Shown: piece by piece, positions 1-64,000 of the stretch
Numbering within the stretch: position 1 is the stretch's first letter
How the letters are laid out: each line of letters starts with the position of its first letter
Origin: Acetofilamentum sp.
Lineage (GTDB): Bacteria > Hydrothermota > 32-111
DNA: 64,000 bases
Direction of reading: 5' to 3'
Assembly: GCA_020721805.1 (NCBI GenBank)
Contig: DYMB01000003.1
Span: 35,921 to 99,920, forward strand
The notes under the pieces: generated by a model
What the model was told of the DNA's origin: nothing
What the model saw: only the letters and a program-made list of their open reading frames with translations
The model's database searches: none
Position numbers and translations under genes: made by a program

Positions 1-2
1 CG

Positions 3-554
3 GATGCTTATGATATTGAAGTAATTCCCAGCATAGAGATAGAAACAAAAGAAAAGGTTCATATTCTGGGCTATTTTGAGAATCTACAGGTTATAGAAAA
101 ATTTTATGATCTGTTTGAAAAGAGTTTACCTAAAATAAAGAATCAGCCAGAAAGTATGGGAAAAGAGGTCGTGATGGATATATATGATGAAATTCTTTAT
201 GAATTCCCATATTTTTTAAATGTTTCCTCTAATCTTTCCGTTGAGGAAACTGTATCTCTTATACATAGTTTCGATGGATTGGCTTTCGCATCCAGAATCG
301 ATAAAACAGATTTTTTAACTATATCCAACTTTGAATTCATCACCTCAAACTCAAAAGTCGATTGGATCAAGGTGGTTGAAAATATAGATTTTTATAAGGA
401 AAAATATAGGATAATCTCTTCTTTGGATTCTTACTTTATAGAAGAGATTGGAAAAAGGTTTATAACTTTTGAATATGATGGAAGCATTGAAAATAGAGGA
501 TTTGAAATTTTTAAAAAGGCTCTTAAAGAAAATATGATAGAGTGCCATCTATAG
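3..554 (+). CDS. C-terminal part of a PHP-domain metal-dependent phosphoesterase (5' end lies outside the window)
   Basis: The reading frame is open from base 3 with no stop (DAYDIEVIPSIEIETKEKVHILGY...) and continues into the 156..554 ORF. The motif resembles the PHP-family 'IEVIPGIEI...HILGY' core. Confidence 0.45.
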   Translation, partial: DAYDIEVIPSIEIETKEKVHILGYFENLQVIEKFYDLFEKSLPKIKNQPESMGKEVVMDIYDEILYEFPYFLNVSSNLSVEETVSLIHSFDGLAFASRIDKTDFLTISNFEFITSNSKVDWIKVVENIDFYKEKYRIISSLDSYFIEEIGKRFITFEYDGSIENRGFEIFKKALKENMIECHL

Positions 555-823
555 GGAGAAAAAAGATTGATGATACAAAATAATCTAAAGAGTCAATCCG
601 AATTGTCTATAAAAATGAAAACAATTTTTTTTGATCATCAAAATTTTTTAAATATTAAATCCTATCAGGCAAAATTTATATTAATAAATAATAAAAATCT
701 TTATAAATATCTTACTTAATATAAGAAATCAGGAGATTTTATGAAATTAGAGGATTTAAAAAAATAAAGGAAAAAGAAACTAAAGTTAAAATTGATAAAG
801 CGAGAATAAAAACGGTTGTTTGT

Positions 824-1090
824 ATGGAGACAAATGGAATATCTTTTATTCTAAAAGATTTTTATAGTGGTTTAATTTACGATCTAAAAAAAATGAAATT
901 AAGTGATGGGATTTTTACACGATCAGGTTATAGGGAACCGCGTGATATAGATCCACTGACAGATATTTATTATATAGGGGAAAAAATGGTAACATATGGC
1001 TATTTAACCCCTCAAAAAGTTAAAAGAATAACAGCAGAAAATTTTGTTAAAGGAAAGATTGTTAAAAAGTTGCGAGTTTTTTCTATCTAA
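824..1090 (+). CDS. hypothetical small protein (88 aa), doubtful
   Basis: The composition looks protein-like. I see no convincing RBS. It sits inside an 800-bp AT-rich intergenic region. Confidence 0.2.
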   Translation: METNGISFILKDFYSGLIYDLKKMKLSDGIFTRSGYREPRDIDPLTDIYYIGEKMVTYGYLTPQKVKRITAENFVKGKIVKKLRVFSI

Positions 1091-1354
1091 TTGGTTTATG
1101 GAAAGAAAAATGTACAATGTTAATAATGTAGTTTCTATTTTAAATTGTGGATACACTTTTAAGAACAATCTGTTATTCAAGTTAAAAAAAGATAACATCA
1201 AAAATTCTTTTCTATATAGAATAGAAAAAAAGATGAAATTTCAAATTTTTGAAAATATTTCAAATAAAAAAAGCAAAAAATCAAATCCAATAAAAGGAAA
1301 AAATGTAAAACGGATCTTTAGTTATAAAAACAAAAACTAAATTATGGAGGATTT

Positions 1355-1819
1355 ATGGACAGAGAAAGTATAATGAAAAAGTATGAACCGACTCGTGAAA
1401 ATCTCCTGTATATTTTACACAAGATACAGGATTCAAAAGAGGAGAAATATCTTTCAGAGGAGGATCTGATTGCAGTTTCAAAATACCTTAATTTGAGTAG
1501 ATCAGAGGTGATGGGAGTGGCAACATTCTACACCATGTTTTCAGTGAAAAAGCGTGGTAATCACATTTTAAGAGTATGTGTTTCACCTCCCTGTCAGTTG
1601 ATGGGAAGTGATAACATTTTCAACTATCTTAAAAAGGTTCTTGGAATTAAAGATGGAAAGACAACGAGTGATAACATGTTTACACTTGAAACATCCTCAT
1701 GCCTTGGTCTATGTTCTGTTGCTCCAGCGATGATGGTTGATGATCAAATGTATGGGAATTTAACACCCGAAAAAATTGATGAAATTTTAACCAGTTACAG
1801 GGAGAAGAAAAATGACTAA
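1355..1819 (+). CDS. hydC: NuoE-like [2Fe-2S] subunit of a NAD(P)-linked [FeFe] hydrogenase (HydC)
   Basis: 154 aa with the thioredoxin-like 2Fe-2S motifs CVSPPCQLMGSD and SCLGLCSVAP. A GGAGG RBS lies upstream. It is the first gene of the hydCBA trio. Confidence 0.85.
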   Translation: MDRESIMKKYEPTRENLLYILHKIQDSKEEKYLSEEDLIAVSKYLNLSRSEVMGVATFYTMFSVKKRGNHILRVCVSPPCQLMGSDNIFNYLKKVLGIKDGKTTSDNMFTLETSSCLGLCSVAPAMMVDDQMYGNLTPEKIDEILTSYREKKND

Positions 1820-3386
1820 AATATTTAGAAGTCATATTTTTATTTCGATGGATCCCAAATCTCTTCTTGCAGAATCTACAGGGGTTTATGAGAAGTTAAA
1901 AAAAGAAATAGAAAAAAATGGTCTTGAAAATGAAATAATGGTTACAAAGACTGGAAACCTCGGTATATCAGATAAGGGAGTTGTGCTTGTAGTTTATCCC
2001 GAAGGTGTTTCTTATGTTAATGTTAAAAAAGATGATGTTGATAGGATAGTTAAAGAACATCTTATTAAAGGAAAAATATTAAAAGATCTTCTTTTTGAAG
2101 GTGAAGTGGTTAAAAAAGATGGTAGTTTGTTTGAAAGACCAAAAGAGGAAAGAATAGTTTTAAAAGGAGTGGGAGAAATAGATCCTGAAAATATCGATGA
2201 ATATATAACAATTGGTGGATTTGAAGCTTTAGAAAAATCTTTGCTTAAAATGAAGCCAGAGGATGTGATAGATCAGGTTAAAGAATCTGGACTCAGAGGA
2301 AGAGGAGGAGCTGGTTTTCCAACAGGGTTGAAATGGTCTTTTACTGCGCCATTAAAAGGAGAAAAATATATTATTTGCAATGCGGATGAGGGAGAACCGG
2401 GAACTTTTAAGGATAGATTGATAATGGAAGGTCTTCCCTTCAGATTGATTGAAGGAATGATAATAGCAGGATATGCTATAGGTGCTTCAAAAGGTTATAT
2501 ATACATTAGAGGAGAATATGCTCTTTCAATAAAAAGGATTGAAAAGGCAATAAATAAATGCAAAGAGTATAATTTCCTTGGCAAAAATATTTTAAAGTCA
2601 GATTTTTCATTCGATATTGAGGTTAAAAAGGGAGCTGGTGCATATGTTTGCGGAGAGGAAACTTCCCTGATAGAATCTATGGAAGGTAAAAGAGGCAATC
2701 CAAGAAATAAACCACCATTTCCAGGAGTTAGGGGTTTCAAAGATAAGCCATCAGTTGTTAACAATGTTGAAACTCTTACGAATGTTCCAGAAATAATCAA
2801 CAGGGGAAGCGAATGGTATAAAAAAATTGGTATCCCAAAATGTCCAGGAACAAAAATTTATACACTTATGGGAGATATTCTTTATCCCGGGCTTATAGAA
2901 GTACCAATGGGAACAACTCTCAAAGATATAATTTTCAAATTTGGTGGTGGTTTGAAAGAGGGCAAAAAATTTAAAGCTGCCTTGATAGGTGGAGCTGCAG
3001 GTGCTTTCTTATCCCAAAAACAAATTGATGTTAAGATGGATTTTGATTCTTTGGGAGAATATTCCGCTCTTCTTGGATCCGGTGCAATATTGGTTCTTTC
3101 CGAAGAAAGGAATACCTATGAAACACTCGATTCTATACTCCAATTTTTCAAACATGAGTCGTGTGGAAAATGTTCACCATGCAGAATAGGGACAAAGCAA
3201 CTTTCCATAATGTCTAAAAATATTCTAAATGGTAAAGCGACCATAAGAGATTGGGAAAAGATGAAAAATTTATCATATGTTATGAAACTCACATCTTTCT
3301 GCCCTCTTGGACAGTCACCATATATACCAATAAATAGTTTCAGCAAATATCTTGAAGATGATGTAAAAAAAATATTAAATAAATAA
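1812..3386 (+). CDS. hydB: NuoF-like FMN/NAD(P)H-binding subunit of [FeFe] hydrogenase (HydB)
   Basis: 524 aa. It has the GRGGAGFPTGLKW FMN/NADH site and the ESCGKCSPCRIG...C 4Fe-4S (N3-type) motif. Its start overlaps the end of hydC. Confidence 0.85.
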   Translation: MTKIFRSHIFISMDPKSLLAESTGVYEKLKKEIEKNGLENEIMVTKTGNLGISDKGVVLVVYPEGVSYVNVKKDDVDRIVKEHLIKGKILKDLLFEGEVVKKDGSLFERPKEERIVLKGVGEIDPENIDEYITIGGFEALEKSLLKMKPEDVIDQVKESGLRGRGGAGFPTGLKWSFTAPLKGEKYIICNADEGEPGTFKDRLIMEGLPFRLIEGMIIAGYAIGASKGYIYIRGEYALSIKRIEKAINKCKEYNFLGKNILKSDFSFDIEVKKGAGAYVCGEETSLIESMEGKRGNPRNKPPFPGVRGFKDKPSVVNNVETLTNVPEIINRGSEWYKKIGIPKCPGTKIYTLMGDILYPGLIEVPMGTTLKDIIFKFGGGLKEGKKFKAALIGGAAGAFLSQKQIDVKMDFDSLGEYSALLGSGAILVLSEERNTYETLDSILQFFKHESCGKCSPCRIGTKQLSIMSKNILNGKATIRDWEKMKNLSYVMKLTSFCPLGQSPYIPINSFSKYLEDDVKKILNK

Positions 3387-3396
3387 GGAGAGAAGA

Positions 3397-5181
3397 ATGG
3401 TTAAAGAATTAACGGTTTATATCGATGGTTTTGAAGTAAAGGTTCCAGAGGGAACCACGATACTTGATGCTGCTAAAAAGATAAATGTTGATATTCCAAC
3501 TCTCTGTTATTATAAAGACCTAACACCAACAGGAAACTGCGGTATATGTGTGGTGGAGGTGGAGAATAGCCCAACACTGAAAAGATCCTGTTGCACTCCG
3601 GTTAGTGATAAGATGAGAATCAATACAGCCACAAAACAGGTTATCGATGCAAGAAAGACTCTTCTTCAACTTATACTTTCAAACCATCCAAACGATTGCC
3701 TTGAATGTTTCAAAAATCAAAATTGTGAATTGCAATCTCTTGCAGAAAAACTTGGTGTTTATGAATTACCGTTTGAAAGGTTTGATAGGGATCTTCCACT
3801 TGATGATAAGGGAGTCATAATAAGGGATCCAAACAAATGTATACTTTGTGGAAGATGTATAGAGGTATGTCAGGAAGTACAGTCAGTTTTTGCCATAGAC
3901 TTTATAAATAGAGGATACGAAACAAAAGTGGCACCTTTTATGGATATGCCTTTATCTGAAAGTGTATGCACAAACTGCGGGCAGTGTGTTGTTGTTTGTC
4001 CGGTTGGAGCACTTTATGAAAAGTCAAATATAGATGATGTCTGGGCAGCCATAAATGATCCTAAAAAGCATGTTGTGGTTCAAGAAGCACCTGCTGTTAG
4101 AGTAGCGATAGGTGAAGAGTTTGGGTTTAAAGAGGGTGAAGTAACAGCTGGTAAAATGCATGCTGTATTGAGAAGGATGGGATTCGATAAAGTCTTTGAT
4201 ACCAACTTTACCGCCGATCTAACAATTATGGAAGAGGGAACAGAAGTTGTCCATAAAATATACGAAGCTTTTGAAACCGGTAATTTTGGAAAACATTTGC
4301 CAGTTATCACTTCCTGTTCACCTGGATGGATAAAATTTATGGAAACATTTTTTGCTGACATAAAAGAACATGTTTCATCCTCGAAATCTCCACAGCAGAT
4401 GTTCGGAGCACTTTCAAAAACATATTATGCCAAGGTTTCAAACATAGATCCAAAAAATATAGTTTCAGTTTCCATAATGCCATGTACCGCAAAAAAGTAT
4501 GAAGCTGATAGACCTGAAATGAATGCAAGTGGATATAAGGATGTTGATTATGTTCTTACAACGAGAGAGTTCGCAAAGATGATAAGACAATCGGGAATAG
4601 ACTTCAAGAATTTATCTGATGAACCCGCTGATGAGTTGATGGGATTCTATACGGGTGCCGCAACAATTTTTGGTGCCACAGGCGGAGTTATGGAAGCGGC
4701 TATAAGAACCGCTTATTTTATCCTTTCCGGTGAAGAACTGAAAGATTATGATATAAAGATAGTCAGAGGAATGGAAGGTGTAAAAGAGGGTGTTCTTGAA
4801 GTTCCAGTAAAAAAACTTGGTAAAAAGGTCCAATTGAAAGTTGCGGTTGCACATGGATTATCCAATGCAAGAAATCTTTTAACAAAGGTTGCTAAACAAC
4901 TCAAAGAAAAAGGAGAATCCGAATATCACTTCATAGAGATAATGGCATGTCCAGGCGGATGTGTTGGAGGTGGTGGACAACCGTATGCATCCGAATACGC
5001 CGCAAGGGCAAGAAGAGCAGAAGGTCTTTATAAAGAGGATAGAGAGATGTTACAGTTTAGAGCATCACACCAGAACCCAATGGTTCAAAAAGTATATAAA
5101 GATTTTCTTAAAGAACCTTATTCGGAACTTGCACATAAACTTTTACATACAAAATATGTTGATAGATCGGACCTTGTATAA
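3397..5181 (+). CDS. hydA: [FeFe] hydrogenase catalytic subunit HydA (M3 architecture)
   Basis: 594 aa. The N-terminal 2Fe-2S Cys motif is present, then NHPNDCLEC (His-ligated 4Fe-4S) and two ferredoxin motifs (CILCGRCIEVC, CTNCGQCVVVCP). H-cluster motifs MPCTAKKYE and EIMACPGGCVGGGGQP are present. The L1 motif reads TSCSPGW. Confidence 0.9.
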   Translation: MVKELTVYIDGFEVKVPEGTTILDAAKKINVDIPTLCYYKDLTPTGNCGICVVEVENSPTLKRSCCTPVSDKMRINTATKQVIDARKTLLQLILSNHPNDCLECFKNQNCELQSLAEKLGVYELPFERFDRDLPLDDKGVIIRDPNKCILCGRCIEVCQEVQSVFAIDFINRGYETKVAPFMDMPLSESVCTNCGQCVVVCPVGALYEKSNIDDVWAAINDPKKHVVVQEAPAVRVAIGEEFGFKEGEVTAGKMHAVLRRMGFDKVFDTNFTADLTIMEEGTEVVHKIYEAFETGNFGKHLPVITSCSPGWIKFMETFFADIKEHVSSSKSPQQMFGALSKTYYAKVSNIDPKNIVSVSIMPCTAKKYEADRPEMNASGYKDVDYVLTTREFAKMIRQSGIDFKNLSDEPADELMGFYTGAATIFGATGGVMEAAIRTAYFILSGEELKDYDIKIVRGMEGVKEGVLEVPVKKLGKKVQLKVAVAHGLSNARNLLTKVAKQLKEKGESEYHFIEIMACPGGCVGGGGQPYASEYAARARRAEGLYKEDREMLQFRASHQNPMVQKVYKDFLKEPYSELAHKLLHTKYVDRSDLV

Positions 5182-5200
5182 ATTTGAAAATTTCCTAAAT

Positions 5201-5230
5201 AAAAAAGGGGGTTTTAAAACCCCTTTTTTA
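5201..5230. terminator. bidirectional rho-independent terminator between convergent hydA and yjbQ-family gene
   Basis: The sequence is AAAAAAGGGGG-ttttaaaa-CCCCTTTTTTT, a perfect palindrome with a GC stem flanked by an A-run and a T-run. Confidence 0.75.
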
Positions 5231-5235
5231 TTAAA

Positions 5236-5640
5236 TCATATTATTTGAACGATTATCTTTCTATTTTTTCTTGGACCATCAAATTCACAAAACATTATGG
5301 ATTGCCATGTTCCAAGTAAAACTCTTTTATCTTTGAGAGGAATGGTTATCCCAGATCCAACAAGACTACTCTTTATGTGTGCAGCACCATTATTATCTAT
5401 CCTGTTATGAAGATAGGAACCATTCTTAGGTATAATTTTGTTTAAATAGTTCAAAAAATCTTTTTTTATGTTCGGATCCGCACTCTCATTTATAATTATT
5501 CCAGCAGTAGCATGTGGAACAAAAATATGGACTATACCCTGCTCAATATTTGAAAGTCTTACAATATTATAAATCTCTTCGGTTATATCTATTATCTCTT
5601 CAGAACTTTTTGTTTCTATATTTAATTCATGAAAAAACAT
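5236..5640 (-). CDS. YjbQ/UPF0047-family protein (secondary thiamine-phosphate synthase-like)
   Basis: 134 aa. The size and sequence pattern (HATAGIIINESADPNIKKD) are typical of the YjbQ family. Confidence 0.6.
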   Translation of the reverse strand: MFFHELNIETKSSEEIIDITEEIYNIVRLSNIEQGIVHIFVPHATAGIIINESADPNIKKDFLNYLNKIIPKNGSYLHNRIDNNGAAHIKSSLVGSGITIPLKDKRVLLGTWQSIMFCEFDGPRKNRKIIVQII

Positions 5641-5766
5641 ACTATTATTATATCCACAAAAAAAGATCTTTCAAGTTTTTCAATATTCTTACCTTTAAAA
5701 GATAAAATATTGATTTTAAAAGTGTTTTATGTTAAACTAATAAACTAAATTTTAAAGGGGTATATT

Positions 5767-6474
5767 ATGAAAAATTTAAGGGATCTGGTTAAGGAAGGAA
5801 ATGATATGCTTCAAAAAGGGGAATATAAAAAAGCATTGTTTATATTTTTAAATGTTTTGAAAGAGCATCCTGATTGGCCAGATGTTAGAAACTACCTTGG
5901 TTTATCATACAATTTTCTTAACAATCTTGAAGAATCTGTAAAACAGTTTAAAGAGGCACTGAAATTGAATCCTAATTATATAGAGGCACATCTTAATCTT
6001 GCTTTAACCTATAATGAAATGGGAAGTTATAAACTTGCCAGGGAAGAATTTGAAAAAGCTTCCATTCTTGAAAAAAAACTTGGAAATACTGGATTTGGTA
6101 AAAAGGAAAAAATTATAAAACTCTTACTACAACTTGGAGAACTTTATTTTGAGATAAAAGATTACAACAATGCCCTTGAAGTTTTCAAAAAGGCAGACTC
6201 GATTTCAAAGAAGTATCCTGATATCAAGTTGAAAATTGGAAAAGTCTATTATGAAATGAAAAAATATGCAAATTCTTTGCTTTATTTGAAAAAAAGCATA
6301 GAGTTAAACAGTGATATGGAAGACGCATATTTTTATATCGGACTTATATATTTCAATCAAAAAAAGTTAAAAGAGGCTAAAAAATATTGGGAAGATCTTT
6401 TAAAAAGATTTCCTGAAAACAAAAAGGTAATTCCTTATTTAAAAATTGTAAATGAAAAAAAGGAGTTAAGATGA
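5767..6474 (+). CDS. tetratricopeptide-repeat protein
   Basis: 235 aa with several TPR-like 34-aa repeats (e.g. ALxLNPNYIEAHLNLALTY). The RBS is AAAGGGG. Confidence 0.6.
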   Translation: MKNLRDLVKEGNDMLQKGEYKKALFIFLNVLKEHPDWPDVRNYLGLSYNFLNNLEESVKQFKEALKLNPNYIEAHLNLALTYNEMGSYKLAREEFEKASILEKKLGNTGFGKKEKIIKLLLQLGELYFEIKDYNNALEVFKKADSISKKYPDIKLKIGKVYYEMKKYANSLLYLKKSIELNSDMEDAYFYIGLIYFNQKKLKEAKKYWEDLLKRFPENKKVIPYLKIVNEKKELR

Positions 6475-7097
6475 CAATTCATAAATTAAAACATCCTCTT
6501 GGGCTTGAAAAATTATCCATTTTGAGGAGTAAAAATACTAGTTCGGATATCTTTGCAAAAAATCTTGAGGAACTTTCACTATTACTCTTTATTGAGGCAA
6601 CAAAGAATTTAGATTTAAAAAAAGTTAAAATAGATACCCCATTCAAACAAATAGATGGTGATTTTATTAAAAAGGAAATACTTTTAGTTCCAATCCTTAG
6701 AGCCGGTATGGGTATGGTATCACTTATAAGAAAATTTTTTTCAAACACACATGTTGGTATGATCGGTCTAAAAAGGGATGAGCATATTTTAAAACCTATA
6801 ACATACTATGTGAACCTTCCAAAAAATCTATCCAATTTTGACATTTTTATTCTTGATCCTATGCTTGCCACAGGTGGTTCAATAGTTAAAACGATGGAAA
6901 TACTTTCAGGTTACAATGCAAAACCTGATGCGATAATAAGTATCATATCAGCCCCCGAAGGATTAAAACTTGTCGAAGAATACAACAAGGATGTAGATAT
7001 CTATACGGTTGCTGTTGATGAGAAACTTAATGAGAATGGCTACATAATACCAGGACTTGGCGATGCTGGTGATAGATTTTTCAACACGGAGGAATAA
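6471..7097 (+). CDS. upp: uracil phosphoribosyltransferase
   Basis: 208 aa with the C-terminal YIIPGLGDAGDRFF signature of Upp and a PRPP-binding loop. There is an ATGA overlap with the upstream gene. Confidence 0.85.
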   Translation: MTIHKLKHPLGLEKLSILRSKNTSSDIFAKNLEELSLLLFIEATKNLDLKKVKIDTPFKQIDGDFIKKEILLVPILRAGMGMVSLIRKFFSNTHVGMIGLKRDEHILKPITYYVNLPKNLSNFDIFILDPMLATGGSIVKTMEILSGYNAKPDAIISIISAPEGLKLVEEYNKDVDIYTVAVDEKLNENGYIIPGLGDAGDRFFNTEE

Positions 7098-9850
7098 TGG
7101 ATTACAAGAAGAGTTTGAATCTTCCCGAAACAGATTTTCCAATGAAGGCTAATCTTCCAGTTTTGGAAGAGGAAATTTTAAAATACTGGGATGTTATAGA
7201 TATATACGATAGAATTTTAAATGAAAGAAAGGATAAGGAACTTTATGTTTTACATGATGGACCTCCATATGCTAATGGTCATATACATATAGGAACAGCC
7301 TTCAATAAAATTTTGAAAGATTTTATTATCAAATATAAAAATTTAAAAGGGTATAGAGTCCCTTATGTTCCCGGATGGGATTGCCATGGTATGCCTATAG
7401 AGCATAATGTCACAAAAGAACTTGGACCAAAAATAAAAGAAACGACAGTTTTAGAATTGAGAGAAAAATGTCGAGATTATGCATCAAAATATGTTGATAA
7501 ACAGAGAGGTGAATTTAAAAGACTTGGTCTATTTGGAGATTGGGAACATCCTTACATAACTATGTCATCAGATTATGAGGCTGATGTGATTGATAATTTT
7601 GGAAAACTGGTTGAAAAGGGTTATATATACAGGGGATTGAGACCGATACATTGGTGTATGAAATGCCAAACAGCTCTTGCAGGTAATGAGATAGAATATG
7701 AGGATAAAGAATCTCCTTCCATTTTTGTAAAATTCAAAGTTGAAGATGAGGATAAATATTTTCTAATATGGACAACAACCCCTTGGACACTTCCAGCAAA
7801 TGTTGCCATTGCATTACATCCAGAAGAAAAATATGTTGAGGTTGAATCATCTTATGGAAGACTCATAATTATGAAGAAACTTTCCAATTCAGTAAAAGAG
7901 AAATTGAAAGATGAGAAATTTAAAATTATCGAGGAGAATGGTCCTGAAAAATATGTAGAAAAGAAATATCTCCATCCGATATACAAATCTAAAATTGGAA
8001 AGGTTATTTTTGCAGATTTTGTGACTACGGATATAGGAACCGGAATAGTTCATATCGCTCCGGGACATGGGTATGATGATTATCAGGCAGGTATTAAAAA
8101 TGGACTCGATATAGTCTGTCCTGTTAACAAAGAAGGTAGATACTATCCTGAAGTTGAAAAATATGGAAATATGAATGTTTTTGAAGCAAACGATCATATT
8201 ATTAGAGATCTACAGGATGAAGGGGCTCTTATCCACAATGAAACCATTATGCATTCTTATCCGGTCTGCTGGAGATGTAAAAGTGAACTCATATTCAGAG
8301 CGACCGAGCAATGGTTTCTTGATGTAGAGAAAAATGGTTTAAGAGAAAAGTTGCTTGAAGAGATAGATAAAACAAAATGGATTCCAGATTGGTCAAAGGA
8401 TAGAATATACAATATGGTAAAAACCAGACCAGATTGGTGTCTTTCAAGGCAAAGGAGTTGGGGAGTCCCTATACCTGTTTTTTACTGCAAAAAATGTTCA
8501 ACTCCACATATTAAGAAGGAAACCATAGACCGGATAAGGGATATAGTTTTAAAGGAAGGATCCGATATATGGTTTAAAGAGGATGTAAACTATTTTGTAA
8601 AAGATTTAAAATGTGAAAAATGTGGTTCTACTGAATTTGAAAAAGAGACAGATATATTTGATGTATGGTTTGATTCATCTTTAAGTCATTCTGCTGTGGT
8701 TAAAAAAAGAAAGGAACTAAGATGGCCATCAGATCTTTATCTTGAGGCTGTTGATCAACATAGGGGTTGGTTTCAGGTTTCTTTGATAGTCTCAACCGCT
8801 ACAGATGATAAAGCACCTTATAGAGAGGTTTTGACACATGGTTTGATACTTGATAAAAATATGAAAAAAATGTCAAAATCGCTTGGAAATGTTTTTTCTC
8901 CTGAAACTATATGTAAAAAATATGGAGCCGAGATAATAAGATTATGGTTTTTCTCAATAGATTATACTTCAGATGCACCATTTGGAGAAGAACTATTAAA
9001 CGGTTCCAAAGAAGTCTATTTTAAAATTAGAAACACTATAAGATTTATGCTTGGAAATCTTGCCAACGCCGATCCTTCAAATTTTGTTATCGAAACCGAA
9101 AAAATGAACCCTATAGATAGATACATACTTGCAGACTATGTTCGGATAAGAAAAAGGATTATCAAAAGTTATGATAGATATGAGTTTCATAAGGTCTTTA
9201 AAGAACTTTATTCTTTCATTACAAATGATCTATCATCTTTCTATCTGGATATATTAAAGGATAGATTGTATACATATCCTAAAAATTCAACACATAGAGT
9301 TTCAGGTTTATTCACTCTCAATATTCTTCTTGATGATATGCTAAAACTCTTAGCCCCTATAATACCTTTTACAGTTGAACAGGCATACCGTTATTTCAAT
9401 AAAAAAGATAAAAAAGATTCCATTCATCTTGAGATACTTTCAGATGAAATATATAAATTTGAAGATGAAAATATTTTGAAAGATTTTGAAATTCTTACCT
9501 CTATCAGGGAAAATGTTCTTCTACAACTTGAAAATTTGAGATCTCAAAACATTATTGGTAAATCTATTGAAGCCAACCTTATCATCAGTGGTGAAAATGA
9601 TGGTGCAAAAAATATTCTTGAAAAATATGAAGGGATACTTTCACAACTCTTTATAGTTTCAAATGTTAAAATTAAAGATAATGATGGTGAGATATTCCAG
9701 AAAGATACTTTTATTTTTAAAATGAAATCTGAAAAAGCAACCGAAGAAAAATGTTTGAGATGCTGGTTGCATCTTGATTCCGTTGGAAAACATCCAGATC
9801 ATCCACAGATCTGTGATAAATGTTATGAAGCTATTAAGATGGAGGAATAA
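7097..9850 (+). CDS. ileS: isoleucine--tRNA ligase
   Basis: 917 aa. It has the HIGH motif (PYANGHIHIGTAF), KMSKS, and a C-terminal Zn-finger Cys cluster (CLRCW...CDKC). Confidence 0.95.
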   Translation: MDYKKSLNLPETDFPMKANLPVLEEEILKYWDVIDIYDRILNERKDKELYVLHDGPPYANGHIHIGTAFNKILKDFIIKYKNLKGYRVPYVPGWDCHGMPIEHNVTKELGPKIKETTVLELREKCRDYASKYVDKQRGEFKRLGLFGDWEHPYITMSSDYEADVIDNFGKLVEKGYIYRGLRPIHWCMKCQTALAGNEIEYEDKESPSIFVKFKVEDEDKYFLIWTTTPWTLPANVAIALHPEEKYVEVESSYGRLIIMKKLSNSVKEKLKDEKFKIIEENGPEKYVEKKYLHPIYKSKIGKVIFADFVTTDIGTGIVHIAPGHGYDDYQAGIKNGLDIVCPVNKEGRYYPEVEKYGNMNVFEANDHIIRDLQDEGALIHNETIMHSYPVCWRCKSELIFRATEQWFLDVEKNGLREKLLEEIDKTKWIPDWSKDRIYNMVKTRPDWCLSRQRSWGVPIPVFYCKKCSTPHIKKETIDRIRDIVLKEGSDIWFKEDVNYFVKDLKCEKCGSTEFEKETDIFDVWFDSSLSHSAVVKKRKELRWPSDLYLEAVDQHRGWFQVSLIVSTATDDKAPYREVLTHGLILDKNMKKMSKSLGNVFSPETICKKYGAEIIRLWFFSIDYTSDAPFGEELLNGSKEVYFKIRNTIRFMLGNLANADPSNFVIETEKMNPIDRYILADYVRIRKRIIKSYDRYEFHKVFKELYSFITNDLSSFYLDILKDRLYTYPKNSTHRVSGLFTLNILLDDMLKLLAPIIPFTVEQAYRYFNKKDKKDSIHLEILSDEIYKFEDENILKDFEILTSIRENVLLQLENLRSQNIIGKSIEANLIISGENDGAKNILEKYEGILSQLFIVSNVKIKDNDGEIFQKDTFIFKMKSEKATEEKCLRCWLHLDSVGKHPDHPQICDKCYEAIKMEE

Positions 9851-9851
9851 T

Positions 9852-10208
9852 ATGGATAAGAAAACAAAAAATGCCATTGAAAAGGAACTTATAAAACTGA
9901 AACAGGAAAAACAAGAGATTTTAAAAGATTATCAAAAAAAGTTTAATTCTAACGAATACATTTCATCGGAAGCATCAACCTATCCTTATCATTCAGCTGA
10001 TCTGGGAACGGATGCCGCATCTATGGAAACCACATCGATAAATATAAATGATCTTATGAACGAAATAAGGGAGATAGATGAAGCTCTGATGAGATTGCAG
10101 AATGGCACCTATGGAATATGTCAGATGTGTGGTAAAGAGATACCTTTGAAAAGGTTGAAAGCTTTACCCTTCACAAGACTTTGTTTGAAATGTTCCGAAA
10201 AGGAATGA
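9852..10208 (+). CDS. DksA/TraR-family C4 zinc-finger protein
   Basis: The C-terminal motif is CQMCGKEIPLKRLKALPFTRLCLKC. I moved the start to the ATG at 9852, preceded by GGAGG. The longer track ORF lies in the ileS overlap. Confidence 0.7.
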   Translation: MDKKTKNAIEKELIKLKQEKQEILKDYQKKFNSNEYISSEASTYPYHSADLGTDAASMETTSININDLMNEIREIDEALMRLQNGTYGICQMCGKEIPLKRLKALPFTRLCLKCSEKE

Positions 10209-10705
10209 TGATGGAGAGATTTAAAATTGTTGATTTTCAAAAAAAATTTAAACTTGGATTTCCGATAATTCTTTTCATTTTATTTTTTGACAGATTGACA
10301 AAAATTTTGGTTGCTAAAAATATGGAGATAGGTCAGAGTATAGATGTTTTTGGATGGTTTTTCAGGTTGACTTATGTTTTAAACCCTAATTTCGCTTTTT
10401 CCATAAGAATAGGTAATTATTGGATAATGTTGATTATGAACCTTCTTGCGTTGTTTATTCTTCTTTTCTACTTTTTAAAAACAAAATTTTCTACCATAAA
10501 GATAATTGCTTTGTCTATGATAATCAGTGGTGCTTTTGGAAATAATTTTGATAGAATAAAAACCAAAGAGGTTGTTGATTTTATAAATCTTGGAACAAAA
10601 ACATGGAGATTCGCTATTTTTAATGTAGCGGATTCATTCATCTCGATAGGTATAGTTATACTCATATTCTCACTTCTCTTTTTAGAAAAGAATGAAAATT
10701 GTTGA
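10205..10705 (+). CDS. lspA: lipoprotein signal peptidase II
   Basis: It has LspA motifs (NPNFAFSI, GAFGNNFDR, FNVADSFI) and four TM segments. ileS-(dksA-like)-lspA is a conserved synteny. Start taken at the MMMERF ATGs overlapping the upstream stop. Confidence 0.8.
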   Translation: MMMERFKIVDFQKKFKLGFPIILFILFFDRLTKILVAKNMEIGQSIDVFGWFFRLTYVLNPNFAFSIRIGNYWIMLIMNLLALFILLFYFLKTKFSTIKIIALSMIISGAFGNNFDRIKTKEVVDFINLGTKTWRFAIFNVADSFISIGIVILIFSLLFLEKNENC

Positions 10706-12713
10706 AAAGATAGTATTCTTCTTTTTTTTTATTTTTATTTTCTTATTTTCTCAAGAAAAGAGTATAATAGAATATGATGCGCAAAAGATAGTTTTCAACA
10801 ATTTCGAAAAGAGTATAAAACTTGTTAGGTCCGCTTCGATAAAGGGCGATTCTTTTCAAATAAAAGCGGATTCTTTTCTCATATTTCCAGATTCTTCCAG
10901 ATTGTTTGCTTTTGGAAAAGCGGAAATGATCTTTGATGAATTTGACTTCAAAGCCGATTCTTTAAGTTATGATTATGAAAAGAAGAATGGATATGTTTTC
11001 AATGGTAAAACCAATGTGGAAAAGATATCTTTAAAAGGAAAAAAAATATTTATAAGGGATGAAAATTTTTTTAGTGTCCAGAACGGTATGTTTACAACCT
11101 GTAAAAATGAAGAGCCCCATTATTGGTTTTATTCTTTAAAAACCTTAATCTATAGAAATGATAGAGTGGTAATTTATCCAGTTATCCTTTTTATTAGAGA
11201 GGTCCCAGTTTTTGGTCTTCCAATTTTTATGTTTCCGATAGCGAATACAAGAAAAAGTGGTTTTTTAATGCCAAAATTCGGATATACGAGTTTTGATGGG
11301 TTTTATTTAAAACAACTTTCATATTTCTGGGCAACAAACGATTATTCTGATATGACTTTTTCTTTAGATTTGATTCAAAAAAGAGGGTACCTTTTAGGTT
11401 ACGAATTGAGGGTTCTTTACGATCCGATTCTTTTTTTTAATATGAATGGAAATTATATTTTTGAAAATAATTCAAAAAGAAGATGGTCTATAAAAGGTGA
11501 TTATTCTCACAAAATTTTTTACGATATAATTTTAAAGAGTAAAATCGATTTTGTCTCTGATATATCAACTACTACCGATTATTCCGATACTCTTGTTCTC
11601 GATCTGAAAAGGGAAGCAACATCTTTTGTTTCTTTACAAAAAAATTTTAAACTCTACAATCTTTATCTTAATTTTGAAAGAAAAGAAAATTTTAGTAATA
11701 GAACCGTTAGTATGGTTTTGCCTTTATATTCAGGTTATTTTAAAAAAGTTAGTTTTTTAAACAATATTTTTTTTATCCCAAACGGTATAAACTATCAACA
11801 TTCACATTCAACCGTTAACAGTTTGTTCAGGGATTCTATTCTTGAAAAGAAAAATTTGAATCTAAGAGTTGTGAACAGTTTTGATAGTTTTTATAAATTT
11901 TTCTATTATCTTAATATTTTCCCTTCCTATGCGATAAATTTTTATTCCGATTCATTTTTTAATAAAAATGTTATAGATGAAAAATATGGTGTAAAATTTA
12001 ATACCCAACTGTATGGAATATCAATCTTTTCTTTGGGATTCTTTGAAAAGTTGAGACATACTTTTATCCCTGAAATCGATTTCGAAAAAAGTAAAAAAAT
12101 ATTTTATACCTATTTTTCTTCCAGAGACTCCATAAAAAGTGAAGAAAAGATAACGATCAATTTCACAAATATTTTCGAAGGTAAGAGCGAATTAGAAAAG
12201 TTGGTTCTTTTAAGAAATAATGTTAACTTCAATTATGATCTGAATAAAGATTCTCTTTCTTTTATCAGTTTTTCAAATCATTTGTTTCCAGAAAAAAAGA
12301 TAAATGCTTCTTTTAATTTTTTGCTCGATCCCTACACAAAAAAGCTAAATGAAAATTATATTCTCACTTTATCCTCTGAAACCCCAAATCCTTTCAACGA
12401 GCATAGAAAAATGTTGTTGAACCTTGGTTATGTGCTGGAGAGAAATGATAGTATCAAAACGAACAGTGTAAACAGTAGCCTTAATTTTTTTATCGGTGAG
12501 AATCTTGATGTAAATTTTTCAACTCTGTATGATGTTAAATCAAAACGGTTTGTTTGGTTTTCAACTTCTTTGAAAAGATCTTTACATTGCTGGGAGGCGA
12601 ATTTCAAAGTCTCATCATATTCCGGTATTATAAAATATGATTTCCAAATTTTAATCAAAGATATTCCCGAGATATCCATCGATAAAGGATTCTTTGGACC
12701 CCTACTTCCCTAA
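10692..12713 (+). CDS. lptD: LptD/OstA-like outer-membrane LPS-assembly protein
   Basis: 673 aa. It has a signal peptide, an N-terminal OstA-like beta-jellyroll region, and the barrel motif LPIFMFPIANTRKSGFLMPKFGYTSFDGFYL typical of LptD. Confidence 0.65.
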   Translation: MKIVEKIVFFFFFIFIFLFSQEKSIIEYDAQKIVFNNFEKSIKLVRSASIKGDSFQIKADSFLIFPDSSRLFAFGKAEMIFDEFDFKADSLSYDYEKKNGYVFNGKTNVEKISLKGKKIFIRDENFFSVQNGMFTTCKNEEPHYWFYSLKTLIYRNDRVVIYPVILFIREVPVFGLPIFMFPIANTRKSGFLMPKFGYTSFDGFYLKQLSYFWATNDYSDMTFSLDLIQKRGYLLGYELRVLYDPILFFNMNGNYIFENNSKRRWSIKGDYSHKIFYDIILKSKIDFVSDISTTTDYSDTLVLDLKREATSFVSLQKNFKLYNLYLNFERKENFSNRTVSMVLPLYSGYFKKVSFLNNIFFIPNGINYQHSHSTVNSLFRDSILEKKNLNLRVVNSFDSFYKFFYYLNIFPSYAINFYSDSFFNKNVIDEKYGVKFNTQLYGISIFSLGFFEKLRHTFIPEIDFEKSKKIFYTYFSSRDSIKSEEKITINFTNIFEGKSELEKLVLLRNNVNFNYDLNKDSLSFISFSNHLFPEKKINASFNFLLDPYTKKLNENYILTLSSETPNPFNEHRKMLLNLGYVLERNDSIKTNSVNSSLNFFIGENLDVNFSTLYDVKSKRFVWFSTSLKRSLHCWEANFKVSSYSGIIKYDFQILIKDIPEISIDKGFFGPLLP

Positions 12714-12748
12714 AACCTTTACAGATAAGGATTTTATAAGATTATCCC

Positions 12749-12777
12749 TTGACAAATATGATAAAAAGATATAAACT
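12749..12777 (+). promoter_or_regulatory. sigma70-type promoter upstream of hup
   Basis: TTGACA at 12749-12754 and an A/T-rich -10 (TATAAA/TAAACT) 15-17 nt downstream. It is followed by an AAGGAGG RBS and the hup ATG at 12810. Confidence 0.45.
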
Positions 12778-12809
12778 AAAAAAGTAAACCTTAAAAAGGA
12801 GGAAAAAGG

Positions 12810-13082
12810 ATGAACAAAAAGGAATTGATCGAATCGATCACAAAGAAAGCTGGAATCTCGAAAAAAGCGGCAAATGAAGCAATCGATGCAATGGTTGAAG
12901 GGATCACAAATTCATTGAAGAAAAACAAACCTGTAACACTCATCGGTTTTGGAACCTTCTCTGTTAAAAACAGAAAAGCTCGTAAGGGGATCAATCCACA
13001 GACAAAGGAAGTTATAAAGATTAAAGCAAAAAGGGTTCCACATTTCAAAGCGGGCGCAAAATTAAAAAACGCCGTGAAGTAG
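12810..13082 (+). CDS. hup: DNA-binding protein HU
   Basis: 90 aa with the canonical HU sequence (MNKKELI...GFGTFSVKNRKARKGINPQTKEVIKI...). Strong RBS. Confidence 0.95.
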   Translation: MNKKELIESITKKAGISKKAANEAIDAMVEGITNSLKKNKPVTLIGFGTFSVKNRKARKGINPQTKEVIKIKAKRVPHFKAGAKLKNAVK

Positions 13083-13098
13083 AAGGGATCTAAATGTT

Positions 13099-13129
13099 GG
13101 GGGGAAGTTTCACTTCCCCCCTTTTTTTG
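13099..13129 (+). terminator. rho-independent terminator after hup
   Basis: GGGGGGAAGT-ttc-ACTTCCCCCC stem-loop followed by TTTTTTTG. Confidence 0.8.
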
Positions 13130-13144
13130 TTGCCGGAGAAAAAA

Positions 13145-13642
13145 ATGGATAAAGAGAAAGATTTTAAAGCCATTTCGGTTGATGTAAAACTTGGAAAAAA
13201 TGTTAAGATTTATCAGTTTACAAATCTTTATGGATGCAGCATAGGTGATAATACTAAAATAGGAGCCTTTGTTGAAATTCAAAAGAATGTAAAGGTTGGA
13301 AAAAATTGTAAAATATCTTCCCATTCTTTCATCTGTGAGGGAGTTGAGATAGAGGATAATGTTTTTATAGGACACGGTGTTATGTTCATAAACGATAAGT
13401 ATCCCAGAGCAACCAATAAAGATGCTCAACTTCAAACCGAGAATGATTGGAAAGTGGAAAAGACACTTGTAAAAAAAGGATCATCGATCGGGACGAACTC
13501 GGTTATTCTTTCGAATGTGGTAATAGGTGAAAACAGTATAATCGGAGCCGGATCCGTTGTTACGAAAGATGTTCCACCTAATGTAATAGCAGCGGGAAAT
13601 CCCTGCAGAATATTGCGAAAGATAGATGAAGAAAAAAAATGA
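13145..13642 (+). CDS. hexapeptide-repeat (LbH) acyl/acetyltransferase
   Basis: It has repeated [LIV]G-x4 hexapeptides (IGDNTKIGAFVEI..., IGTNSVILSNVVIGENSIIGAGSVV). Start moved to MDKEKDF downstream of the hup terminator. Confidence 0.75.
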   Translation: MDKEKDFKAISVDVKLGKNVKIYQFTNLYGCSIGDNTKIGAFVEIQKNVKVGKNCKISSHSFICEGVEIEDNVFIGHGVMFINDKYPRATNKDAQLQTENDWKVEKTLVKKGSSIGTNSVILSNVVIGENSIIGAGSVVTKDVPPNVIAAGNPCRILRKIDEEKK

Positions 13643-14222
13643 TATCAGAATAGTCCTTGCCTCCAGTTCTGAAAGAAGGATTCAACTTTTAAAAAAAATT
13701 GGACTCGAATTTAAAATTGTAAGACATTATCATGATGAAAGCCATTTTGATTTTAAAAAACCGGCAGAATTTGTTTTAAGATGTTCAAAGAATAAAGCTT
13801 TATCCATAAAAAGAAAAAAGAACGATCTTGTTGTTGGTGCTGATACCATAGTATATTTGGGGAAGGAGATAATTGGAAAACCAAAAGATAGAAGTGATGC
13901 CATCTCTATTTTAAAAAAATTATCCGGTAAAAAACATCTTGTATATACTGGACTAACACTTGTTTACAAAGATAGAATAGTTTCCGGTTATTCCAAAACT
14001 CTTGTTTTTTTAAAAAAATTTTCCTTAAAAGAATTAGAATGGTATCTTGAAAAGGCATCATATCTTGATAAGGCTGGAGCATACGCTGTTCAGGATGAGG
14101 CATCCATATTTATAAAAAGAATAGATGGAGACTTTTTTAATGTTGTTGGTTTTCCGATAAGACTATTTGTCAGGTTGTTTAAGAAGATAACTTCAGAAGA
14201 TATCGTTAATTTCTTAAAATAG
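13626..14222 (+). CDS. maf: Maf-like nucleoside triphosphate pyrophosphatase / septum formation protein
   Basis: 198 aa. The N-terminus IVLASSSERRIQLL and the C-terminal AGAYAVQD motif are typical of Maf. Confidence 0.85.
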   Translation: MKKKNDIRIVLASSSERRIQLLKKIGLEFKIVRHYHDESHFDFKKPAEFVLRCSKNKALSIKRKKNDLVVGADTIVYLGKEIIGKPKDRSDAISILKKLSGKKHLVYTGLTLVYKDRIVSGYSKTLVFLKKFSLKELEWYLEKASYLDKAGAYAVQDEASIFIKRIDGDFFNVVGFPIRLFVRLFKKITSEDIVNFLK

Positions 14223-14225
14223 TTT

Positions 14226-15395
14226 ATGAAAAAATTTTTATTTTTTCTTTTTTTCATTTCTCCTCTTATTATTTTTTCTTTCAAAGAAGATTCATATATG
14301 TTTGATAAAATTTCATTTGAGAGATACCCCTTTTTTCTGATAAAAAAAAGTGTTAACACATTTTATGATTTTGAGATGTTAAATGTTTCCGGTAATATTT
14401 TCTATAGTGAAGATTTTATCCTATCTTTTCCATTTTATGATTTTAAAATTGGAAACATCTATGCACATAGGGATAAAAAAATGGTTTACTATGATATCCG
14501 TGGCTATTCTTTACTTGACTATGATATCAATCTTATTTCATCAAAATCTTCTACAAATTTATTTTCATCGCTCTTTAAAAATGATGGTTTATATCACATA
14601 AAAGGTTTTTCCTTTTTTGATATACTACCAAACTCTGAAAGTTCAAATTATGAAAATCAGATACTGTTCAAATATAAAAAAATTCAAACTGAATTTTTCC
14701 TAAACAATGTGGGAAAAAATATTCTAATGGGTTACTCTAACGATCTTGCTTCAATAAGGGTTGGAACAGATTTCTTTGAAAAGATAATTTCAAAATTTTT
14801 CTTTTACTCGAAAAATTTTTTCCTTTATTCAAAAGAAAACTATAATTTTTCAAAAAAGGATTTTGAAAATACAACTTTTGCAAGGTATCATAATTTTTTT
14901 AATCTAACAAACTTTGTTTTAGAGTTATCATATGAAAACAACTCTTTTGAAGTTTCAAGTGGAATACTTCAAAGATTTTCACCTTCACTTTCAGCCTATT
15001 CAAATCTTGACTATTCGTTCTTGCAAAAAGATTATAATTTTGCTGCCGGTTTAAAATATATTGATGAAAACCTGTATATGGATCTGATGCCTTTTTATAA
15101 GAATAAATTTTCACCTTCATTGAGTTTCAATTATCTCTCAAAACATTTCGATTTTGAATCCTATTTTGTTTATGATGATACTTTAGAATATTATTTGAAG
15201 AATGTTATCAAAAGTTCTTATTTTAAAAATAATCTCAACCTTAATTTAACTTTTTTTTATACCAGTGATAGAGAGCTGGAAACTTTTGTGAATTTTAAAA
15301 TTGTTGATGTTTCGACTTTTCTGGGTATAAGATTTATTCTTGATGATAGGGTATACATTGTAAAAGGAGGATTATCCTGGAAATTTTTAGACTGA
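14226..15395 (+). CDS. hypothetical secreted / outer-membrane protein
   Basis: 389 aa. It has an N-terminal signal peptide and an aromatic-rich, beta-strand-like composition. It ends in ...SWKFLD, ending in Phe-Leu-Asp, which I read as outer-membrane beta-barrel-like. Confidence 0.4.
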   Translation: MKKFLFFLFFISPLIIFSFKEDSYMFDKISFERYPFFLIKKSVNTFYDFEMLNVSGNIFYSEDFILSFPFYDFKIGNIYAHRDKKMVYYDIRGYSLLDYDINLISSKSSTNLFSSLFKNDGLYHIKGFSFFDILPNSESSNYENQILFKYKKIQTEFFLNNVGKNILMGYSNDLASIRVGTDFFEKIISKFFFYSKNFFLYSKENYNFSKKDFENTTFARYHNFFNLTNFVLELSYENNSFEVSSGILQRFSPSLSAYSNLDYSFLQKDYNFAAGLKYIDENLYMDLMPFYKNKFSPSLSFNYLSKHFDFESYFVYDDTLEYYLKNVIKSSYFKNNLNLNLTFFYTSDRELETFVNFKIVDVSTFLGIRFILDDRVYIVKGGLSWKFLD

Positions 15396-16033
15396 TCATC
15401 ATAGTTTTAACGATTATCAACTCGATTGATATAAACGCTTTCGATTTTAGTCCGGTCAGGTTAAAATATGAAGGTGGGGATTGGTATAATGATCCTGAAA
15501 ATCTGAAATTACTTGCAAAATATGTTAACTCGAATACAACCCTCAGTATGGATACAAACGAAATAGTTTTAGAAATGTCAGACAAGAGGATCCACGATTT
15601 TCCATTCTTGTTTATGACTGGTCATGGTGGATTAAAATATGATAAAAGGGAAAAAGAGAATTTAAGAGAGTATATTTTAAATGGTGGATTTTTGTTGATA
15701 GATGATGATTATGGCTTTGATAGAGATATAAGAAGGTTTTTGTCCGATCTTTTCCCGGAAAGGGAACTTATAAAACTTCCTCTTGATGAAGAATGCGAAC
15801 TTTTAAAAACATATTTTAAATTAAATAAATTTCCAAAAATGCATGAACACTATGATGGACCACCCGAAATATATGCTGTATTTGTTAACGAAAAGATCGG
15901 AGTCCTATTTCTTTACAACACAAACATATCCGATGGATGGACATATCCTGAAAAATATAATGATCCCGAATATAAAAGAAAAGAGGCATTTGAGATTGGA
16001 ACGAATATCGTATTCTATGCACTTTTTAAATAG
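15377..16033 (+). CDS. DUF4159-family protein. The start is probably non-ATG (CTG/ATT/ATC) just after an AGGAGG, upstream of the ATG at 15548
   Basis: The frame is open back to a TAG at 15347. The upstream in-frame peptide (hydrophobic TM, then FDFSPVRLKYEGGDWYNDPENL) matches the conserved N-terminus of DUF4159 proteins. Later motifs FLFMTGHG and GGFLLIDDDYG follow. Confidence 0.5.
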   Translation: MEIFRLIIIVLTIINSIDINAFDFSPVRLKYEGGDWYNDPENLKLLAKYVNSNTTLSMDTNEIVLEMSDKRIHDFPFLFMTGHGGLKYDKREKENLREYILNGGFLLIDDDYGFDRDIRRFLSDLFPERELIKLPLDEECELLKTYFKLNKFPKMHEHYDGPPEIYAVFVNEKIGVLFLYNTNISDGWTYPEKYNDPEYKRKEAFEIGTNIVFYALFK

Positions 16034-16038
16034 AAGAT

Positions 16039-16067
16039 TTGACTTTTAACCCATCATCGATTATATT
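16039..16067 (+). promoter_or_regulatory. sigma70-type promoter of the isc cluster
   Basis: TTGACT-N17-TATATT lies immediately upstream of the iscR-like gene. Confidence 0.5.
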
Positions 16068-16085
16068 ATACTAAAAAGGTATAAT

Positions 16086-16478
16086 ATGAAGATAAAAAAA
16101 GAGATAGAATGTTCTATAGCCATTTTAACAGCACTCGGGAGAAATAAAAAAGAAAAGTTATCTTTGAATCACCTTGTTGATATTATACATTTTTCAAAAC
16201 CTTTTACAAAGAAAACTATTATCGAAATATTAAAAGCGGGGTACATTTCAAGCGAAATGGGTCCAAATGGGGGTTACAGGTTGAATGTTGATCCGGAAAA
16301 ACTAACTTTAAAGGAGATCTTTTCTTTTATGGGAGATAAAGATGGTTTTATCCAATGTTATAATTCAAAAAAGTGTATAAAAGGTTGTATAATTGATAAT
16401 AGTATGAGGATGTTGAATGAGAGGTTAAACGATGTTCTTAAAGACATAACCTTAAAAGATTTTATAGAAGGGGGATAG
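16086..16478 (+). CDS. iscR: Rrf2-family transcriptional regulator (IscR-like)
   Basis: 130 aa. It has the Rrf2 wing motif GPNGGYRL and three clustered Cys (CYNSKKCIKGC) like the IscR [2Fe-2S] ligands. It sits directly upstream of iscS/iscU. Confidence 0.7.
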   Translation: MKIKKEIECSIAILTALGRNKKEKLSLNHLVDIIHFSKPFTKKTIIEILKAGYISSEMGPNGGYRLNVDPEKLTLKEIFSFMGDKDGFIQCYNSKKCIKGCIIDNSMRMLNERLNDVLKDITLKDFIEGG

Positions 16479-17642
16479 ATGGAAAAAAGAATAGTTTATC
16501 TTGATAACAATGCTACAACAAGAGTCGATGATAGAGTTGTAAAAAAGATGGAAATATATTTTACAAAGTTTTATGGAAATCCATCATCACTTTATGATCT
16601 CGGGTTTGAGGCAAAAAACGCTGTTGAGGATGCGAGGAAAAAGATTTCTAAAATTTTAAACTGTTCTGATCAGGAAATATTTTTTACCGGTTCTGGAACG
16701 GAATCAGACAATATTGCTATAAAAGGTGTAGCGAGAAGGTATCAAAAAAAAGGAAAGCACATAATAACTTCATCGATAGAGCATCATGCTGTTTTAAACA
16801 GTGTAGAATATTTAGGGAAAAAAGAAGGTTTCGAGTACTCGCTTGTTAAAGTCGATTCTGATGGAATAGTTGATATTGATCATTTGAAATCTCTTATAAG
16901 ACCCGATACCATACTTATTTCGATAATGTATGCGAATAATGAAACGGGTGCTATACAGCCTATAGAGGAGATAGGAAAGATAGCCAGAGAAAAGGGGATA
17001 TATTTTCATACCGATGCTGTTCAGGCTGCTGGAAAGCTTTCACTCGATGTTAAAAAATTGAATGTTGATATGTTGTCTTTATCAGGGCATAAGTTTCATG
17101 CACCAAAAGGTGTTGGAATACTTTACAAAAGAACAGGGATAAATCCGATACCATTATTCCATGGTGGTCATCATGAAAAGAATTTAAGACCTTCAACGGA
17201 AAATGTTCCCTATATGGTTGGAATAGCGGAGGCACTGGAAATAGCATATGATGAATTTGAAGAACATAAAAAACATATCTATAAACTGAAGATGATGCTA
17301 AAAGAAGGGATAGAAAAAAATATAGATGGTCTTGTTTTAAATACACCAAAAAATAGTGTTTTCAATACCTTAAATTATTCTTTTAAAGGTATAGAGGGAG
17401 AATCGATACTATTTTCACTTAACGATTTTAAAATAAGTGTTTCAACAGGTTCGGCATGCACATCCGGTAGTCTTGAACCGAGCCATGTGATAATGGCAAT
17501 GGGAAGAGAAGATTCCATCAGCCATGGTTCCATAAGATTTTCTTTGAGCAAGTATAATACTGAAGAAGAGATAAAGTATACGATAGAAAAGTTAAAAGAA
17601 GTTGTAGAAAGAATTAGAAAAATTTCCCCATATAAAGTATAG
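16479..17642 (+). CDS. iscS: cysteine desulfurase (IscS/NifS family)
   Basis: 387 aa with the PLP-lysine motif SGHKFHAPKGVGILY and the active-site Cys motif SSGSACTSGS. Typical class-V aminotransferase. Confidence 0.9.
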   Translation: MEKRIVYLDNNATTRVDDRVVKKMEIYFTKFYGNPSSLYDLGFEAKNAVEDARKKISKILNCSDQEIFFTGSGTESDNIAIKGVARRYQKKGKHIITSSIEHHAVLNSVEYLGKKEGFEYSLVKVDSDGIVDIDHLKSLIRPDTILISIMYANNETGAIQPIEEIGKIAREKGIYFHTDAVQAAGKLSLDVKKLNVDMLSLSGHKFHAPKGVGILYKRTGINPIPLFHGGHHEKNLRPSTENVPYMVGIAEALEIAYDEFEEHKKHIYKLKMMLKEGIEKNIDGLVLNTPKNSVFNTLNYSFKGIEGESILFSLNDFKISVSTGSACTSGSLEPSHVIMAMGREDSISHGSIRFSLSKYNTEEEIKYTIEKLKEVVERIRKISPYKV

Positions 17643-17654
17643 TAAGGAGTTTTT

Positions 17655-18041
17655 ATGTACTCAAAAACTGTTATGGAGCATTTTAGAAATCCACATAATT
17701 ATGGAAAAATGGAAAATCCGGATGGATTTGGCAGAGTTGGGAATCCTCAATGTGGTGATGAGATGATAATATACATAAAGGTTAAAGATAATGTGATAGT
17801 GGATGTAAAATTTGAAACTTTTGGATGTGTTGCAGCGATAGCATCATCATCGATCACCACTGATCTTATAAAAGGAAAAACTATTGAAGAAGCTTTAAAA
17901 ATAACAAACAAGGATGTTGTTAACGAACTTGGGGGTTTGCCTGCCATAAAAACACATTGTTCTGTTCTCGCAGAGGATGGGATAAAAGCCGCCATAGAAG
18001 ATTATAAGAAGAAAAAACTCAAAGAGAACAATAATGACTGA
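17655..18041 (+). CDS. iscU: Fe-S cluster scaffold IscU/NifU
   Basis: 128 aa. The three conserved Cys are in GNPQCGDEM, GCVAAIAS and KTHCSVL. Confidence 0.9.
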   Translation: MYSKTVMEHFRNPHNYGKMENPDGFGRVGNPQCGDEMIIYIKVKDNVIVDVKFETFGCVAAIASSSITTDLIKGKTIEEALKITNKDVVNELGGLPAIKTHCSVLAEDGIKAAIEDYKKKKLKENNND

Positions 18042-18837
18042 AAAAGAATTTTTAAAAACTTTAAAAATAGTAAGAGAACTGAGAAAAAAATGTCCCTGGG
18101 ATAAAAAACAGACCCATAGAAGTTTGAAGGGATTCGTTGTCGAGGAATCTTATGAACTTGTTGATGCGATAGAATCACAGGATTCTGAAAAATTGAAGGA
18201 TGAACTCGGAGATCTTCTACTTCAGGTTTTTTTGCATTCTGTGATAGCGGAGGAAAAGAAAGAATTCTATATCGAAGATGTTTTAAAGAATCTGCAAAAT
18301 AAATTGATAAGAAGGCATCCACATATCTTTTCAAACAAAAAAGTAAAAGATGAGTTTGATGTGTTGAGAAACTGGGTTGAGATAAAAAAAGATGAGAAAA
18401 AAACCGAATCTATTATGGATATTTTATCATTAAATATGCCTTCAATGATTCTTGCACATAAGGTTCAAAAAAAAGCATCATCAAAAAAGTTTGAATGGGA
18501 AAATATTGATGATGTTTATAAAAAACTTCAAGAGGAGATAGATGAACTTAAAAGATCAAAAAATATAAATGAGATTGAAGAGGAAATAGGTGATATTTTT
18601 TTTACACTCGTTCATATCGCATCTAAATTTAATGTTGATTCTGAAATAGCTTTGAGAAGATCCATTTTAAAATTTATAAAAAGATTTAAAATGATGGAAG
18701 GATTTCTTAAAAAGGATGGTAAAAATTTTGAAAATCTATCTTTAAAAGAACTTGATGGATACTGGAATAAAATTAAAAGATCAGAATTGAAAGATACGAT
18801 AAAAAAGGAATATAAAAAAAGCTATCGAAAACGGTGA
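18034..18837 (+). CDS. mazG: MazG nucleoside triphosphate pyrophosphohydrolase
   Basis: 267 aa. It has LRKKCPWDKKQT...EESYELVDAIE...ELGDLLLQV and a second EEIGDIFFTLVHIA repeat, giving the tandem MazG domain architecture. Confidence 0.85.
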   Translation: MTEKEFLKTLKIVRELRKKCPWDKKQTHRSLKGFVVEESYELVDAIESQDSEKLKDELGDLLLQVFLHSVIAEEKKEFYIEDVLKNLQNKLIRRHPHIFSNKKVKDEFDVLRNWVEIKKDEKKTESIMDILSLNMPSMILAHKVQKKASSKKFEWENIDDVYKKLQEEIDELKRSKNINEIEEEIGDIFFTLVHIASKFNVDSEIALRRSILKFIKRFKMMEGFLKKDGKNFENLSLKELDGYWNKIKRSELKDTIKKEYKKSYRKR

Positions 18838-19719
18838 AACAAGAAAAGAAAAGAATATTATCTGATTGGATATAATTTTGTTCCCATTATTTCTTTCAAC
18901 AAGTATAGGTAGAGCGGTTATAGGAGGAACAGCACTCTGTAGAAGTATTATGATAGAAATATTCTCACCAATCTTTAAAATCCATAATATCAATAGGGTT
19001 AACAAAGGGAATATAAAATTTTTTACTATCACAAAAATAGTTACAGTTTTAAAGTAGATCTCTTTTGTATTTTTTAAATCGATATATATGTTACCACCAA
19101 GAATAAGTATCAAAAGTGGAATAGTCATCACTCCAAGCATCAAAAATGCCGATATTATAAATTTGGGTATATATACTGAAAAAGATGTTAACTTCATTAT
19201 GATTGCTAACAATGTTGCTATGAAAACTGGATGAAATGTTTTGGCTCTATCTATATTTTTTAAATTGCCTGTGAAAAAAAATGAAAAAGTGTTAAAGAGA
19301 AAAGCCGCATAAAATATAGTAAAAAGAAATAAATCCACTTTATATGTTTCAAATTTACCTATGGTGGAGAAAATCGCTAAAGGGAAAAAAATTCCATTTT
19401 GAAAAAGAAGTGATACGAAAAATTCCTTTCTATGCTCAACAGGTGATAGAAATTTAAAAATATAGGAAAGAATGAGTAAAAAAATAGTTGTTAAAAGCCA
19501 CCATAAAGGAAAAAGAAACCAATTTTTTTGAACCACCGGATCAAATTTTAAAACCAGATCACTAAAAATCATTGCAGGCAATGAAATTTCAAGTGAGAGT
19601 ATCGAAAGAAAGGAGAAGATCCTCTGATCGACGATTTTTTTATAAACTATTATAAATCCAACAAAACCTATAACCAGAAGCCCCAAAATGGTACTCATCG
19701 TTGAAAAGAATATCTGCAT
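18781..19719 (-). CDS. AEC (auxin-efflux-carrier) family membrane transporter
   Basis: 312 aa, polytopic membrane protein of about 10 TM segments, with size and topology typical of AEC permeases. Confidence 0.45.
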   Translation of the reverse strand: MQIFFSTMSTILGLLVIGFVGFIIVYKKIVDQRIFSFLSILSLEISLPAMIFSDLVLKFDPVVQKNWFLFPLWWLLTTIFLLILSYIFKFLSPVEHRKEFFVSLLFQNGIFFPLAIFSTIGKFETYKVDLFLFTIFYAAFLFNTFSFFFTGNLKNIDRAKTFHPVFIATLLAIIMKLTSFSVYIPKFIISAFLMLGVMTIPLLILILGGNIYIDLKNTKEIYFKTVTIFVIVKNFIFPLLTLLILWILKIGENISIIILLQSAVPPITALPILVERNNGNKIISNQIIFFSFLVSPFSIAFFIFLFYRIFQF

Positions 19720-19745
19720 AAAACAATTATAGATAACCTTATAAC

Positions 19746-19774
19746 TTTATCAAGTATAAAATATATGATATAAT
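19746..19774 (+). promoter_or_regulatory. extended -10 promoter upstream of the DUF1848 gene
   Basis: TGaTATAAT (19766-19774) with a weak -35 (TTTATC). Confidence 0.4.
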
Positions 19775-19792
19775 AAAAAAAATGGAGAATTT

Positions 19793-20689
19793 TTGAAAGA
19801 GTCTTTAGGTTTTAAAAAGATTTTTCCAGTTATAGTTTCGGCAAGCAGGGTAACTGATATTCCAGCTTTTTATACGGATTGGTTTTTGAAATCTCTTGAA
19901 AAAGGATATATTATATGGAAAAACCCTTTCAACGGTGATAAATTTTATCTCTCTTTTAATAAAACTTCCCTTATCGTTTTCTGGAGTAAAGATCCTCTAC
20001 CTTTGATTCCATATCTTAAATTTATTGAAAAAAAGAACATAGATTATTATTTTCATTTTACCCTTAACGACTACGAAAAGGAAGGTTTTGAACCTGGACT
20101 TAAAAGTTTGAAAAAAAGGATTGAAATCTTTAAAAGATTATCCGACACTGTTGGAAGAGAAAAGATTATATGGAGATTCGATCCTTTGATAATCACAAAA
20201 CAAATTTCAAGAGAAATGCTCGTTGAAAGAGTAGAAAAAATAGCCAGAAAAATATCTCCTTATACTAACAAACTTGTCTTCAGTTATATTGATTTGTATA
20301 GAAAAACCATCATAAAATTTAAAAAAAAAGGGATCATACTAAATGAAATAAGAATAGATGATAAATTATACCTTGCAAAAAAAATTTTTGATATCTCAAA
20401 AGAATACAACCTTGAGGTTGGAGTATGTGCCGAAGAGATAGATCTGAAGGATGTTGGAATAGAAAGAAACAGATGTATAGATCCTTTTTTGATGATAAAA
20501 TTATTTAAAAAGAATCAAAACCTGATGGATTTTATCGGATACGATGAAAGTAAAGGTTCTGAAAGTATAGATCTAAAAAAATTAAAAGATAAAGGGCAAA
20601 GAAAATGGTGTGGATGTATTAAGAGTAAGGATATAGGAACCTATAATACCTGTAAATACTCATGCTTATATTGTTATTCCACATTTTGA
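19793..20689 (+). CDS. DUF1848-family Cys-rich protein (TTG start)
   Basis: 298 aa. The N-terminus is SASRVTDIPAFYTDWF and the C-terminal Cys cluster is CGCIKSKDIGTYNTCKYSCLYCY. There is a TTG start 5 nt after GGAG. The upstream ATG is in another frame (MENF*). Confidence 0.55.
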   Translation: MKESLGFKKIFPVIVSASRVTDIPAFYTDWFLKSLEKGYIIWKNPFNGDKFYLSFNKTSLIVFWSKDPLPLIPYLKFIEKKNIDYYFHFTLNDYEKEGFEPGLKSLKKRIEIFKRLSDTVGREKIIWRFDPLIITKQISREMLVERVEKIARKISPYTNKLVFSYIDLYRKTIIKFKKKGIILNEIRIDDKLYLAKKIFDISKEYNLEVGVCAEEIDLKDVGIERNRCIDPFLMIKLFKKNQNLMDFIGYDESKGSESIDLKKLKDKGQRKWCGCIKSKDIGTYNTCKYSCLYCYSTF

Positions 20690-20728
20690 TTTAAAAGAGA
20701 ATTATAAATAATGATATTTAATTAAAAA

Positions 20729-20756
20729 ACAGTACTTCTTGACTTGAAAACTTAAA
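20729..20756 (+). promoter_or_regulatory. sigma70 promoter of the kor/fum operon
   Basis: TTGACT-N16-TGtTAAAAT (extended -10). Confidence 0.45.
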
Positions 20757-20789
20757 TTGTTAAAATCAATTATTAGTAAAAGAGGTTTT

Positions 20790-21014
20790 ATGAAAAAAAA
20801 ATATAAACATAAAATTTTTAAAAATCTTTGTAAAGGTTGTTCTCTTTGTGTTCATTATTGTCCTAAAAAGGTACTTGAAATTGGAGAGGATAGAAAAGTA
20901 TTTGCTGCAAGACCCGAAGATTGCATAGGATGTCATCTATGTGAATTGAGATGTCCAGATTTTGCTATTCAGGTTCATGCTTGCTCTGAAGAAGAAAAAG
21001 AGTATAAATCTTAA
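20790..21014 (+). CDS. korD: 2-oxoacid:ferredoxin oxidoreductase delta subunit (2x[4Fe-4S] ferredoxin)
   Basis: It has two CxxCxxCxxxCP motifs (CKGCSLCVHYCP, CIGCHLCELRCP). Start moved to the ATG at 20790, preceded by AGAGG. Confidence 0.75.
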   Translation: MKKKYKHKIFKNLCKGCSLCVHYCPKKVLEIGEDRKVFAARPEDCIGCHLCELRCPDFAIQVHACSEEEKEYKS

Positions 21015-21032
21015 CTTGATAGGTAATTTTCA

Positions 21033-21845
21033 TTGAAAAAGATAACAAAGAGTATCGTTGATCCCATCTGTCAACTTTATCAGGATATAAATATAAACCC
21101 ATCAAGATTTGTTTTAAAAAGGATGTTAAAAGAAAAACCACTGAACGAAACACAAAAATTGTTTATGGATAGTTTTAAAGAGAATATAAAATTATCAAAA
21201 AAGAATAAAACTCCCTTATGTCAGGATACAGGCCATATAACTGTTTTTATTGAAACCCCACAAAAATTTTCTCTCGATTTTAATTTAGAGGAAGAGTTAA
21301 ACAAAAGGATAAATGAGAAGACTGAAGATTTTGGTTTCAGATACTCTATCGTGGATTGGAAAGGAAGATATAACAATAATGTATCGGTTTATATTTTTCA
21401 AAGTAAAAGAAAAAATTTAAAAATTGTAGTTATGGCAAAAGGTGGAGGTAGTGAAAACCTTACCAGAATGTTCACTCTCAATCCCTCTTTATCTTTAGAT
21501 GAAATATCAGAAAATGTATTTAAAAGTGTCTTAGAGGCAAAAGATAGAGGTTGTCCCCCATACATACTTGGAGTTGGAATAGGCAAAAGTGCTCTGGATT
21601 CAACCTTTCTTTCCAAGAAAGCCTTGACCGGTAAATTTTCATATAACAGAAAACTTGTGGAAAAAAGGATAAGGGATTTGGTTTTGAAAAAAACTAAAAA
21701 TATTAAAATAGGTTATTTAGGTTTAAATTTTGGAGAGACCGTTTTGGATTGCAGGGTGATAGTTGAAGAAAGACACATAGCAACACTTCCATTAACGGTT
21801 TCATTCAATTGTTATCAAGAGAGAGTCGGGGTTTTATATTTATGA
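21033..21845 (+). CDS. class I (Fe-S) fumarate hydratase, alpha subunit / N-terminal domain (TTG start)
   Basis: 270 aa with the PLCQDTGH motif characteristic of class I fumarase/tartrate dehydratase alpha chains. Confidence 0.75.
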   Translation: MKKITKSIVDPICQLYQDININPSRFVLKRMLKEKPLNETQKLFMDSFKENIKLSKKNKTPLCQDTGHITVFIETPQKFSLDFNLEEELNKRINEKTEDFGFRYSIVDWKGRYNNNVSVYIFQSKRKNLKIVVMAKGGGSENLTRMFTLNPSLSLDEISENVFKSVLEAKDRGCPPYILGVGIGKSALDSTFLSKKALTGKFSYNRKLVEKRIRDLVLKKTKNIKIGYLGLNFGETVLDCRVIVEERHIATLPLTVSFNCYQERVGVLYL

Positions 21846-22372
21846 AATCTATAAATACTTTTGAATTGGATAAGATAAAAAAATTGAAAGTCGGAGAGAC
21901 GGTTCTTCTTTCAGGTGAAATTTTTTTGGCAAGGGATAGGGTTTTAAAAAAAATGGAAGATGAAAATATTTTTCCTAAATTTTTAAAGGATAAGATAATA
22001 TACCATTCAGGACCAACCCAAAAAAATATTTATGGTTTTTTTTCTGCTGGTCCTACAACCTCAAAAAGGATGGATAAATTTTTAAAATTTCTCTTTGAAA
22101 ATCAGATTCTTGGAACCATAGGGAAAGGAGAAAGGGATATTGATATCCATAAAGCATATGGTAAAATCTATTTTTTAGCATTTGGAGGGCTTGGTAGTCT
22201 ATATGGTAGCAGGATAAAATCTTTAGAGCCTGTTCTTTTTAAAAGTTTCAAGAGTGAAGCAATGTTTAAAGCACAGATTGAGGATTTTCCTCTTATAGTT
22301 GCCATAGATGTTTACAAAAAAAGAATTCAAAAAGGGGAGAAAAATGTCAATTATAGAATTGATGTCAGGTAA
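21842..22372 (+). CDS. class I fumarate hydratase, beta subunit / C-terminal domain
   Basis: About 176 aa. ATGA overlap with the alpha gene. The swivelling beta-domain pattern is present (GEIFLARDRVLKK...IYHSGP...GKGERD). Confidence 0.7.
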   Translation: MKSINTFELDKIKKLKVGETVLLSGEIFLARDRVLKKMEDENIFPKFLKDKIIYHSGPTQKNIYGFFSAGPTTSKRMDKFLKFLFENQILGTIGKGERDIDIHKAYGKIYFLAFGGLGSLYGSRIKSLEPVLFKSFKSEAMFKAQIEDFPLIVAIDVYKKRIQKGEKNVNYRIDVR

Positions 22373-23483
22373 CGATGCGGTTGTTAAAGCCGCTATAATA
22401 GCAGGATGCAGATTCTATGCGGGATATCCCATTACCCCATCATCTGAAATAGCAGAGGGTATGGCAAAAGAGTTACCAAAAGTGGGTGGTAAGTTTATAC
22501 AGATGGAGGATGAAATAGGAGGAATTGGTGCCGCCATAGGAGCATCTTTAACTGGTGTAAAATCTATGACAGCGACAAGTGGACCCGGATTTTCTTTAAA
22601 GCAGGAACATATAGGATTCGCAATAATGGGAGAAATACCTATTGTTATCGTTAACGCTATGAGAGGTGGACCATCCACTGGAATGCCAACCTATCCATCA
22701 CAGGGGGATGTTATGCAGGCAAGATGGGGAACCCATGGTGATCATCAAATTATCGCTTTTGTTCCCTCTTCGGTACAGGAAACTTTTGAATTTACCATAA
22801 AAGCGTTTAACTACTCTGAAATGTATAGAACACCAGTTATACTTCTTACTGATGAGATAATCGCTCATATGAGAGAAAAAGTTGTAATAAACGAGGTTGA
22901 AAAATATAAGATTATAGATAGGATGAAACCTTCCGAGAAACCTGAAGGGTATAAACCTTTCGATACCAAGCATGGACTCGTCCCGCCACTTGCACCATAT
23001 GGTGAGGGCTACAGATTTCATATAACCGGTCTTACCCATGATCAAACAGGTTTTCCAACGACCAATCATGAAATAGTTCAAAAATTACAACAGAGGCTGC
23101 AAGACAAGATTTTAAAGAATTTCAAAAATTTTGAATTTTATGAGGAAAGAATGGTTGAAGATGCAGATATAATAGTTGTAGCTTATGGTTCTGTTGCAAG
23201 AAGTGCGATGAGGGCTATAAAGGATGCAAGAAAGGATAATATAAAGGTTGGACTTTTCAGACCAATAACCTTGTGGCCCTTCAACTATAAAAGGATAAAA
23301 GAACTTTCAAAAAAAAGTAAGAATTTCCTTGCTGTTGAGATGAATATGGGACAAATCGTTGGTGAAGTTGAAAGAGCAGTAAAAGGGGTGAAAACAAAAG
23401 TTGAATTTCTTGGAAAAGCCAACGGTGAATTGATATCCCCAACAGAGATATTTTCTAAAATTCGGGAGGTAATGAATGTATAA
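22343..23483 (+). CDS. korA: 2-oxoacid (2-oxoglutarate/pyruvate):ferredoxin oxidoreductase alpha subunit
   Basis: About 380 aa with the typical KorA/PorA N-terminus MSIIELMSGNDAVVKAAIIAGCRFYAGYPITPSSEI. RBS GGGGAG. Confidence 0.85.
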
Positions 23484-24303
23484 CGAAAATATATTCAATT
23501 ATTTAAGAACCGAAAAACTTCCACATATATGGTGTCCAGGTTGTGCACACGGAATAATAGTTGGTTCAATGCTCAGGTCGATAGAGAAGTTAAAATTGGA
23601 TAAAAATAAAATAGCTGTTCTTTCTGGAATAGGTTGTTCTGGTAGAACACCGGGTTATCTTGATATGAATACATTACACACAACACATGGTAGATCACTT
23701 ACCTTTGCAACCGGTATAAAGATGGCGAAACCGGAACTCGTTGTGATAGATGTTATGGGAGATGGTGATGCCGTGGCGATCGGGGGCAACCATTTCATAC
23801 ATGCATGTAGAAGAAATATAGATATAACAGCTATTATTTTTAACAACAATATTTATGGGATGACTGGTGGTCAATACTCTCCAACAACTCCACAGAATTA
23901 TTTTGCTTCAACCTCGCCATATGGAAATATGGAACCATCCTTTGATATAGTAAAATTAGCCATAGGGGCTGGCGCAAGTTTTGTAGCAAGGGCGGATGCT
24001 TTTCATATAGCACTTCTTGATAATGTTATAGAAAAAGCTATATCCCATAAGGGCTTTTCAGTCGTTGAGGTTATGGGAACATGCCCAACACAGTTTGGAA
24101 GAAGAAATAAAATGAAAGAGCCATATCAGATGCTTGATTTTGTTGCGGAAAGGGCTGTTTCTATAAAAAAATGGGAAGAGATGAGCGAAGAGGAGAGAAA
24201 TGGAAAATTTCCAATAGGGATATTTTTAAATGAAAATAGAGAAGAATATGTCGAATCTTATGAAAAAAATGTTATTCTTAAAGCAAAAAGGAGCAATGTA
24301 TGA
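23476..24303 (+). CDS. korB: 2-oxoacid:ferredoxin oxidoreductase beta subunit (TPP-binding)
   Basis: 275 aa. It has CPGCAHG and the TPP motif GDGDAVAIGGNHFIHA...NNNIYGMTGGQ. Confidence 0.9.
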   Translation: MYNENIFNYLRTEKLPHIWCPGCAHGIIVGSMLRSIEKLKLDKNKIAVLSGIGCSGRTPGYLDMNTLHTTHGRSLTFATGIKMAKPELVVIDVMGDGDAVAIGGNHFIHACRRNIDITAIIFNNNIYGMTGGQYSPTTPQNYFASTSPYGNMEPSFDIVKLAIGAGASFVARADAFHIALLDNVIEKAISHKGFSVVEVMGTCPTQFGRRNKMKEPYQMLDFVAERAVSIKKWEEMSEEERNGKFPIGIFLNENREEYVESYEKNVILKAKRSNV

Positions 24304-24854
24304 GGAGAGCGGAAATAAGATTGGCGGGTAGTGGAGGGCAGGGAATAATTCTTGCTGCAAAGGTTATAGCGGAAGCGGCAGGAATTTTTTCTAACTATAA
24401 TGTTCTTCAATCACAGATATATGGTGCGGCTGCAAGAGGAGAGCTTTCAAAAGCCGATGTTATAATTGATGAAGGTGACATCTATACACTTGAAATATCT
24501 GCTGCAGACATACTCCTCTCTCTTTCACAGGAGGCATACGATAAATATTCAAAAGAGTTGAAAGAGGATGGAAAGATGATCATAGACAGTTTCTATGTGA
24601 AAAATTATGATCAACTGGATAAAAGAATTTATCCTTTCCCAATATCTGAACTTTCAAAACAACTCGCAAACTCTGAACTCTTTTCAAATATGATCTCCGT
24701 TGGAATAATTACGCAGATGACTAAATATTTTTCAGAGGAGAGTATTTTAAAATCGGTTGAAAAGAATGTCCCCAAAAATTTTGTGGAGATGAACATAAAA
24801 GCTGTTAAAATTGGTTTTGAAAAAGTAGCTGAAAAGTATCCAAACATATGTTGA
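24300..24854 (+). CDS. korG: 2-oxoacid:ferredoxin oxidoreductase gamma subunit
   Basis: 184 aa with the gamma-subunit signature RLAGSGGQGIILAAKVIAEAA. Confidence 0.85.
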   Translation: MRRAEIRLAGSGGQGIILAAKVIAEAAGIFSNYNVLQSQIYGAAARGELSKADVIIDEGDIYTLEISAADILLSLSQEAYDKYSKELKEDGKMIIDSFYVKNYDQLDKRIYPFPISELSKQLANSELFSNMISVGIITQMTKYFSEESILKSVEKNVPKNFVEMNIKAVKIGFEKVAEKYPNIC

Positions 24855-24855
24855 T

Positions 24856-25314
24856 TTAAAATACAGAATCTTCAGAAAATTCATATATTAAATTTACTTT
24901 TAACTGTAAAAGGTTTTCTCCACCAAAGGAATGAATAAATACTTTTACAAATCCATCTTTACATTTTATAATATAAATATGACCCGCTATTATCGGAGGA
25001 CTGATAGAATCGTAGAATAGAGTCGATGAAACTCTATCTATAAAATTAAATGGAATCTCTCCAAGATCTGTTATATACTGATTTTTTGAGATCCCGGTAG
25101 TTAAAAAATAAATATTACCATCCCGTTGTATTGTTTGTAAAGAAGGATTATAATCGAGAATGGTTATTATATCGTTTAAAGATGGTTCGGCATTTATAAT
25201 TTTTTTTGAAAAATCGAAACCAAGATATGTGATGGTTGCTTTTTCAAGAGAAGGACTCAACGAACAGGAATATAAAAAGAAGATAAAGAGTATTGAATGA
25301 TAAAATTTACCCAT
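24856..25314 (-). CDS. hypothetical lipoprotein
   Basis: 152 aa. It has a signal peptide with a lipobox-like LYSCS. It is convergent with korG and only 1 nt away. Confidence 0.4.
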   Translation of the reverse strand: MGKFYHSILFIFFLYSCSLSPSLEKATITYLGFDFSKKIINAEPSLNDIITILDYNPSLQTIQRDGNIYFLTTGISKNQYITDLGEIPFNFIDRVSSTLFYDSISPPIIAGHIYIIKCKDGFVKVFIHSFGGENLLQLKVNLIYEFSEDSVF

Positions 25315-25328
25315 TTATAATAGCATAA

Positions 25329-28328
25329 TTGAAAGAGAATCCTATGTCAACATCTAAATATGAATTCTTAAAACTCTTTGAAAATTTAAATGACAAAAGA
25401 ATTATTCCCGAAGTTTTTCCTTTTGTTGTGATAAATAGAATTTTAAATGTTGATAAAAGTTTTTTAATTTTATTGGATAATTATGAAGAATCAAAATATT
25501 TTTTCGATCATATCGAAAATTTTATAAATGAAAAGATTGGTTTTCTCGATAGTGGAAGTGATGACAATTTTTTTCAAAAACTTTTCACCTTAAAAAGGTT
25601 AAAAAAAAATATAGTAACCCAAAAAAAAATAGAAAAATTCTTTTATCCTGAAGAAGATTATATAAAAAAGAATGAAATATTTATAAAAAAGGGAGAAAGA
25701 ATAGATATTGAAGATCTACTTGAAAAATTGGAAAGATCAAAATATGAAAGGGTTGATAATGTTCTTGAAAATGGTGAATATGCTTTAAGAGGTTTTATTT
25801 TGGATATTTTCCCCTATTCAGATCAGCCTTACAGGATAGAATTTGAAGATGATACAGTACAATCTATAAGGATATTCAATCTTGAAAGTCAGTTAAGCAT
25901 ACAAAAAGTTGATATGATATACATTCCTCCGGCATACGATCTGAAAATTGTTGAAGAAAAAAATTTTAAAGAATTCTTTTCAGAGTTTGAAATCATAGAT
26001 TTTTCAAATGATATTTTAAATCTTGAACCTGATTTTAAGAAATTCGAACCTATACCTGAAAAATTTTTGGGATATTCAAATTTTAAAACATTTTATGAGA
26101 ACAATTATTCTGATTACAATTTAAAAATATTCTGTTCTTCAAAATATGAAAAGGATAGGATAGAAAAACTAAGCGAAGGAAAATTCGATTATTATGAGTT
26201 TAACATTTATAAAGGTTTTATCTCACATATAAGCAAAGAGATATATATAAACGATTTTGAACTTTTCAACAGATCAAGAACAATTCAAGTACCGGGATTA
26301 AAATTGAACCCCTTGCTTCTTGAAGAATTGGATCAACTTGAAAATGGTGATCCTGTTGTTCATCAAAATTATGGTATCGGAATATTTTCTGGAATAGAGA
26401 GTATTGAGTATAATGGGAAAAAAACTGATTGTATAAAGATAGTTTATGCTGATAACGATAAACTTTTTGTTCCGGTGGATCAGATCTATCTTGTTGATAA
26501 GTATGTTGGAGACAAAAAGGATAAAATAAAATTATCTTCTTTAAAATCAAACTCTTTTGCAAGGGAAAAGGAGAGAATAAAAAATTCTATAAAAAATATT
26601 GCCAGAGAACTCTTAAGACTCTATGCTGAAAGGGATCTTATAAAAGGTTTCCAGTTTAAAAAGGATGATCTTTTGCAGATTGAACTTGAAGAGAAATTTG
26701 AATTTGAGGAGACTGAAGACCAGTTAAGGGTCATTGAAGAAATAAAAAAGGATATGGAAGATTCAAAACCCATGGATAGACTTGTTGTGGGAGAAGTCGG
26801 GTATGGTAAAACAGAGGTGGCTTTAAGAGCAGCGTTCAAGGCTGTTCTTTCCGATAAACAGGTCGCAGTTCTTGCACCAACAACCGTTCTTGCGCAACAA
26901 CATTTTGAAACATTTTTTGAGAGATTAAAAGATTTTGGGGTAAGGGTTGAGGTTATAAGTAGGTTTAAGAGTGAAAAAGAGAAAAAGATCTTAAAAGAGG
27001 AATTAAAAAAAGGAAGGATAGATATAATCATAGGGACACATGCTCTACTGTCAAAAAATGTCGAATTCAAGGATCTGGGTCTATTGATAATAGATGAGGA
27101 ACATAAATTTGGGGTAAAACAGAAGGAAAGGTTAAAGGTTATCAAAAAAAACATAGATGTCTTATCTTTATCCGCCACACCTATACCGAGAACTCTTGAG
27201 ATCTCTTTGATGGGTATAAGAGATATAAGCAGTATAAATACACCTCCTTTTGGAAGAAAGAATATAAAAACTTCCATAATGGTATGGGATGAAGAAAAGA
27301 TAAGATATGGGATTCTAAAGGAAGTGGATAGGGGAGGGCAGGTATATTTTATAAACAATAGAATCGAGAATATAAAAACCGTTGAACACCATCTCTCAAA
27401 ACTTGTTCCAGAAATTAAAATAATAACACTTCATGCAAAGATGCCATCAAAATTTATTGACACGATGATGCATAGATTCAAAAGAAAAGAGTTTGACCTT
27501 TTGCTTTCAACATCTATAGTTGAATCTGGTATAGATAATCCAAATGTTAACACCATATTTATAAACAATGCTGAAAAATTTGGGCTCGCAGAATTACATC
27601 AACTCAGAGGAAGAATCGGAAGATCGGAAAGGGAAGGCTTTTGCTATCTTATAATTCCATCAAAAGAGTTTTTAAATGAGAATTCCAGAAAAAGGCTTTC
27701 AATATTTTCATCATACCCATCACTCGGAGCAGGATTATCACTTGCTTTAAAGGATATTGAGATAAGGGGAGCAGGAAAAATTCTTGGAACGGAACAACAT
27801 GGATTCATAGGAAATGTGGGATACTCATTGTATTTTAAACTTCTCAATGAAGCCATAGGGGAGATAAAAGGTAATAAAAAGACAGATCTGATAGAGCCTA
27901 CCATTATTATACCTTTTAACGCATACATATCAGAAAAATATGAACTCTCCAGAAATGCAAAGATAAAACTTTATCATCAGATAAATTCAATAGATTCTTT
28001 AGAGATGGTTGAAAAGAAAAAGAGTCAGATAAAAGATATTTATGGGGGAATATACTATGATGTGGAAAATCTTTTCAAATTAAGGGAAATGAAAATATTA
28101 TGTAAAAAAAATAAAATTTCAAAAATCGAATATGTTTCAGAAAAACTTCTGGTGGAATTTTATGCTGGTTTTACGGTGGAAAAGGATTTTAAAAGTTTAA
28201 GAAGATATATATCCCCAATAAAGGAAACTTTTGAGATATTTTATGACCCATCGTTCACAATAGTTATAAAACTTAAAAAAGGGACCGAACCGTTTGAATA
28301 TGCTTATGGATACTTGAAAAAATTATAA
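25329..28328 (+). CDS. mfd: transcription-repair coupling factor
   Basis: 999 aa. It has the helicase motifs GEVGYGKTEVALRA, DEEHKFGV, LSATPIPRTL and QLRGRIGRS, plus a TRCF C-terminal domain. It is shorter than typical Mfd. Confidence 0.9.
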   Translation: MKENPMSTSKYEFLKLFENLNDKRIIPEVFPFVVINRILNVDKSFLILLDNYEESKYFFDHIENFINEKIGFLDSGSDDNFFQKLFTLKRLKKNIVTQKKIEKFFYPEEDYIKKNEIFIKKGERIDIEDLLEKLERSKYERVDNVLENGEYALRGFILDIFPYSDQPYRIEFEDDTVQSIRIFNLESQLSIQKVDMIYIPPAYDLKIVEEKNFKEFFSEFEIIDFSNDILNLEPDFKKFEPIPEKFLGYSNFKTFYENNYSDYNLKIFCSSKYEKDRIEKLSEGKFDYYEFNIYKGFISHISKEIYINDFELFNRSRTIQVPGLKLNPLLLEELDQLENGDPVVHQNYGIGIFSGIESIEYNGKKTDCIKIVYADNDKLFVPVDQIYLVDKYVGDKKDKIKLSSLKSNSFAREKERIKNSIKNIARELLRLYAERDLIKGFQFKKDDLLQIELEEKFEFEETEDQLRVIEEIKKDMEDSKPMDRLVVGEVGYGKTEVALRAAFKAVLSDKQVAVLAPTTVLAQQHFETFFERLKDFGVRVEVISRFKSEKEKKILKEELKKGRIDIIIGTHALLSKNVEFKDLGLLIIDEEHKFGVKQKERLKVIKKNIDVLSLSATPIPRTLEISLMGIRDISSINTPPFGRKNIKTSIMVWDEEKIRYGILKEVDRGGQVYFINNRIENIKTVEHHLSKLVPEIKIITLHAKMPSKFIDTMMHRFKRKEFDLLLSTSIVESGIDNPNVNTIFINNAEKFGLAELHQLRGRIGRSEREGFCYLIIPSKEFLNENSRKRLSIFSSYPSLGAGLSLALKDIEIRGAGKILGTEQHGFIGNVGYSLYFKLLNEAIGEIKGNKKTDLIEPTIIIPFNAYISEKYELSRNAKIKLYHQINSIDSLEMVEKKKSQIKDIYGGIYYDVENLFKLREMKILCKKNKISKIEYVSEKLLVEFYAGFTVEKDFKSLRRYISPIKETFEIFYDPSFTIVIKLKKGTEPFEYAYGYLKKL

Positions 28329-28364
28329 TTTAATATATACTTAAAAAATTAAGTATAAGGAGGT

Positions 28365-30038
28365 TTGATGAAAGTATGTAAAAAATATTTTTTACCTTTA
28401 TTATTGTTATCGATTTTAATCACAATAAATTGTGGCTTTCAAACCAAAGATAGAGTTCTGGCTAAGGTTGATGGTAAGATAATTTACGAAAGCAGTTTTA
28501 AAAGATTATTTTCCCTTATTCCCAACAGTAGTGAAGAAGAAAACAGAAAGAAGGCTTTGGAAACATTTAATGGACTTGTTAACCAGATGATAGTTTACAA
28601 TTATCTTGAAAAAAATAATTTACTTTCAGAGGATCTTTTAACCCAAAAAATTCAATCTGAAAATCAAAGGTTAATAGGACTTGTTTATAATAACGATGTT
28701 TTGAAAAAGGTTAAAATAAGTGAAAAAGAGTTATGGCAAACTTATCTTAGAAGTAAAACAACCATCTGGGCTCAGCATATACTTGTTGAAAATAAAAAAC
28801 TTGCCGATTCTTTGTATGAAATTTTGAAAAAAAGACCTGAAAGATTCGGAGAACTCGCTGCCTTATATTCACTTGATACTAACAATAAAAACAATGAGGG
28901 AATGCTAAGAGAATTCTCAGGTGGCGTTATGGCTAAGCCTTTTGAGGATGCTTGTTTCAATCAGACTGTCAATGTTATAGGAAAACCTGTAAAAACGGTT
29001 TTTGGATATCACATAATCAGAGTCTTAAAAAGGGAAAGAAAGGATACATCCAATTATAAAAATGAAATAAAGTCTATTGAAAACATGTTGAAAAGGAAAA
29101 AGGTTACCGAACAGGCATCAAAATCTGAAAAAGAATTGAAAAAAATGGCACAGATAAATATAAATATTGAAAATATAAACAAACTGATTCAATCTTTAAA
29201 ATACGATCCATCTGGAAATGTTCTTCTGGATTCCTTAAAGGATGAAAGAAATCTTATTCTTGCCACATCAATTTTTGGAAAATGGAATATAGATGATATT
29301 ATAAGAGAGAGTTTGAATGGTGGTTTTGGGAAGGTTCCATTTTTCAGTGCTGAAGCTTTAAAAAATCATATAGATAGGATGATATTCTTTATGACGGTAT
29401 ACAACAAGGGTAAAAGGTATGGTGGAAATCTCTCTTCATCTTTCAACAAAGAAAGCGAATTGAAAATGGCTATCATCTGTGATCAGAAAGTTAGAAAGGA
29501 TATAATGAATTCTATTCCAATCGATGATTCTCTTTTAATAACTTTTTATAAAAATAATCTGGATAAATTTATGGAAAAAGGTCAGGCACACATTTATATA
29601 ATTTCAAATAATGATCTTGCAAAAATAGTGATTATAAAAGACTCTTTAAAATTAAAAAAAGATTTTAAACATTTTTCAAAAATCTACTCTACAATAAAAC
29701 CAAAAGAATTTTCAAAGCCTGATTACTTTATATTCGAAGATGATGATACAATAGGATATTACAAAAAAGCAGTTGAAACTGGTAAAGGGAAGATTTCGGA
29801 AATATTTCAGAATTCTAAAGGTTACAACTTAATCTATGTGGTGAACTTAATTCCACCAAAACCAAAAGATCTCAATGAAAATTTTATAAGCAGAGAGTTA
29901 AAAAATGAATATATGAAATTTAAAACCGATAGTATCTATAATGATGAGATAGAGAAAGAGAAAAAGAACATAAAAATTTTTATAAATCAAAAAGTTTTTG
30001 AAGAGGTTATGAACAATATAATTTCAAATAAGGAGTAA
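28365..30038 (+). CDS. SurA/PpiC-type periplasmic peptidyl-prolyl isomerase / chaperone (paralog 1)
   Basis: 557 aa. It has a signal peptide and the parvulin domain (AQHILVENKKLADSLYEIL...GVMAKPFEDACF...VFGYHIIRV). Confidence 0.7.
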   Translation: MMKVCKKYFLPLLLLSILITINCGFQTKDRVLAKVDGKIIYESSFKRLFSLIPNSSEEENRKKALETFNGLVNQMIVYNYLEKNNLLSEDLLTQKIQSENQRLIGLVYNNDVLKKVKISEKELWQTYLRSKTTIWAQHILVENKKLADSLYEILKKRPERFGELAALYSLDTNNKNNEGMLREFSGGVMAKPFEDACFNQTVNVIGKPVKTVFGYHIIRVLKRERKDTSNYKNEIKSIENMLKRKKVTEQASKSEKELKKMAQININIENINKLIQSLKYDPSGNVLLDSLKDERNLILATSIFGKWNIDDIIRESLNGGFGKVPFFSAEALKNHIDRMIFFMTVYNKGKRYGGNLSSSFNKESELKMAIICDQKVRKDIMNSIPIDDSLLITFYKNNLDKFMEKGQAHIYIISNNDLAKIVIIKDSLKLKKDFKHFSKIYSTIKPKEFSKPDYFIFEDDDTIGYYKKAVETGKGKISEIFQNSKGYNLIYVVNLIPPKPKDLNENFISRELKNEYMKFKTDSIYNDEIEKEKKNIKIFINQKVFEEVMNNIISNKE

Positions 30039-30040
30039 AA

Positions 30041-30910
30041 ATGAAAAAAGATGTAAAGGTAATTACGATTCTTGTCCTTTCACTTATAGTTGTAATTTTG
30101 CTCGGGTATGTTGTAATTGGAAATATGCGGAAAGAATCTTCAACGAATTTCATAAATTCAGGTAAAATTCTTGCAACAGTTAACGGTATAAATATTTACG
30201 AAGGATTGTTGACTCTCATAAGTCAAGGACAGCCCATACCTGAAGAGAATAAAAAAGTTATTCTTGATGAATTAATAGATAACATTTTGATCTATCGGGA
30301 AGCGTTAGAAAATAAAATCGATGAGGATACGACCTTGATGAATCAATTAAGATTACAGGAAATAATAACCATAGCGAGTAAATATATGGAAAAGAAAATA
30401 AAAGATCTTCCCGCTCCAACTGATGAAGAATTGAATGCATACTATCTTGTAAATAAACCTTATTTTGATAGAAATGTTAAAATAGGTATAATAGCTTTAC
30501 CACCTAACAAAGTTTATGCTGATTCTATTTACAATGTTATAAAGAGTGGGAAAAAGGGATTTGAAACCGTCGCAAGGGAAGTTTCCCTTGATAAACAGAC
30601 CGGTTCAAAAGGTGGTGTCATAGATAATTGGTTTACCTTCAAACAACTGGCGAGTGTTGGTTTTGTTAATGTCGATTCTGTCGCTTTTTCACTGAAAAAC
30701 AAGGGCGACATCTCTCTTCCTTTTGTTGAGGCTAATGGTTCCTACTACATAGTTAAACTTTTAGATTATAAACCATCCAACCTTAATGAAAACACAATAA
30801 AGGGACTTTTAATGAATCTTCTTTATTCTGAAAAATCAAAGTCCTATATTCAATCCTATACACAGCGATTAAGAGAAAAAGCAAAAATAGAATATAAAAT
30901 TGAAAATTAA
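30041..30910 (+). CDS. PpiC/SurA-family peptidyl-prolyl isomerase (paralog 2)
   Basis: 289 aa with an N-terminal TM/signal anchor, a SurA-like N-domain and a parvulin-like C-terminal region. Confidence 0.55.
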   Translation: MKKDVKVITILVLSLIVVILLGYVVIGNMRKESSTNFINSGKILATVNGINIYEGLLTLISQGQPIPEENKKVILDELIDNILIYREALENKIDEDTTLMNQLRLQEIITIASKYMEKKIKDLPAPTDEELNAYYLVNKPYFDRNVKIGIIALPPNKVYADSIYNVIKSGKKGFETVAREVSLDKQTGSKGGVIDNWFTFKQLASVGFVNVDSVAFSLKNKGDISLPFVEANGSYYIVKLLDYKPSNLNENTIKGLLMNLLYSEKSKSYIQSYTQRLREKAKIEYKIEN

Positions 30911-32165
30911 ATTTCTTGTTTTATTTTTATTTATTTTTTGTCTATCCGCTCAATTCATATGGGCGGATAGAATTTTTATTCAGATTAACGATTCTTTGAT
31001 ACTTGAGTCAGAATATAAGGAAAAATTAAAATCGCTTGAACAGAATTTTTCCCAAAATAAAAATCTCCTCGATTCGCTTAAAGAAAATCTGATAAATAAA
31101 CTGATAAACGATAAGATACTTGAGATAATCGCCGATAGGGAAAGTTTGAATATAGATACATCGATTCTTTTGAAAGAGGTTGAAAAAAGAATTTTTGATC
31201 TTAAATCTAATTTTAAAGATAGTGTTGAGTTTGAAACCTATTTGAAGCAGAATGGGGTTATGTTGAAAGATTTAAAAGAAAATTATTTGCAGCAGGCTAA
31301 AAATATCTATTTAAAAAGGCAGATACTCGCTAAAAGTATGACAAAAATTTATGTGAATGAAAACCAGATAAAAAAATTTTATGAGGAGAATAAAGATTCT
31401 TTTATAGTAAAACCATCCGCTGATATTTTTCATATTTCTTTTGTTATTAAACCGGATTCTTTAAGATTTATGGATCTTTTACAAAAATTTGAATCCATAG
31501 TTTTTGAACTGAAAAATGGAAAGGATTTTTCACAACTTGCCAGAGATTATTCTGAAGATATTTACGCAAAGAATGGTGGAAATGTCGGGTATAAAAAATA
31601 TTCCGATCTTTCAATCGAACTTGGTAGTTTCCTTTTTCAAAACAAAAATTCTGATACCGTTCTTTTTACCCAATCAAGGAATGGATTACATATAATAAAG
31701 GTTTTAAGTTCAAATGATGATTCGATAAATTTCAAACAAATATTTTTAAAGATGCCTTTAACGAGAGAGGATTCTCTGGCAACCTATAACAGGGCTAAAG
31801 ATATAAGGAAAGATATATTGAACAATAAAATTTCCTTTGAGAACGCTGCAGAAAAGTTTTCCGATGATATTTCAACGAAAGATAAAGGTGGATTTATTGG
31901 AAAAGTCTATTTTGAGATGTTGTCAGAAAATTTAAAAGATATATTGGCAAATCTTAAAGAAAATGAAATTTCAAATGTTGTTAAAGGTGATTTCGGGTAT
32001 GAGATTTTTTTGGTTAAAAATAAGACTGGCGGTGATATAAGTCCATACGAGGAAGTTAAAGATTTTATCGCATCTTTTCTTGAAAATAAGAGAATCGAAG
32101 AAGAGATTGAAAAAATCGTAAACAAAGAAAAGAGCAATTCCTTTATTATGATATATTCCGAATGA
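30900..32165 (+). CDS. SurA-like peptidyl-prolyl isomerase (paralog 3)
   Basis: 421 aa with a signal peptide and two parvulin-like segments (IFHISFVIKPDS... and GDFGYEIFLVK). It lies immediately upstream of pdxA, as surA does in E. coli. Confidence 0.65.
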   Translation: MKIKFLVLFLFIFCLSAQFIWADRIFIQINDSLILESEYKEKLKSLEQNFSQNKNLLDSLKENLINKLINDKILEIIADRESLNIDTSILLKEVEKRIFDLKSNFKDSVEFETYLKQNGVMLKDLKENYLQQAKNIYLKRQILAKSMTKIYVNENQIKKFYEENKDSFIVKPSADIFHISFVIKPDSLRFMDLLQKFESIVFELKNGKDFSQLARDYSEDIYAKNGGNVGYKKYSDLSIELGSFLFQNKNSDTVLFTQSRNGLHIIKVLSSNDDSINFKQIFLKMPLTREDSLATYNRAKDIRKDILNNKISFENAAEKFSDDISTKDKGGFIGKVYFEMLSENLKDILANLKENEISNVVKGDFGYEIFLVKNKTGGDISPYEEVKDFIASFLENKRIEEEIEKIVNKEKSNSFIMIYSE

Positions 32166-33100
32166 AAAAGATACTTGTTTCGGTAGGGGATATTTCTGGA
32201 ATAAACTCTTTTTTGATCTATAGTGCTGCAAAAAAATACAAAGATACGATATTTGAAATATCCGCCCCAGAAAATGTTTTTAAAGAAAATTTAAAATATT
32301 TCAAAATAAAAAATTTGCCCTACAATCTAACATTCGATTATTTTAGTGCTAGTTTTAAAAAGATAGTTCCCGGAGAGCCAACGATGAGTTCGACGCTACT
32401 CTCCTTTGATTCTTTTAAATTTTCTATAAGGAAAATGAAAATTGATCATAGAAATTATGCAGGGTTGTTAACGATGCCTGTAAACAAAGAGGAGATCTCC
32501 AAAATTGAAAAAGGTTTTACCGGGCATACAGATTTTTTTGAAAAAGAGTTCAACAAAAAATTAACAATGTTACTCTATTCAAAAAAAATAGCAGTTTTAC
32601 CTTTAACCAAACATATCTGTTTAAAAGAAGTTGAAAAAAAACTTTTTGATGAAAAAATAGAAAAACAGATAGATAATGTTTATAAATTTTTCAAAAATTT
32701 TTTCAAAACAACTCCAAAATTTTTATTTTTATGTGTTAACCCTCACTGTTCAGATGGAAAACTACTTGGTTTATCCGATATCAAATTAAAAAGGATAGTT
32801 AAAAATCTTAACAAAAATTATAAAATCGATGGTCCGATGCCGGCAGATTCAGCTTTTAATGAAAATAATCTGAAAAGTTATGATGTTTTTGTTGGAACCT
32901 ATCATGATCAGGTTCTGATCCCTTTTAAAATGTTATCTTTCGAAGATGGTGTCAATATAACCTGTGGACTTCCATTTTTAAGAGTGTCACCAGATCACGG
33001 TCCAGCCTACGATATGGTCTTTAAATTGGATAAGATAACAACCTACTCAACTTTTAGTGCGGTTCAACTTCTTTCAAAGGTTAGAATTTCTCAAAAATAA
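32162..33100 (+). CDS. pdxA: 4-hydroxythreonine-4-phosphate dehydrogenase
   Basis: 312 aa. The N-terminus is VSVGDISGIN and it has the metal-site motifs GHTDF and VSPDHGPAYD typical of PdxA. Confidence 0.75.
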   Translation: MKKILVSVGDISGINSFLIYSAAKKYKDTIFEISAPENVFKENLKYFKIKNLPYNLTFDYFSASFKKIVPGEPTMSSTLLSFDSFKFSIRKMKIDHRNYAGLLTMPVNKEEISKIEKGFTGHTDFFEKEFNKKLTMLLYSKKIAVLPLTKHICLKEVEKKLFDEKIEKQIDNVYKFFKNFFKTTPKFLFLCVNPHCSDGKLLGLSDIKLKRIVKNLNKNYKIDGPMPADSAFNENNLKSYDVFVGTYHDQVLIPFKMLSFEDGVNITCGLPFLRVSPDHGPAYDMVFKLDKITTYSTFSAVQLLSKVRISQK

Positions 33101-34322
33101 CGACAGTTTCAAAATGTCTGGTTTGGGGGAACATATCGAATATCTTTATATCTTTGATGAAAAATTTTTCTTTTATTATGTTGATATCTCTTGTTAGAGT
33201 TGAGGGATCACATGAGATATAGATAATCTGTCTATTTATTTTTTCCAGAAGTGATCTCAAAAAGATCCCATCAATACCTTCTCTTGGAGGATCGAGTATC
33301 ACAAGATCGAAGAAGAGATCATCCTCTAATTTAAAAGTTTTATCTATCGTTCTTTTAATAACATTGATATTGTTTATTTTATTTTCCTTTAAATTTTTTC
33401 TTTGAAAATATACTGAGGATCCATTTGATTCAATCGAATAGACTTTTTTGAATAAAGGACTGAATATCATTGAATAGATTCCCAATCCAGAATAAAGGTC
33501 AAGGAAGTTATCACCCTTTGTTATCTTTTCACTTAAATAGGAATAAAGTTTTAAAGCAACATAATCGTTTACCTGAAAAAAATTGTTATGTGAGAAATAA
33601 AAAATATTATCAAAAATAAGATTTACAAGTTCCCCTTTACCCTTTAAATACAACGGTTTTTTATTTTTAAGAAATAGTATGATATTATCAACATCAATAT
33701 TTTGAAAGTTAAGGGATATATTGTCAGCGCTTGTCAAATCAGAGTATAGAGTTAAAAGTGTTTTGTTTGCCATAGAAGTTTTAATGGTTATTTTATTGAT
33801 AGAATGATCGAAAAGATTTATTCTGTTTAAATGAGTTATTATACTGTTTATCTTTTCGTTTACTATAGAACAGGAGTCTATATGAACGAATTCATTTGAT
33901 TTTTCTTTTATAAGCCCGAGTCCATCCATAGTGACTCTGAGAGTGATTTTGTTTCTGTAATGGTATGGTTTTGATTCTATGAATTCAATGTTTTCATCGT
34001 AATTGATTTTAGAATTCATCCTCAAAAGTTCTTTAAGAATTTCCACTTTAATTATTTTATGATACCTGTAATCAATATGCTGGAAAGAACAACCGCCACA
34101 CACACCAAAATATTTACACACTGGTTGAACCCTCAGACCCGATGGCTTAAGAATGGAGACTATTTCACCTTCAGAAAAATTCTTTTTTTCGTTAACCTCT
34201 TTTACCTGAACAACCTCATCAGGAATCACATATTTTATAAAAAAGACTTTACCGTTATACCTTCCCAATCCTCTTCCATCGGAAATTATCTTTTCGATCT
34301 TTATATTGACAGGATCGTTCAT
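33081..34322 (-). CDS. rlmD: 23S rRNA (uracil-C5)-methyltransferase RlmD/RumA family (TRAM + Fe-S + SAM MTase)
   Basis: 413 aa. It has the 4Fe-4S Cys cluster CKYFGVCGGCSFQH and the MTase motifs DLYSGLGIYS, LDPPREGI and SCDPSTLTRD. Confidence 0.8.
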   Translation of the reverse strand: MNDPVNIKIEKIISDGRGLGRYNGKVFFIKYVIPDEVVQVKEVNEKKNFSEGEIVSILKPSGLRVQPVCKYFGVCGGCSFQHIDYRYHKIIKVEILKELLRMNSKINYDENIEFIESKPYHYRNKITLRVTMDGLGLIKEKSNEFVHIDSCSIVNEKINSIITHLNRINLFDHSINKITIKTSMANKTLLTLYSDLTSADNISLNFQNIDVDNIILFLKNKKPLYLKGKGELVNLIFDNIFYFSHNNFFQVNDYVALKLYSYLSEKITKGDNFLDLYSGLGIYSMIFSPLFKKVYSIESNGSSVYFQRKNLKENKINNINVIKRTIDKTFKLEDDLFFDLVILDPPREGIDGIFLRSLLEKINRQIIYISCDPSTLTRDINIIKEKFFIKDIKIFDMFPQTRHFETVVIFEKF

Positions 34323-35203
34323 CTTATAAAAAGAAAATCAGCCTGGGTGGGATCAAAATTTTGAGAATCGACAACAGCGATGGTTACAATCTTTTTTTCT
34401 GGTAAAATCGCTTTCAACTGGGTATATATTCCAAGATGATGGTTTGAATGAAATTCACCACACAGATGGTAAACCTTATAATCTTTATTTTTTAATAGAA
34501 AATTTTTTATCGATCCAGCCATCGTTGCATCTTTGAAAAGTTGTGCAAGAAAAGTCTTCTCATCGTTTAGATGACCCATAGGTGATTGGGGAAGAATCTG
34601 ACTCATAAATTGAAAAAATTTTTCCTTGTAAGAGGTCATATCGTTAGCAGGCTCAAAAATAAAATTTTTTATATTTTCTATCTTTAAGAGTGAATCCTTT
34701 CCCTCTTTGGATACTATCGAAGCAAATTTTCTCGGAATGTTCGATGCTATAACGGAAAGTCTATTTTCTTTGGCAAGTAAAACTATTCTTCTGTAATCGT
34801 TATCATAATTTGGCCAGGGACGAGATCGTTTTAAAAATTCTTCTTCAGTTATGTGGTTTAAAAGAAATGAATCCATAATATGCTGCACATCGGTTTCAAA
34901 CATTTCAAGTGATAATGCAACTTTTTTATTCTTTTTAACCAGTTTGTTGAAAGTTAAAAATTCAAGATTATGTGTATAAGCATCATCATGTTTTTCACCA
35001 AAAATTATTATATCATAAGAAGAGATCTTTTTTATAAAATCGTCAAATGAGATCCTCTTTATTTCGGATGTTTGAATTATCGTAAACTCTTTTTTTATAA
35101 TCGATCTATTATTTTTCACACAGGATATAGTTAAAAGTAAAGATAAAAATAGAAAAATCGATCTCATAATTTTAATTTTACAAAAAAAAAGAGTATCAGT
35201 CAA
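34319..35203 (-). CDS. ChaN-like (Tiki/TraB superfamily) lipoprotein, putative haem/iron-related
   Basis: It has GEKHDD...ALSLEMFETD (the GxxH...EMF signature of the ChaN family). A signal peptide with lipobox LTISC follows the internal Met (MRSIFLF), so the true start is probably about 36 nt inside the track ORF. Confidence 0.55.
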   Translation of the reverse strand: MTDTLFFCKIKIMRSIFLFLSLLLTISCVKNNRSIIKKEFTIIQTSEIKRISFDDFIKKISSYDIIIFGEKHDDAYTHNLEFLTFNKLVKKNKKVALSLEMFETDVQHIMDSFLLNHITEEEFLKRSRPWPNYDNDYRRIVLLAKENRLSVIASNIPRKFASIVSKEGKDSLLKIENIKNFIFEPANDMTSYKEKFFQFMSQILPQSPMGHLNDEKTFLAQLFKDATMAGSIKNFLLKNKDYKVYHLCGEFHSNHHLGIYTQLKAILPEKKIVTIAVVDSQNFDPTQADFLFIR

Positions 35204-35255
35204 GTTAAACTAAAATTTCTCTTTACTTTTATACTTAAATATTTAAAATATTTTT

Positions 35256-36275
35256 ATGGGCGGGAAAAAATTTAATATATTTTTTCTTTTATCTATCTTC
35301 TACTCTTTTAAATTATGCTCTTCGACTTTTTTTTCAACGGATCTTGATTTTTGTAATCAATTTTATGATATATCTCCAGTTGGTAAAAATAATCATATTG
35401 ATCATATTACCTTCGGTATTTCAAACCGTTTTCTTTTAAATGATCTAACAACCTTTTATTCGATTTCAAAATACAATTATAAAGATTTTTCTTTTGGCCA
35501 TATCGTGGCAAACGATTTAAACACTATTTTTAAAAAATACACCTTTGGGGCTAAAGTTGTGTATAACATCTATGATGTGAATATAGGTGTTTTACCATTT
35601 TTTGTTTTTACACATTATGTTGATGATGAAAAGAGATTTGATGGTGGTTTAATTCTTTCTTCCCAGATTTTCGAAAAGAATTTCCATCTAATGACATCGT
35701 TTATTCTTAAAAAGAGTAATAATTCATCGCTGCTCATTCTCGGTTATATGAAAAATAGTTTTGATATGAGTCTTCAGGTGGTCTTTGAGAATAAATTAAT
35801 AGTTAACGGAAAGATCGAATACAGGTTGAATAAAGATTTTATTATTGATTTCTCGCTGGATAGTGAAGGTAGAATCTTTTGTGGAATCGAATTGGTCAGG
35901 CATCCGTTTTTTGTAGATTATTCAACTTTTTTACATCCCAATTTACCTGTATCAAACGATGTGAGAATATCTTATTATAGGGAAAATAGAAATGTTAAAC
36001 TTAAAAAGATTAAAGTTGTTCCGGTAGAATTTGATATAAGGTTGAAAAAAAAGAAGTTGAAAGATTTTTATGTTGAAGGTAAAATAGATCTTAACAACGC
36101 ATTTTATGAGGAAATACTTTCAATGGAAGGTTTCAGTAAAACTATCCTAAGAAGAATTTACATTTATAGACTTTTAAATGGGAAAATCAAATCCTATGAG
36201 GAAATTGAGAGTTTACCCGGGATAGGGAAAAAGAGTATAGAAAAGTTGAAAATGAAAACATTTTTGGGGGAGTAA
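35256..36275 (+). CDS. secreted protein with C-terminal ComEA-like helix-hairpin-helix DNA-binding domain
   Basis: 339 aa with a signal peptide. The C-terminal LPGIGKKSIEKL HhH motif is preceded by ILRRIYIYRLLNG. Confidence 0.5.
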   Translation: MGGKKFNIFFLLSIFYSFKLCSSTFFSTDLDFCNQFYDISPVGKNNHIDHITFGISNRFLLNDLTTFYSISKYNYKDFSFGHIVANDLNTIFKKYTFGAKVVYNIYDVNIGVLPFFVFTHYVDDEKRFDGGLILSSQIFEKNFHLMTSFILKKSNNSSLLILGYMKNSFDMSLQVVFENKLIVNGKIEYRLNKDFIIDFSLDSEGRIFCGIELVRHPFFVDYSTFLHPNLPVSNDVRISYYRENRNVKLKKIKVVPVEFDIRLKKKKLKDFYVEGKIDLNNAFYEEILSMEGFSKTILRRIYIYRLLNGKIKSYEEIESLPGIGKKSIEKLKMKTFLGE

Positions 36276-36821
36276 ATGGAAAAAACTAAGCAGAGCAGAT
36301 TGATCTATGAGGGTAAAATCATCACTCTTTTAAGGGATGAGGTGATTCTTGAATCTGGAAGGGAAACTGTAAGAGAGGTGGTTTTACATAATGGCTCGGT
36401 AGTTGTGATACCATACGATGAGAAGGAAGGGTCCATTTATTTTGTTAAACAGTACAGGTATCCTTTAAAAAGTTATCTTATAGAATTACCGGCAGGAAAA
36501 CTTGAAGATAGTGAGAATCCTTACGATGCCGCCAACAGGGAGTTAAGCGAGGAGATAGGTTTTTTCTCAAATAATCTTAAAAAACTCAAATCCATCGCAT
36601 CATCTCCTGGATATGTCAATGAGATTTTGCATGTTTTTATTGCAAGGGAACTTGTAAAAAAGGAGAATGAAAAAGATTTTGATGAGAATATAGAAATAGT
36701 AAAGGTCAAAGTTGAGGATCTTAAAAGATTTCTTTTAGAGCAGGATATTATTGATGGTAAAACTCTTGCCTCATTCTTTCTATGGGAGTTAGTGGAAGGT
36801 GAGAATATTCTTTCTTTTTAG
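36276..36821 (+). CDS. NUDIX hydrolase (ADP-ribose pyrophosphatase-like)
   Basis: It has the Nudix box GKLEDSENPYDAANRELSEEIGF (Gx5Ex7REUxEExGU). Confidence 0.85.
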   Translation: MEKTKQSRLIYEGKIITLLRDEVILESGRETVREVVLHNGSVVVIPYDEKEGSIYFVKQYRYPLKSYLIELPAGKLEDSENPYDAANRELSEEIGFFSNNLKKLKSIASSPGYVNEILHVFIARELVKKENEKDFDENIEIVKVKVEDLKRFLLEQDIIDGKTLASFFLWELVEGENILSF

Positions 36822-38355
36822 TATTTTAATTCTTTTCACAAGTTTAATTTTTTCACAGGATTTGGAAATAGATAGATCGATGAGTATAACGGATTCTCTA
36901 ACCTATATTCTTGATGATCTGAAAGATTTTTTGCTTTTTGATGAGATGGAAAAAATTGAAAACTTGATGTTTTCAAAAGAACCCATAACCTTTCAGGATA
37001 TCTTTAAAATAACTGGAAATGAGATCGTTTCAAAAATTATCGAGACAAGATATCTTCAAAGAAAAAAATTGTTTGATTTTAATACAGGTATTTTATTAGA
37101 TTCTTTATTTTCGTCTGAAAATAAGAGTTTTTTGAATTCAACTCTTTATTTTAGAAATTTTAAATCCTTTTTTTTAATTGAAAAGGATGTTGATGAAAGA
37201 TCCTATATCGATAACTATAAATTCGGATTTCACTATCAAAATTTAATTGTTGGAAATTATAGAATAAAAACTGGAAGAAATATTTTTTCAAACTGGAACA
37301 TTTTTGGTGATGCGCTCTCTAAAACTTTTTTTTCAAACAGGATCGAACTTGATCTTTCATATAATGAATACCCTTCATATTTTGGAATTTTATATTTTCT
37401 TTTTTTCAACAATTTGATTTTTGTCCCATTCGTTTCCAATATTTACTATGATTGCATTCTCGATTCAACTCAAAATGTTAGCAGTATATTAACATATAAC
37501 ATACATGATGATTCATTATCAATTTCAAGAAAAGATAATTTGAGAGAGAGTGGAATCGGTTTCATATTGAATTCAAAAAATGAAATTTTTAATTTTGCAT
37601 CCTTTCTATCAGATTATTCAAAAAATTTTAATTTTCTTGATTATGATAAAAATATAATTTTCTCATTTTTTGGCAAGACCGATAACATATCGTATGATTT
37701 TGGAATTTCCCTACCTAACAGGGGATATGTTGTAAGTTCCTATTTCAAGAAGAGTGATGAGGAAATATCCGTATCGGCGGGGTTAACTTTTAACAACAAT
37801 TTTATCAATTTTCATTCCGGTTATATTGAAAAAAAACATTTTTATGGTTTCTTCGTTAACTCAAATTTTAAAAAATTAAAGATAGAAAATAATTTTCAAT
37901 TTTTTAATGATGGTGATCGAAAAACAGAAGATGATATTATTTTTAAATTATCAAAATATTTTAAAACAACCTTAACTTTTTATCTACCTGATTATAACAA
38001 AAATTCGATAAAACAGGAATTTTATAAAAGCCTTTATCACACATTTTCAATAAAGTTTACCTTTTATTTAAATTACAACACATCGAATTACCAAAAGATT
38101 GATTTTTATATTAACACTCCAAAACTGGATTTTAATACCTATATCTATCTTTTTAATGTTGTTGAACAGGATCGTATCTGGTTATATGAGTATTCATTTT
38201 TCAACACTTATCCTATCAAGTTCTATCAAAACCAAAAAGGGCTTGTTTACGGTGTTAACTTTTCCATAAAGAAGAATATAAAGACAGATTTTGGTATTAT
38301 AAAAAATTATAAAGATCTTTTCAGTTTTTATCTATCCTTAAAAATCTCATTTTAA
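36799..38355 (+). CDS. hypothetical outer-membrane-like protein
   Basis: 518 aa with a signal peptide. It is aromatic and asparagine rich with alternating hydrophobic patterns, and ends ...YLSLKISF, ending in Phe, which I read as beta-barrel-like. Confidence 0.4.
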   Translation: MRIFFLFSILILFTSLIFSQDLEIDRSMSITDSLTYILDDLKDFLLFDEMEKIENLMFSKEPITFQDIFKITGNEIVSKIIETRYLQRKKLFDFNTGILLDSLFSSENKSFLNSTLYFRNFKSFFLIEKDVDERSYIDNYKFGFHYQNLIVGNYRIKTGRNIFSNWNIFGDALSKTFFSNRIELDLSYNEYPSYFGILYFLFFNNLIFVPFVSNIYYDCILDSTQNVSSILTYNIHDDSLSISRKDNLRESGIGFILNSKNEIFNFASFLSDYSKNFNFLDYDKNIIFSFFGKTDNISYDFGISLPNRGYVVSSYFKKSDEEISVSAGLTFNNNFINFHSGYIEKKHFYGFFVNSNFKKLKIENNFQFFNDGDRKTEDDIIFKLSKYFKTTLTFYLPDYNKNSIKQEFYKSLYHTFSIKFTFYLNYNTSNYQKIDFYINTPKLDFNTYIYLFNVVEQDRIWLYEYSFFNTYPIKFYQNQKGLVYGVNFSIKKNIKTDFGIIKNYKDLFSFYLSLKISF

Positions 38356-38366
38356 TGCATAGAAAC

Positions 38367-38395
38367 TTGACAAAAATTGCTTGTGGGTTATATTT
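38367..38395 (+). promoter_or_regulatory. sigma70 promoter; transcript probably leaderless
   Basis: TTGACA-N17-ATATTT ends 5 nt before the ATG at 38401, and there is no SD upstream. Confidence 0.45.
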
Positions 38396-38400
38396 AAACG

Positions 38401-39351
38401 ATGAGAAAAATCTTTTATCATTTTCTTAGACTGTCGATAACTATTCTTATACTTTTTTTCATATTTAAAAATACTGACATAACTTCCATATACAATATCA
38501 TAAAAAAATCTAAAATTTTTTATCTTTTTCTTTCTGTTTCAACTATAGGTTTTGTATCTTTTATCATTGCTTTGAGATGGCAACTTATTTTAAAAATCTA
38601 TGGTTTTAAAATTTCCTTGCTAAAATCTTTTAAAATCTACAATATAGCCTTCTTTTTTAACAATTTTCTTCCATCGACGGTTGGAATGGATTTTGTGAGG
38701 GGAGCATATGTTGTTGCCGATCAGAAGAGGATATCCGATGTTATCTCCTCTATCATAATTGAAAGATGGATTGGTTTGCTTGGTATAATATTATATATAT
38801 CCCTTGTGCCTATTTTCTTTTTCAAATATGGTATAACAAAATATTTTTTATATGTATCTTTAACAGGCATTATTCTTTCGGCAATATTTCTAATAGTAAT
38901 TATGAATGATAGAGTATTTTATTTTGTTTACTCTTTTTTTTCTAAAATAAAAATTTTGAAAATTGGAAAAAGTGTAAATTCACTTTTGAACTCGTTGAGA
39001 ATAATTAAAGATAGAAAAAGGGATCTTCTGTTCAATCTCTTTCTTTCATCTTTGATACAAATAGTTTTTGTTTTCACTAACCATCTTATAGTAATATCAC
39101 AGAATCTTTCGGTGAGATTGATCGATGAAATAATATATGTTCCATTCATATCGATAATCTCGATGATCCCTTTAACGATCAATGGGCTCGGCTTAAGGGA
39201 GTGGGCTTATATAAATTTTTTTAAACTCACATCTAAAGAAGAGATAGTCTCTTTATCCCTGACCTTTTTTTTAGTTTCGATAATATATAGTTTCGTTGGT
39301 GGGATAATGTTTGTTTTTGATAAACAAAATTTTAAAAAGGAGAAAGAATGA
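38401..39351 (+). CDS. UPF0104 / lysylphosphatidylglycerol-synthase-TM-like (flippase-like) integral membrane protein
   Basis: 316 aa with about 8 TM segments. The N-terminal pattern ...RWQLILKIYGFKISLLKSFKIY...FFNNFLPSTVGMDFVRG matches UPF0104. Confidence 0.55.
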   Translation: MRKIFYHFLRLSITILILFFIFKNTDITSIYNIIKKSKIFYLFLSVSTIGFVSFIIALRWQLILKIYGFKISLLKSFKIYNIAFFFNNFLPSTVGMDFVRGAYVVADQKRISDVISSIIIERWIGLLGIILYISLVPIFFFKYGITKYFLYVSLTGIILSAIFLIVIMNDRVFYFVYSFFSKIKILKIGKSVNSLLNSLRIIKDRKRDLLFNLFLSSLIQIVFVFTNHLIVISQNLSVRLIDEIIYVPFISIISMIPLTINGLGLREWAYINFFKLTSKEEIVSLSLTFFLVSIIYSFVGGIMFVFDKQNFKKEKE

Positions 39352-40697
39352 AAAGACTTAATTATCTTTTACTTTTATTTTTTTTATCCTTATTTGTTTA
39401 CAGTTCGGAGAGCCTTTATAAAAGAGAGTTTGAAAGTTTTAAATTGGACAATGGACTTGAAATATTGATGGTAAAAACCAAGACTCAACCGATCGTAACT
39501 ATACAGATAGCTGCAAAAAATGGTTCATACACTCAAATACCTGAAAATTGTGGTTTATCACATCTTTATGAACATATGTTTTTTAAAGGAAATGTAAAAT
39601 GGAAAACTCAGGAAGAATATAATAAAAGGATAAGGGAACTTGGAATAATTTACAATGGAATGACATCAAACGAATCTGTGAGATATTTTTTCACCCTCCC
39701 ATCGAAGAATCTAAACGAAGGGCTGGAATTTATGTCATATGCCATTATCGATCCTTTATTCGATTCGATTGAATTGGAAAAAGAACGTAAAGTTGTTTTA
39801 AACGAATTCAACAGGGATTTTTCAAATCCTATTTATAGATTTTATCAAACCATAGATTCGCTTCTTTATGAAAAATATTTTTATAGAAAAAATACCATAG
39901 GGACAAAAAATATAATAATGGGTGCAACAAGAGAACAGATGTATCAAATTAAAAACAGGTATTATATACCAAACAACTGTGCCCTGGTGATAGTTGGTGA
40001 TATAGATTTCAAAGAAACTAAAAATCTTGTTAAAAAATATTTTAACAGATGGGAGAAGGGGGATGATCCAGTTTTCGATTTTCCCAAACATCCACCTCTT
40101 GATTCAAATAAAACATTTTTTATAGTTGATAAAGTTTCCACTTCAGAATACTCTCTCTCGTTTAGAGTACCCGATTTTAATCCCGATAGAGTTGAAACCT
40201 ATGCTATGGATCTTCTATCCGATTATCTTTCGATGAAATCTTCTAAACTGTATAAAGATCTTGTTGAAAGTGGACTTGTCTATGACTATTATGTTGGTTA
40301 TTCAGGTTTAAAGGATGGTGCCGAATTTTCCTTTTATGTTGATCTGAAAGGAGAGAATTTACCAAAGGTAAGAGAGACGATATTCAAACATCTAAAAGAT
40401 CTTATCGATGAAAACTATTTTGATGAAAAACTACTTGAAAGAGCAAGGGAGAATGCGGAGGTGCAGATGTACAAAAGACTTGAATCATCCCGTTCCTATG
40501 CCTTAACTCTCGGTTATTGGTGGTGTGTTGGTGGTGTCGAGAGTTTTCAAAAATATAATGAAAGGATAAAACAGGTTAATTCCAGTGATTTGAAAAAAGT
40601 TGCCGCTGATTATCTTGTTGGTAAGAATCATGTTGAGGTGATCCTTACCGATTCAACAAACTTTAAAAACCTTTCTTTAATTGGGGGAGAAAAATGA
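39348..40697 (+). CDS. M16-family zinc metallopeptidase (active subunit)
   Basis: It has the inverted zinc motif HLYEHMFFKG (HxxEH) plus a downstream Glu region. Signal peptide present. Confidence 0.8.
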   Translation: MKRLNYLLLLFFLSLFVYSSESLYKREFESFKLDNGLEILMVKTKTQPIVTIQIAAKNGSYTQIPENCGLSHLYEHMFFKGNVKWKTQEEYNKRIRELGIIYNGMTSNESVRYFFTLPSKNLNEGLEFMSYAIIDPLFDSIELEKERKVVLNEFNRDFSNPIYRFYQTIDSLLYEKYFYRKNTIGTKNIIMGATREQMYQIKNRYYIPNNCALVIVGDIDFKETKNLVKKYFNRWEKGDDPVFDFPKHPPLDSNKTFFIVDKVSTSEYSLSFRVPDFNPDRVETYAMDLLSDYLSMKSSKLYKDLVESGLVYDYYVGYSGLKDGAEFSFYVDLKGENLPKVRETIFKHLKDLIDENYFDEKLLERARENAEVQMYKRLESSRSYALTLGYWWCVGGVESFQKYNERIKQVNSSDLKKVAADYLVGKNHVEVILTDSTNFKNLSLIGGEK

Positions 40698-41950
40698 AAA
40701 AAATATTGTCTATTCTTTTTGTCATCCTTATTTTTTCAACACTTTTTTCCGAGGTAAAAAAAATAAGTATTTCTAAAAATCTTGAACTACTCTATTATTA
40801 TGCACCAGAAAACGATTTTTCAGCCATGTCGATTTTTATAGATGGTGGAAGTTTCAACTATGATAAGAGTAAGTCTGGAATAGAAAAATTGATATTCAGA
40901 ATGATAGAGAATGGTGGAAAGAGTTATGATCCTTCAACAATGAATGATTTGAAGGATAAATATTTTATTTCTATCTCCTATGAGAACTCCTATGATTATT
41001 CATCGTTTTCTTTTATGACGGTTAACAGATACTTTGAGGATGTCATAAAAATATTTGCCGATAATTTTAAAAATCCAGATTTTTCGGAAACTTTGCTTGA
41101 GAAGGAAAAAATAAAAATGATGGATGAGATAAAATCAAAAAAGGATGATCCCGATGAGTTCTTATATTTAAAGATCAACGAATATTTTTTCAATGGTCAT
41201 CCTTATTCTTCAGATCCGGATGGTTATGAGGAAACCGTGATGAATCTTAAACCCGATGATCTTTATGAACATTTAAATAAGATCCTTTCAAAGAGAAGGG
41301 TAATAATAAGTGTTATTTCAGGGTTACCTTTTGAACAAACGGAAAAGATAATTAGACAATATTTTGGTTTCATAAATGGAAAAGAGGAAAAAAAGAGAAT
41401 TTTAAAAGGTTTCCATTTGAGCGAAAAAGATACGATAATAAAATACTCAAAAGAGGGATTACAGACAAAATATCTTGGTTGTAAATTTATCATATCGTCT
41501 GTTAACGATGAAGATTATATTCCGGTTAGAATAGGATTATCTATTCTTTCTAAAAGGGTTTACGAAACATTGAGAACAAAGCATGGGTTGACCTATTCCG
41601 CTTATGTGGGAGCTTCAAATAAACTTTCAAACTATGGTGTATTCTATGTTAGTACTGATTATCCCGATTCTGCTTTGAAACTCTTTAAACTGGAAGTGGA
41701 TAATTTTAAAAATTCCGGTATAAAACAGGAAGAGATAGATGATATGAAAAACCTTTTTCAGACATCCTTTTACCTTGAAAAAGAGAATACTATGAAAATA
41801 GCATATTCACTTGCTTACAATTATCTGCTCTTTAACGATTACAACTATGATTTAAAGTTTATTAAAAAGATCGAGGAATTGAAAAGTCATCAAATAGATA
41901 AAATCTTAAACAAATATTTGAAAAATTTTAAATTCGTTTTAGTGGAATAA
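40694..41950 (+). CDS. M16-family peptidase partner subunit (no HxxEH motif; likely non-catalytic)
   Basis: 418 aa with a signal peptide. The M16-like fold composition is present but the HxxEH motif is absent. ATGA overlap with the upstream M16 gene. Confidence 0.6.
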   Translation: MKKILSILFVILIFSTLFSEVKKISISKNLELLYYYAPENDFSAMSIFIDGGSFNYDKSKSGIEKLIFRMIENGGKSYDPSTMNDLKDKYFISISYENSYDYSSFSFMTVNRYFEDVIKIFADNFKNPDFSETLLEKEKIKMMDEIKSKKDDPDEFLYLKINEYFFNGHPYSSDPDGYEETVMNLKPDDLYEHLNKILSKRRVIISVISGLPFEQTEKIIRQYFGFINGKEEKKRILKGFHLSEKDTIIKYSKEGLQTKYLGCKFIISSVNDEDYIPVRIGLSILSKRVYETLRTKHGLTYSAYVGASNKLSNYGVFYVSTDYPDSALKLFKLEVDNFKNSGIKQEEIDDMKNLFQTSFYLEKENTMKIAYSLAYNYLLFNDYNYDLKFIKKIEELKSHQIDKILNKYLKNFKFVLVE

Positions 41951-41956
41951 AAAAAA

Positions 41957-42015
41957 GGAAGCAGGATTGTCTTTTTGAAGTGTGTAGTATTTAAGACAAT
42001 TTTAAACCTGCTTCC
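41957..42015. other. long nested imperfect hairpin in the M16-cdd intergenic region (possible terminator / RNA structure)
   Basis: GGAAGCAGG-ATTGTCTT ... AAGACAAT-tttaaa-CCTGCTTCC. An A-run precedes it but no clean T-run follows on the + strand. Confidence 0.4.
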
Positions 42016-42102
42016 ATTATAAATTTAAATCCTTAAAAGATTTTTGTCAATATCTTAAATAATTTTTATTGAAATATTTTTTATGGTAGATAAAATAATA
42101 AT

Positions 42103-42486
42103 ATGGACGGTTCTAAAAAAATAATAGATAGATTGAAAAAACTTGCAGAGAAAAGTTATTCGACCTATTCACATTATCGTGTTTCATCGATACTCTTCTC
42201 TGAGGATGGGAAAGAATATTATGGTGTGAATGTTGAAAATGCTTCTTATTCTTTAACCATATGTGCTGAAAGAAACGCTTTTTTTAATGCGATAACATCC
42301 GGTGAGAGGAAATTTAAAGAAATATATATATATGCTGATTCGGATACACTTCCCTTTCCCTGTGGCGCATGTTTACAGGTTATGGCTGAGTTTGTTGATG
42401 ATGATTTTAAAGTGATCATCGTTTCAAATAAAGAAAAAAGGGAATATAGATTCGGTGAACTTTTTCCTAAAAGATTTGAATTATGA
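42103..42486 (+). CDS. cdd: cytidine deaminase
   Basis: 127 aa with the zinc motifs CAERNAF and PCGACLQVM. Confidence 0.9.
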   Translation: MDGSKKIIDRLKKLAEKSYSTYSHYRVSSILFSEDGKEYYGVNVENASYSLTICAERNAFFNAITSGERKFKEIYIYADSDTLPFPCGACLQVMAEFVDDDFKVIIVSNKEKREYRFGELFPKRFEL

Positions 42487-43583
42487 AAAACATTTTTATT
42501 CCGCTTATAGTCTTTTCTCTTTTAACATCATGTGTAAAAAACTACAGTATCCAGAAAACAGGATACGATCCTTTCAAAGCACAACGGGATATAGAACTAT
42601 TTTTTTTTTCAACCTATCTGTATGAAATTAAAATTGAAAATGATCCCGTGAAGATAAATTTAACCGGTCAAAAGGATCCCTTGAACAGATTTTCGGTTAA
42701 GGGATATTTTAAAATTTTAAACGAAAAGAAAAATCTCGATCATATTTTTACAGGTGTTGAATGGATAAGAATAAAGGATTTTAAGAAAGATGAGATTGAA
42801 TTTTTTGATGTGATAGATTTTATTGAAAATATTTTTGATAGAAACTCTTTACAATTTTTCTCATACGATGAAAAAAAATATATTTTCAAGGTCAAAATAA
42901 ATACAACGATATTCGATCCTGTGAATTATCTTCAAAATGGATTTCTTACCTATTATCCAAAACAAAAGAGAATAACATTTCAAATTGAAAACAATGATAA
43001 TTTTTTTGTTTCAATAGAAAAAGATAATATAAAAACTTTCAAAATTCTAAACGAATATTATAATTCCGGCAGGTTGGTTGGAGGTCCTCCAGAAAATCTG
43101 GAAATGTTAAAAAAAAGGATTCTTGAATTCGATATAGGGAAAATAACAGATGGTATTCTTTATTTGAATTCTGATTTAAAAAGAGTGAATTTCGATTTGA
43201 ATATGTTAAAAGAGGATTCACTCTCGTTTTATACTTTTGATTATGTTTTAGCGTTAGATGATACCTCAGGTATAGTCTATTTGAATTTTGATGTGAGGAA
43301 TACGGTTAAAATCAAGGAAAAAATTTTAACCGTTGCCAAAAGAAACGATATTTATATTGAAAGACATAATGGAAGTTGTGATATTCTTTTTTATAACATT
43401 GAACTTAGCGATGATCGTCAACTTGTTTGCAAACTTGGAAAATTTGCTTTTTTTGCAAAATATACCACAGTTGATAAAATTTTAAAGATAAGGGATGTTA
43501 ATGAAAAATTTGTTTCGTTCATTCTAAGCGTAAATGAATTTCCATTCGATTTTAAAAATTTATATTTTAAGGAGGTTGAATGA
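42483..43583 (+). CDS. hypothetical lipoprotein
   Basis: 366 aa with signal peptide and lipobox LLTSC. No recognisable catalytic motif. Confidence 0.4.
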   Translation: MKNIFIPLIVFSLLTSCVKNYSIQKTGYDPFKAQRDIELFFFSTYLYEIKIENDPVKINLTGQKDPLNRFSVKGYFKILNEKKNLDHIFTGVEWIRIKDFKKDEIEFFDVIDFIENIFDRNSLQFFSYDEKKYIFKVKINTTIFDPVNYLQNGFLTYYPKQKRITFQIENNDNFFVSIEKDNIKTFKILNEYYNSGRLVGGPPENLEMLKKRILEFDIGKITDGILYLNSDLKRVNFDLNMLKEDSLSFYTFDYVLALDDTSGIVYLNFDVRNTVKIKEKILTVAKRNDIYIERHNGSCDILFYNIELSDDRQLVCKLGKFAFFAKYTTVDKILKIRDVNEKFVSFILSVNEFPFDFKNLYFKEVE

Positions 43584-43753
43584 TAGAAAAAAAACTACTC
43601 GATATCCTTGTCTGTCCTAAATGTAAAGGTGAACTTATATATGATGAACTTAAAGATATTTTGATATGCAAAAAGGACAAGATCTATTTTGAAATAAAAA
43701 ACAATATACCAATAATGGTTCTTGAGAAAGCAAAGAAACTTGATGAAAATTAA
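43580..43753 (+). CDS. Trm112-like (UPF0434/YcaR) small zinc-ribbon protein, absent from the ORF track (57 aa)
   Basis: It translates to MIEKKLLDILVCPKCKGELIYDELKDILICKKDKIYFEIKNNIPIMVLEKAKKLDEN. The LLxILVCPxCKG motif is present. ATGA overlap upstream, and the next gene's ATG overlaps its end. Confidence 0.7.
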   Translation: MIEKKLLDILVCPKCKGELIYDELKDILICKKDKIYFEIKNNIPIMVLEKAKKLDEN

Positions 43754-46700
43754 ATTTTTCCTTTTTTTGGCATTCTTTTCTATTCTTCTTGAAAGTAGAG
43801 TATTAAGTTATAATGATGAACAAAGTGTTATAGTAGAATATTATCCCAAAGAAAAAATCTCCGATCTTTTAGATTTTGAAAAAGAGGATGATCACATAGT
43901 AAAGAATATCTATATTAATGTACCGGATGGTAAAGTTGATGTAAAAGTTGTTTTTGAAGGTAAAGAAAAAGGAAAAAATTTTTATGGTAATTTCGATTAT
44001 AAAAAAACCAACGCTATTTATAAAAAAGAGTTTGTTTATGCATCAAGACAGAGAATACTGCATTTGAAAATTTATCCTGTTTATGCATGCGATAAAGAGG
44101 ACCTTTACTTTTATTCAAAATTTAAAATAGAAGTAAAATTTGAAAAAAAACTTGAAAAAGAAGAAGAAGCAAACCCATTGACACCTTCATCTGTTAACTC
44201 GAATTTTTTTTCAACCGCTTTTCACTATCCTAAATTTGAAGAATTGAAGATAAAATACTATTTGAAACTTGAAATACTTGAAGATGCTCTTTACAGGATA
44301 GAGTATGATGATCTTAAAAATGCGGGATACAATCCCGAGTTGATAGATCCCAAAGAGATTTCTCTCTTTTCAAGAAGAGATCTTTTTTTACCCGCTGATA
44401 CTCCAGATATGTTTTACTTTAAAGATCCAAAACCTGAACCTTTTATTTTTTTTGGAGATGATGATAACCGTTTCGAAAAGGGCGAATATTTTATTTTCTA
44501 TGGGAGATCGATAAAAGGGAAAGGGAAAAATTTTTATTCATCCATAGATCTCTACAATAATCCTTTTACAGATTACAACCAATATATTTTAACATTCAAC
44601 AAAGATGAACAGGTTAAAATTAAAGAATTTACATTTTTAAATTCAGGTGGTGATTCCATCACAGAACTTGTAAAAATTTTTAGATACGATTCGATAAATC
44701 CACTTATGGCAGGTTTCGGATGGGCATGGAGGAGTTTTGAACTTAAAAAAGACTCAACGATTTCAGATTACATATGGAATTTTAAATTGGATGGAATAAG
44801 TTCAAAAACTGGTATTTTAACCGTCTCTTTCTTTTTTCAAACAGATTATAATGACACATTTGATATAGATATTGAGTTGAATGGAATAATAGTTGGAAGG
44901 GCATCCTCAAGGGGAGCTTATACGACACTACCCAAAGAATTTTCATTCAATGTTTTTAATCTTGAAGAGAATAATAGTTTAAGAATAATACCTTTGAATA
45001 CCGATAACAGGAATAAAACTTTTTACCTATGTTCCGTTCAAATAGATCACACTATCAACCTGAATCAGGCTGAAGAAGTAAAGATAGAAAACAAGAGTGA
45101 GGATAAAGATTTAGTTTTATATTCAGATAAAAAAGGATTTTTTCTCTATCAAAAAACCCCTTATGGTGATTATTTTGCCAGTGTAGGGAAAAATGAAAAG
45201 AGAATTTTTAAACTCTATCCAAACTCGGAAACATTCATTTCAACTCGGTTGAAAAAGGTTGACAGGATGGAATATGTTGATTGCACTGATATAGCAGATT
45301 TTTATGAGGGATGTGATGTTTTAATTATTACAAAAAAAGGTTTTAAAAATGCTACCAATTCTTATGTTTTGCACAGGAAAATGCAAAATGTAAAGGTAAA
45401 GGTCTTTGAATTTGAAAGGATAGATGATCTTTTCTCTTTCGGTATGAGACATTTTGCTTCCATAAAATCTTTTCTTTACTTTGCACAAAAAAGATGGCTG
45501 AATTTCCCTAAATATTTAATTTTACTTGGTTCGGGTTCATACGATTATAAAAACCGAAAGAATACATATGAAAACAGAAACATAGTTCCAGCGTATGAAA
45601 CCGGATATGGGGTTTACAAACTGGATCTTTTAACAACCTACAGATCGGAATGCACCGATAGGTGGTTTTCACTTTTAACACCTGACAACTATATTGACAT
45701 AATACCTGGAAGAATTACGGTTTTAAATCAAGATCAAGTCTATCCTGCTCTTAAAAAAATAATAGATTACGAAACAAAAACTCCAGTGGATATAAAGAAT
45801 AAAGCCCTTGTAATTTCCGATGATGAATACAGTTCAAGATTAACGAGTGATTATAACGATATTCTCTTTTTAAGTATGAGTGAGGAACTTTCAAATCTTC
45901 TTGGAAATATCTTTGCAGTTAAAAAACTTTATCTTACGGATTATAGGGGTGATCTTGAAAAAACCGATCACTGGCCATACAATCCCGGATTTAAAAGGGA
46001 TGTAAGATTCGTGTTAAGGGATATCTTATCCGATGGTGTAAACTTTGGTTTTTTTTACGGTCATGGTTCATACTACTCTTTGACCCATGAGCATATACTT
46101 GAATATCCTACGGATATAGATCTTTTCGACAACATTTTCAAATATCCTGTTTTTCTTTTTGGAACCTGTCAGGCTGGACAGTTTGATAACGATTATGGAT
46201 GTATTGCAGGTGATTTCCAGATCTTACCTTATTCCGGATTTTCAGCAACCATCGCTGCAACAAGAGCAACCGGTGCGGGTGAAAATCAAAACATACTTTA
46301 CAATTCTTTTGCACATGATCTTTTCCTCTATGGTGGTTATAAAACACTTGGTGAATACTATCTTTCTATGATAAACGCAAATAACAATATATACACATCA
46401 CATCAAATTTTTGGAGATCCATCGATGGTCATTAAAAAATATGCATACGATGTTGAAATATTGTCACCCGAAACATTAAACCTCGGTTCATACAACAAAA
46501 TAGGTTTCAAATCTCAAAACGAAAAAAATGATGAAATTTTTATAGATATTTATCAGCCTTTCTATACCGATTCACACGATTATACTCATATTTATCCCTA
46601 TTCTTATTTTTATTATACCAAAACCGATGGAGTATCCTATAAGATTAAAGATCTTTCAAAGGAAAATCTTTTCAACATATATCTACCCGATACTTTTTCA

Positions 46701-47411
46701 AACAAAAAATATCAACCTTTTATGAATATAACATCAGTTTATGAAGATGATACTTTAATCCATTCAAAGATAAAAAGGGTATATTATGTTAAAAAGAGAG
46801 AGGATGTTCTTTCCCAATCAAATATCAATCTTTACATCAATGGGGTCAAAGTATATGATACCATCGTGTGCCCCGATGAATATAAACTCACCGTGGAATT
46901 TTACTCTAAAAATGGATTATATACTTCAAATCTTGATGAATACAAACCTGTGGTATATTTTACATCCGATTATAAAAGAAATTTAAATTCATTCGTTTTA
47001 TATAAAGATACCTTTAAACTGGATCTTTTTGTTGATACAGCATACAGTTTCTTAGAAACACTTAGAGTCGTGCTTTACGATAATCTTCTAAAAAGATACG
47101 AAAAAAAAGTTTTTTTAAAACATCCAAAGGATAACCCAACTAAAGAAATTTATGTTTATCCGAATCCATTTGAGAATAGTTTTTATATAACTTTCACATC
47201 GAACTCATCTGGATTTATAATATACAGAATTATCGATGAGTATGGAAATCTTATTTTTGCAAACAGAAATGTTGTTAGAAAGGATTTCAACAGTTTAAAA
47301 GTTGAAATAAAAAAGAATATACCTTTGGGAGTTTATCTGCTATCAATCGAAATATTTGATATGGAGAATAATAGAAACTATTTTAAAAACATAAAAATCG
47401 TAAAAAGATGA
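43743..47411 (+). CDS. gingipain-like peptidase C25 (clan CD) with C-terminal T9SS sorting domain
   Basis: It has a signal peptide. The catalytic dyad context is YGHGSYYSL (His) ... FLFGTCQAGQF (Cys), matching gingipain TGHGSETAW ... FDVACVNGDF. The C-terminus VYPNPFENSFYITF...LLSIEIFDMEN is a Por_Secre_tail-type CTD. Confidence 0.8.
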   Translation: MKIKFFLFLAFFSILLESRVLSYNDEQSVIVEYYPKEKISDLLDFEKEDDHIVKNIYINVPDGKVDVKVVFEGKEKGKNFYGNFDYKKTNAIYKKEFVYASRQRILHLKIYPVYACDKEDLYFYSKFKIEVKFEKKLEKEEEANPLTPSSVNSNFFSTAFHYPKFEELKIKYYLKLEILEDALYRIEYDDLKNAGYNPELIDPKEISLFSRRDLFLPADTPDMFYFKDPKPEPFIFFGDDDNRFEKGEYFIFYGRSIKGKGKNFYSSIDLYNNPFTDYNQYILTFNKDEQVKIKEFTFLNSGGDSITELVKIFRYDSINPLMAGFGWAWRSFELKKDSTISDYIWNFKLDGISSKTGILTVSFFFQTDYNDTFDIDIELNGIIVGRASSRGAYTTLPKEFSFNVFNLEENNSLRIIPLNTDNRNKTFYLCSVQIDHTINLNQAEEVKIENKSEDKDLVLYSDKKGFFLYQKTPYGDYFASVGKNEKRIFKLYPNSETFISTRLKKVDRMEYVDCTDIADFYEGCDVLIITKKGFKNATNSYVLHRKMQNVKVKVFEFERIDDLFSFGMRHFASIKSFLYFAQKRWLNFPKYLILLGSGSYDYKNRKNTYENRNIVPAYETGYGVYKLDLLTTYRSECTDRWFSLLTPDNYIDIIPGRITVLNQDQVYPALKKIIDYETKTPVDIKNKALVISDDEYSSRLTSDYNDILFLSMSEELSNLLGNIFAVKKLYLTDYRGDLEKTDHWPYNPGFKRDVRFVLRDILSDGVNFGFFYGHGSYYSLTHEHILEYPTDIDLFDNIFKYPVFLFGTCQAGQFDNDYGCIAGDFQILPYSGFSATIAATRATGAGENQNILYNSFAHDLFLYGGYKTLGEYYLSMINANNNIYTSHQIFGDPSMVIKKYAYDVEILSPETLNLGSYNKIGFKSQNEKNDEIFIDIYQPFYTDSHDYTHIYPYSYFYYTKTDGVSYKIKDLSKENLFNIYLPDTFSNKKYQPFMNITSVYEDDTLIHSKIKRVYYVKKREDVLSQSNINLYINGVKVYDTIVCPDEYKLTVEFYSKNGLYTSNLDEYKPVVYFTSDYKRNLNSFVLYKDTFKLDLFVDTAYSFLETLRVVLYDNLLKRYEKKVFLKHPKDNPTKEIYVYPNPFENSFYITFTSNSSGFIIYRIIDEYGNLIFANRNVVRKDFNSLKVEIKKNIPLGVYLLSIEIFDMENNRNYFKNIKIVKR

Positions 47412-48712
47412 AAAAAATATTTATAATCTTATCTTTATTTTTTGTTATAAAAATTTTTCCACAAAAAAGAATGATGGATATCTTTTTTAAAGAAGAGAGG
47501 ATAGGTTATTATACTCAAAACAAAACTTTACAGGATTCTTTTTTTAAGGTTGAAGAAGAGAGCAAAATTAAGTTTAAAGTATACTCTAACGATATAGAGG
47601 TGGTTACAAATTCAACATCATTCTATGATAGAGAGTGGAAAATCAAAAAATTCTTTATAATGGTTAAAAATGAAAATTTAAACTTATATCTTAATGGGTT
47701 CACTCGAAATGGTAATCTGACAATAAAAACCAATATAACTGGTCTGGAAAAAATTTACAATCTGGAAGCGAAGAATAAAAGAATTCTTTTCAATATTGAA
47801 TCTATCGATAAAAATTTTTTAAATGAAAAATTTTATATTTTAAATCCGCTTACCGTTGAGCTTGAACCTTTTGATGTAAAATTTTTAAGAAACGATACTC
47901 TTAAAATAAAAAACAAAAAAATTGAAGTTTTTGAATATAGTTTTAAATCTAAAAATTCAGAATTTCGTGTATGGTTTGATAGGAACAACAATGTGGTTAA
48001 ATCTATTTCAAAAGAGAAAATAGAGATGGTGTTGACCGATTCTGTTAAGGAGGTTAAAAGTTATTTTAACATACTTGACTATTTTAAAATAAAAGCGGAA
48101 GGAAATTTTAGAAATATAAGAAAAGAAAATTACGCAAAATATATCATTAATGGTATAGAAAAAAAAAACCTTTCCAACCAAAGGCAGGAACATAAAAAGG
48201 ATACTCTCGAGGTTTTTAGAAATTCATTCAGGAAATGGGCTTTTGAAGGTATCAAAGATACTCTCTTCATATTACCAGATTCACAGATAATTTTGAACGC
48301 TGAAAAAATTTTTCAAGAAAGCAAAGGGGATACTTTAAAATATATAAAGAATGTGCTTAAATTTGTAAATAAAAAATTAAAAAAAACCATCTTTTCTGGA
48401 CTGATCTCTCCTGGCGAGATATTTAAAAGATCGTATGGAGACTGCACAGAGCATTCCCAACTCTTTGCGTCATTTATGGTAGCAAAGGGTATAAAGGTTA
48501 ACATAGTTTCCGGAATAGTTTTTTCAGAGGGAGAATTCTATTACCATGCATGGAACAATTTATTCTATAAAGGTAAAATATATTCCATAGATGCTGTCTT
48601 TAACCAGTTTGAAGTCGATCCTTCCCATATTGAAATTTCATCAGGGTTTCCTCCCCAGGAAGTTCTTCTTGAAAACATATCTGGAAAAATTGTAATAAGG
48701 AGAATAAAATGA
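47408..48712 (+). CDS. secreted transglutaminase-like (papain-fold) domain protein
   Basis: 434 aa with a signal peptide. The C-terminal transglutaminase core is present: YGDCTEHSQLF (Cys), YHAWNNLF (His) and a downstream Asp. Confidence 0.7.
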   Translation: MKKIFIILSLFFVIKIFPQKRMMDIFFKEERIGYYTQNKTLQDSFFKVEEESKIKFKVYSNDIEVVTNSTSFYDREWKIKKFFIMVKNENLNLYLNGFTRNGNLTIKTNITGLEKIYNLEAKNKRILFNIESIDKNFLNEKFYILNPLTVELEPFDVKFLRNDTLKIKNKKIEVFEYSFKSKNSEFRVWFDRNNNVVKSISKEKIEMVLTDSVKEVKSYFNILDYFKIKAEGNFRNIRKENYAKYIINGIEKKNLSNQRQEHKKDTLEVFRNSFRKWAFEGIKDTLFILPDSQIILNAEKIFQESKGDTLKYIKNVLKFVNKKLKKTIFSGLISPGEIFKRSYGDCTEHSQLFASFMVAKGIKVNIVSGIVFSEGEFYYHAWNNLFYKGKIYSIDAVFNQFEVDPSHIEISSGFPPQEVLLENISGKIVIRRIK

Positions 48713-49605
48713 AATTTTTTACTTTATTCTTTTCAATAATTTTGTTTATACTTTCATTTGCGGACCCTGTTATAATTGGATTTTCTGATGATGGGAAATA
48801 TTTTGGTTTCTATTATGAAACCGATATTATGGGCAACTTTTTTTCCGAGATCAAAATAGTTTCTTTAGAAAACAATAAACTGATTCTATATTTAAAACTC
48901 GATAGAGAAAAGAATGATTATACGGATTTGAAAGATGTTGAAAATATCTTTTATCAAAAATTTGGTGAAAATTTTAAGTTTAACGATAAAATTTCTTTTG
49001 TGAGATATTCCGGTTCACTGGATGAAGATAATTTAGTTTTTTCCAACGGTTTGAAAACCGATTTGAAGATTGAATATGAAAAGAAAAAGAATGAATATGG
49101 AACATATTCATATAACAGCATCCTTAAACAGAATGATGTTTTAAGGTTGAAGATAGATTCAAAAGTGATAGATATCTATTCCGTATATGTTTCTGAAAAT
49201 AACAAGGGGGTAATTGTTTTTAAGAGTAGAGAGTATGGATTGGAGGGAGAATATGTTGATTCCTACCATCCATTTTTTTTACATATAGATGGATTGAGTA
49301 TAGAGAAGGATGTTGAAAAAGAGATGGCTTTTAATGTAAACAAGGCTAAAAACATAATGAAGGATTTTTATGAGAAAACAGGTATATATCCACAGAATGA
49401 AACAGATTTTTTTAGATTTGGAAAGGTTCTGATAAATCCGGTTGATCAGAAAAAACCCGCGGTAATTTTTAGAACAAAAAATTTAAAGTATGATGAAAAA
49501 TATAATGGTTCGTTGATAGTTGAATATTTGGAAAGGGAAAATTACTATAATATGTGGTATTTTCTTAATGGTAATATAGTGAAGGTTGAGGGGGTATCAA
49601 GATGA
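48709..49605 (+). CDS. hypothetical secreted protein
   Basis: 298 aa with a signal peptide. It is translationally coupled to the upstream transglutaminase-like gene. Confidence 0.4.
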   Translation: MKFFTLFFSIILFILSFADPVIIGFSDDGKYFGFYYETDIMGNFFSEIKIVSLENNKLILYLKLDREKNDYTDLKDVENIFYQKFGENFKFNDKISFVRYSGSLDEDNLVFSNGLKTDLKIEYEKKKNEYGTYSYNSILKQNDVLRLKIDSKVIDIYSVYVSENNKGVIVFKSREYGLEGEYVDSYHPFFLHIDGLSIEKDVEKEMAFNVNKAKNIMKDFYEKTGIYPQNETDFFRFGKVLINPVDQKKPAVIFRTKNLKYDEKYNGSLIVEYLERENYYNMWYFLNGNIVKVEGVSR

Positions 49606-50270
49606 AAAATTTAAATTTATATTTTGATCACACATTTTTAAAACCTGAAGCGACTTTCGATGATATAAAAAGATTATGCGAAGAGTCGATAAATTATAGT
49701 TTCTATTCGGTTTGCGTGAACCAGTCATATGTGAGTTTTGCAAAAAGTTTGTTAAAAGGGAGTAATATAAAGGTTTGTGCTGTTGTTGGATTTCCTTTTG
49801 GTGCGAACGATACTGAAACAAAAATTTTTGAAACTGAAAGATCTTTGAAGTTGGGTGCGGATGAGATAGATATGGTTATGAACATAGGCTATATGAAATC
49901 AAAAAAATATGAATTTATAACAGAGGAGATAAGAAGAATAAAAAATGTTTGTGGTGATAGGATTTTAAAAGTCATAGTTGAGACTTCCCTTCTTAACCTT
50001 GAAGAAAAAAAACTCGTTGTAAAACTTTTAATGGAAGGAAATGCTGACTTTATCAAAACATCAACAGGATTTTCAACCTCTGGTGCAACGGTTGAGGATA
50101 TAAAACTTTTCAAAGATATTTCAAAAGGAAAAATTATGATTAAAGCGAGTGGTGGTATAAGGGATCTGAAAACAACTCTTTTAATGTTAGATGCTGGTGC
50201 TTTGAGGATAGGTAGTTCAAGTTCTGTAAAAATAATGAGGGAGTATTATGAATCCAATGGAAATAATTAG
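49602..50270 (+). CDS. deoC: deoxyribose-phosphate aldolase
   Basis: 222 aa. It has the Schiff-base lysine context FIKTSTGF, the KVIVET motif and IKASGGIR. Confidence 0.9.
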   Translation: MKNLNLYFDHTFLKPEATFDDIKRLCEESINYSFYSVCVNQSYVSFAKSLLKGSNIKVCAVVGFPFGANDTETKIFETERSLKLGADEIDMVMNIGYMKSKKYEFITEEIRRIKNVCGDRILKVIVETSLLNLEEKKLVVKLLMEGNADFIKTSTGFSTSGATVEDIKLFKDISKGKIMIKASGGIRDLKTTLLMLDAGALRIGSSSSVKIMREYYESNGNN

Positions 50271-51555
50271 GAAAAAAAGGGATAGTTTTGAATTGTCCTA
50301 TGATGAATTAAAATATTTCATAGATAACTATGTAAAAGGTAAAATACCTGATTATCAGGTATCAGCATTTTTGATGGCTGGATTTTTAAAAGGTTTTTCA
50401 GAACCCGAAACGAAATATTTAACTCAAATAATGATAGAATCGGGTGAAAGTTTTGATTTTTCAAATGTTGAAGGTATAAAGGTTGATAAACATTCAACGG
50501 GTGGAGTTGGTGATAAGGTTTCAATACCTTTGTTACCGATTCTTGTTTCGCTTGGATTTAAGATACCGATGGTATCGGGAAGAGGCTTGGGACATACGGG
50601 TGGTACTCTCGATAAACTCGAATCGATAGAAGGTATGGATGTTTATTTAACAAAAGAAAAGATGTATAAACTTGTAAAGGATATTGGTGGAGGATTTGGC
50701 GGACAGACAGAAAATTTTGTTCCAGCCGATAAATTTCTTTATTCTTTAAGGGATGTAACAGCAACAGTTGAATCGATACCGTTGATAACCGCATCCATTA
50801 TGAGCAAAAAACTCGCAGAGGGTATAGATTCTCTTATACTTGATGTGAAATGTGGAAACGGTGCCTTTATGAAAGAGTTTTCCGATGCGAAGATTCTTGC
50901 AGACAAAATGTTTGCAATAGGTGAATCGATGGGGAAAAAAATGGTTTATATTATTTCTGATATGAATCAGGTGCTTGGAGAGTATGCTGGGAACGGATGC
51001 GAAATTTTCGAATCTCTTGAAATTTTAAAAGGAAATATAAAAAATGATGTTTATAAATTGCTTGAAGCCATATCGGTTCTTTTAATGGAAAGAAATCAAA
51101 TCGGTTCGAACTGTGATGAAAGAAGAAAAAAGTTTAAAGATACTATAGAAAAAGGGTATGCCTATGAAAACTTTTTAAAAATTGTTTCCGCTCAAAAAGG
51201 AAAAACGGATAAATTGAAAAAAGAGGATCTCTTTTATCAAACTTCAATAAATGTAAAATCGAACAAAAAAGGTTATATCACTTTTTTTGATACCTATAGA
51301 ATCGGTTTATCACTGATACATCTCAAAGCTGGAAGGTTCAAAAAGGAGGATGGGATAGATCATAAAGCAGGTATAAGAGTTTATAAAAAACTTGGAGAGA
51401 TGGTCGAAAAGGGTGATACTATATTTGAAGTTTTTGTTGATAAGAATGGTGAATATCAAACAAGCATTGAAATGCTTAAAGAATCGTTTAAGATTGAGGA
51501 TAGTTTAAAAAATTTTGGAAATGTTGAACTTATAAAATTTATAAAGGGAGTTTAA
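50248..51555 (+). CDS. pyrimidine-nucleoside (thymidine) phosphorylase
   Basis: 435 aa. It has the phosphate-binding motif DKHSTGGVGDKVS and the TP-family N-terminus IIRKKRD...LSYDELKYFIDNY. Confidence 0.9.
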   Translation: MNPMEIIRKKRDSFELSYDELKYFIDNYVKGKIPDYQVSAFLMAGFLKGFSEPETKYLTQIMIESGESFDFSNVEGIKVDKHSTGGVGDKVSIPLLPILVSLGFKIPMVSGRGLGHTGGTLDKLESIEGMDVYLTKEKMYKLVKDIGGGFGGQTENFVPADKFLYSLRDVTATVESIPLITASIMSKKLAEGIDSLILDVKCGNGAFMKEFSDAKILADKMFAIGESMGKKMVYIISDMNQVLGEYAGNGCEIFESLEILKGNIKNDVYKLLEAISVLLMERNQIGSNCDERRKKFKDTIEKGYAYENFLKIVSAQKGKTDKLKKEDLFYQTSINVKSNKKGYITFFDTYRIGLSLIHLKAGRFKKEDGIDHKAGIRVYKKLGEMVEKGDTIFEVFVDKNGEYQTSIEMLKESFKIEDSLKNFGNVELIKFIKGV

Positions 51556-53186
51556 TGAAAAAGATAACTTTTATTTTTATCTTCTCCTTCTTCTTAATGA
51601 TATTTTGCGAAGAATTTATAGATGTAAAAGATTTAAAGATAGGGATGAAGGGTTATTGTAAAACGGTTTTTCATAAAACCGAGATAGATTCCTTTGGAGT
51701 TGAAATAATAGACATAGCAAGGGATTCATCTATGGAGATGATAATGGTAAAATGTTTCGGTGAAAACATTGAAAAAACTGGTATAGCCCAGGGGATGAGT
51801 GGAAGTCCAGTATATTTTGATGGGAAACTTGCAGGTAGTTTGAGTTATACATGGGATAATTTAAAAGAACCTGTCGGAGGTGTTACACCGATAGATAAGA
51901 TTCTTCAGTTGAAGAATTATCAGGATTTGAATAAAGAGACAAAATACCATCTTAAAGAAATATCGCTTCCCTTGATGGTTTCTGGTTTAAATGAGGATAT
52001 GATCAAACTTGGTAACAATTTAAAAATTTTCCCCCAAAATTCTATAATAACAACTGCTACGAATTTAAAGATTAAAAATGAAAAAAAGTCTGAACTTTCA
52101 CCAGGAAAAGCCATCGCTATAAAACTGGTTGATGGAGATTTTGACATTTCCGCTATAGGAACTGTAACATATGTTGAAAAGGAAAATGTCTATTCTTTGG
52201 GGCATCCTTTCACATTGAAAGGAGAGGTGAATTACCCGGTCTCTGAAGCCTATATATATACTGTCCTTCCCAAAAATGATCTTTCTTTTAAAATGGGTTT
52301 TCCACTTGAAGATAATGTTGGAGTGGCAACACAGGATAGAACATATGGGGTGCTTGCTAATCTGGAAAAAAAGGTTGATATGATAAAGGTCAAAATTCTT
52401 ATGGATGATAATGTTTATAATTTTTCTATAGTAAACGATAAAGATATCGTTTCATCCTATCTACCCTTCCTTTTTCTTTCTGCGATTTCAAAAAATTATA
52501 AATCTTCTGGAAACCTCTCCGTTAAATATTATTTTGATTTTAAATTCGCTCAAAAAAAGGATATAGTTTATGAAAATATGTTTTCAGGTCCAGAGATAAT
52601 GCCATCTCTATTTTTCGATCTTACAAACATTATAAGAAACTATATATTGAATGTTTCAAAAGATTTAAAACTTGATTTTGTGATCATAAAAACCGACATT
52701 AACGAAGAGGATCTAAATTTTTCAATAATCGATATAAAGACTGATAAAAAATATTATTTTCCCGGAGAAGAGATAAAATTGAAGATTATTCTTGAAGGGA
52801 AGAATGAAAAAGAAATCATCCATGAAGTTGGCGTAAAAATACCTGATAACTTTAAAGAGGATTCTTTAACTTTGAGAGTTTCAGGTGGCGCTGACGATTT
52901 ATTCCCTATTATGATAGAACAGGATGAGTTTTTTTCTTTTGAAGAACTCAAACTCTTCTTTGAAAACATAAAAAGAAAAAACAGTTTAAATGTAGAAATT
53001 CTATCTTTCAATAGAGGCTTTAAAGATAATGACTTTAAATTTAAAAATTATCCTGGAACTTTTATTAAGGAACAGATCAAAATGGGTAAAACATTTTTGG
53101 ATGAAAATGTTATTTCTGAAAAAAAAATTTTTACAGATTTTGTTGTTAAGGGTGATAAAAGTATAGTTTTGAAATTGTGGAGGTAA
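51555..53186 (+). CDS. secreted protein with SpoIVB-like (peptidase S55) serine-protease motif
   Basis: It has a signal peptide. GIAQGMSGSPVYFDGKLAGSLSYTW closely parallels SpoIVB [25 protein letters not shown] (catalytic Ser). A candidate His lies in GYCKTVFHK. The C-terminal 430 aa are of unknown function. Confidence 0.5.
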   Translation: MKKITFIFIFSFFLMIFCEEFIDVKDLKIGMKGYCKTVFHKTEIDSFGVEIIDIARDSSMEMIMVKCFGENIEKTGIAQGMSGSPVYFDGKLAGSLSYTWDNLKEPVGGVTPIDKILQLKNYQDLNKETKYHLKEISLPLMVSGLNEDMIKLGNNLKIFPQNSIITTATNLKIKNEKKSELSPGKAIAIKLVDGDFDISAIGTVTYVEKENVYSLGHPFTLKGEVNYPVSEAYIYTVLPKNDLSFKMGFPLEDNVGVATQDRTYGVLANLEKKVDMIKVKILMDDNVYNFSIVNDKDIVSSYLPFLFLSAISKNYKSSGNLSVKYYFDFKFAQKKDIVYENMFSGPEIMPSLFFDLTNIIRNYILNVSKDLKLDFVIIKTDINEEDLNFSIIDIKTDKKYYFPGEEIKLKIILEGKNEKEIIHEVGVKIPDNFKEDSLTLRVSGGADDLFPIMIEQDEFFSFEELKLFFENIKRKNSLNVEILSFNRGFKDNDFKFKNYPGTFIKEQIKMGKTFLDENVISEKKIFTDFVVKGDKSIVLKLWR

Positions 53187-53187
53187 A

Positions 53188-55131
53188 ATGAAGAAGAATT
53201 TAACGATGATCTTTATATTTTTTACTTTTCTCTTTTTTAATCTTTATGGTATCGAGACGGGGAAAATTATAGATGAACCATCAAACAATATTTATAATTT
53301 GAAAGCAAAGGATGGGATCCTTATCTCAAATGAAAAAATAAAAAGAGGATTCTCATTAAAACCGACCAAATACGATATTCTTGATCCGATTTATTCTATG
53401 CTTTCTTTTGAGGATAAAATTATCGTGGGAACAGGAGAGAACTGTTATATAATAAATCTTACCAAAAATGATACCATAATTAAGTTAAATCGGGGAGAGA
53501 TGGTCAGAAATCTTATACAGGTTGACAAAAATAGTTTTCTCGCATCAGTTGAACCTGATGGGATAATCTTGAAATTTGATTTAACCAAGAGAGTGGATAC
53601 AATATTTAAAAAGAAAAATTCTGTTATAAATGGTTTTGAAAAGATAGATGGTCAGATTTTTATCCTTATAGATAATGAGATATATAAATTTAAAGATAAA
53701 AATGTTGAAAAAATGTTAAAGGTTGATGATAGAAATATAATAAAAATAAAGAGACTGGATAAAAACATATTTTTTTCAACAGAAGGTGATGGTAAATTTT
53801 TTAGATTTAATGATGGAAAAATAGAAAACATAATAAGTTTTAAAAATAGTGAGATTTTAGACTTCTATTCACATAATGGTCAATATTATATTATTTTAAA
53901 CACAAATCTGAGCAGATCAACAAACCCGGCTGAAGATGACTACAATTCTTATATAATAAAGATCGATAAAAATCTTATAGATACACTTTATACTTTTGAT
54001 TCCTTTATTTCAAAAAGTGTAAAAGTTTTCGATGGTATAGTTTTGTTTTTATCCTCTCCTTTGAAATACTATTATTTTGATTTTGAAGATCTTTATTTTG
54101 GTGGAAATTTCGAATACGATTTTATAACATCAGTTTTAACCTATTTTGATAGCATACTTTTTACAACCGAAAAGAATCAATTTTTTACACTGGGAAAATC
54201 AAAAGGTAAGATTGAATTTTTTTCAACCGTGTTGGATTTGAATTCCCTGTGTAAAATAACCTCCATCTACTCTCAATTTTCCGGGAAAGAAAAATTTTAT
54301 TTCAGGTTTGGGAATTCTGTAAATGTTGATGAAACCTGGACAAGTTTTTATCCGGTCCTATCCGGATACAATTCAAACCTCCCGGCATCAAGATTCTTTC
54401 AGTATAAAGTCATATTTGATGATGAAAATGATTTTTTAAAAAAAGTTGAAATCTATTTTAGTGGAGAGAACAGAAAACCTAAAATTAAAAGAATAAAAAT
54501 CTATCCTCCGATGATCTTTCCAGATAATGTTAATTTACAGAATGTTAAGGTTAGCAGTATAAAAAAGAAAAACCTTTATCCGGAGTTTTCAAACGAAAAC
54601 ATTGTAAAGATAGATGAAAAGAGAATCTTCGTAAAATGGGAAGCATTTGACCCTGATATGGATAGGATCTCCTATTCTTTGTATTTGCTTGATAGTCACT
54701 ATTTTTATCCTGTTAGTAGATCCTTTGAGGATAGCAACTATATTTTAAACTATGATTTCCTACCAACTGAAAAATATCGATTGAAATTGGTTGCATCAGA
54801 TTCTCTTGATAATCTCTATCCACATCAAACCGAGTTTATTTCTGAAGAGTTTTTAATAGACAACACTCCACCTGTTGTGAAAGATGATATCTTTGAGAAA
54901 AATGTTTTAAAATTTTATGCTATAGATCAACATTCCTTTATAAACAAAGCTGAAATCTCTTTAAATGGAAATGAATTCTATGAAATTTTACCTGTCGATC
55001 AGATCTATGATAATAGAGAGGAGAGTTTTAAGGTAAAGATAAAATGGGATGGTAATGAGCCTTTAAACATAATCGTAAAGGTTTACGATCTTTATGGAAA
55101 TATATCTTATCTGCAAAAGTTGTTAAAATGA
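53188..55131 (+). CDS. hypothetical secreted protein (repeat/beta-propeller-like N-region, Ig-like C-region)
   Basis: 647 aa with a signal peptide. I see no catalytic motifs. Confidence 0.4.
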   Translation: MKKNLTMIFIFFTFLFFNLYGIETGKIIDEPSNNIYNLKAKDGILISNEKIKRGFSLKPTKYDILDPIYSMLSFEDKIIVGTGENCYIINLTKNDTIIKLNRGEMVRNLIQVDKNSFLASVEPDGIILKFDLTKRVDTIFKKKNSVINGFEKIDGQIFILIDNEIYKFKDKNVEKMLKVDDRNIIKIKRLDKNIFFSTEGDGKFFRFNDGKIENIISFKNSEILDFYSHNGQYYIILNTNLSRSTNPAEDDYNSYIIKIDKNLIDTLYTFDSFISKSVKVFDGIVLFLSSPLKYYYFDFEDLYFGGNFEYDFITSVLTYFDSILFTTEKNQFFTLGKSKGKIEFFSTVLDLNSLCKITSIYSQFSGKEKFYFRFGNSVNVDETWTSFYPVLSGYNSNLPASRFFQYKVIFDDENDFLKKVEIYFSGENRKPKIKRIKIYPPMIFPDNVNLQNVKVSSIKKKNLYPEFSNENIVKIDEKRIFVKWEAFDPDMDRISYSLYLLDSHYFYPVSRSFEDSNYILNYDFLPTEKYRLKLVASDSLDNLYPHQTEFISEEFLIDNTPPVVKDDIFEKNVLKFYAIDQHSFINKAEISLNGNEFYEILPVDQIYDNREESFKVKIKWDGNEPLNIIVKVYDLYGNISYLQKLLK

Positions 55132-56153
55132 GAGTAATCTTTTTTGCAAATTCTTTTAAAAATACGATTTCAAACGATCAGGTTTTAGAAGTATATGGTA
55201 AATTTTTTAAAGAAAATAATTTTAAAATAGTTCCAATATCTGATGGTGGGGATGGTTTTTTGAATCTTATAAGATATGTTTACCCTGATTCAAAAATAAA
55301 ATATTTTTTAACTTTATCACCTGAAGAAAAAAAGATTAAAGTTAAGGCTATTGAGCATAAAGATACGCTCTTTCTTGAAAGCGCCAGGATAATAGGTTTT
55401 TCAAGGATAAAGGATATTGAGAGATCTCCTGAAAAAAGAACAAGTGCGGGTATAGGTATAATTTTGAAAAAAACTTATAAAAAGTATAAAAAAATAGTTA
55501 TTGGTATAGGCGGAACAACAACTTTTGATCTGGGATGTGGAATATTTGAAGAGTTGAACTATAAGGTTAAAAAATTTTCAAAGAGCAACATACCCATAAA
55601 AATTGAAAAAGATAAGAAATCTATTTCAATCGATAATCTTTATGGTATCTGTGATGTGAGATCCAGTCTTGATGGTCCCTATGGTGCTTCTTTTTATCTT
55701 GAACAAAAGGGTGTTGAAAAAAAGAATATTATCCTTTATAGAAAAATTTTTGATCGTGTTGCAAAAGAATATAAGGTTTCTTCAAAAAGATATCTTGGAA
55801 GTGGTGGTGGCTTGGGTTTTGCCGTGAAATTTTTAAATGGGAAACTTCTGGATAATTTTTCATATCTTGAAAAAATTTTGAAATTGAAGGAAATGATCAA
55901 AAAAAATGATCTTATAGTTTTAAATGAGGGTAAATTTGATAATCAAACTTTTAATGGGAAAATAAATGGTGAAATTGTTAAACTCGGCATAAGATTTAAG
56001 AAAAAAATATATTTTATAACTGCAAAAGTTGATCTTGACGATCCTTATTATGAAAATTATGTTAATGTTATTAAACTTGATAAAAATCCAAAAGATTATA
56101 AGATTGAATTCGAAAAAAAAGTTAAACTATTAAAGGAGATCATAAATGGTTGA
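55128..56153 (+). CDS. glycerate-kinase-family protein (divergent)
   Basis: The N-terminus is RVIFFANSFKNTIS...PISDGGDGF (cf. GK IAPDSFKESLSA...ADGGEGT). It also has GIGGTTTFDLGCGIFEEL and LGSGGGLGFAV, resembling GK glycine-rich motifs. Confidence 0.45.
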   Translation: MRVIFFANSFKNTISNDQVLEVYGKFFKENNFKIVPISDGGDGFLNLIRYVYPDSKIKYFLTLSPEEKKIKVKAIEHKDTLFLESARIIGFSRIKDIERSPEKRTSAGIGIILKKTYKKYKKIVIGIGGTTTFDLGCGIFEELNYKVKKFSKSNIPIKIEKDKKSISIDNLYGICDVRSSLDGPYGASFYLEQKGVEKKNIILYRKIFDRVAKEYKVSSKRYLGSGGGLGFAVKFLNGKLLDNFSYLEKILKLKEMIKKNDLIVLNEGKFDNQTFNGKINGEIVKLGIRFKKKIYFITAKVDLDDPYYENYVNVIKLDKNPKDYKIEFEKKVKLLKEIING

Positions 56154-57075
56154 AAAGATTGGCGTTCTTTTTGGTGGTCCTTCAATTGAGAGTGAAGTTT
56201 CAAAAAGATCCGCAAATAGAGTTATTGATGCTTTAAAAAGGAAAGGTTATGATGTTGTTGGAATAGAATACGATAAGAATTTTTTTCAAAAAATTCAGAA
56301 GGTTGATAAGGTTTTCAACATAATGCATGGAAGACCCGGAGAGGATGGGCTTGTCCAATCTTTTTTTGAATATTTCAAAATTCCCTACACCGGTTCAGGG
56401 GTAATACCTTCTGCTATAACTATAAACAAATATTTAAATCAGCAAACAGTAAAATCTTTTGGAATACCTGTATTGAAATCTATATTATTGAATAAAAAGA
56501 CATATAATGATCACAAAAAAATAGTTGAAACCAATTTTAAAGGAAAAGTTATAGTAAAACCAAATACAGGTGGATCTTCTGTTGGAACATTCGTTGAAAA
56601 TTCAAATTCTTTAGAAAAAAGAATTAAAGAAGGTTTTAAAAATTTTAACGAATTTATAGTTGAAGAGTATGTTGAGAATGGATTGGAAGTAACGGTTGGA
56701 GTTATCGAGTTCAAAGGAAAAATAAAAGTTTTAACTCCATTGCAGTTAAAACCTAAAAATAGATTTTACGATTATGAGGCGAAATATACAAGCGGTATGA
56801 CTGATTTTATAATACCACCTGAACTTCCACAAAATATTATCGATAGACTTAAAGAGTATACAAGGATTATTTTTGCAAATCTCAATATGTCCTCTTTTGC
56901 GAGAGTTGATTATATAGTTGATAGGGATATGAAAATATTTGAACTTGAGGTTAATTCCATTCCGGGAATGACCCAACTTTCAGATCTTCCATATGAGGCT
57001 GAGTATGATGGGATTTCTTACGATGATCTTACAGAGGAGATTTTAAAGAGTGCGGGGGTAAAGAAAGATGCTTGA
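56146..57075 (+). CDS. ddl: D-alanine--D-alanine ligase
   Basis: 309 aa. The N-terminus is VLFGGPSIESEVSKRSA, with an ATP-grasp region (VKPNTGGSSVG) and C-terminal ARVDY...LEVNSIPGMT. Confidence 0.9.
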   Translation: MVEKIGVLFGGPSIESEVSKRSANRVIDALKRKGYDVVGIEYDKNFFQKIQKVDKVFNIMHGRPGEDGLVQSFFEYFKIPYTGSGVIPSAITINKYLNQQTVKSFGIPVLKSILLNKKTYNDHKKIVETNFKGKVIVKPNTGGSSVGTFVENSNSLEKRIKEGFKNFNEFIVEEYVENGLEVTVGVIEFKGKIKVLTPLQLKPKNRFYDYEAKYTSGMTDFIIPPELPQNIIDRLKEYTRIIFANLNMSSFARVDYIVDRDMKIFELEVNSIPGMTQLSDLPYEAEYDGISYDDLTEEILKSAGVKKDA

Positions 57076-58357
57076 AAATATCACAGAAAAATTTACAAGA
57101 ATATTTTCCAGAATAAAAAATAGAGGGAAAATAACACAGGAGGATCTTGAATCCACTTTAAAAGAGATAAAATTTATTTTACTTGAAGCTGATGTAAATT
57201 ATAAGATTGTCAATGAATTTGTAAACTCTTTAAAAACTGATCTGTTGGGAAAAGAAGTCTACAGGTCTTTAAAACCAGAACATATGATAATAAAAAGCAT
57301 TAACGATAAACTTGTAGAACTATTTTCAGAAGGCGAAAAGGATCTTCGTTTAAAAGGGGAACCTGCGATTATAGCACTTGTCGGTCTTCAGGGAAGCGGG
57401 AAGACAACAACCGCAGCAAAACTCTCTTTTTATCTTAAGCAGAAAAATAGAAACCCATTACTTGTTCCCTGTGATATAAAAAGACCTGCTGCATATGATC
57501 AGTTGAAAAAGTTAGCCGAAAAACATAATTTAAATTTTTTTGAAACAACCGTTATGGATTTGAATAAAAGAATAAAAGATTCTTTGGATTATGCATCAAA
57601 AAATAATTTTGATACCGTTATTCTGGATACTGCAGGTAGATTACATATTGATGGGGAACTTATGGATGAGTTGAAGTCTATAGATAAAAATTTTTATATA
57701 TGTGAGAAGTTGTTTGTTGGAGATTCTTTGACAGGACAGGATGCTGTAAACAGTGCCAAAATTTTTAATGATACTATCTCTCTGACTGGTATTATATTGA
57801 CGAAACTTGATGGCGATCAAAAGGGTGGAGCAGCACTCTCTATAGTTAAAATCACAAAAAAACCTATCAAATTTATCTGTAACGGTGAATATATAGATAA
57901 AATTGAAGTTTTTTATCCGGAAAGGTTTGTTTCAAGATTACTCGGTATGGGGGATATAGTTACACTTGTTGAAAAGACTGAAAATATCATAAAAGAAGAA
58001 GAGGCGAAAAAAATTGAAAAAAAATTAAAAGAGGGTAATTTTGATTTTGAAGATTATCTTGTTCAGATAAAACAGTTGAAAAAATTGGGTCCCTTCCAGG
58101 ATATAGTTAAAATGTTACCTGGAATAGGTGGTAAAATAAAATTTACCGGTATGGAAGAGGAGAATATTAAAAAGGTTGAAGCGATAATAAATTCTATGAC
58201 AATGAAAGAAAGAAAAAATCCACAACTTCTGATAAACAAGAATAGAGTAAAAAGGATAGCAAAAGGAAGTGGAACAAGTGTTGCTATGGTTAAGCAACTA
58301 CTTGTTCAACACAAAAATATGAAAAGATTTATTCAAAATTTCAAAGATTATCTTTAA
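57068..58357 (+). CDS. ffh: signal recognition particle protein
   Basis: 429 aa. It has the NG-domain GTPase motifs GLQGSGKTTT, DTAGR and TKLDG, and a Met-rich M domain. Confidence 0.95.
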   Translation: MLENITEKFTRIFSRIKNRGKITQEDLESTLKEIKFILLEADVNYKIVNEFVNSLKTDLLGKEVYRSLKPEHMIIKSINDKLVELFSEGEKDLRLKGEPAIIALVGLQGSGKTTTAAKLSFYLKQKNRNPLLVPCDIKRPAAYDQLKKLAEKHNLNFFETTVMDLNKRIKDSLDYASKNNFDTVILDTAGRLHIDGELMDELKSIDKNFYICEKLFVGDSLTGQDAVNSAKIFNDTISLTGIILTKLDGDQKGGAALSIVKITKKPIKFICNGEYIDKIEVFYPERFVSRLLGMGDIVTLVEKTENIIKEEEAKKIEKKLKEGNFDFEDYLVQIKQLKKLGPFQDIVKMLPGIGGKIKFTGMEEENIKKVEAIINSMTMKERKNPQLLINKNRVKRIAKGSGTSVAMVKQLLVQHKNMKRFIQNFKDYL

Positions 58358-58359
58358 AC

Positions 58360-60252
58360 TCATTCACCCAATATCAAAAATTCTATTCTCCTGTTTAAAG
58401 CCCTACCATCTTTTGTTGCATTGTCAGCAATAGGCATAGATTCGCCAAATCCTTTAGCGATTATCCTTGCAGGATCTATACCCCTTGAAACAAGATAACT
58501 TCTCACAGATTCCGCTCTTGCCTGTGAGAGTAAAAGGTTGGATGTTTCACTACCTACAGAATCGGTATGTCCCTGAATCTCTATCCTTACCTTTGGATTA
58601 TCTCTTAAAAGTTTTACAGCTTCATCAAGAACAGAATATGAAGTTGGTAGGATGGTTGCTCTTCCAGATTCAAAATAGATTCCATGCAGAGTTATTTTTC
58701 CACCCTTTTTAAGCATCTCTATGTTTAAAATGAGTGTCTTATCGGCTTCAATTACTATAGGTTGAGCATATGTTACATAGCCGTCAAGTGTTGCAGCGAT
58801 AGTGTAAGTTCCTGGAGTGAGATTGATCCTGTAAACACCAGTTTGAGGATCTGGTGAAAATGACTGTATATCTGTTTGAGGGAATGAGATCTTTGGAACT
58901 ATTATCTCTCCTGTTGTTTTATCGACAACCTTTCCTGTTAAAGTTCCCTGAGGAATCACTTTTTTGTTTAAAGCAAAATCAAGAATCTTTGTTTGACCTT
59001 TTTCTATTATTATTCCCTTTTCCTGCCATTTGAATCCCTCTCTTTCAACTCTTAACCTTATACTTCCAGGTTTTACCTCTATTGAATATATTCCAGTTGA
59101 ATCTGTTACTATCTGCAAAGTTTCACTATAACCTGGTAATGTTATAATCGCTGATAAAGGTTTTCCACTTTCTGCATCTATTATCTTACCTGTTATAAGA
59201 GTTTTAAGTTCCTTTTTTATCTGTGCTATTTCCTTTTTGAAATCATAATAATATGTTAAACCGAAAAAGAATTTCCAGTCCGGTGATCCTTCCCATCCGT
59301 TATTCAAATAGATTGAATCGGAAATAGAATTGTATGTTGGTCTTAAATCTGGAACAAAATTTGAGATCCTGTAATCTGCCGCGATATCTATAACAAGACC
59401 TATTGGTGTATCAAACCTTATACCACCTGTTGCATTATGGACGAATCTTTCATCAAAAAGGTTTGCAAACATATATTTTTGTCCATAAACTTCAATAAAA
59501 GGTATAAAGGAACCAAATCTTATAGAGAATGTTCCAGAATAATCAAGCATTGTAGGGTTGGTTATCGAGGAGGGTAATTTTGCAAATTTTGTATAACCAC
59601 CATTTATGTTTATTCCAAGTGGAACCTGAGTCTCGGTAAGAAATGAAATTAAAATTTTTCCACCAAAATCCTGACCACCGTTTGTAAAATGCCTAAATAT
59701 TCCACCATAGTTTTTAATATAATCTATTGAAAATGATGAGGAATTATTTTTTAAAGTATCAAAAGGATCCCCGGTATTAAGATTGTAAAATCCATAAACT
59801 CCGATATCCGCATTTCTTGTTGAACCAAAAAAGCCTCCTGTTGTTAACTTTAAACCTATCTTTGTGTCTCCAAAACCATAACTTCCATAGTTTCTATTTT
59901 CATTCTCTCTACCGGCTGCCTCTGGAGTATCTATACCATCAATATGTAAAGATGATACTACATTCACTTCAAGCCAGTTTGTGAATGAGTATGATACCCC
60001 ATAAAGCATACTTGCAAAAGCGTAGGTATCATAGCAGTAATGCACAGCCGAATCTATTGATGATATATATGAAACCTGAAAATCTTTGGATGAACCATAT
60101 AAATGGAATCCAATACTCAATCTCTGTTCTTTAAGTATAGCATCAATCGAATGTATGTAACCTGAATTGATGTTTAAAGATGGAGCAGAAAAAATATTGA
60201 TGTTAAAAATGATTAACAGAAACAAGAATGTTAAAAGTTTTTTTCCTTTCAT
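58360..60252 (-). CDS. OmpA-family outer-membrane protein with two carboxypeptidase-regulatory-like (CarbopepD_reg) domains
   Basis: 630 aa with a signal peptide and two GK(V/I)xDxxTG...beta-sandwich repeats. The C-terminal OmpA domain is TDSVGSETSNLLLSQARAESVRSYL...NRRIEFLILGE. Confidence 0.8.
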   Translation of the reverse strand: MKGKKLLTFLFLLIIFNINIFSAPSLNINSGYIHSIDAILKEQRLSIGFHLYGSSKDFQVSYISSIDSAVHYCYDTYAFASMLYGVSYSFTNWLEVNVVSSLHIDGIDTPEAAGRENENRNYGSYGFGDTKIGLKLTTGGFFGSTRNADIGVYGFYNLNTGDPFDTLKNNSSSFSIDYIKNYGGIFRHFTNGGQDFGGKILISFLTETQVPLGININGGYTKFAKLPSSITNPTMLDYSGTFSIRFGSFIPFIEVYGQKYMFANLFDERFVHNATGGIRFDTPIGLVIDIAADYRISNFVPDLRPTYNSISDSIYLNNGWEGSPDWKFFFGLTYYYDFKKEIAQIKKELKTLITGKIIDAESGKPLSAIITLPGYSETLQIVTDSTGIYSIEVKPGSIRLRVEREGFKWQEKGIIIEKGQTKILDFALNKKVIPQGTLTGKVVDKTTGEIIVPKISFPQTDIQSFSPDPQTGVYRINLTPGTYTIAATLDGYVTYAQPIVIEADKTLILNIEMLKKGGKITLHGIYFESGRATILPTSYSVLDEAVKLLRDNPKVRIEIQGHTDSVGSETSNLLLSQARAESVRSYLVSRGIDPARIIAKGFGESMPIADNATKDGRALNRRIEFLILGE

Positions 60253-60374
60253 TTTTTCCTCCTTGACTTAAAAATATATAAAAATTTTTAACTGTTGTCA
60301 ACAAAAAATAGATTATATCATATAAAAATTGATAAATCTAACAATATTTTATATAATAAAAAAAAGGAGGGAAA

Positions 60375-60656
60375 ATGAATTTAAAAAAAGAGATCTATAC
60401 CTGTTAGATATGTAAAACCCGGATAAAGGTTTTAAGAGAAGGTAATGGTGAATTATATTGTTGTAATAAAAAAATGGTAAAAGAGGAAATTAAAACTAAA
60501 GATGATGGATTTGAAAAGCATTTACCTGTTATAAAAAGAGTGGAAAAAGGTTTTGAAGTGATCGATGGGAAAGTTGAACATCCAATGACAAGAGAACATC
60601 ATATAGAATGGATAGAAGTTTTGACAGATAAAGAGTTTATAAGAAAATTTTTATAA
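60375..60656 (+). pseudogene. dfx: desulfoferrodoxin (2Fe superoxide reductase) remnant: in-frame TAG at codon 11 and C-terminal truncation
   Basis: AGGAGG RBS, then MNLKKEIYTC-TAG-ICKTRIKVLREGNGELYCCNKKM. It aligns residue-for-residue with the Dfx N-domain EIYKCIHCGNIVEVL...CC. The SOR-domain start follows (EKHLPVI...EHPMTREHHIEWIEV), then TAA, with no Cys/His ligand segment. Confidence 0.65.
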
Positions 60657-60955
60657 AAAAATTATTCAAAGGATATAAAACTACCTGTAGACGATTTAAT
60701 ACCATTACCAAAAGTTGATATATCCGATAATAATAAACCTTTAAGCGATATATTTTTTGAGGCTATGGAGAGTAAACTTACAGCAAGTGATTTTTAGCTG
60801 GAAATTTCAAGATTCTTTTCAAATGAAACATCCAGAATCCTTGAACTCTTTTCTATACTTGAAATGACACATTACAACATTTTGAAAACTGAAAGGGAAA
60901 ATATTCAAAAGTTTGAAGATTATTCAAACAAAATAGATGTGATCCATGTTGGTCC

Positions 60956-62197
60956 CTAAACTTTTAAAAGTCTCTCTATCCTCTTTTCAAGATCTGGATG
61001 TGAATAATAAAAAAATTCATAGAATGGATCAACCTGAAGGGATACAAGTTCTTCAGAAGCGAATTTTTTAAAACTCTTTATAAGTGGATCTGGAGAATTT
61101 AAAATTTTTTTGGAAAACCTATCAGCATCATATTCAAATTTTCTGGAAATATGATTCAACAGAGGGTTGAAAAAGAACAAAACTATTTCGGATGTTAAAA
61201 AATATAGAAGGAATAAACCAGAGAAAGCGATATTTGGAATGTTAAAAATATCATAGAAAAAATCTTTAGATAAAATTATAAAAGACAAAATTATAAAAAT
61301 CGATGAAAGGATAATGCTTATAAATAGAAAATTTAAAACATGTTTTAACTTACCATGTCCTATCTCATGCCCTATTATTCCTAAAATCTCATCGTTTGAA
61401 AATTTTTTTAAAAGATTATCAAAGATTATAACCCTTTTTTTATTTCCAAGTCCGGTAAACATAGCGTTTGAGTGGGAACTCTTTTCACTCTCTTTTATCA
61501 CATAAACCCCATCAAAAGTGTAACCAGATTTTTCAATCAGATTTTTTATATTTTCAGAAAGAATGGTATCATCGAGTCTTTTCATCTTATACATAAATGG
61601 TATTATCACTATTGGGAGAATATATTGAAAAAATATCAAAAGGATTGAAGTTATCAAAATGATAGAAATTATCCTTATCGGAGAGAAAACGAATTTTTCT
61701 CCTGTTATCAAAATTATAAAACCTGTTATAATGTTAACGATCACTAAAGAGATGAAAAGTTCCTTTATTTTGTCAAAAGACCAGTTTTTAAAATTGTAAT
61801 TTGAAAAGTTGAACTTTTTTTCAATTTTGAAGTTGAAATAAAAATCAAAAGGTAAAGTTAAAAGGAAATTTAAAAAAATCAATGAGGAGAAAAAAAGTAA
61901 AGATTCTAAAAGATAATTTAAACTTAAAGATGAAAAATATTTTGAAAATATACCAAACAATGGAGTGAATATGAAAAGAATAAGAATCACATCTGAAAAG
62001 TTTGAAGAAAAAATGGAAAATTTCAATTTTTCAAGGTTATAACTGTTAGATTTTTTTAGTTTATCTATATCTATTCTATCTTGAAAAATCGCAGGTATTT
62101 TTTCCTTTCTTTTGTAAATATAGATTATCTGTCTTATGGTTAAATAATTTTTAAAAATAATTTTTAAGATTATTAAAGTCAAAATGAAGATTTTCAT
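60956..62197 (-). CDS. peptidase M48 family (Ste24/HtpX-like) membrane zinc metalloprotease
   Basis: 413 aa with multiple N-terminal TM segments and the HEIGHGKLKH (HExxH) motif. Confidence 0.8.
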   Translation of the reverse strand: MKIFILTLIILKIIFKNYLTIRQIIYIYKRKEKIPAIFQDRIDIDKLKKSNSYNLEKLKFSIFSSNFSDVILILFIFTPLFGIFSKYFSSLSLNYLLESLLFFSSLIFLNFLLTLPFDFYFNFKIEKKFNFSNYNFKNWSFDKIKELFISLVIVNIITGFIILITGEKFVFSPIRIISIILITSILLIFFQYILPIVIIPFMYKMKRLDDTILSENIKNLIEKSGYTFDGVYVIKESEKSSHSNAMFTGLGNKKRVIIFDNLLKKFSNDEILGIIGHEIGHGKLKHVLNFLFISIILSSIFIILSFIILSKDFFYDIFNIPNIAFSGLFLLYFLTSEIVLFFFNPLLNHISRKFEYDADRFSKKILNSPDPLIKSFKKFASEELVSLQVDPFYEFFYYSHPDLEKRIERLLKV

Positions 62198-62246
62198 ATT
62201 TTTTAAAATATAAACAATTTTTTTAAAAAATCAATATTTTTATCTC

Positions 62247-62274
62247 TTGAATATTTTGTTCTTAATAGTATAAT
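62247..62274 (+). promoter_or_regulatory. near-consensus sigma70 promoter of the gcv operon
   Basis: TTGAAT-N16-TATAAT. Confidence 0.55.
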
Positions 62275-62291
62275 AATTTTTTATTAAATTT

Positions 62292-63392
62292 ATGGAGGTA
62301 AAATTGTTAAAAAAAACTTCTTTTTATCAATTCCATATAAAAAACAATGGCAAGATAGTCCCATTTGCTGGTTATCAGATGCCTGTTCAATTTAAAGGTG
62401 TGATAGATGAGATAAAGAAAGTTAGAAAAACTGTTGGAGTCTTTGATGTTTCACATATGGGAGAGATAATAGTAAAAGGTGAAAGAAGAAAAAAGTTTGT
62501 GGATTATATAACAACTAATTCCGTTTTGTCTTTACAGCCGAATCAGGTCCAGTATTCAACTATGTTGTATGAAAATGGTGGTATAGTCGATGATCTTCTT
62601 GTTTATAATCTAAAAAATGAAATTATGTTGGTTGTAAACGCATCAAACACAGAAAAAGATTTTGAATGGATAATGAAAAACAGATGGAAGGATGTTGTTG
62701 TTGAAAATATTTCTGACAATATATCACAACTTGCAATACAGGGACCAGTTGCTGAGAGGGTTGTTGGAAAGTTAACCGATTATCCTCTATCAGATATGCC
62801 ATTCTATTATTCTGCTGAAACTAAAGTTTGTGGAATAGATATGGTTATCTCAAGAACAGGTTATACGGGTGAGGATGGTTTTGAACTTTATTTTTACAAT
62901 GAGAATGCTGAAAAAGTTTGGAATGAGGTTTTTAAGGCTGGAGAAGAGTTTGGTATAGAACCTATAGGACTTGCAGCAAGGGATACTTTAAGGCTTGAGA
63001 TGCGTTATATGCTCTATGGAAACGATATAGATCAGAATACCACACCAGTTGAGGCTGGAATAGGCTGGTGTGTAAAAATGGATAAAGGTGATTTTATTGG
63101 GAAAGAGGCTTTGATTAAACAGAAGACTGAAGGTCTTAAAAGAAAACTCGTTTCATTTGAAATGATAGATAAAGGTATTCCAAGACATAATTATAAGATT
63201 TTTGTTGAAGGGAAAGAGGTTGGAACTGTTACAAGTGGAAACTATTCACCTTCTGTTGAAAAATATATTGGGCTTGGATATGTGGAAACACCTTTCACAA
63301 AGATAGGACAGGAAATAGATATAGATATAAGGGGCATGAAAAAAGCTTTAATAGTTAAGCCACCATTCTATAAGAATGGAACACATAAATAA
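62292..63392 (+). CDS. gcvT: glycine cleavage system aminomethyltransferase (T protein)
   Basis: LKKTSFYQFHIKNNGKIVPFAGYQMPVQF is the canonical GcvT N-terminus. The start is either the ATG at 62292 or the TTG at 62304, which is preceded by GGAGG. Confidence 0.9.
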   Translation: MEVKLLKKTSFYQFHIKNNGKIVPFAGYQMPVQFKGVIDEIKKVRKTVGVFDVSHMGEIIVKGERRKKFVDYITTNSVLSLQPNQVQYSTMLYENGGIVDDLLVYNLKNEIMLVVNASNTEKDFEWIMKNRWKDVVVENISDNISQLAIQGPVAERVVGKLTDYPLSDMPFYYSAETKVCGIDMVISRTGYTGEDGFELYFYNENAEKVWNEVFKAGEEFGIEPIGLAARDTLRLEMRYMLYGNDIDQNTTPVEAGIGWCVKMDKGDFIGKEALIKQKTEGLKRKLVSFEMIDKGIPRHNYKIFVEGKEVGTVTSGNYSPSVEKYIGLGYVETPFTKIGQEIDIDIRGMKKALIVKPPFYKNGTHK

Positions 63393-63403
63393 AAGGAGGA
63401 GAG

Positions 63404-63793
63404 ATGAAACTTCTTGATAATTTAAAGTATACAAAAACCCATGAGTGGATAAAGATTGAAAATGGAATCGCCATAGAGGGAATAACAGATTTTGCTCAAT
63501 CTGAATTATCAGATATAGCGTTTGTTGAATTACCACAGGTTGATAAACAGGTAAAAGCGGGAGATGTTATAGGGACAATAGAGGCTGTTAAGGCTGTATC
63601 GGATCTTGTTGCCGGTCTTTCAGGAGAGATAGTTGAGGTGAATAATGCTCTTAACAATTCACCATCAAAAATAAATGAGGATCCCTATAATGAGGGATGG
63701 ATAGTTAAAATAAAACCTTCGGATCTTTCAGAACTTGATAAACTTATGGATAGCAAAGAGTATGAAAAATTCTGTGAGGAGAACCATCATTGA
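63404..63793 (+). CDS. gcvH: glycine cleavage system H protein (lipoyl carrier)
   Basis: 129 aa with the lipoyl-lysine motif IEAVKAVSDL. Confidence 0.95.
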   Translation: MKLLDNLKYTKTHEWIKIENGIAIEGITDFAQSELSDIAFVELPQVDKQVKAGDVIGTIEAVKAVSDLVAGLSGEIVEVNNALNNSPSKINEDPYNEGWIVKIKPSDLSELDKLMDSKEYEKFCEENHH

Positions 63794-63804
63794 ACGAGGA
63801 ACAT

Positions 63805-64000
63805 ATGAAAAAATATATACCTTCCGATGAGAATGTAAAAAAAGAACTACTTAAAGAACTTGGTTTAAATTCTTTCGATCAACTTATAAAACATATTCCA
63901 AAGAATCTTTTAAGCGATCTCGATTCTCTTGATAATGGCATTTCCGAATTTCAACTTTACAAAGAGGTTGACAGGATCAAAAAGAAAAATAAGACTCTAC
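63805..64000 (+). CDS. gcvPA: glycine dehydrogenase (decarboxylating) subunit 1, N-terminal fragment (runs off window)
   Basis: MKKYIPSDENVKKELLKELGLNSFDQLIKHIPKNL is the typical GcvPA start. It follows gcvH after a GAGGA RBS. Confidence 0.8.
   Translation, partial: MKKYIPSDENVKKELLKELGLNSFDQLIKHIPKNLLSDLDSLDNGISEFQLYKEVDRIKKKNKTL

Follow-up and report, generated by a model that had tools for sequence, protein, structure and literature searches.

The window, that is, the whole stretch of 64,000 nucleotides that was analysed (Acetofilamentum sp., GCA_020721805.1, DYMB01000003.1:35921-99920), contains a hydC-hydB-hydA gene set whose last gene codes for the catalytic subunit of an M3-type [FeFe]-hydrogenase. 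The features listed below are given in coordinates counted from the first nucleotide of the window, with the evidence used for each in brackets.

741..1090, + strand: decayed hydD-like gene (tblastn and blastn against hydD of the related locus L001, 46% over 113 aa; three-frame translation)
1355..1819, + strand: hydC, NuoE-like thioredoxin-like [2Fe-2S] subunit, 154 aa (PF01257; C75, C80, C116, C120)
1812..3386, + strand: hydB, NuoF-like flavoprotein with FMN/NADH site, 524 aa (PF01512, PF10589)
3397..5181, + strand: hydA, M3-type [FeFe]-hydrogenase catalytic subunit, 594 aa (Pfam, NCBIfam, PDB match, AlphaFold)
4309..4329, + strand: L1 (P1) H-cluster motif TSCSPGW, aa 305-311 (sequence; alignment to CpI and A. 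woodii)
4315-4317, codon TGT: C307, the proton-relay cysteine
4318-4320, codon TCA: S308, at the [4Fe-4S]H ligand position
4477..4503, + strand: L2 motif MPCTAKKYE, aa 361-369 (C363 is a cubane ligand, CpI C355)
4936..4983, + strand: L3 motif EIMACPGGCVGGGGQP, aa 514-529

The genes hydC and hydB are co-oriented with hydA and overlap or abut, which is the gene neighbourhood of a HydABC-type enzyme. A promoter and terminator scan gave counts that did not exceed those of shuffled controls, and searches of the window for tRNAs and Rfam families returned no matches.

Serine at a cubane-ligand position of HydA

Positions 4309-4329 (+) read ACT TCC TGT TCA CCT GGA TGG and encode T305-S306-C307-S308-P309-G310-W311 of HydA. 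The L1 motif is thus TSCSPGW with TGT TCA at its centre, as a preliminary description made from this DNA had stated, and that description was also right that a return from serine to cysteine takes two base changes (TCA to TGT or TGC, two substitutions). In a phmmer alignment of HydA with CpI, which is gap-free from L1 onward, C307 falls on CpI C299 and S308 on CpI C300; in the corresponding alignment with A. woodii HydA1 the pair falls on C300/S301, and the replaced position is that of C170 in CrHydA1 (precursor numbering). The exchanged residue is therefore the second cysteine of the motif, the [4Fe-4S]H ligand, and the proton-relay cysteine is kept, both as first proposed. The spacing of the ligands agrees with CpI (55 residues between S308 and C363, as between CpI 300 and 355; 4 between C518 and C522, as between CpI 499 and 503). 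The preliminary description had held that its reading would fall if a cysteine from elsewhere in the protein were placed at the ligand position. Our search for a compensating cysteine across the H-domain of HydA found none beyond 307, 363, 518 and 522, and since the domain has these four cysteines only and the alignment is ungapped, no cysteine from elsewhere can occupy the ligand position of S308. The observation of a serine at a cluster-ligand position in HydA is confirmed.

L2 and L3 had been described as intact, and both are present: MPCTAKKYE (aa 361-369) follows the pattern MPCxxKxxE, with M361 and K366 corresponding to CpI M353 and K358 and with C363, K366 and E369 invariant in alignment A1, and the L3 pattern ExMxCxxGCxxG is matched by EIMACPGGCVGG, in which C518 is a cubane ligand (CpI C499) and C522 the bridging cysteine to the di-iron site (CpI C503). 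The proton pathway, for which we took CpI C299, E279, E282, S319 and R286 as reference residues, is kept in the alignment as C307, E280, E283 and S327, with K287 for CpI R286. The full set of accessory-cluster ligands is also present, comprising an N-terminal [2Fe-2S] site (C37, C48, C51, C65/66), a His-ligated [4Fe-4S] site (H97, C101, C104, C110) and two ferredoxin-type [4Fe-4S] sites (C148-158 and C191-201).

The architecture of HydA is the M3 type of CpI, with a small-subunit-like tail on the H-domain (Pfam: PF02906, Fe_hyd_lg_C, 6.3e-93; PF02256, Fe_hyd_SSU, 1.7e-22). The protein passes the group A model TIGR02512 (507.7 bits, cutoff 405.95) and the NCBIfam model NF040763, 'NADH-dependent [FeFe] hydrogenase, group A6' (839 bits, cutoff 765), the latter over model positions 2-571 of 571, and its closest database protein, at 92% identity, bears this same name and belongs to a MAG of candidate division WOR-3. 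The best PDB match is 7q4v_A, the HydA1 of A. woodii (E 1.9e-188), and the AlphaFold model (mean pLDDT 93.8, pTM 0.92) superposes on 8a6t_A (T. kivui) and 7q4w_A (A. woodii) with TM of 0.91-0.92 and on CpI with 0.89. HydA lacks the ligand cysteine of the textbook TSCCPxW motif (CpI C300), having Ser308 there; since this L1 cysteine is not universal among [FeFe]-hydrogenases, Ser308 does not bar the protein from group A. Compared with its two closest relatives, L001 and L002 (~83% nucleotide identity), hydA has a dN/dS of 0.04 and is under strong purifying selection. We also considered hydA as a pseudogene and rejected this, the ORF being intact and full length relative to the family model.

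HydB, HydC and the history of the locus

The HydB of the window carries a single [4Fe-4S] site (C451, C454, C457, C497) and no cysteine at all in its N-terminal thioredoxin-like domain (aa 1-188). It stops at the residue aligned to position 524 of the 599 of A. woodii HydB and contains no CxxCxxCxxxC motif; it thus has neither the C-terminal 2x[4Fe-4S] domain nor the N-terminal [2Fe-2S] of bifurcating-type HydB proteins. Its signatures are PGTFKDR, GAGAYVCGEET and GGAAG, where the four reference chains 7q4v_B, 7p5h_B, 9n5u_B and 7t2r_B (A. woodii, T. maritima, P. furiosus NfnB and the HydB of 7T2R) have PGAFM(D/N)R, GAGAFVCGEET and GGPSG. Losey et al. 2020 (PMC7311640) associate bifurcating HydB with Ala/Glu232 and Met234, a Phe near the FMN and GGPSG, and non-bifurcating HydB with Thr/Ser232, Lys/Ser/Ala234, a Tyr near the FMN and no GGPSG. 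Positions 232/234 and 427-431 of these criteria fit 7p5h_B, numbered as in T. maritima. The 'position 367' given for the Phe/Tyr does not fit (by PDB numbering the Phe of 7p5h_B is F312), and this residue was located from its description. Under this scheme, whose criteria were derived from few characterised enzymes, the HydB of the window has the non-bifurcating residues (T and K at T. maritima 232/234, Tyr, GGAAG) and not the bifurcating ones.

Given that HydB is without the extra Fe-S domains and shows the non-bifurcating signatures, we lean towards a complex that would be non-bifurcating and work with NADH alone, without ferredoxin. In such a complex electrons would pass from NADH to the FMN and [4Fe-4S] of HydB, then through the four accessory clusters of HydA to the H-cluster, with the [2Fe-2S] of HydC lying alongside HydB in the path. 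Across the 80 loci described below, HydA proteins with TSCSPGW are paired with either class of HydB, so the serine ligand is not tied to bifurcation.

The surroundings of the genes differ between the window and its relatives. In L001 and L002, and also in L004 and L006, the genes run PHP - hydC2 - HATPase - hydD - hydB2 - hydC - hydB - hydA, where hydB2 has bifurcating-type signatures and hydB is NADH-type. When the DNA of the window was aligned with L001, two segments of the latter were absent from the window: one, L001 912-1933, holds hydC2 and HATPase, and the other, L001 2294-3926, holds hydB2. The gene hydD, which in the relatives codes for a small thioredoxin-like [2Fe-2S] protein, has decayed in the window through a frameshift after about codon 8, with loss of its Cys ligands; the residual ORF (824..1090, 88 aa) contains no cysteine and gave no Pfam match. 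From these alignments, the lineage of the window appears to have pruned the locus to its NADH-type module.

Occurrence of serine at the ligand position

Of the 120 database homologues nearest to HydA (58-92% identity), 118 have the motif TSCSPGW. We also scanned genomes, one per species, and obtained 80 loci spread over more than 10 phyla (WOR-3, Hydrothermota, Syntrophorhabdaceae, Spirochaetes, Cloacimonadota, Delongbacteria, Caldisericota, Bacillota, Bacteroidota, Armatimonadota, Synergistaceae and others); every HydA in them, paralogues included, has TSCSPGW save one with SSCSPGW. With the window added, the ligand position is serine in all motif copies (103/103), encoded by AGC in 46, AGT in 16, TCA in 14, TCT in 13, TCG in 12 and TCC in 2. 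Serine codons of the AGY and TCY types are each one step from the TGY of cysteine, and the use of both codon families indicates that what is kept is the amino acid itself. The closest relatives, L001 and L002, have TGT TCA at the motif, as does the window.

For a wider census we took the 150 nearest representatives of clusters at 50% identity, a sample biased towards the neighbourhood of the query HydA, and found C-S in 23 of about 126 recognisable L1 motifs (~18%) and C-C in about 100. In a neighbour-joining tree of 117 H-domains, which is comb-like and poorly resolved, C-S and C-C sequences interleave, with 14 Fitch changes for 22 C-S tips, and one TSCCPGW sequence (P0038) sits within the C-S clade of the window. 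Because of the poor resolution we restrict the claim to the Cys/Ser state at the ligand position having changed more than once. A search for a compensating second-sphere residue (Fisher test, C-S versus C-C sequences) found no position near perfect association; the enrichments in C-S sequences beside the ligand loops (CpI F296 to I, G302, V304 to I and V496 to I) are moderate and confounded by phylogeny, including the Gly at the CpI G302 position (91% of C-S versus 40% of C-C sequences).

The published record agrees with these counts. Kertess et al. 2017 (PMC5855289), citing Winkler, Esselborn and Happe 2013, put the share of analysed sequences with serine here at about 20%. Di Rienzi et al. 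(eLife 2013) report TSCSPGW from metagenomic data, in confurcating hydrogenases of Melainabacteria (PMC3787301), and this was the sole relevant match of a full-text literature search for the motif; 'Fantastic [FeFe]-hydrogenases' (PMC8924675) has nothing on it. At the structural level, Katsyv et al. [quoted passage not shown] They see no evident change in the FTIR signature, and present both of the complexes that they studied as active, bidirectional hydrogenases. Given the published sequence surveys and the structure and FTIR data from A. woodii, the serine variant is not new: serine at the cubane-ligand position is already documented in sequences, in a structure and by spectroscopy. The preliminary description had called the motif atypical, a view that does not survive its presence in 118/120 homologues, at the 80 loci and in some 18-20% of [FeFe]-hydrogenase sequences; judged from these homologues, TSCSPGW is the standard L1 loop in the clade of 'group A6'-type HydA.

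Cubane ligation and comparison with known hydrogenases

With the motif, its alignment and conservation, the family membership, the operon context and the purifying selection on hydA observed directly, we consider it very likely that HydA is the active group A6-type subunit of an NADH-linked hydC-hydB-hydA hydrogenase in which TSCSPGW is the norm and the cubane is held by three cysteines and Ser308. The cubane of the H-cluster would be ligated by C363, C518 and the bridging C522 together with the side-chain oxygen of Ser308, and Cys307 would keep its usual role as the final proton-relay residue beside the di-iron site; the enzyme would be normal and active, both producing and oxidising H2. We infer the ligation by Ser308 and the activity from the A. 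woodii homologue (cryo-EM model, 49% identity). A Ser-ligated cluster was among the options raised in the preliminary description, and it now gains the report of the A. woodii authors on Ser301 within an identical motif (PMC10021017); for the HydA of the window the ligation itself stays an analogy with that protein. A scan of ORFs in the 64-kb window for the maturase genes hydE, hydF and hydG found none, a result that is uninformative at that window size.

Tolerance of serine depends on context. Kertess et al. (Chem Sci 2017) number the expressed CrHydA1, with C115 next to C114 and the ligands at 115/170/362/366 (PMC5855289); in their engineered C115S variant (C170S in the precursor) the cubane is hardly bound and maturation fails (PMC5855289). 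Since natural enzymes with TSCSP are stable and active, the natural scaffold evidently accommodates the serine that costs the algal enzyme its cubane.

Engineered algal variants also bear on the alternative that fares best, namely that Ser308 is no true ligand and merely hydrogen-bonds to a cubane held by three cysteines, with water/hydroxide or Cys307 as the fourth ligand. In its favour, the authors of the CrHydA1 work suggest that in C115A the neighbouring Cys114 may stand in as ligand, and C115S binds its cluster poorly (PMC5855289); moreover, the statement on the serine ligand in A. woodii comes from a cryo-EM map, where O and OH2 ligation are hard to distinguish. However, the authors of that structure modelled and described Ser301 as a ligand and recorded a normal FTIR signature (PMC10021017), and a shift of Cys307 onto the cubane would cost the proton relay, yet A. 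woodii HydABC is highly active (PMC10021017). In addition, about 100 independent sequences keep serine, and not Ala, Gly or Thr, through both codon families, which points to the hydroxyl having a role of its own. We regard the three-cysteine cubane as improbable.

Less probable still is that HydA is a sensory or non-catalytic paralogue of the HydS kind in which the exchange of Cys for Ser marks lost or altered catalysis, as the preliminary description had suggested from the departure of L1 from the textbook motif, the sole point in its support. Against it, Pfam detected no PAS or other signalling domain in HydA, the protein still has its proton-relay Cys and E/S/E/K pathway, it passes the catalytic model for group A6 and not the other models, hydA lies directly downstream of the genes for NuoE- and NuoF-like subunits, the solved A. 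woodii enzyme with the identical motif is catalytically active (PMC10021017), and hydA has a dN/dS of 0.04. The missing PAS domain, the intact proton path, the A6 model, the hydC-hydB-hydA operon and the dN/dS together leave the sensory reading unsupported. A sequencing or assembly error at codon 308, or a recent inactivating mutation there, has nothing to recommend it but the departure from consensus and can practically be dismissed, as serine recurs in 118/120 homologues and in 103/103 motif copies from independent assemblies, which makes neither error nor chance a sufficient account, L001 and L002 also have TGT TCA, and hydA is an unbroken ORF that spans the family model (2-571 of 571).

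Returning to HydA as an active group A6-type subunit with Ser308 as a ligand, an extension of this reading would make the serine an adaptive tuning, for example of the [4Fe-4S]H potential to suit NuoEF-type modules, toggling repeatedly with Cys over evolutionary time, and would join to it the pruning, to an NADH-only module, of a hydrogenase that formerly had two flavoprotein modules of different kinds, one bifurcating-type and one NADH-type, as L001 and L002 do. We hold this fuller account to be unlikely; if true, serine would be more than a neutral alternative to cysteine.

The finding is therefore real but ordinary, since a large clade of NADH-linked hydrogenases has serine here as its regular, conserved residue; the active enzyme of solved structure from A. 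woodii is one of them. For annotation, TSCSPGW is no sign of a defective or sensory hydrogenase, as it is the norm in group A6-type enzymes. That natural scaffolds tolerate a serine ligand that destroys cluster binding once engineered into algal HydA1 raises a question of serine tolerance that is general and not specific to the window.

Sensory group C [FeFe]-hydrogenases (HydS) have a C-terminal PAS/signalling domain and a disrupted proton pathway. Taken by this description, the HydS type shares with the HydA of the window the homology of the H-domain only, whereas the latter has no PAS domain, keeps the relay cysteine and belongs to a catalytic operon. The engineered CrHydA1 C115S carries the equal Cys-to-Ser exchange at the equal ligand position and, unlike natural TSCSP enzymes, almost loses its cubane. 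T. kivui HydA1 (8A6T) and C. pasteurianum CpI share with HydA the fold (TM 0.89-0.91), the cluster complement, L2, L3 and the proton pathway, but have the canonical TSCCP(S/G)W and an all-Cys cubane where HydA has Ser.

On the side of HydB, the published non-bifurcating pattern of S. wolfei Hyd1ABC and S. aciditrophicus HydAB (PMC7311640) is matched by that of the window, and the three-gene C-B-A layout of S. wolfei Hyd1ABC resembles the window's, a likeness taken from the description in PMC7311640. These non-bifurcating enzymes of Syntrophomonas and Syntrophus belong to a different phylum from the window (WOR-3). The HydABC(D) complex of A. woodii (7Q4V/7Q4W/8A5E) also has NuoE-like and NuoF-like partners, as in the window, and is a proven bifurcating HydABC, whereas the complex of the window is probably not bifurcating to judge from its genes; in A. 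woodii, HydB contains a [2Fe-2S] at its N-terminus and a 2x[4Fe-4S] domain at its C-terminus and shows the signatures PGAFMDR, GAGAF and GGPSG, and none of these features occurs in the HydB of the window. The HydA1 of A. woodii, in contrast, has the M3 architecture of the window's HydA, with 49% overall identity and a TM of 0.92, and the stretch ITSCSPGWIKF is identical in the two proteins.

Codons and surroundings of the ligand-position serine

Across the window (4318-4320) and the 80 homologous genome loci (L001-L080), the serine at the H-cluster cubane-ligand position of HydA is encoded by both serine codon families, AGY 62 times and TCN 41 times. The cysteine codons TGY lie one step away from either family. 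This usage fits repeated toggling between cysteine and serine with cysteine as the bridge. Residues flanking the cubane ligands, at HydA positions 304, 310, 312 and 515 (CpI 296, 302, 304 and 496), showed a moderate, phylogeny-confounded enrichment in enzymes with serine at the ligand position (C-S) relative to those with cysteine (C-C). The residues enriched in C-S enzymes are Ile in place of Phe296, Gly302, Ile304 and Ile496 (CpI numbering), and may represent a packing accommodation for the serine, a reading subject to the same confounding by phylogeny.

Outside the window, the library of nearest 50%-identity cluster representatives contains a predicted protein of 4122 amino acids (P0121) with seven HydA H-domains in tandem at a period of 444 amino acids, in which the L1 motif reads TSCCASW or TSCCAGW, with Ala in place of Pro. 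P0121 may represent a polyprotein, or it may have arisen through misassembly.

HydB N-terminal domain and signature numbering

The HydB encoded in the window (1812-3386) keeps its thioredoxin-like N-terminal domain (amino acids 1-100), which contains zero cysteines, so that the [2Fe-2S] site of the domain has been lost. A Cys-less N-terminal domain is common to all HydB proteins of the NADH-type (Y/TK) class from the WOR-3 and Hydrothermota loci. Regarding the signature positions, the diagnostic Phe/Tyr was placed at "position 367" by Losey et al. (PMC7311640), whereas the diagnostic Phe of GAGAFVCGEET is F312 in T. maritima HydB (7p5h_B); positions 232/234 and 427-431 of the same study (PMC7311640) agree with the 7p5h_B numbering.

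Gene content around hydA

Compared with its two closest WOR-3 relatives (L001 and L002), the window is missing three genes at 555-1354 that are present in L001 at 912-3926, namely hydC2, a gene for a HATPase_c protein and a hydB2 of the bifurcating type. In this respect the hyd locus of the window looks like the product of lineage-specific pruning. Downstream, the relatives carry ~3.1 kb that separates hydA from a convergently oriented UPF0047 gene (L001 7790-10889), comprising a CstA-like transporter and an oxaloacetate decarboxylase beta subunit, and this stretch is also missing in the window (5186-5233). Two features were retrieved in the window:

~741-1090 (ORF 824..1090), small gene, frameshifted and Cys-less hydD remnant, the sole retained part of the missing upstream stretch
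22308-23483 (with neighbours ~21033-24854), 2-oxoacid:ferredoxin oxidoreductase alpha subunit (POR_N, PFOR_II), 17 kb downstream of hydA

The organism encodes this alpha subunit and therefore makes reduced ferredoxin, yet the HydB of its hydrogenase is without ferredoxin-type domains. The other ORFs scanned encode ordinary housekeeping functions (IleRS, UPRTase, Mfd, SurA-like proteins, LptD-like, and M16, C25 and M48 peptidases), and scans of the window (1-64000) yielded neither tRNA genes nor Rfam families at the gathering threshold.

HydB modules in related loci

Within the 6 kb upstream of hydA, four loci (L001, L002, L004 and L006) carry two differing NuoE/NuoF modules in tandem before a single TSCSPGW hydA. 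The HydB of the first module has bifurcating-type signatures (F, AM, GGPSG), ~540 amino acids and no C-terminal Fer4, and that of the second module has NADH-type signatures (Y, TK, GGAAG). In the Syntrophorhabdaceae-type loci (L005, L008, L010, L012, L014-L020, L024-L028 and L043), two TSCSPGW hydA paralogues flank one HydB of ~1020 amino acids with bifurcating-type signatures, whose ~600 residues beyond the FMN domain constitute a fused module.

Follow-up and report, generated by a model that had tools for sequence, protein, structure and literature searches.

Five consecutive genes on the + strand of the window, the whole 64,000-nucleotide stretch of contig DYMB01000003.1 that was analysed, had been described in an earlier note as a secreted protease island, in which a gingipain-like C25 peptidase and a transglutaminase-like protein form an extracellular protein-processing or cross-linking module. 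This raises the question whether the C25 protein is such a protease working with its neighbours, or a type IX secretion system (T9SS) component that stands among them through gene order. The second answer is the probable one: the 1222-aa C25 protein is best read as a divergent homologue of PorU, whose neighbours are there through a lineage-fixed gene order and not as parts of a module. The locus is then mostly ordinary, a divergent PorU in a fixed gene order of candidate division WOR-3.

Organization of the locus

The five genes are indeed consecutive and overlapping, and encode products of 366, 57, 1222, 434 and 298 aa: the predicted lipoprotein g366 (42483..43583), a Trm112-like protein (43580..43753), the C25 protein (43743..47411), a transglutaminase-like exported two-domain protein (47408..48712) and the exported protein g298 (48709..49605), all on the + strand. 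The C25 protein, formerly given as 1223 aa, is one residue shorter when counted from the ATG, or 1229 aa long if the start is the TTG at 43722. Hydrophobic N-terminal signal sequences are found in four of the five products, in agreement with the earlier count of exported proteins.

Nothing delimits the five genes from the genes on either side. Its overlaps, from the cdd/g366 junction to that of the transglutaminase-like gene with g298, are 4, 4, 11, 4 and 4 nt, a further 4 nt are shared by g298 and deoC, and the overlapping junctions run on through cdd upstream and through deoC and deoA to ddl and ffh downstream. The cytidine deaminase gene cdd (42103..42486, + strand; Pfam dCMP_cyt_deam_1, E 1.8e-15) is the first of a head-to-tail array of 13 genes joined at -23 to +1 nt. 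It is context, outside any secretion function, as is the deoxyribose-phosphate aldolase gene deoC (49602..50270, + strand; Pfam DeoC, E 1.2e-18). According to NCBIfam matches and the junction table, deoC is followed by deoA, two unknown genes, a glycerate kinase gene, ddl and ffh, and the array reaches position 58357. The sole intergenic gap in the junction table, 152 nt between an M16 peptidase pair and the 5' end of cdd, holds a stable hairpin (41958..42015, + strand; -21.6 kcal/mol, z = -3.95) that likely marks a transcription-unit boundary, and a promoter-like match, TTGAAA-16-TAAAAT, lies 3' of it at 42069-42096.

In GC and GC3 the five genes equal their neighbours. The block from M16a to g647, housekeeping flanks included, is collinear in all close WOR-3 relatives, down to 40% PorU identity, and PorU loci at 26-27% identity have other neighbours. 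A conserved housekeeping block, which the earlier note had named as a finding that would speak against its reading, is thus what is seen at the level of the lineage, though not across the phylum. The secreted-protein genes adjoin each other no more firmly than cdd, deoC and deoA do, and the synteny of porU with its neighbours is uninformative, conservation of the housekeeping flanks being just as strong. With native composition, coupling over 13 genes and flanks that are equally syntenic, neither the island nor a dedicated protease-transglutaminase module is supported. The five genes are probably adjacent because a small AT-rich genome packs long co-directional arrays, here from cdd to ffh, and the lineage keeps their order fixed; since the adjacency is kept in all close relatives, a functional link among them is conceivable.

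PorU-type architecture of the C25 protein

PorU cuts the C-terminal sorting domain (CTD) off exported cargo, and the P. gingivalis enzyme moves the cargo onto a glycolipid anchor. It is both a component and a cargo of the T9SS, retains its own CTD, is anchored through PorV and is gingipain-like in sequence (PMC5445135, PMC11285876).

Residues 180-1227 of the window protein match the T9SS sortase model NF033707 over nearly its whole length (positions 7-1093 of 1095; E 1.8e-66), at a score of 224.6 bits that lies well below the curated NCBI equivalog cut-off of 420 bits. The model is matched by all seven lineage members, the best with E 4.5e-79 and likewise below the cut-off, and it is passed by the control PorUs from TA06 (locus L011, 475.7 bits) and from a locus with adjacent porV (L015, 877 bits). 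A MAFFT alignment shows it collinear with Ignavibacteria, Marivirga, Flavobacterium and TA06 sequences, all four bona fide PorUs, and its identity to Bacteroidota PorU is about 20%. The protein begins with a signal peptide and ~170 additional N-terminal residues; then come the PorU-type N-terminal domains, the C25 domain and the post-catalytic domains, and a predicted type-A sorting domain closes the chain. The PorU-type architecture covers 1050 residues. The protein is comparable in length to P. gingivalis PorU (PG0026; PDB 6ZA2; 1222 aa, the 6ZA2 chain having 1156) and shares with it the signal peptide, the domain order, whose collinearity was seen with bona fide PorUs and with the PorU model, a His/Cys dyad set in matching motifs (GHG ... 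C) and conserved Arg residues; the predicted type-A sorting domain would be a further common feature. It differs in the extra N-terminal region, in lineage-specific insertions such as HWPYNPGFKRDVR, partly common to the TA06 protein in L011, in having no adjacent porV, and in its host, which belongs to candidate division WOR-3 and not to the Bacteroidota.

The catalytic domain (aa 527-896; 45321..46430, + strand) was assigned by Pfam Peptidase_C25 (PF01364, E 1.9e-53). Its dyad, which had been described as intact, consists of His774 (codon 46062-46064, in YGHG) and Cys809 (codon 46167-46169, in GTCQAG); both are invariant in nine of nine aligned sequences, genuine PorUs among them, and align with the GHG and the C of 6ZA2. 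The GSGS[YF]DYKN motif, Arg657, Arg841 and G891-D-P are invariant with respect to the genuine PorUs as well. In a search of the PDB with a profile restricted to the lineage, the sole match at E <= 0.01 was P. gingivalis PorU 6ZA2 (E 4.8e-10, catalytic region only). Profile A2, broader in that genuine PorUs were added to it, aligned to residues 30-1154 of the 1156 in 6ZA2.

The sorting domain (aa 1138-1222; 47154..47408, + strand) was assigned from motifs and alignment. The window protein itself stays below both thresholds (PF18962, 22.6 bits against 27; TIGR04183, 15.8 against 23); the T9SS-type CTD of the earlier note is supported by the relatives and by motifs. Four of the seven close relatives match PF18962 (best E 3.6e-7), and a purpose-built CTD HMM agrees with the alignment. 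The window protein carries YPNPF, GVYLL and a C-terminal KIVKR, within which YPNP1139-1142, G1196, Y1198 and K1218 are invariant and line up with CTD positions in genuine PorUs. The invariance of dyad and CTD motifs across relatives at 40-60% identity indicates selection on catalysis and T9SS targeting.

As a PorU, the protein would cross the inner membrane via Sec, using its signal peptide; its own CTD, probably left uncleaved, would then let the T9SS carry it over the outer membrane. At the surface it would cleave the sorting domains of cargo with His774/Cys809. One candidate substrate would be a 634-aa BNR-repeat protein encoded on the same contig, ~24 kb away, a predicted canonical T9SS cargo in which a signal peptide is combined with a CTD of canonical type (...GVYFVKV...KKVVTIK).

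T9SS context and the neighbouring genes

The earlier note had concluded that the organism must encode a T9SS. Use of such a system gains support because the C25 protein is a homologue of a T9SS component and a CTD cargo is present on the same contig; no T9SS core gene was seen in the ~82 kb inspected, in which part of the window proteins was scanned directly. None of SprA/Sov, GldK/L/M/N or PorV/Q/Z/T/P was detected among the ~35 of the ~55 window proteins scanned against Pfam or NCBIfam, nor any T9SS core gene in the precomputed Pfam annotations of ~18 kb of flanks. A porV gene next to porU is typical, not strictly defining. With the L015 PorV as query, porV was found adjacent to porU in L013, L014 and L015, and none was found in the window or in the loci of the close relatives. 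The TA06 PorU in L011 likewise has no adjacent porV.

This leads to the question whether the exported neighbours could stand in for the usual partners, that is, whether PorU, g366, the transglutaminase-like protein and g298 form a lineage-specific attachment complex that replaces, or adds to, PorV/PorZ/PorQ. The missing porV beside porU, unlike in L013, L014 and L015, speaks for such a complex, and so does the fact that all three neighbours are exported and adjacent to porU across 40-100% identity. The folds point the same way, because LolA/LprG/DUF1849-like folds are seen both in g366 and in the N-terminal domain of the transglutaminase-like protein, and lipid-carrier-like domains could deliver an anchor lipid as PorZ does with A-LPS in P. 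gingivalis. For PorZ, A-LPS delivery is documented (PMC8545088). Against it, the synteny carries no information for the reason given above, a porV gene could lie in another part of the genome, and the transglutaminase family is tied in other phyla to ABC transporters and not to the T9SS. An attachment complex of this kind is unlikely, and that the PorU of this WOR-3 lineage has no PorV/PorZ/PorQ partners and works instead with g366, the transglutaminase-like protein and g298 is very unlikely. If true, it would make a T9SS attachment complex of a new kind, with lipid-carrier-like proteins that pass the anchor to the sortase.

The transglutaminase-core assignment was upheld: Transglut_core (PF01841) scores 31.3 bits against a cut-off of 23, and the triad of Cys346 (48443-48445), His380 (48545-48547) and Asp395 (48590-48592) is invariant in ten of ten sequences. 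The papain-fold core is C-terminal, and the N-terminal part (aa ~20-220) forms a beta-barrel-like domain similar to DUF6134/DUF1849 and LolB/LprG. DUF6134 (PF19630) is matched by eight of the ten family members (best E 8.1e-6), the window protein giving no match at E <= 1. An AF2 model (pLDDT 69.5; 80-90 in the N-terminal domain) was used in Foldseek, which returned 6NTR (DUF1849, beta-barrel-like), 3ISR (a putative cysteine protease of C. hutchinsonii), 9CRN (TglA) and also PNGase as structural neighbours. The protein shares its two-domain architecture and the Cys-His-Asp triad with DUF6134 + Transglut_core proteins, and hundreds of metagenomic proteins are homologous to it over the full length, with 20-25% identity.

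This family is widespread, with 440 metagenome relatives, and a C25 gene was found in none of 74 distant loci (613 kb of flank in total). In about three quarters of the distant loci with enough downstream sequence an ABC ATPase gene lies directly downstream, usually followed by a gene for a PF16949 protein. The gene of the window belongs to this exported family, which elsewhere heads an ABC-transporter operon; its own neighbours are porU and g298, and no ABC genes turned up in the window. The pairing of PorU with the transglutaminase-like protein vanishes outside the lineage: the 74 distant transglutaminase loci lack C25 genes, and distant PorU loci have other neighbours.

The two unknown exported proteins and the Trm112-like mini-gene of the earlier description are present. 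In g366 the lipobox Cys17 (codon 42531-42533) is invariant; no known family was matched, and its N-terminal domain is tentatively LolA/LppX/LprG-like. The g298 protein has a signal peptide and, in alignment, a conserved GFSDDGK-F-F-YE motif, with three representative clusters only among 1.84 billion proteins and no match in Pfam, NCBIfam or the PDB. Both are orphans of the cell envelope that occur in this WOR-3 lineage only. The Trm112-like protein (Trm112p/YcaR-type, UPF0434) passes PF03966 with 42.9 bits against 22 and scores 44.5 bits with NCBIfam YcaR (NF008806), below the equivalog cut-off of 126. Like bacterial YcaR/UPF0434 proteins it is short (57 aa against a 60-position model) and has a CPxC motif, here CPKC, with a third Cys. 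Its 57 aa are kept in all close relatives; it bears no signal peptide and presumably stays in the cytoplasm. No link to the other four genes was detected, nor a methyltransferase gene among its scanned neighbours.

Gingipain-like and relic readings

That the C25 protein is a gingipain-like T9SS cargo, acting with the transglutaminase-like protein and the two exported proteins in extracellular processing or cross-linking, is highly improbable. The reading draws on a C25 domain with intact dyad and CTD, on four exported products in a row whose adjacency is kept in all close relatives, and on a PorU model score below the curated cut-off. The gingipains RgpB and Kgp (MEROPS C25; PDB 1CVR, 4RBM) do share family, catalytic dyad and T9SS CTD with the window protein. 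However, they start with Propeptide_C25, their catalytic domain is near the N-terminus, and they lack the PorU N-terminal and post-catalytic domains, whereas the window protein gave no match to Propeptide_C25 (PF08126) and its catalytic domain begins only at residue 527, behind PorU-specific N-terminal domains. Gingipains went undetected by the lineage-only profile, which matched PorU alone in the PDB, and were matched by profile A2 over the catalytic domain only (~260 residues). The linkage of the neighbours, no tighter than that of cdd, deoC and deoA, and the 74 transglutaminase loci elsewhere, none with C25, speak against the module as well. The evidence favours a full-length PorU homologue. 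Propeptide_C25 (PF08126) is carried by P0008, an unrelated C25 protein.

Least probable of all is that the protein is a PorU-like peptidase left over or repurposed after genome reduction, in an organism without a working T9SS. This would suit the highly divergent sequence below the cut-off, the small genome (a related contig has 1.39 Mb) and the failure to find a core gene in the ~82 kb inspected, where part of the window proteins was scanned directly, but it is at odds with the dyad and CTD motifs held invariant among the relatives and with the second protein with a canonical CTD on the same contig.

Identity of the C25 protein

The window is AT-rich (GC ~30%) and carries nearly all of its genes on the + strand. 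All five reading frames that the earlier note had described at 42483-49605 are present (+ strand): the predicted lipoprotein g366 (42483-43583), a Trm112-like gene of 57 codons (43580-43753), the C25 protein (43743-47411), a transglutaminase-like protein of 434 residues (tgl, 47408-48712), and the 298-residue exported protein g298 (48709-49605). The C25 protein has 1222 residues from the ATG used in the public annotation, or 1229 from an alternative TTG start at 43722. The overlaps at the block junctions are 4, 4, 11, 4, and 4 nt, and in four of the five products the sequence starts with a basic residue and then turns hydrophobic. HMM scans assigned a Peptidase_C25 domain to the C25 protein (E 1.9e-53), Trm112p to the 57-residue product (42.9 bits, cut-off 22), and Transglut_core to the 434-residue product (31.3 bits, cut-off 23).

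PorU is a surface cysteine peptidase that is gingipain-like in sequence and is both a component and a cargo of the T9SS (type IX secretion system); it retains its own C-terminal sorting domain (CTD), is kept in place by PorV, and cuts off the CTD of cargo proteins while attaching A-LPS (PMC5445135, PMC11285876). The window C25 protein, previously taken for a gingipain-like peptidase, was compared with both types of enzyme. Residues 180-1227 align with positions 7-1093 of the 1095 in the NCBIfam PorU model (NF033707, 'type IX secretion system sortase PorU'; E 1.8e-66). The score, 224.6 bits, does not reach the curated cut-off of 420, and the seven members of the protein's own clade all show the same pattern. 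Related loci were fetched from GTDB genomes for comparison. Those from an Ignavibacteria MAG (877 bits; adjoined by porV and by an M6-like, T9SS-dependent cargo), from a TA06 MAG (476 bits), and from Marivirga and Flavobacterium (each with an adjacent porV) pass the cut-off. In a MAFFT alignment the window protein is collinear with these PorUs from about residue 170 to the C terminus, and the motif GSGS[YF]DYKN, Arg657, His774 (YGHG), Cys809 (GTCQAG), Arg841, G891-D-P, and the CTD motifs are invariant.

A phmmer search of the C25 protein sequence against PDB sequences gave no match, and PDB matches required profiles. A profile of the protein's own clade had P. gingivalis PorU (PDB ID: 6ZA2) as its sole match among solved structures (E 4.8e-10, catalytic region), with no gingipain. 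When genuine PorUs were included in a broader profile, 6ZA2 aligned over residues 30-1154 of 1156, and the match of gingipains R and K was limited to a catalytic core of about 260 residues. No Propeptide_C25 was detected in the window protein by HMM scan. Together, the PorU model, the alignment, the profile matches, and the absent propeptide domain argue for a divergent PorU homologue, which on this sequence evidence the window C25 protein very probably is, and against a gingipain-like cargo protease, a reading we reject despite the earlier note.

The earlier note had also described an intact His/Cys dyad and a CTD. The dyad is indeed invariant, as are the CTD motifs YPNPF, G-x-Y, and the C-terminal lysines among the aligned sequences, but the CTD of the window protein itself scores below threshold with both PF18962 (22.6, threshold 27) and TIGR04183 (15.8, threshold 23). 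PF18962 is matched by the C25 proteins of four of seven close relatives (best E 3.6e-7). On a metagenome contig (FWPV01000140.1; locus L024, 6282-10001) the PorU homologue is divided between two ORFs, a possible pseudogene or assembly error, and near-identical loci are intact.

Nearly all knowledge of the T9SS sortase PorU comes from Bacteroidota. The window homologue is only ~20% identical to Bacteroidota PorU, yet matches it over its full length; with a candidate division WOR-3 host of small genome, a canonical cargo nearby, and no adjacent porV, it thus provides a distant data point on the truly invariant features of PorU. By this comparison these are GSGS[YF]DYKN, the His/Cys dyad, two arginines, and the CTD motifs. 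The assignment also flags a group that curated models annotate merely as 'C25 family cysteine peptidase'.

Type IX secretion context

An identical C25 protein is encoded on NCBI contig CCWRPW010000014.1 (GCA_973313645.1, 106.6 kb), and its nearest relatives come from MAGs annotated as candidate division WOR-3 or TA06. Pfam and NCBIfam scans of about 35 of the roughly 55 window proteins returned housekeeping functions or no match, and no T9SS core component; none was present in the precomputed Pfam annotations of flanking genes either. A PorV query gave no match in the window, and no porV adjoins its porU. Our own CTD HMM, which recovers known cargo in control loci, detected no second CTD within the window.

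Extending the survey 10 kb past the window's 3' end on contig CCWRPW010000014.1 revealed a 634-aa protein with a precomputed Por_Secre_tail match. Its gene (18461-20365 of locus L105, equivalent to window positions ~71,864-73,768) lies 7.9 kb past the window end. The protein combines a signal peptide and SxDxGxxW repeats of the BNR type with a canonical type-A CTD (...GVYFVKV...KKVVTIK) with the C terminus ...GVYFVKVNDGINNFTKKVVTIK. By these features it is likely a T9SS cargo and is a candidate substrate of the PorU homologue. The genome thus encodes at least one ordinary T9SS cargo besides the PorU homologue, and the two on one contig lend support to the earlier expectation that the organism has a T9SS. 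A literature search found no paper that mentions WOR-3 together with type IX secretion or T9SS. In the TA06 MAG, a 945-aa protein (L011, 293-3130) encoded ~3.7 kb upstream of porU gave a weak C-terminal match to our CTD HMM (E 0.0012), which suggests that a T9SS cargo may be located near porU in this distant lineage too.

Four features were observed: the PorU homology and architecture, the intact dyad, the conserved CTD, and a CTD cargo on the same contig. Following the P. gingivalis paradigm, the PorU homologue would be exported by Sec, would reach the surface in a T9SS-dependent manner through its own CTD, and would cleave the CTDs of cargo proteins, which might then be lipid-anchored or simply released.

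In a 630-aa protein encoded on the - strand (58360-60252), two CarboxypepD_reg domains and a PEGA-like stretch accompany an OmpA domain at the C terminus; about 350 aa at the N terminus match no assigned domain. Its identification as the T9SS protein PorE was rejected, as the PorE match is confined to the C-terminal CRD/OmpA part of ~140 residues (93 bits, cut-off 600).

Gene array and synteny

The five genes are part of a 13-gene array that extends from cdd (42103) to ffh (58357) in the order cdd, g366, trm112-like, porU, tgl, g298, deoC, deoA, two unknown genes, glycerate kinase, ddl, and ffh, with junctions of -23 to +1 nt. The sole intergenic gap in ~20 kb is a 152-nt stretch upstream of cdd, directly after a pair of M16 peptidase genes. 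It contains a stable hairpin (41958-42015; -21.6 kcal/mol, z -3.95), whose 15-bp stem is interrupted by an internal loop, and, directly before cdd, a promoter-like TTGAAA-16-TAAAAT (42069-42096).

The order M16a, M16b, cdd, g366, trm112, porU, tgl, g298, deoC, deoA, g543, g647 is kept in every close relative (loci L001-L010 and L023-L028), over a PorU identity of 60% down to 40%. The adjacency of the five genes is therefore conserved no better than their adjacency to the nucleoside-catabolism genes. In two more distant loci (L011 and L012, PorU identity 26-27%) no block neighbour is detectably shared. The PorU homologue is embedded in a lineage-frozen gene array and not in a dedicated island. 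Taken as one statement, it is probable that a divergent PorU sortase homologue is present and that its neighbours are adjacent to it through lineage-fixed gene order.

A lineage-specific attachment complex, in which lipid-carrier-like domains of the neighbours would feed the PorU sortase, draws entirely on the synteny, judged uninformative here, and on weak fold hints, and we consider it highly improbable. A separate five-gene operon was rejected; the overlaps behind the proposed translational coupling are real, but since they run from cdd to ffh, with no internal or flanking gap, they do not distinguish the five genes. Horizontal acquisition was rejected on the native composition of the genes (GC 0.26-0.30, GC3 0.23-0.28, equal to neighbours). 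With the array and the synteny that includes housekeeping flanks, this composition leads us to abandon the proposed protease island, a correction that keeps a component of a secretion machine from being taken for a virulence-type protease island.

The two unknown genes of the array (51555-55131), g543 and g647, are kept in all close relatives. Residues 35-98 of the former weakly resemble Peptidase_S55/SpoIVB; the latter has no family match. On a TA06 32_111 contig (L007/L023; L007 15733-17405) the g543 homologue is split, possibly a pseudogene or assembly error, and near-identical loci are intact.

The transglutaminase-like family and other genes

In the transglutaminase-like protein the triad Cys346/His380/Asp395 is invariant in the alignment, and eight of ten relatives match DUF6134 in the N-terminal half. 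In an AF2 model (mean pLDDT 69.5; N-domain 80-90) the N-domain is beta-barrel-like and similar to DUF1849 (6NTR), with weaker resemblance to LolB, LprG, YmcC, and EPDR1; the C-domain is similar to cysteine proteases of the transglutaminase-like type (3ISR, TglA 9CRN, PNGase, vasohibin). A metagenome scan yielded 440 relatives, most of them full-length at 20-25% identity.

Seventy-four distant loci of this family (L029-L102) were kept, and a C25 gene was found in none of them (613 kb of flank in total; 25 loci with at least 4 kb upstream). Among the loci whose downstream sequence is long enough, about three-quarters have an ABC ATPase (~250 aa) that directly follows the tgl homologue and ends ~720-880 nt after it; a PF16949 'ABC_tran_2' protein (~570 aa) is usually next. 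This arrangement seems to represent a conserved operon that is uncharacterised. A search of the window with HMMs made from these two neighbours, the ABC ATPase and the PF16949 protein, gave no match. Given the ABC-transporter context elsewhere and the lack of C25 pairing, the pairing of PorU and the transglutaminase-like protein is peculiar to this WOR-3 lineage and does not speak for a joint function; the dedicated protease-transglutaminase module suggested earlier is not supported. The widespread exported family of beta-barrel and transglutaminase-like domains, which usually heads an ABC-transporter operon, may prove the more useful lead, ahead of the finding first described. In locus L085 (9899-13823) the order tgl homologue, ABC ATPase, PF16949 is followed by an epimerase and a DUF6178 protein.

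The Ser16-Cys17 lipobox of g366 is invariant. Profile searches with g366 and g298 against PDB and Pfam gave chance-level matches only; g298 has no Pfam, NCBIfam, or PDB relatives and is found in three representative clusters only among 1.84 billion proteins. The two proteins have diverged more rapidly than either PorU or the transglutaminase-like protein: at two levels of relatedness g366 and g298 are ~44-47% and ~25-30% identical, PorU ~60% and ~42%, and the transglutaminase-like protein ~57% and ~43%. The 57-aa product is a YcaR/UPF0434-type Trm112p-like protein with CPKC, a third cysteine, and no signal peptide, for which no link to secretion was found.

Elsewhere in the window, a 673-aa protein (10692-12713) matches LptD_2 (PF19838, E 3.8e-23) and SurA-like PPIases are encoded at 28365-32165, which shows that the organism has machinery for outer-membrane biogenesis of the kind typical of diderms. 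A gene trio of 2Fe-2S thioredoxin-like, Complex1_51K, and [FeFe]-hydrogenase type lies at 1355-5181, and a Mrp/Mbh-type antiporter cluster with a MarR regulator lies 6-10 kb upstream of the window (L022, L104). The trio and the antiporter cluster suggest a fermentative, hydrogen-evolving anaerobe.
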